Source: a bacterium | Lineage (GTDB): Bacteria; SAR324; NAC60-12 | Assembly (NCBI GenBank): GCA_965233585.1 | Contig: CBDDTI010000233.1 | Coordinates: 1-24,355, forward strand | Direction: 5' to 3' | DNA length: 24,355 nucleotides | In this document: positions 1 to 24,355 of the stretch, piece after piece | Numbering within the stretch: position 1 is the first letter of the stretch | Layout of the letters: every line of letters begins with the position of its first letter | Position numbers and translations under genes: made by a program | The notes under the pieces: generated by a model | Databases searched by the model: none | Seen by the model: the letters and a program-made list of their open reading frames with translations, nothing else | What the model was told of the DNA's origin: nothing

Positions 1-157
1 AAGAGGGTTTGCAAGGTGGGTCTTCAAATTTATTGTTTCCTTTTTTCTGGTGTCTTCTACTGGTTCAATATACCAACCAACCAAACTTTGATAAAATGGT
101 AAATGGCGCCATATTGAAATAAACAAAATCACCATTGCAGTGACACAAGCAAAGCAT

Positions 158-453
158 TGTTTGAGTCGCAGCCGCACTTAGCTTGCTGTCTTTGCTTTGA
201 CATTCCTTACCTTACAAATCTTTCATAGGCCCATATTATGCCGCTTGAAGGATACTTTCGAAAAACTGTCCTCTGCTAGTCGGTATAAAGGGTGCCGACC
301 GGCGTACTCATTGAAGCCACTGAGCGGGTGTTGAGTAAACCATAAAAGTTACTTCTTGTCGTCTATAGCGTGTCGCAATCCAGTTACTTTCAGTCTACTT
401 TGATCCTTATTTTGGCTTTTTGACGTCCCACACATGAAAGATCCCGTACAACA
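158..453 (+). mobile_element. Possible solo LTR (296 bp)
   Basis: TGTT...AACA ends flanked by aagcat (152-157) and aggcat (454-459), a 5/6 match. Internal TATAAA near 285 and AGTAAA near 334. There is no second copy in the window to confirm it. Confidence 0.35.
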
Positions 454-778
454 AGGCATGCAACGATAGCGATTCTGCGTGTCGACTGCGTGACATGTGA
501 TAATCTGTCACGTAACAAGATCAACTAACAATACATTCTGCCTCTCAAATAAAATCTAAACAAGCATATTGCCATCATGAACAAAAGAGATACAAAAAAG
601 AAAAAAGACTAAACAAAATGTCAAAAAATTAAAACTTTATTGAGCGAAAATAACGATTTTTGCATCGTTATTGTAAAATTTTCCCACGGGAAATAAACGT
701 AACCAGTTAACGAAAGTAAACAAAACGCAAAAGCGTAATGATCGTCGGTGAAAGGAATAAAGATAACGGTTGCTTTAA

Positions 779-1593
779 GGTGGCTCAATAGGGTTATGCA
801 AGATCACGAAGCGCGCGCCAGTGACCTCAATCGAAAGTTAATATTCTCGTTCTTTTTTGCTATTTTCTTAATCAAAGCTACTGAAACATAACAAACAAGG
901 GCCAAAATTTACTGTTCAACAGTCACCTCTGGTATCAAGGCTTTAAGTCTCAAATTAAAACTCCTCAAACATCGCCATTTTTTGACGTCTGTTTGGCTTT
1001 GATTTCAAATTTCTTCAATTTCCTTCGGTAAAATTTTCTGATATGCTCAAACCGGGTAGAGTCTGGCAAGAAGAAACTTTTAAAATCGAAAAAAGTAGGG
1101 GTTGTCAAGGTAGTTTTTTCGTTTTTAGCATTTTTGCGTTTTTTGGCTAAGCGAAAACCTTGTCTTACAAATTTTTCTGATCAATTGAAAGCAAGGAAAG
1201 CTAATAAGGAATAACTTCTCTGCCAAATCTTAAGGAATTTCACCGAAGGAAATTCGAGAAATCTGATAAGGATTTTTCATATTTTTTCACCTCAATGGCA
1301 ATAACGTTATCAGAATAGGAACTCGCCAAGATCGCTATGTAAGCATGCGCGAATTTTCGAACCACGCGGTTTTGTGGATGAGCGACTCGACAATGGCGGT
1401 GTCATCAAAATACACACAAGCCCTTTCCGTCCAAATCGTTTTCTGGTTTCTTTGTTTCTACTTCTGAGCTGTAATTTGGAGCTATATTGTTGACTTGTTC
1501 GCTGGTTTGCATGAGCTTGCGTCAGCTAGCGCGAGCACATTACTAAAGCTCGCATCATCGGTGCGAGCGCTCTTAAAACCCTATGGAGACACC
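779..1593. mobile_element. Non-autonomous Kolobok-type DNA transposon (815 bp, TTAA TSD)
   Basis: TTAA at 775-778 and 1594-1597. Left end ggtggctcaatagggtt matches the reverse complement of the right end, ggtgtctccatagggtt, at 15/17. GG termini with TTAA fit Kolobok rather than piggyBac (CC termini). No ORF. Confidence 0.85.
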
Positions 1594-1932
1594 TTAAGGT
1601 GGCTCTATATAGTTTTTTGGCGCGCGAGGCATGGGTACGAAAATGGCGCGCGTAGTTTAAAGTGAGTTTTGATAACAACAAATAAAACAAAATGGCTTCC
1701 CGCAATTTTGAAAGACTTGTGTCTTGTTTTTCTCTACGTTATTTCCCACGAGGAGCTGTACAGCAAAATTTGTCGCCAAAATCGTTTTCTTTGTGTCGAC
1801 TTAATGAAAAAAATACTGTCTTCCACAAAATTTGCTAATTTTTCTCCGGTTTGGAAGAAATATTTACCAAGCATCGATCGATCGACAAAAAAAAGATGAA
1901 GGCAGAGAAGGTAGCAGTGGTAGCTGGCGGTC

Positions 1933-2196
1933 ATGGAGTAGTACAGGGACTGTGTTGATAGTTGGAGGCTTAGTCTTAAGTTCGGAAAACTGAATGATCA
2001 GGGAGAAAGTGGAGCGGAGCGAAGCGAATTGCGAGACGGACAAGGGCAATTTTCAAGTAAAGCGAAATTGGAAAAAAAGAGAAGTGGACACCAGCGGACT
2101 CAAGGGATAAGGGAATGGAGGGCAAAGAGGAAGCTCGAATTCGAAGAAAGCGACCCTACCGCAAAGTTCATTCCAGTGGAAACCCGTGCTAGTAAG
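1933..2196 (+). pseudogene. Exon 1 of transposase-exonuclease gene
   Basis: gtcATGG at 1933, with a TAG at codon 3, then an open frame (...LRDGQGQFSSKAKLEKK...VETRASK) ending at a phase-0 donor AAG|GTGAGA (2197). The phase matches exon 2. Confidence 0.5.
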
Positions 2197-2261
2197 GTGA
2201 GAGTTCATTTTGATGAACTCCTTCTTGGAGTTTTGCTTGCCCAGTTTCAAGTGAACCACAT

Positions 2262-3031
2262 TGCTACGACAGCAACTATCGAGGATTGCAATGCAAGATC
2301 AAGACGTGTCGCGAGTCAAGGGGGGCGTAATTTACTGAGACAAAGACTCCAACTTGAAGACAGTGAAATTGGGTTTATTTCGGGTCAACGAGGAGGGTTC
2401 GATGATGCTCGTAAACTGAAAATAATGTTTACAAAATACAATTAACTATAGGGCTAAAATAAACTAAATACAAACTACTGTTGAAATTTGGGGGCGGAAC
2501 CCCAATTCGCATAATAACAATTCGACATTGAAATAATAATGTTCCGCACATGAAGGGTAATCAACTAACTGGAAATGAAATATTGATAAACTTAAGGAAC
2601 CGAAACATGCTTGAAACAATACAAATGGTACTTAAGAAATAAACATGAAATTACAGGTTCCGTTCATAATGCTTCGAACAGACTACTTATTTGCATACGC
2701 ACGAGGGAAAAACAATAACAATGGATTTGAACTAAAATTGAATCGTACAACAATTAAATCGATAAGAATTACATTAACATAACAAAGAAACAAAATCACT
2801 TACATATCTGACCCACACAGTAGAAATACTCCAGGAGAAGAGTGCAAAAAAGGCGACTTGACTTGAACGCGTGGCTTAACACTTCTTATTCTACACAAAA
2901 AAGCCGACTGAACTTTGGCCAAGACGGCGTGACCTAAGTTGCGCAGTACCATAAGCCTTAGCGAGCATTGCGAATGAAAGAAAGTAAACGAAAAACGGGA
3001 ACTAAAAGAAATAAAATAGACAATCTTAACA
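2262..3031 (-). repeat. 3' LTR of BEL/Pao element (770 bp)
   Basis: Direct repeat of 16295-17050. By eye about 4 substitutions and one 14-bp indel (near 2898-2911). Confidence 0.97.
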
Positions 3032-3045
3032 TGGCTCCCCTGAAA
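3032..3045 (-). promoter_or_regulatory. Polypurine tract of BEL element
   Basis: Minus strand reads tttcAGGGGAGcca directly before the 3' LTR start TGTTAAG. Confidence 0.7.
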
Positions 3046-3164
3046 TAGGATATTTCACTCACAAAAAATTCTCTAAAACTATCAATGGAAATGATTAAAA
3101 TAAAGTCACTAACTACAATACGCAGTTCAATCAGGGCTCCTCGTCGGGGATCTACCCCAGGTCT

Positions 3165-6100
3165 TCATACTTCATCAGCATCAGCATCACTTAGAACCAA
3201 CAGGACTAACTTGTTCACTGGGCGATCCAAACTTCTGACAGGTCCCTTTCTCTTGCCATCAGCAGGAATAGCAGCGTCGCCAAGATCGACTTGAACTGAG
3301 CGGATATATCCATCTTTAGAGGGATACGTTTTTGACACACGTCCCAGCTGCCAGCAATTCCTTGGTAGGGTATCCTCTTTCACTATAACAATGTCGCCAA
3401 TGGACAGGTTTCTTCTAGGACGGTTCCACTTAGTACGCTGCTGGAGGCTCAAAAGGAACTCCTTCCTCCAGCGGCACCAGAACTCGTTAGACAGGTGTTA
3501 GATTCTTCTCCATCGTTTTCTTGAATAGAGGTCGGGGCTCTGGAACATACCAGGTGGGGGATCATTTAAATTGGTCACTGTCAATGGACGGCTGTTGATG
3601 ATAGCTTCACATTTACAGAGATATGTCCGCAGGGATTCGTCATCCAATTGGGCGCCGTTCTTCTCTAAAATTGCTGACAAAACACTACGTACCGTGCGGA
3701 TTTGGCGTTCCCAAACTCCTCCCATATGGCTTGCGGATGGGACATTCATCTTGAATGTGATCCAGTCACAGTTGTTCTTGAGTAATTCGTCCTTAATTTG
3801 GTTATCATCGAATTCTGCCACAGCTTCCTTCAGTTCTCTCTTTGCACCCACGAAATTGCTTCCTTGGTTACTCCGGAGTTGACGAACTGGCCCTCTGCGG
3901 CATATGAAACGGCGGAGTGCGTTAATAAAGGATGATGTATCTAGGGAGTTGGCACTCTCTAGGTGTACAGCCCTTGATGCCATACAGGTAAATAGAACAC
4001 CATATCTCTTAACCTCTCTTCTTCCTTCTTTGATTAACCAAGGACCAAAATAGTCCACAGCACTAAAGGTGAACGGCCGTGCTGGGTCTGACCGATCTAG
4101 TGGAAGGTCTGCCATCTTCTGCTCCTCAACTACACTTCTGAGCTTCCGACACTCGAAACACTTTGATATGTGTGAGGCAACTGCAGAGGATCCGCCTACT
4201 ATCCAATACCCACGAGATCAAACTTAATTGATGGTTATGCCTCTTCCTTGATGGTTTACTTCTTCGTGGCAGTGCTTGACGATGAGGTTAGCAATGTGAC
4301 TCTTTCCTGGAAGGATTATAGGAAACTTGACAAACTCTGGCATTTCTGTAGACTTTAGTCGTCCGCCGGCCCTCAAGATACCACCAGAGTCCACGAACGG
4401 GTCGAGTTTGAAGAGTGTACTTGATTTCTTAATGCCCTGGTTCTTATTGGGAACATGCTCTTGGGTGGCTGAGGTCAAAACTTTTATTTCTTCGTCGTAG
4501 TGGATGGCTTGAACTGCTTTGATCATAATCCTCTCTACTTGTTGTATTGTTGCTACTGTGATGAACTGGGGTTGTGACATAACTTGCTTCGTGCTTGCTA
4601 CTTGAGAAGTACTTCTTGTTTGAATGATCTTCGGTAATGGTTTCTCAAGACAGCTGGGTTTCCTAGCCTGAACTCTGTCCTTGAGTTTCTGTATGTACAG
4701 AAAACACAATGCAACAGCCTTCTTTGCCCGGTGATAGTCTGAAAAGCACTCCAGACGGCTGGCCAAGCTTGCAAAGGATGCGTCTGTGCTGGTGACTAGG
4801 GCAACTTTATTCTTGACTTCAGAATCACCTTCAGACAGCGTGAAGATTTCTTTAGCTTCATGTACGGGCCAACAGGACTTATCCTTCCACAGAAAGGCTG
4901 GTCCAGTAAGCCAGCTTGATTTCTGAAGTCCTTGAGGGTTGAGACCTCGAGAGGCGTGATCAGCCGGGTTTGACTTCATGTCCACATAATGCCACTGGTC
5001 TGGGGAAGAGTGCTCTTGAATTTGCTGAACTCTATTGCCAACAAAGATATGGAATCTTCTGGTCTCATTCGCAATATAGCTAAGCACAACTTTGCTGTTA
5101 GTCCAAAATACTTCTTCCACTCCTTCATAGTCTAGTTCCTGCTGTAACGGAGCACTTGTTTTCACTGACACAACAGCAGCTGTGAGTTCAAGGCGTGGCA
5201 CTGTCACAGGCTTGAGCGGAGCGACCCTGGCTTTTCCGATGACAAATGAACAGTGAATGTGGCCTTTGTGGTTTGTCAGCCTTACGTACGAGCACTGGCC
5301 ATATCCCTGGGTGCTTGCATCGGAGAAATGATGCAGTTCTGCACTAGCAATTGGACCAAAGTTCAAGGGCTTGTACCACCGGGGGATAGCTAATTCCTCC
5401 AATGAAGGTAATTCTGCTCTCCGTCTTTCCCATCTCGCCTTTATGGCTTCAGGAACGGGGTCGTCCCAATCTGCTCTTTCTCTACAGAGCTCTTGAAGTA
5501 TTTTCTTGCCCTCCAAGAGAAGAGGGGCCACAAATCCTAGTGGATCATAAATGGAACTGACCGTTGAGAGGATACCTCGTCTAGTGCACGGACGGTCCTT
5601 TAAAACGATTCTGAATTGGAACGAGTCCCTTTCTATGCACCACTGAATCCCTAGGACAGTTCCACTGGCAATTCTTCCTTGTCTAGATCGATGTTCTGGA
5701 TGCCTTCTGCTCGGTCATCAATAGGTATGGCTTCGATAACCTCCTTATGGCTTGAGGTAATCCTGTGCAACTTGAAGCCTCCTCTTCTGCACATTTCCTT
5801 TGTATCTTTAATGAGGGTAACTGCGTCATGCACTGATTCCACGGATGTCAGTCCGTCATCGACATAGAAATTTTTACGGATGAAGTTTGCTGCCTCTGGT
5901 CCTAGATCGGTCTCGTTGTCATTTGCGGACATCTTCAAAGCACAGTCAGCACATCCTGGGGAACTTGTGGCTCCGAAAAGGTGTACTTTAATCCTGAATT
6001 CAGTGAGCTCCTTTGTAGTATCACCATCTTCCCACCAGAGGGAGCGAAGGAGGTCTCTGTCCTGCTCTGCTACTCTAACTTGGTGAAACATTCCTTCGAT

Positions 6101-9100
6101 GTCGCACATCAGGGCTACAGGTTCTTTTCTAAATCTGCACAGGACTCCCACCAGGTTATTTGTTAGGTCTGGCCCTTGACGTAGATGCTTGTTCAGCGAC
6201 TCGTTCTGGAATTCTGATGAGCAGTCAAAGACAACCCGGATTTTAGTGAGCTTCTTCGGGTGATACACACCATGGTGTGGGATGTACCAAGCTTGTCTTT
6301 CTTCTGACTGGTTGGGGCCTGCCTTTCCGCTAGATTCTGCTTCCATGGGAGGAACCTTCTCAGCAAAACCATTACTTATTACCTTTTCCATGAACGCAGT
6401 GTAATCATCCTTGTATTTCCTGTCACGCTGGAACCTCCGTTTCAACTGGATTAAACGGCGTAAAGCGACTTCACGGTTATTCGGGAGAATTGAGGCTGGC
6501 ACTCTCAATGGCAACGGCATCTCATAGTGGCCATCTTCACAGTGACGAATTCCACTTTCTACGATTGACAGGAATTTTCTATCCTCTTGCGAAAGAGCTT
6601 CTTGGGAAGAGTTCCCTTCTAAGAAATCTGTCTCGAACATTTTCTTCACTGCATGAGGGTTTATTTCCTCCTTAAGCTGGACTTTGGAAATGAAGCTGAG
6701 ACTTTTTGGGGTATTACTGCCGATCTCGGGAGACATAATTCTGTGACACATAGAGGGCTCCAGATCTTCTTCACCTTCTTGCCTTTCTTGGTGTGGAGTG
6801 ATTGGACCGATGATTCCCCAACCCAGGAGGGTCTTGACTGCCTACGGATCGTCCCCCTTTCCAAGAACAACTTCTCTAGGTGTAATCGCTCGTGGGCAAT
6901 TGCAGCCAATTAAGATTCCAACATCTGTACCACTTTGATAAGGATGCAGCTTGTTTGCAACATTCATAAGATGTGGCCATTTCTCAGCAACTTCTGGGGT
7001 AGGAATTTGATTCCTTCGAAACGGAATACTTTCTCTGGAATACAACTTGGGCAGCTCTATCTCAACTCTCTTGTCCAATCGCTTAATCATTAGACCAGAT
7101 ATCTTCTCAACAGAAATTTCTTCCTTTCCCAGCATCATGTACAAATTTAGTTTGACCTCCGGGCCCTTTAAACCAAGATCACGCAGAGTTTCAGACTTGA
7201 TGAAAGTTGAGTCACTGGCATCATCCAGGAGTGCATAGACTAAAACTTCCTTGTCAGGACTGTCTTTGTGATGCAACCATACATGGACAATCATAGAATT
7301 GGTGACACTACTCCCCTCGCCAACCGTATGAAAAACATGGGAAGTGTTGCTGGACGACTGATCTGGCTTGAAGGTCTGGCTGAATCCTTTGACTCCTTGT
7401 CATCTTGTGAATCATAATGGAGAATCGTTGGGTGTGGTCTTTTACACTTCTGACATGTCAGTCTCTTGCGGCAATTCTTCGAGTAGTGACCTTTGCCGAG
7501 ACAACCAAAGCAAAGACCCACAGACTGGATAAAGTCGAGGTGCTCTTTAACAGCTTTCTTCTTGAATTCATCACAGTTGGAGATAGTGTGAGGTTTTGAA
7601 CATACAGGGCAGATTACTGAAGGTGATGAGGTTTTTGAGTCTGCTGGTGGACTACTGCTCTTTGGAGGGTCACCTGTAGCACTTAACAAACTGTTTAAGT
7701 TAGCCGGAGGTCTTCGGTTCCTGTCCCTGGGATTCTTTTCCTTCTCAAACCTTCTATTGCGTTCTGACTTAAGGACATCAGGGGAGAAGACTGGGTCCGT
7801 AGCAAGATCAGCTTCTGTCTCCACGAATTTCACGAGATCATGAAATGTAACTACTTGTCCACAATTTTTCTTCTTGTCAAAGGCATGACGGCACCACTTC
7901 ACTCCTGAATACGAGGGTAGCTTGGAACTGCCTTGTTTCAGCACCTCCACAGAGTCCAAATCACTCAGAAACTTCATGCTTCGCATAGCTTCTTGACATT
8001 GTCCTAAGAAATCTGAGAAAGCCTGAAGCTCCGTACTCTGGCCTTCACCGATCTGTGGCCACTTCCTTAGACGTGATTTATAAGCATTTGAGACACGGTG
8101 GGGATCTCCAAACCTTTGGGCAAGCAGGTTCTTGGCTCGCTTGTAGCTATCACTCTAGCTCAGAGTTACAAAACCTTTGATAACATCGTTGGCTTTTCCT
8201 GTGGTATACTTGTTCAGGAAGTACAGTCGTTCTTTATCTACAGTAACACGGGTTTCGATAATAGTTTCAAAGGCTCTCATGAATATGGGATAGTCGAAAT
8301 AGTTACCACTGAAAGTTGGTGGTTCTAGGACTGGAAGGGAACTGATCCGCTGCTGCTCAGCGATAAGGGCACTGAGCTCTGTTTGCCTGGTCTGAAGCTT
8401 GACAATCTCTTGAAATGTGTCTTCGCTTAGGCCTGGACTTTGCATCTCTTGCTCTGACTTAAATGACGGTGGTGTGAATGGATTTCTAGAGCTTAAGGAT
8501 TGATGTTCCACCTTCACAGGAAAACATGGCGGCTCTAAAGGGAATGGTTTGCAAGGATCTGGAGGTACCTTCACTTCAGCTTCTGGCTTGACAGGCATTA
8601 ATTAAGAGCGGCTCCGATGGCGGCATGCCAAAAGGGTTTCCGGGAGTAGAAACTTCAAGAGTCGGTAGATGAGGCTGTTTGAATTTTAAAGGTGTGGCCA
8701 ACTCCTTTGGCACAAAAGGAGTAGCGTCTAGATTCAATCCACTTCGTTCTTGAAACCTTTAGCTACATATTTCACTTTGTTTAGCCGGACTGTAGTTTTC
8801 TTCATCCTCCAGTACCTTCATGGCGTGCATCTCTGCCTTTGCCATTTCCAGTTCCTTCATCTTTTTAATCCTTTTTAGCTCGGCCTCCTTGTCTAAGTAT
8901 TTCATTTCGGCTTTTAATTTAGCGGCCTTGGCTGCAGCCTTGATCTTCCTTGAACGTGCAGAGGAGCTGGACAATTTGGAAGATTTCGTGCTAAACGAAC
9001 CACTTGAGTGTGAGGACTTAACTGACGATTTTCTTCAAAGGCCCTTTTTTCGACGGCGTGAATTCGGCTGCTGATTTTCGGGCGCAATTCACTGAATTCG

Positions 9101-9127
9101 CGATCTATTAAGTCAAAATATCGGTAC
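3165..9127 (-). pseudogene. BEL/Pao gag-pol, main part (gag, Zn knuckles, protease, RT, RNase H, integrase), with several frameshifts and stops
   Basis: Three Cys/His knuckles (CPVCSKPH, CFGCLGKGHYSKNC, CQKCKRPHPTILH). Protease YALLDDASDSTF. RT WYIPHHGVYHPKK, RVVFDCS, HLFGATSSP, NFYVDD. RNase H HHFSDAS and VPRLELTAA. Integrase VDYFGP and SHMGGVWERQIR. C-terminal LQQRTKW...WQLGRV...RPVNKLVLL. Broken into about nine ORF pieces. Confidence 0.96.
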
Positions 9128-10301
9128 CACAGGTAGCCCAAGCTCGATATATGAGCAGCTCTTTATATGTTGACCTTTGCATTGTTACGTGACTCGAGCG
9201 ATTTGCATATTTATAAGGATTTGTATGGGGAAAATAACGATTGTTTCTGTAACCTATGAAAATGTAGCGATTTAAATAAAAATCGTCTTACCTTACTTTA
9301 GTTGAGTGTTTTTTCCCTCCTGTGTGGTCTTTGAGCCGATTTATGGCCATTCTGTTAGTTTTAGCTGAACCGGTTTGCTCTCTCTATATATACTTACCCA
9401 AGGTTGGATTCTCGTCGATCCGATATGCCGAAGGAAAACGGGCGTAAATTCTCTTCAGCAGCTCCAGTCGCCTCCAAATTCCGGGTAGAGCACGGACGAT
9501 AGTTACTTTTTCCATCCGTGGTCTTTTCTTGGCGTCGAATCTTCACGGAGGCCGAATAAAACGTCGACAATCTCTGAAAACTTTCCCGTTTTCGGCCATC
9601 GAAAGGCTTTGTTCGAAATCCGCGTTACCCAAACGGTCAAAAGTTAACTGAGCGACCCGGCCTGAGACTCAAATTACTTCCACTCCGGGTGGGCGACAGT
9701 CCTTTGCTCAAAGGTATTTCATGGGAGCAAAGGACTGTCGCCCACCCGGAGTGGAAGTAATTTGAGTCTCAGGCCGGGCCGCTAAGTTAACTTTTGACCG
9801 TTTGGTAACGCGGATTTCGAACAAAGCCTTTCGATGGCCGAAAACGGGAAAGTTTTCAGAGATTGTCGACGTTTTATTCGGCCTCCGTGAAGATTCGACG
9901 CCAAGAAAAGACCACGGATGGAAAAAGTAACTATCGTCCGTGCTCTACCCGGAATTTGGAGGCGACTGGAGCTGCTGAAGAGAATTTACGCCCGTTTTCC
10001 TTCGGCATATCGGATCGACCAGTACCCGACCTTGGGTAAGTATATATAGAGAGAGCAAACCGGTTCAGCTAAAACTAACAGAATGGCCATAAATCGGCTC
10101 AAAGACCACACAGGAGGGAAAAAACACTCAAATAAAGTAAGGTAAGACGATTTTTATTTAAATCACTACATTTTCATAGGTTACAGAAACAATCGTTATT
10201 TTCCCCCTTCAAATCCTTATAAATATGCAAATCGCTCGAGTCACGTAACAATGCAAGGTCAACATATAAAGAGCTGCTCATATATCGAGCTTGGGCTACC
10301 T
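9128..10301. repeat. Long inverted repeat: ~580-bp arms with a 15-nt spacer
   Basis: 9128-9709 is the reverse complement of 9725-10301 plus 15027-15029. Spacer aaaggtatttcatgg (9710-9724). By eye about 10 substitutions and two 1-bp indels. Confidence 0.98.
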
Positions 10302-10632
10302 TGTTGAAAAATTACATTATTTTTGAACTACACTCTTACGAAATGCAGACTCTTGACTCTTTTCATTTCATTGATGCTAACTTAAGTTTATTCTTAGGAT
10401 TTTCTGACTGCTAAGTTTGGGGCATTTAAGAACTATCTAGAATTTTCCCGGAGTTTTACTGTACCGGTTTTAACAAGTTTTTGTAGATTGCGTGGCAAGT
10501 CCCTCGTCAGTTTTTTCCTCGTCAGCTTTTTGTAATTGCGTCAGATTAAAAACTTTTGACTTGACTGTTTGATAGTTTGTCGTTGGTGTTTTCTTGTCCA
10601 CGGCGGGGTGGTTTTTGCGACGTTTTTCAACA
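10302..10632 (+). repeat. Copia 5' LTR
   Basis: Matches 14691-15021 except one visible substitution (taccGGtttt vs taccGAtttt). 10-bp terminal inverted repeat. Confidence 0.98.
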
Positions 10633-10646
10633 GGTTATGGGCCCAG
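10633..10646 (+). promoter_or_regulatory. Primer binding site for an initiator tRNA-Met half-molecule
   Basis: GGTTATGGGCCCAG immediately after the 5' LTR. This is the PBS type of Drosophila copia, complementary to the anticodon region of tRNAi-Met rather than to its 3' CCA end. Confidence 0.9.
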
Positions 10647-10744
10647 GACGATGTCGCTGCGTCGTTGAAGTTGTTTTCGTGCTGAATTGAAGCGAATTTC
10701 TGGCTGTGTTGCCTGGCCTCCTCATTAATTCAGAAAAAACAAAG

Positions 10745-13700
10745 ATGGCGTCTGAATCCTTGAAGTCCACCGTGAATGCTGTTGTTCCTTTGAATGGGAA
10801 GAATTATCCAACGTGGAAAGTACAGTGTCGAATGGCTCTGATGAAGGAAGGGTTGTGGAACATTGTTGATGGTACTGAAGCTGCTCCTGGTCCGGAGAAT
10901 GGTACACGAAGTTCCTCGCACGAAGAAATCGAGCGCTGGCGATAATCGTGCTGTCCCTTGAGCCGTCGCTGTTGTATTTAATTGGAGACCCTGAGGACCC
11001 GACCACTGTGTGGGAGAAACTGGCAAACCAATTTCAGAAGAGAACATGGGCGAACAAGCTGGAACTGAGGCGAAATCTTTTCTCTTTGCGGTTGAAGAAT
11101 GGTGGGTCCGTGCAGGAACATGTTAAGGCCATGACTGAGATCTTTGAAGGTTTGTCAGTGATTGGAGACCCAATTTCAGAAGAGGATCGTGTAGTGCATT
11201 TGCTAGCCAGTCTACCAGACTCGTACAGCATGCTGGTCACTGCTTTTGAGGCGAACGTGGAGGTTCCGAAGTTTGAAGTTGTTACTGAGCGGTTGCTGCA
11301 TGAAGAACGGAAACTAAAGGAACGAGCGGATGTTAGAGTAAGGAGCGAGAGAGCAATGACAGGGCAACAGCGATATAAAGCGAAGGGACAGAAGTGCCAC
11401 CACTGTGGAAAATTCGGTCATATCAGGCGGAACTGCAAAGAATGGGTCAGGACCAAGTCAGAAGCCAGAAGGAAACCAGAAACACCACAAGCCAGCCAGG
11501 AGACCAGAAACAAGCTGAAGGCAAATAGAGCCGAGGTGAAACGGAGAGACAGCAGCAGTTCGGATAGTGACTGTACTGGGTTGATGGTGAACCACATGAT
11601 GTCGGCGAGTTGCAATAGCCCAATGAATGATTGGATTGTGGACTCAGGAGCAGCCTGTCACATGTGCAATGATGATAAGCTGTTTGTCGAACTCCGTAGC
11701 CTGAAGAAGCCACTGGAGGTCACGCTCGGAGATGGATGCGCAGTGGAAGCGACAGGGCAAGGAACTGTTGTGTTGGAGATGGCATCAACAAGTGGCAAAA
11801 CTAGTAGATGCAAATTACATGAGGTTCTGTATGTGCCTGATCTGTCATACAACTTGCTCAGCGTATCGAAGGCAGCGGAAGCTGGAAAGGTGGTTGAGTT
11901 TGATGAAGTCAGTTGTCGAGTTTTGGATGCAAACCGGAAGCTGATCACCGCTGCCACAAGGAAAGGAAACTTACACTACCTGAACTGTTTGACTGATCGT
12001 CAACAAGCCAATGCAGCTGACAAACGAAACCAACCGACAAAGGAAGACATTTGGCATCAGCGTTATGGTCATCTGGGAGTGCAAAACCTGCGAAAGTTGG
12101 CTAAGGAGGAGCTGGTTGATGGTTTTGATTACAATTCATTGCGAGATGTTAACTTCTGCGAGCCATGTTTGGAAGGAAAACACCAGAGAAGAAAATTTCC
12201 CACCGATGGAGGCAAGCGGTCAGGTGAACTGCTGGGGTTGGTACATAGTGATGTGTGTGGAAAGATGAATGCGAAGTCCTTAAGTGGAGGTGAATACTTT
12301 CTGACATTCATTGATGACAAGTCTCGCTATGTGTGGGTTTACATCCTGAAGCACAAAGATGATGTCTTCCCATGTTTCCTTGAGTGGAAAGCTCTGGCAG
12401 AAAGATCTACAAATCAGAAGTTAAAGGCTCTACGCACTGACAATGGTGGTGAATACATGTCTACAGAGTTCCAAATGTACTTGAAGAAGGAAGGAGTTCG
12501 TCATGAACTGACTGCATGTACCGAAGACTCCTGAGCAGAATGGTGTTGCCGAAAGGATGAACCGGACACTCGTTGAAGGCGTTCGAGCTATGTTGGCTGA
12601 TGCGAGGCTGCCACATCGTTTCTGGGCAGAAGCATTGTCTACAGCTGTTTATCTTCGAAACCGAAGTCCTACAATGGCAGTTAAAGGAATGACTCCATTT
12701 GAAGCTTGGACAGGAGAGAAACCAAATGTGGGACATCTGAGAGTTTTCGGATGTGCAGCATATGCTCATGTAGCCAAAGATGATAGGAAGAAACTTGACG
12801 TAAAATCCAGGAAGTGCATTCTTCTGGGCTATGGCACTGAGACAAAGGGATACCGGATTCATGACCTAAAGCATGCTAAAGTTCTCTACAGTCGAGATGT
12901 CATATTCAATGAATCCAGTCGTGGAATTGAGGAGCTAAACGAAAAAGAAGAGAAGGACGAGACACCTTACGTAGAATCTGGTCGTCTTCCAGATCAAGAG
13001 CCTGATGAGCAGCCAGTTGCTGATGGGTTAACAGAACCTGTGCTGTCAAGACCAGAAAGGGACAGAAGGCCGCCTGACTATTATGGAGAATGGGCAGATG
13101 TCACAAGCACTGGATCAGATGAACCGAAGACTGTTAAGGAAGCACTAGCCGGTCCAGACAAAGCCAAATGGATGACTGCGACGGAGAAGGAGATGGAATC
13201 CCTTCGCACTCATGATGTCTGGGACTTAGTGGAACTGCCAAGGGACCGAAAAGCAGTTGGGAGCAAGTGGGTGTACAAGGTTAAGAAGAAAGCTGATGGA
13301 TCAGTTGAACGGTACAAAGCTAGACTTGTAGCACAAGGTTTCACTCAGAAGTTTGGAATTGATTATGATGAGACATTTTGTCCAGTTGTCCGCTTTGAAT
13401 CAGTTCGAACAGTCATCGCGTTAGCTGTGCAGAACGGCCTGAACTTGCATCAGATGGATGTTGCAACTGCTTTCCTGAATGGAGAACTGAAAGAAGAGGT
13501 GTACATGAAACAGCCAGAGGGTTTTGAAACCGTGGGCCAGGAACATTTGGTCTGTAGGCTAAAACGAAGTATCTATGGCTTGAAGCAGTCATCGAGATGC
13601 TGGAATTCTGTGCTGGATAAAAGGTTGAAGAAAATGGGTTTTATGCAGACAGACAGCGACCCATGCATCTACGTGGCTACAGAAGGAGAAATGTTTGTAA

Positions 13701-14683
13701 TTGCTGTTCATGTTGACGACATTGTGTTGGCCACTAAGAGTGATAAGCGGATGGCAGAAGTCAAGAAAGGTCTTGCTGAGGGGTTCGAAGTCAAGGTTAT
13801 GGGAGAGCTCCACCATTTCCTGGGTGTTAAGGTGATTCAGAACCCACAGACTGGAGAAGTGTGGATCGGTCAAGAAGCTTATGCTCAAAGAGTCCTGCAG
13901 ATATTTGGAATGGAGAATGCCAAACCACTCCATACACCAGCAGATGCCAGCTTGAAACTTGTGAAGACAACCGAGGACTGTGAGAACGTTGATCAAGTAC
14001 AGTTCCAATCGACAGTTGGTAGTCTGCTGTACCTGTCAATAATGACAAGACCAGATATTACGTATGCTGTTAGCAACGTGGCCAAGTTTTGTGCAAGTCC
14101 TTCCAAACAACACTGGACTGCTGTTAAACGGATTATGCGCTACCTGAAGGGGACTTTGTCCTTGGGACTTCTTTACGGGAAAGATGGATCAAGTGACTGT
14201 ATTAGATACTGTGATGCTGACTGGGCTGGAGACATGGATGATCGCAAGTCAGCGTCAGGATATATGTTCCAGATCAGTGGTGCAGCAATCAGCTGGAGAA
14301 GCAAGAAACAGCCGTGCTTAGCACTTTCGACCGCGGAAGCTGAGTACATTGCATTGGCAAGTGCAGCACAAGAAGCAATCTGGATGCGACAATTGCTGAC
14401 AGATGTAAGAAATCCCCCGAGAGAACCAACCAGGATTTTTGAAGATAACCAATCAGCTATTTGTCTGGCCAAGAATCCTCAGTTCCATGGACGAGCCAAA
14501 CACATTGGGATCAAGTACCACGTCATTCGAGAACAAGTAGAGAAGGGGACTGTGGAACTGCAGTACTGTCCCACAGAGGAAATGATTGCTGACATGCTCA
14601 CCAAAGGACTGAATCGAGATCGATTCATAAAGCTACGGCTGATGTCCGGACTGATAAAGATGCCTGATTTCCTTTGCGAGTGA
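10745..14683 (+). pseudogene. Copia gag-pol polyprotein with two frameshifts (~10900, ~12514)
   Basis: MASESLK...LNGKNYPTWK. Knuckle CHHCGKFGHIRRNC. Protease WIVDSGAACHM. IWHQRYGH...CEPC. Integrase LVHSDVCG, LRTDNGGEY, TPEQNGVAER. RT YKARLVAQG, QMDVATAFL, YGLKQS, HVDD. RNase H DADWAGD and ADMLTK. Stop TGA at 14681-14683. Confidence 0.96.
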
Positions 14684-14690
14684 GAAGGAG
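14678..14690 (+). promoter_or_regulatory. Copia polypurine tract overlapping the pol stop codon
   Basis: GAGTGAGAAGGAG directly before the 3' LTR. Confidence 0.85.
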
Positions 14691-15021
14691 TGTTGAAAAA
14701 TTACATTATTTTTGAACTACACTCTTACGAAATGCAGACTCTTGACTCTTTTCATTTCATTGATGCTAACTTAAGTTTATTCTTAGGATTTTCTGACTGC
14801 TAAGTTTGGGGCATTTAAGAACTATCTAGAATTTTCCCGGAGTTTTACTGTACCGATTTTAACAAGTTTTTGTAGATTGCGTGGCAAGTCCCTCGTCAGT
14901 TTTTTCCTCGTCAGCTTTTTGTAATTGCGTCAGATTAAAAACTTTTGACTTGACTGTTTGATAGTTTGTCGTTGGTGTTTTCTTGTCCACGGCGGGGTGG
15001 TTTTTGCGACGTTTTTCAACA
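14691..15021 (+). repeat. Copia 3' LTR
   Basis: Direct repeat of 10302-10632. Confidence 0.98.
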
Positions 15022-15029
15022 TACCTGTG

Positions 15030-15249
15030 ATCGGTACGAAGCCTCTCTGTCCTCTCCAGTTTCCATAAGATCATGGTATTGCTTAAAAGCTTGATTCAAA
15101 TCTTCTTTCAACGAATCGAGTTCCTCTGCTTCAGATGTGAGAATTTCGATATCCTTTAGCTCTTCAAGCAGAAAGTTTGCTTTCTTCATTTGCCTTATCA
15201 AGCGTTTCTTTGCTGCATCTCTGTGATGCCTCAAGGTTTCTATCATGTA
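15030..15249 (-). pseudogene. Stranded middle piece of BEL gag N-terminus
   Basis: MIETLRHHRDAAKKRL...METGEDREASYR joins in frame to both neighbouring gag pieces once the MITE and foldback are removed. Confidence 0.9.
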
Positions 15250-16056
15250 CCTTATTCGTACTAATTTTCGCGAGGCTTTAATTTCGCGATTTTCGCGATT
15301 TGTAAAAAATCGCGAAATTAAAGACTCGCTAAAATTAGGATACGCGAAAATTAAACACGCGAAATTTAATACACTTCTATAATTGCTTTAATCAATGATT
15401 AACTGCGTTCACAGCTACATGGTAATTGTCATTAGTCTATTTATCATCTACTTCAGCTCTTTCTTCATCTGAATCACTCATTTCTTCTTCTTGTACATAT
15501 AGCTCTTTTAAAACATCTTTCGTGCAGTCATCAAAATGTCCATTTAGGTCAGGCTCTTTATAATTAGCTAACACAAGCTCTTTGTATTTGTCAATTATCA
15601 ATCTGTTCTTTGCTGGGGCTTCGATATAGACAGTGCACCACAGTAATAATATAGACATTATTCATCTATAGTTTTGTTCTGTTTCAAGGGTGTTAAGCAT
15701 TTATAATCATTACAGAACTGTGTGGCTTAGGTATTTGAAATTATATTTTTACAATTGACTTTTATTAGTACTATATTGCAGTAGCATCTGATTGATTGGC
15801 AGTATTTGCTTGTTTTGTCTGATTATCAACGCTATTTCTTTTACGTAATTGTAAATCATGATTGTAACTCAATCGTTATTTAAGTGATCAATCAATAAAA
15901 AAAAACGGTTTTCTAAGTCTGTCTATTGTCAATTTTCGCGAAATTAAATGCCCTAAATTTGTCATTTTTTGCAAAATCGCGAAAATTAATGCTCGCGAAA
16001 TATTCGTGTTCCAAATTCGCGAAATTAAGTGCCCGCGAAAATTAGTACGAATAAGG
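15250..16056. mobile_element. TA-flanked MITE, Tc1/mariner-pogo type (807 bp)
   Basis: Perfect 23-bp TIR ccttattcgtactaattttcgcg, extending imperfectly to ~40 bp. TA at 15248-15249 and 16057-16058. Multiple subterminal TTTCGCG/CGCGAAA motifs. Removal restores ...TEKGKEY|MIETL. Confidence 0.92.
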
Positions 16057-16232
16057 TATTCCTTTCCTTTTTCAGTTAACGTCCGTTTCCGGTCATGGGT
16101 AGAAAGGTCACGCGTAGCGCCATCGCTTTCTTGTAATTGCATGATAAACTCTTCGCTTCCACGTACATCATGCGACGAACTTAACAAATTGCTAATAATA
16201 TCTTTTGTACTTCCTTGGTCAGTTACACTCAT
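16057..16232 (-). pseudogene. Start of BEL gag ORF
   Basis: ATG 62 nt downstream of the 5' LTR. MSVTDQG...RKRTLTEKGKEY; the RxxTEKG motif is typical of BEL gag N-termini. Confidence 0.85.
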
Positions 16233-16294
16233 GTTCTCGCCTTAATTGCTCATCCTAATCCTTGAAGATGATCAACACGGTGGAGATATTTTAC

Positions 16295-17050
16295 TGTTAC
16301 GACAGCGACTATCGAGGATTGCAATGCAAGATCAAGACGTGTCGCGAGTCAAGGGGGGCGTAATTTACTGAGACAAAGACTCCAACTTGAAGACAGTGAA
16401 ATTGGGTTTATTTCGGGTCAACGAGGAGGGTTCGATGATGCTCGTAAACTGAAAATAATGTTTACAAAATACAATTAAATATAGGGCTAAAATAAACTAA
16501 ATACAAACTACTGTTGAAATTTGGGGGCGGAACCCCAATTCGCATAATAACAATTCGACATTGAAATAATAATGTTCCGCACATGAAGGGTAATCAACTA
16601 ACTGGAAATGAAATATTGATAAACTTAAGGAACCGAAACATGCTTGAAACAATACAAATGGTACTTAAGAAATAAACATGAAATTACAGGTTCCGTTCAT
16701 AATGCTTCGAACAGACTACTTATTTGCATACGCACGAGGGAAAAACAATAACAATGGATTTGAACTAAAATTGAATCGTACAACAATTAAATCGATAAGA
16801 ATTACATTAACATAACAGAGAAACAAAATCACTTACATATCTGACCCACACAGTAGAAATACTCCAGGAGAAGAGTGCAAAAAAGGCGACTTGACTTGAA
16901 CGCGTGGCTTAACACTTCTTATTCTACACAACTTTGGCCAAGACGGCGTGACCTAAGTTGCGCAGTACCATAAGCCTTAGCGAGCATTGCGAATGAAAGA
17001 AAGTAAACGAAAAACGGGAACTAAAAGAAATAAAATAGACAATCTTAACA
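16295..17050 (-). repeat. 5' LTR of BEL/Pao element (756 bp)
   Basis: Direct repeat of 2262-3031, TGTTA...TAACA, followed by TSD CACAT. Confidence 0.97.
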
Positions 17051-17226
17051 CACATACCTGTCTTTTTATACTGTTGATCTTTCCCCCCTTCTCCTCCTCC
17101 CCTACCCAGCAACAATGTTCACAGTTATCGAGCATATCAACATGATTGCATTTTTTATTTTTCTGCACTTCAATTGTATATTCACAGAACAAATTGTAGC
17201 TCTAATTTTACAATAACTTTTGTTAG

Positions 17227-17326
17227 AAACAAAAGATACAGGAGGATTCAATACCACATGGTTGTAGGCTAATTGATCTAGACGAACTCAGAAATGGTTT
17301 GAAATCTTGTCAAGTATGTAAATCAG
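17227..17326 (+). pseudogene. Exon 2 of transposase-exonuclease gene (not in the ORF track)
   Basis: ttttgttAG|AAACAA...AAATCAG|GTGAGA, 100 nt, encoding KQKIQEDSIPHGCRLIDLDELRNGLKSCQVCKS. Its phase-1 end fits exon 3, and it supplies the first CxxC pair. Confidence 0.75.
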
Positions 17327-17795
17327 GTGAGAAAATTGAAATTATTTCAAGTCAATGTTTTCTTCATGTGTGCTGATGAATTTCTTCTAATACAACAAAA
17401 ATAGATGTTTCAATATACCAGCAACTGAGAAAATATAGGACAGAAACAGGTCAACCCAGCATTTGACATACATGAGTAAGACTCAGGGTGGGACTATCAG
17501 GTGACAACTCCTTTAGTCACACAGTCCTCTCATAACACTAGGTTTGGATAACATGAAAATTTATAAAACTGATAAAACGTGACTGCAGTTGCATAGTGTA
17601 ATAAATATATTTCTTTTCAAGCAAGCACAGTTCTGCCTTCTGAGGAAAAATGTGAATTCAACAATTTCAAACTAGTCACACTTCTATTTCCTTGTTTCAG
17701 TTTTATGATACAAAAAGCAAATGAAATAAAACAAGACAACTTTTATTTACACCCCTAAATTAAAAGTCATACTATAAAGGACTAAATCCACTTAA

Positions 17796-18443
17796 GGTGA
17801 TTCCCTAGTTTTGCATTGCACGTTCCTACTGCGCACGATTTTCGCGTCATCAGCGCGCGTGCATGAGCGCGCGCGCATGAGCGCGCGCGCGTACAAAACG
17901 TAAGAGATTTCCCTCAAATTAAGCTCGATAGCGAGATAAATTCCCCTTTTCTCTTAAACGAGCACGGTGACCCCCACTTTTTATTTTATAAATTCAGTGA
18001 GAACAATATCCTCAATAACTGAGAAAAAAATTGGCAGAAATCTATGGCTACTTTTTTGGCAAATGAAGGAAATGCTACAGATAGAGACATAACGGGCCCA
18101 ACAGAGTAAGTCCAAATTATGTTTCCTTTAAAGGATAAAAATATTTATTAATAATGCAGGGTATTTGAAGCCATTTTCTCTGGGATGTAGATGAATAAAC
18201 AATCAAAGAAAGTCGAACTCTAAGTGATATAACACGCCGCATTGGAAAATAACCGCTCTTATTTGTTGCGCACGGATATCACCAAAAGTCACCTTAATAA
18301 CCGTATTTGTCAGCATTGTGGCGTGAAAACAAGCACGGTGACCCCCTCTTTTTATTACGTTTTTAATATCCCCTTGTCTTGTAACATCAACATACCAAGT
18401 TTCATCGGAAATCTATGGTGGGTTCTTTTACTAGAGAATCACC
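17796..18443. mobile_element. Non-autonomous Kolobok-type element (648 bp) in intron 2
   Basis: TTAA at 17792-17795 and 18444-18447. TIR ggtgattccctagt vs ggtgattctctagt (13/14). Internal direct repeats agcacggtgaccccc (~17961, ~18332) and gaaatctatgg (~18037, ~18408). Confidence 0.88.
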
Positions 18444-18594
18444 TTAATAAACTATACAGGAATAAACCCAGAAGATAGTCAGACTCTGTACATGAAATTT
18501 ATGTAGTTACACAATTTGATTTAACGTGTTAGCAATTTCAACAAAAAGTCATCTGCTATTCCATTCATGGTGTCTTTCATGGTTTAATTTGTAG

Positions 18595-21172
18595 CACCAT
18601 TGTCATTACGCAATGTAACGGAAGAAAGGAGATTTGGGCTGGGCTCTGTGTTCACAGTCAGTTGTACTTCGTGTGGAGAAAAAAATAATGTGAAGACATC
18701 ATCAGAGCACAGAAGTGGTCAGCGAGGTCCCCCTACATACAACATAAATTCCCGGGCAGTTCTCGGTTGCCTTCATACTGGGATTGGCAATACTCACCTA
18801 AACAATCTGTTATCAACACTTAATGTCCCAACTATCAACCCTGTGACATTCAAGAGTAGAGAAAGGAAGATAGGAACTGCTGTTGAAAAAGTGGCACGAA
18901 AAAGCTGTCTGGAAAATATGGCTTTAGAAAGAAAACTAGCTTTAGATGGTGGGGCAACAGCAGACAGTGATGGCTTTGTTAGTGTTTCGTGCTCGTATGA
19001 TATGGGATGGCAGAAGAGGGACCGGGGGCATAATTCTTCCTCAGGGCATGGAGCAGTTACGGGATTAACAACTGGCAAAGTCCTAGATTTTGCAACAAAA
19101 ACTAAGACATGCAGAATTTGCAAAAATGCTATGAAAGCAGGAAAAAAGGCAACTGCTCATGACTGCCATCTAAATCACTCTGCCTCCTCTAAGGCAATGG
19201 AGCCACAGGCAGCCATTGATTTATTCACACGCAACCTCAAATCTAATGTCAAGCTGTCTGTTTACAATGGTGATGACGACTCAACTACGGCTGCGCACAT
19301 CAAACAAAAAGTTCCATATCCAGTTGAGAAATGGACTTACATTGTACATGCAAAACGATCTCTATCCACGAGGCTTTACAATTTGGCACAAAGGGGAAAA
19401 TTTGCAAATTCATCAGTTCTTTCGCAAAGAGTAGTTGGTTACTTGTAAAATGTTTCAGCTACTGCATTACTCAAAACAAAGGAAATCCCTCAGCCCTTCA
19501 AAAAGAACTGAAGAGCATCGTTCCTCACGCATTTGGCAATCATGAATGTTGCAATGAATCCTGGTGCAGAGCTAAACAAGATCCACTTAATTACAAACAC
19601 TCTGAACTTCCCTATGGGAAAGATCTCTTTGGAGATCAATTACGAAAATCAATTAAGGCAATTTTTGATGAATACTGCACGGATCTGGTGGTAAAAAAAA
19701 CTTTCACCAGCTGCAAACTCCGAACGAAACGAGGCTCTAAATAGTGTAATTGGATCCAAAAACCCTAAAATTAGGTTCTATGGAGGTAGTTCAAGTAACG
19801 ACTTTAGGGCGGCCTGTGGGATTCTCAACCAAACTTAGGATATCACCATATCAGTCAAACACTCGACAGTCTTAATATTGAACCTGGAGATCATTGCCTT
19901 AATCACATTGACAAAATGGAACACAACGCCAACCTAAATAAGCTAAGGAAATCAAATCTTGATTTCAAACGTCCAACTACACAACAACAAATTGAAATCT
20001 GATGGCAATGAAGAAGCTAAAGAAGGCCCAATGTACCAAAGAAACATTGGACTGAACCTCGATCCGAATAAACCTGATAAAGTGGCAAATGAAATTGATG
20101 TCAACATTAAAATCACCAAAGTGGAGTTACAGCATTTTGAAAAATTCTTAGCAGAACTGACTGTCAGACCTGTGGCTGCGCAACATCCTTTTAGCGGAAA
20201 CAATGTTTACAACTTTATAATCTTTGACATTGAAACCAACACTTTAGGAAAAACGGCAGAAATTTGTCAATTGTCAGCATTAGATGGATCTGGATTACTT
20301 TAGTTTAACGAGTACGTTCTCCCATCCAAGGATGCTGATATTCATGCATCTAGAGTAAATAAACTGAGTGTTCGACGAGTTAATGGAGCCAGAACGCTAT
20401 GCAAAGAAGACAACCCAGTTACGTCTATTCTCATCGATAAGGCAATAGAAAATTTCTTGACATTCCTACAACGAACTGCTCAAAGTGTAAAGTCTGGTGA
20501 CGAACAAACCTATACGGTATTAATTGGCCACAACTCGCAAGTCTTCGATACGCCTACTCTTCTTCGTCAAGGTGGAAACCAGTTCTGCCAAAGCCTGTCG
20601 TCCTTAAACGTGCTTTTCTCTGACAGTCTTCCCTTGATGAAGAAACTTGTGAAATGTAAACATCCGTCACTGATGTCAACAGATGGTTCGACTGTAAAAA
20701 CCAACCAAGCGTCAATTTACCAGAAGCTGTTCCACCGAACTTTCCCTGCGCATGATGCAATGGAAGACGTAAGAGCACTAAGAAAAATCCTGTTCAATTC
20801 CAGCCTCAACGTTAGCGACGAGATGTTAACGGAGATCATGTGCACCACAAAACACGCAGAAAACGACATGAAGTACCTCGATCACCGCCATGCGCTAGTC
20901 CAGACTTTTAAACGTAAACTTTACCAACCAACCGATCCATCTTTTCCTATCAAACAACAAATAGTCGAGAAAATCGCAGGAACTGGACTTTCGTATCAAC
21001 ATCTGGAAGATATTTTTGAGAAATTTGGAGAGAAGGCACTGATTGGCGTGTTGTCGCTTCCGCAGCAGCGAACAAATCTCCTCGTGTCACCAAGACAAAA
21101 CGAATCCTGGCCAGTATCGTTGAACACTTTCAAAAGAAGAAAGCCAGAATTCAACAGACAGAAAATCCATGA
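18595..21172 (+). pseudogene. Exon 3: DDE transposase core (Mutator-like/Kolobok type) fused to a DEDDh 3'-5' exonuclease
   Basis: Acceptor ttgtAG|CACCA. GLGSVFTVSCTSC, YNINSRAV, SYDMGWQKR (D ~18999), CRIC...HDCHLNH...SSKAMEP, GDDDS (D ~19272), VPHAFGNHECC..WC, SERNEALNS (E ~19731). Then FDIET (20226), IGHNSQVFD, HDAMED (20751), and a tail PRVTKTKRILASIVEHF ending at TGA 21172. Frameshifts near 19445, 19700, 19823, 19972 and 21065, and an in-frame TAG at 20301. Confidence 0.88.
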
Positions 21173-21260
21173 ACTTTTACGTTTTGAAGGTAAGCTGTCG
21201 CAAGAAAAGTCTAATTTCTTTCCCCGAAATAAGCGCCACGTGCGATCTCTGAAGCCGTAC

Positions 21261-21346
21261 ATTCTCGTCCCCAGAGGCCGCGCTCCTTTTGGTCAGCACC
21301 AAGAATCGCGACCTCTGGCCTTCACAGCGGTCAAACGACTGGGAAC
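21261..21346. repeat. Short GC-rich hairpin repeat, probable MITE fragment
   Basis: Imperfect stem-loop 21271-21318 (ccagagg/cctctgg, cgcg/cgcg, ttggt/accaa) inside attctcgtccccag...ctgggaac. Confidence 0.55.
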
Positions 21347-21947
21347 TCGCGTGAACACGCGCGTGATTTACGCACTTCCGGTCACTTTCACTCTTCATCC
21401 CACAAAACTCCGCCACTCGGACCATTTCGGTACTAAGTTCAATCATTCTGCCCCTACAAACGTTCTTTTCTCGAGTTTTACTGATTAGGCAACGGCCTCT
21501 CTGATCCGAAAATCTGCCCCCAGAGAGACCAACGACAACTATCGCGATAAAAACACAAGTCTTTATGTTTCGCTACGAACTCGAAAATTCGACAAGAAAA
21601 TTCATTATTGTTGCAGAGACAGTTTCTTTGTTGAAAAAGATGTATAAAAGAGACGCCCCTTTTAGAGCTGTGTTTAAGGTAAAAACCTTAGCTGTTTTGT
21701 TTTCGCCTTATCCTCGCGAAATAAAACACATACCGCGAAATTTTAATCTGCCGCCATTTTGGCGCTTGCTTGTTTCTATAGAATTGGTGCAATCCATTCC
21801 CACGCGCGCGCGCTTGGCTTAAGCATGCGCACTCATTTGACCGCTGTGGGCCTCTGGCCAAGCCTCTGGCCCCCTCCAGTGAGATTCCGGCTCTGATTGG
21901 CTTTGTAAACACCATAGAATGAGACCGGAAGAGAAATGTGATTCAAT

Positions 21948-24042
21948 ATGGCGGGTACTCCACCAAGCAAAATGCGAGGGTAGGAACGGATGTTTGTCGG
22001 ACGTGTAATTCTAATATCATTCCTAAAAACCATCCGTTAGATTTGTTTGGCCCTAAAGCAATGGAAGAAAGAATTTCAGGTTTTTTAGAAGAGGTTTGTG
22101 GCGTTAAGTTCAGTTTCGACGATGGACTACTGTCTCGTGTGTGTAGGATTTGTTACGGAGAAATTAAGAAGTTTCAGGAGTTTTTAAGGTAGTGCTGCAT
22201 TCAAAAACGCAGCAAGAGTCGATCATTCGCTCGAAAAGAGGCAAACGGGTAGAAGAAAGTCCGACCTCCTCTACTTCACCAGCGACAAGAAGGGAGAGAA
22301 AGAAGACCAGATCAAGTGAAACCGACAATCGCCAAGCCAGAGTGTCCCTGTTCACTTCATTTACACCTACAGCCAGCACTCAGATTGCGTGACGAGCCCA
22401 AAGAATGTCTGCGTAGGAGGCTAGCACTCCAGAGGCACCTACAATGCGCAGAATTTTGCCTAAACCAACGGAGCAGGAGCCCGAATCTTCAAAAGCGGTT
22501 ACTGGAAAGGAAAGGAAGCTACCAGCTGGGATTGATCCGGATCCCCAAAAGGAAAAATCGAAAAGTGCAGAAATACTGGCTAACTCTGGGCGTCGAAATC
22601 CAGTACTGGTAAAGGTGAAGTTAATCTTAAGTCTTAGCAGGTCTAAAATTTATACCTTAATTCAAGCTTATTGTCTCAGTTTGGGTCCTTCTGTATATTT
22701 GACAGTACTTAAGTTAAAGGTAATTTATTTCAAGACTTTTTTTACAGATGTAAGTCCGGGTACATTGTTGAGTTATTTTACAAGGATAGCAAGTACATGT
22801 TGCTTTGAATGTAGCATGCTATAATATGCTGTTGTGTTATTTTACAACCTTGATAGGTTATGTTGTGTTATTTTACAACCTCATGAGAAATAAATATGTT
22901 GTGTTATTTTGCAAGGATTATGAGTAATAGCTAATGACATTGATGCTTGGTTCATTGCGTTGATTGAAAAGGAAAAGTAAGTATGCAATCAGAGGCTTTA
23001 TTTTGGTAGTAAATGTACATGCTCAGTCATACATCTGATACTTAATAAATTTTTAACACAGAAAATTAAATAACCTACTAAATTTAAGATAATTCTTGTC
23101 CCCACAGTCCACCCTCCTTTTGGGCTGAAAAGCACAGGTTTCCAATTCATTTAATGATGATTAAAATTTTATTTTGTTAATGCTTATCGTATCAGTTTTT
23201 TTTATTTTCTTTCACTGGACAATGTTGTTTGTTGAGCAAAAAAACATACAAAAACAGTTTAGTTAACTCTTTTACATTCTATTTTTCTAATTTTAAAGAT
23301 GAAGCAGGAGAGATCGGTTTTAGAGAAAAAGTGTCTTAATACTGTCGACCAACTGACAAGAATGCTTGTTACTGGGGCAACACCACAACAGATTGGCGAA
23401 ATCATAGTGCAGAATGAAGATCTGAGAACTGCAGTCAAAGCAGTGTATCTCAAGGATTTGGATGCAGTGCAGAAAGTTATGCAATAAAAGTGACACGAGC
23501 TCTTCTGTTTTGAGGGTTCCAAGTTGCAAGCACAAGGTAGTTTACCATAAATACATTATGTTACTAGTCCATAACAATTGGGGAAAATGCTGTAGCCCAC
23601 AGGATATCTTGATTTGTAGGCCACGTTAAGTGCATATTTCCTCAAATGAAATGTAAGATGGAAGTGTATTACTTGTATCATTCCCGTATGAGTATCTATT
23701 ATTTCATTCTATAATAACATGCTGACAACATATTCTTGATCTAGAGCTCAAGGTTGGATAACATAATAGTTATTGAAATTGATTTTTCCCCACATCTGAC
23801 ACATTTAGAGCTTAGAAAAGTTTACGTGGGAGAGCATAATGATGGAAATGAAACAGCATGTCCCAGATGTTTTGGATGTTCTTGTATCCATTTCATCACC
23901 AGTAATCAAAGGGGATGGTGAGAAGCAAATTCCACCCTTATGCACATCTTATGGAATACTGATGAACTCCAGATGGAAAGAACTCAGCCTTATTCAGAAG
24001 GTGAATGGTATCATTCTTGGTGTTGGCGGTGCCACTGAGAAG
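21948..24042 (+). pseudogene. 5' part of a spliced, degenerate gene with N-terminal C4 (zf-AD-like) zinc finger; probably transposon-encoded; continues beyond the window
   Basis: aatATGGCG at 21948. CRTC...RVCRIC, then a low-complexity S/T/K/E linker to a donor near 22609. Exon 23299-23536 (aaAG|ATG...CAAG|GTAG). Exon 23809-24042 (ttAG|SLEKFTWESIMMEMKQHVP...GILMNSRWKELSLIQK...GATEK|GTAC). Several frameshifts and stops. Confidence 0.65.
22830..22914 (+). repeat. Three short interspersed direct repeats in an intron
   Basis: tgttgtgttatttt(a/g)caa at 22830, 22861 and 22897. Confidence 0.8.
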
Positions 24043-24355
24043 GTACTTTATTGTCAGTGAGTGTTCACTAGCAAAGTCTATAAATTACAACTGGACAGGC
24101 TCTTAGTTACGTGGGTATCCAGGTGTCCTCTGGACACCTATTATAACTGCGGACAAACGTTCTCAACTCGACGGATACATTTACATTGATGTACACTTTA
24201 ATCCGTAGGTTGAAACTAAAAGATAAACGAACTAAAAGTTACAACATGAATAAAAAAAAAAGAATTGTACCAGCTGCCAACGAAATACAGCTAATAAGAA
24301 ACGACGGTAAAGATATACTTACATTGTAACGGCCACGAAAAACTACATTAAACAA

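Follow-up and report, generated by a model that had tools for sequence, protein, structure and literature searches.

The window analysed here (the whole contig CBDDTI010000233.1, 24355 bp) very probably carries, from 1598 to ~21256, a decayed and insertion-riddled copy of an autonomous DNA transposon of the KolobokD lineage, surrounded by host DNA that is cnidarian (stony-coral-like) and ended up in the bin of an assembly classed as prokaryotic. The assignment to KolobokD is a putative one made from the published description of the lineage. The element type is an ordinary one, having been named KolobokD in 2022 and reported, in the available part of that paper, from molluscs, arthropods and cnidarians (Kojima & Bao, PMC9587614). 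The original prediction of a TTAA-targeting cut-and-paste element with a DDE transposase and a DEDDh exonuclease is borne out by intact fusions, by the Kolobok feature set and by Kolobok-like termini and flanks. It had left undecided whether the lineage was already catalogued, and had named an annotated Kolobok subgroup as what would remove novelty; the fusion lineage had indeed been described, as KolobokD. Both the name 'KolobokD' and the motif are absent from two supplements of PMC9587614, and no mention of PF20700 was found in the literature searched.

The transposase-exonuclease fusion

The part of the gene that encodes both enzymes is exon 3, in which the following features were recognised:

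18595 to 19750, plus strand: transposase part of exon 3, with the second Cys pair, the CCHC finger, the Cys/His cluster and the PF20700 match; the DxxH signature reads YxxH here
18999 to 19001, plus strand: first catalytic D, in YDMGW
19272 to 19280, plus strand: GDDDS
19731 to 19733, plus strand: catalytic E, in RNEALN
20205 to 20903, plus strand: DEDDh 3'-5' exonuclease domain, from profile, structure model and conservation
20226 to 20228 and 20232 to 20234, plus strand: D and E of DIE (20226 to 20234)
20547 to 20549, plus strand: D of HNSQVFD
20751 to 20753 and 20766 to 20768, plus strand: H and D of HDAMED (20751 to 20768)
20949 to 21172, plus strand: SAM-like helical tail (Pfam PML_C), with the stop codon at 21170 to 21172

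Exon 3 is collinear from 18600 to 21169, immediately before its stop codon, with the intact relative P0002 (864 aa), whose single ORF runs from a Kolobok-type DDE transposase (PF20700) through a DEDDh exonuclease to a SAM-like PML_C tail. The match of exon 3 to PF20700 extends over 18588 to 19448 (E 8.9e-81). PF20700 occurs together with PF22123, PF00929 or PF25244 in 29 of the 45 longer relatives, from corals, from an anemone-like set and from a wasp; a second search added fusions from molluscs. The domain order was confirmed by scan in all four fusions checked, and the ORF is single and uninterrupted in P0002, P0007, P0009, P0040 and P0219, among others. The transposase was therefore correctly read as running into the exonuclease and helical tail with no new start, and the two domains belong to one gene in intact homologues.

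Residues D134, D225/D227, E378 and D247-x2-H250 are invariant in the 14 full-length fusions, as are C285, H310, H315, C318 and C323. In the CCHC finger (C171-x2-C174...H187-x-C189), C174 is present in 13 of the 14, and the other three residues are invariant. These invariant residues are the features listed for Kolobok and KolobokD in the available text of Kojima & Bao (PMC9587614). All of the DDE and DEDDh motifs originally listed are present in exon 3, and the window reading keeps the catalytic D, D and E and every residue of the CCHC finger and Cys/His cluster.

Intact family members encode one ORF of ~850-910 aa in five parts, which are a C2C2 finger at the N-terminus, the Kolobok DDE transposase with its CCHC finger and DxxH signature, a conserved linker, the exonuclease and the tail. 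The exonuclease is of the DEDDh 3'-5' type, with all catalytic residues in place and the Plex9/Exu/TREX fold, and the tail is a SAM-like PML_C domain.

Relationships of the exonuclease and tail

Each DEDDh column is conserved in 31-35 of 35 relatives, and the window has these residues too. This conservation points to a working nuclease in the family, and the loss of DEDD residues that marks Exuperantia is not seen. The tail scored 16.7 bits against PML_C in the window copy, below the 27.1-bit cutoff, and 30.6 bits, above it, in P0002. Among solved structures, the family profile matched Plex9-type chains best (E 7.7e-25 to 5.7e-21), and matched Exuperantia with E 1.4e-8; TREX1 and TREX2 went undetected by sequence at E <= 0.01, also when the family profile was used. 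An AF2 model of the exonuclease (pLDDT 93.7) superimposed on Plex9.1 with Z 23.1, rmsd 1.8 A and 31% identity, and on the EXO and SAM domains of Exuperantia (5L80_A) with Z 23.4 over 238 aligned residues (model residues 1-288). TREX1 and TREX2 share the DEDDh fold (Z about 20). Judged by these profile matches, the exonuclease is much closer to fish Plex9 than to Exuperantia, a relation that appears to be unpublished. It seems to be the nearest relative so far known of the fish Plex9/PML exonucleases, and the description 'PML/TREX-like' given to it originally is supported by the Plex9-type chains and by the PML_C match of the tail.

Fish Plex9 and PML (PDB 9MRC and 9MRD; available text of PMC10123124 and PMC13659232) share with the family the complete DEDDh residues, the fold and the PML_C tail. 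However, Plex9 is a host protein in its own right, ~200-245 aa long and with no transposase; the teleost Plex9 proteins match the EXO part only, and PML has an RBCC/TRIM N-terminus. Drosophila Exuperantia (PDB 5L80) has the same EXO-SAM two-domain arrangement as the Kolobok-fused exonuclease, and relatives include matches to Pfam Exu_RNase_H_like and, in P0206, to SAM_Exu. According to the available text of PMC13659232, the DEDD residues are missing from Exuperantia, a pseudo-nuclease, whereas the Kolobok-fused family keeps DEDDh.

The closest known system is KolobokD itself, from which nothing essential differs. In the available text of PMC9587614, the KolobokD transposase has its first D followed by a CCHC finger, a DEDDh (DnaQ-type) exonuclease similar to Exuperantia and TREX is encoded downstream, and the lineage ranges over cnidarians, molluscs and arthropods. 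PML (0 occurrences), Plex9 and the SAM-like tail are not mentioned in that text. It describes TTAA targets and 5'-RR...YY-3' termini for the Kolobok superfamily, and, for each of KolobokE, KolobokP and KolobokH, a second enzyme that acts on nucleic acids beside the Kolobok transposase. However, these enzymes are a PD-(D/E)xK nuclease resembling lambda exonuclease, a His-Me finger nuclease and a RecQ helicase, and not a DEDDh exonuclease.

Lesions in the window copy

The window copy is a dead pseudogene, with at least four frameshifting indels and one in-frame TAG (20301 to 20303). Comparison with intact relatives and with contigs assembled from sequencing runs located the indels:

19444 to 21061, plus strand: span of the lesions
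after 19444, plus strand: 1 base missing
19693, plus strand: 1 extra base
between ~19830 and 19973, plus strand: 8 bases missing, with at least one further frameshift
after 21061, plus strand: 13 bases missing

As had been supposed, the protein can be read only after these breaks are repaired. The 13-base loss puts the last 38 codons of the tail out of frame. Relative to the window, three or four of the four runs have the same indels. Substitutions have also changed the family-invariant D247 to Y and R190 to H, and the near-invariant G141 to D.

Exons and nested retrotransposons

The gene was originally predicted to have three exons, the first separated from the second by a 15 kb intron. The sequences upstream of exon 3 are:

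1933 to 2196, plus strand: claimed exon 1, NLS-like and rich in basic residues, followed by a GT donor (2197); coding status unsupported
2257 to 17050, minus strand: BEL/Pao-type LTR retrotransposon (Peptidase_A17, E 2.5e-46), filling the claimed intron 1
9120 to 15029, plus strand: secondary insertion inside the BEL/Pao element, consisting of a palindrome and a Copia-type LTR element (Retrotran_gag_2, rve, RVT_2)
17227 to 17326, plus strand: exon 2, encoding a basic stretch at the N-terminus and, as CQVC, the first Cys pair of the C2C2 zinc finger

Exon 3 is upheld by its collinearity with P0002, and exon 2 by homology and splice sites. Exon 2 is bordered by an AG acceptor and a GT donor with an in-frame stop directly upstream, and its 'GCRLID...C..C' is the N-terminal half of the C2C2 finger, common to P0007, P0040 and P0219; alone it matched no Pfam family, being too short to score. 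Exon 1 was not supported. Its third codon is TAG, contigs of the three runs X1, X2 and X15 have GTG in place of its ATG (1933 A>G), a Pfam scan gave nothing beyond a chance-level match, and no counterpart was found among the N-termini of relatives. Exon-exon joints were absent among the 15 joints listed of 42, and contigs of RNA-labelled runs carry intron sequence.

The claimed 15 kb intron is not one as such, being the BEL/Pao element with the Copia-type element nested in it. The BEL/Pao LTRs (2262 to ~3031 and 16295 to ~17050) are 99% alike, and an empty-site joint 2256->17051 with five shared letters was found in one X15 contig (short side 26). The secondary insertion includes a 1.17 kb palindrome (9131 to 10301) and Copia-type LTRs (10302 to 10601 and 14691 to 14990) reported as 100% identical over 300 nt; the joint lacking it, 9119->15030, was found in X1 (side 171) and X15. 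With the LTR insertion taken out, ~240 bp would separate the claimed exon 1 from exon 2, and a 5' exon at that place is therefore plausible.

Termini and non-autonomous relatives

The following features bear on the ends of the element:

775 to 1597, minus strand: unit A, a non-autonomous Kolobok-type element, with TTAA at 775 to 778 and 1594 to 1597
1594 to 1612, plus strand: 5' end of the main element, where a TTAA in common with unit A precedes GGTGGCTCTATATAG
17792 to 18447, plus strand: 648 bp MITE within intron 2, flanked on each side by TTAA, termini GGTGATTCCC...GAATCACC
21257 to 21930, strand not assigned: unrelated repeats in place of the expected 3' part, from similarity to other contigs

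The gene had been said to follow a TTAA-GGTG terminus, and this was confirmed at 1594 to 1601. The octamer occurs seven times in the window against 0.9 expected, a count reached in none of 100 shuffles. In run X15, 11 contigs diverge leftwards from 1594 and have unlike flanks (agreement 0.41); the depth at 1612 to 1628 runs into the thousands. The first 8 bases of the main element are those of the unit A TIR. Neither a 3' TIR nor CACC followed by TTAA was found between 21173 and 24355, and the 3' end and TSD of the window copy were thus not found; many contigs start at 21260, and the X1 copy diverges at 21256. The repeat beyond shares 80.7% identity over 636 bp with contig C434 and includes a 60 bp arm seen as inverted pairs on many contigs.

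The GG...CC TIRs and TTAA TSDs expected of the element were instead found in related non-autonomous elements, which have GGTG...CACC ends and TTAA flanks. The TIRs of unit A start GGTGGCTCAATAGGGTT and GGTGTCTCCATAGGGTT and are alike at 15 of 17 positions, and a remnant of the KolobokD C-terminal ORF lies at 1453 to 1364 on the minus strand (P0007 residues 856-885, E 4e-6). Further copies are on contigs C427, C628 and C46, and TTAA on both sides, GG...CC ends and differing flanks were seen in 3/3 copies examined in the assembly. The MITE has at least 10 near-full-length matches (about 88-91%), with TTAA on both sides and GG...CC ends in 5 of the 7 copies examined, and its empty-site joint, 17790->18443, was found in X1 (side 87) and X15.

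Alternative interpretations and the role of the exonuclease

It is very unlikely that the element is Mutator-like (MULE) or of the piggyBac type. The Pfam label of PF20700 is 'Mutator-like transposase', not Kolobok, and piggyBac also targets TTAA. However, MULEs make longer target duplications than the 4 bp TTAA flanks seen here. The GG...CC termini separate Kolobok from piggyBac by the rule given in the available text of PMC9587614, whose description of Kolobok also fits the CCHC finger that follows the first D and the Cys/His cluster ahead of E; a piggyBac-type transposase with CCC...GGG termini does not agree with PF20700 and the GG...CC ends. The locus is still less readily taken for a domesticated, transposase-derived host gene, a most improbable reading that would suit the introns, the single copy of the transposase ORF in the 12-Mb assembly and the missing 3' TIR. 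Against it, several frameshifts and a nonsense codon make the copy a pseudogene, it begins at a TTAA-GGTG where many contigs of another run diverge, diverged copies (<90% to >99% likeness) are present in four runs, and deletion derivatives with TIRs exist. That two neighbouring genes were misread as one can practically be dismissed given the uninterrupted ORFs listed above. Many database entries do hold the exonuclease part only, but such entries lie beside fusions in the tree, as with the Acropora 'exuperantia-like' P0124 and fusion P0017 (100/99), which fits their being fragments or truncated gene models.

In the KolobokD element, the transposase would excise and insert the element at TTAA, and the fused exonuclease may act in cis on DNA 3' ends made during transposition, possibly to trim back strands that flank or overhang at the element ends or the donor gap. 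This end-processing role, proposed by Kojima & Bao (available text of PMC9587614), is a tentative assignment that we place somewhat short of probable. A counter-defence or competition module, which would degrade cytosolic DNA or retroelement cDNA as TREX1 and Plex9 do and so shield the element or host cell from DNA sensing or rival retroelements, seems unlikely. The domain is closest to Plex9 by sequence, and Plex9, gar PML and TREX1, its closest characterised relatives, suppress LINE-1 retrotransposition (available text of PMC10123124); however, its covalent fusion to the transposase in 29 of the 45 longer relatives suggests action at the transposition complex.

A possible origin of the PML/Plex9 module

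In the exonuclease tree, 13 vertebrate rows form their own clade (95/88), and the window exonuclease groups with cnidarian fusions (100/99), outside the vertebrate clade. When DnaQ-like outgroups were included, the vertebrate clade fell among mollusc and wasp fusions (84/89), in a tree rooted on two distant long-branch rows and containing no PML-CDE, TREX or Exu; placement of the vertebrates outside all invertebrate/Kolobok rows was not rejected by an AU test (p = 0.186). PML is reported in jawed vertebrates only (available text of PMC10123124), and transposases are not mentioned in the available text of either PML paper (PMC10123124, PMC13659232).

There is some possibility, to which the PML_C tail common to Kolobok fusions and PML contributes, that the KolobokD exonuclease-SAM module is the ancestor of the EXO-SAM module found in vertebrate PML-I and Plex9, and perhaps of the one in insect Exuperantia. 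Equally, Kolobok may have captured a host Exu/Plex9-like gene. If the former were true, the C-terminal 'exonuclease III' domain of PML would be a domesticated transposon part, and retroelement restriction by Plex9 and gar PML a repurposed transposon function. Kolobok-fused exonucleases occupy at least four separately supported positions in the tree, which speaks for descent from KolobokD. The earlier suggestion that such elements could be a mobile reservoir for PML-like exonucleases is compatible with the tree.

Transposase-exonuclease fusion and assignment to KolobokD

The fusion of a transposase to a DEDDh exonuclease, which the original prediction had proposed for the decayed transposon copy extending from 1598 to about 21256 of the window, is real, and 29 of 45 relatives longer than 502 aa were found to combine PF20700 (the transposase family, labelled 'Mutator-like' in Pfam) with a PML_C or exonuclease domain. 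The 16 relatives without a detected fusion are all 757 aa or shorter. The order of domains was transposase, Exu_RNase_H_like/RNase_T and PML_C in all four relatives scanned. The fusion P0219 has the same order, its PML_C match scoring 73 bits. Sources of the named fusions are Oculina, Montipora, the wasp Venturia, and the molluscs Ruditapes and Mytilus.

Kolobok transposons are characterised by TTAA duplications and 5'-RR...YY-3' termini, unlike piggyBac, and have the C/DxxH signature that is common to Kolobok, hAT, P, MuDR and Dada (PMC9587614). A few Kolobok lineages have a CCHC finger following the first D, among them KolobokD, the lineage encoding a DEDDh exonuclease that was named by Kojima & Bao in 2022 and found in molluscs, arthropods and cnidarians (PMC9587614). 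The Kolobok and KolobokD protein features were present in 14/14 full-length fusions (one Cys in 13/14), and the assignment is judged against the published description of the lineage. As the lineage had already been named (PMC9587614), the fusion can no longer be regarded as novel, and the element itself adds little, being another decayed cnidarian copy.

The linker between transposase and exonuclease (P0002 residues ~470–530; window ~20000–20180) includes a conserved motif with the consensus KEAxEGxTYESxIGLNLD, and the linker residues E478, G479, Y482 and P527 do not vary among 14 fusions.

Coding exons and inactivating lesions

Exon 3 (18595–21172, forward strand) is collinear over 18600–21169 with P0002, an intact relative of 864 aa, sharing 94% identity across the first 286 residues, and the segment 18588–19448 matches PF20700 with an E value of 8.9e-81. 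The predicted DDE triad motifs (YDMGW, GDDDS and RNEALN) and DEDDh set (DIE, HNSQVFD and HDAMED) were all found in the window. The frameshift repair on which the reading had relied is needed, as the frame breaks where the window differs by indels from other copies. Lesions were mapped using contigs from four public sequencing runs (X1, X2, X7 and X15) aligned to the window, and the indel sites coincide exactly with the breaks in the reading frame of the window copy relative to P0002.

Lesions in exon 3 of the window copy
after 19444, forward strand, indel; other copies have one base more
19693, forward strand, indel; other copies have one base fewer
after 19973, forward strand, indel; other copies have 8 bases more
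after 21061, forward strand, indel; other copies have 13 bases more
20301–20303, forward strand, in-frame stop codon (TAG) where P0002 has a residue

One or more additional frameshifts are required between about 19830 and 19973. Substitutions were also found at D247 and R190 (P0002 numbering), which are invariant in 14 full-length relatives, and at the nearly invariant G141. The window copy is inactivated.

Exon 2 (17227–17326) was borne out, with proper splice sites and an in-frame stop directly upstream. Its product contains the first Cys pair of a C2C2 finger, and the fusions P0007, P0040 and P0219 likewise have this finger N-terminally; searched alone, its 33 aa, which are too short, matched no Pfam family. 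The coding status of exon 1 (1933–2196) is unsupported, as its third codon is a stop, its ATG is GTG in three runs and it has no homologue. The original description and classification of the element were right except for this exon. A 5' exon at 1933–2196 is plausible but unproven, because it lay about 240 bp from exon 2 before the insertions between them. No exon-exon joint was present among the 15 listed of 42 joints in the contigs of the four runs, and contigs of RNA-labelled runs contain intron sequence. All four runs are represented by contigs, with the 'RNA' label guessed for X2 and X7 and undefined for X15, and they neither support nor refute splicing.

Termini and target sites

As predicted, the element has a terminus at which TTAA is followed by GGTG, and it begins TTAA/GGTGGCTC at 1594–1605. 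There it adjoins unit A (775–1597, reverse strand), a non-autonomous element of 815 bp that is derived by deletion from a sister family, lies in the opposite orientation, retains a piece of the ORF C-terminus and has 17-nt TIRs starting GGTGGCTC. TTAA is found at both sides in 3/3 copies of unit A, and in 5/7 copies of the MITE in intron 2 (17792–18447), the ends of which are GGTG...CACC. In a self-comparison, neither showed DNA similarity to the main element past the first TIR bases. The octamer TTAAGGTG occurs 7 times in the window, against 0.9 expected.

The 3' terminus was sought in 21173–24355 as the reverse complement of the 5' end (10–20 nt, 4 errors at most), as CACCTTAA allowing one mismatch, and by aligning the initial 63 nt locally, and no convincing match was obtained. 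The inverted subterminal motif 'AAAATGGCG' at 1641–1649 and 21750–21758 is short and too weak to use, and other repeats occupy the sequence from 21257 onward. A second full-length copy was not found in the 12-Mb assembly, which includes only a P0007-like C-terminal fragment on contig C317.

Insertions and neighbouring repeats

What had been read as intron 1 is mostly a BEL/Pao-type LTR element (2257–17050) with LTRs 99% alike, inside which are a 1.17-kb palindrome and a Copia-type element. Insertion-free forms were found in other runs (2256 joined to 17051, and 9119 to 15030), the latter joint representing another BEL/Pao form from which both the palindrome and the Copia-type element are missing. 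The near-perfect palindrome (9131–10301) has arms 98–100% complementary with nested pairs I1–I3, and abuts the 5' LTR of the Copia-type retrotransposon (10302–14990). The latter has long open gag-pol frames and LTRs identical over the 300 nt reported, and its insertion into the BEL/Pao element looks very recent. The MITE in intron 2 is 648 bp, and the empty site was seen in two runs (17790 joined to 18443).

Inverted pairs of a 60-bp sequence, spaced by about 260 bp, are present on contigs C250, C211, C38, C669, C645 and others, and suggest a small MITE in high copy number. One arm (21260–21320) lies in the window, exactly where the KolobokD copy breaks off. An ORF on the 3' side of the remnant (21923–22192) matches zf-AD (zinc-finger associated domain; E 5.8e-8) and is a candidate host gene or part of another element; 21930–24355 is unique within the 12-Mb assembly except for one 42-bp repeat.

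Sequence and structure of the exonuclease module

At E <= 1e-3, an exhaustive HMMER search of 1.84 billion representatives with P0047, the exonuclease reading of the window (one X), identified 836 relatives, the best 150 of which are all stronger than Plex9-level matches. The only matches of P0047 among solved structures were four chains, each about 190 aa long (E 3e-11 to 6e-7), one of which, 9MRC, is zebrafish Plex9.1 (PMC13659232), a standalone fish exonuclease akin to the PML C-terminal domain. A profile of 35 family sequences matched the same four chains at E 7.7e-25 to 5.7e-21, followed by Exuperantia (Exu) at E 1.4e-8, and TREX1 and human PML were not recovered at E <= 0.01. The AlphaFold model of the module (pLDDT 93.7) gave the structural matches listed below; the human PML PXL structure was absent from matches in the April 2026 structure library, which it possibly postdates.

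Structural matches of the exonuclease module
Exu EXO+SAM (5L80_A), Z 23.4, spanning model residues 1–288
Plex9.1 (9MRD), Z 23.1, rmsd 1.8 A, 31% identity
TREX1 / TREX2, Z about 20

The tail of intact relatives matches Pfam PML_C above the curated cutoff, and in one relative it matches SAM_Exu too. Across 35 relatives, the residues of the five DEDDh columns are retained in 33, 33, 31, 33 and 35, respectively, and, going by these residues, the family appears to be competent for catalysis, whereas Exu and human PML are not (PMC13659232). A word-indexed search with the window exonuclease returned only cnidarian-type relatives, and vertebrate sequences were reached only via an alignment of divergent standalone proteins. 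P0170 (507 aa), a relative from the HMMER search that falls among standalone proteins in the tree described below, has an Ets DNA-binding domain ahead of the same exonuclease and PML_C tail, and may be either a genuine host fusion or an artefact of gene modelling.

Relationship to Plex9 and PML

A maximum-likelihood tree was built from 65 exonuclease domains and 205 columns, representing 65 of 67 selected proteins; P0123, with its match split in two, and P0349, which matched weakly and in part, were left out. The window grouped with P0002 (100/99*) within a cnidarian group, and a single clade (95/88*) united the 13 vertebrate rows, of which 12 are of teleost Plex9 type and one is from a shark. 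P0265 was ruled out as an outgroup, as it was sister to the vertebrate clade. Rooting on two DnaQ-like rows placed the vertebrate clade with the Mytilus and wasp fusions (84/89), on a root that rests on long branches and with PML-CDE (the PML C-terminal domain), TREX and Exu not among the rows. The fused state requires 7 changes on the tree, at least 4 of them forced by starred branches, and an arrangement with vertebrates and outgroups outside all invertebrate rows was not rejected in an AU test (delta lnL 4.3, p 0.186). Judged from sequence, the KolobokD module is clearly the nearest Plex9 relative found here; descent may have run in either direction, with the vertebrate genes nested among the fusions or outside them.

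Standalone proteins from Acropora ('exuperantia-like') and Mercenaria ('uncharacterized') adjoin the fusion P0017 and the Ruditapes fusion, respectively, in the tree and look like fragments of transposon copies.

In the transposon literature, the KolobokD exonuclease is tied by similarity to Exu, TREX and ERI1 (PMC9587614), and in the PML literature the PML C-terminal domain is tied to Plex9, Exu and TREX1 (PMC10123124, PMC13659232). Neither literature cites the other. 'PML' has no occurrence in Kojima & Bao (PMC9587614), nor do transposase, transposon or Kolobok occur in the two PML/Plex9 papers (PMC10123124, PMC13659232). KolobokD was found only in Kojima & Bao 2022, in a literature search with subscription journals and Repbase Reports outside its coverage. 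Combining exuperantia, transposase and DEDD gave only the same paper as relevant among the matches listed, and terms from the two sides co-occur only in a review that does not link them. That the KolobokD module is so close to Plex9 and to the C-terminal domain in PML appears to be unreported, and is the remaining point of interest. Should a properly rooted tree have the vertebrate genes arising from such an element, the origin of PML's C-terminal domain would be explained.

Possible role of the fused exonuclease

The transposase would cut and paste the element at TTAA, and the fused 3'-5' exonuclease, which is catalytically complete, may process 3' ends of DNA at the transposition complex. 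Kojima & Bao proposed that the KolobokD exonuclease degrades DNA intermediates from the 3' end (PMC9587614), and such a role in transposition is adopted here tentatively, as a possibility somewhat short of an even chance. In the main rival reading, which is considered unlikely, the enzyme would resemble TREX and Plex9 in acting against cytosolic or retroelement DNA. An Exu-like role in RNA binding without catalysis is improbable, given the conserved catalytic residues.

Annotation and origin of the contig

ORFs derived from KolobokD are labelled 'maternal protein exuperantia-like', 'protein PML-like', 'DNA polymerase III PolC-type-like' or 'three prime repair exonuclease', and caution is needed with such names in invertebrate genomes.

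The window is eukaryotic host DNA and not bacterial. Its stop-to-stop ORFs encode mostly retroelement polyproteins, and the closest relatives of its proteins belong to stony corals, an anemone and other invertebrates. In the assembly from which it comes (GCA_965233585.1; 12 Mb, 747 contigs, the window being contig C233), filed as a prokaryote and 92% 'complete', 742/747 contigs have a G+C content of 35–45%, the remainder lying just outside this range, and many contigs carry the same eukaryotic repeats and MITEs as the window. A large share of the assembly appears to be animal host DNA. P0296, a protein with the exonuclease and PML_C domains, has its NCBI entry under a MAG of the bacterium Candidatus Thiodiazotropha, a bivalve symbiont, and is probably another instance of host transposon DNA binned with a symbiont genome.
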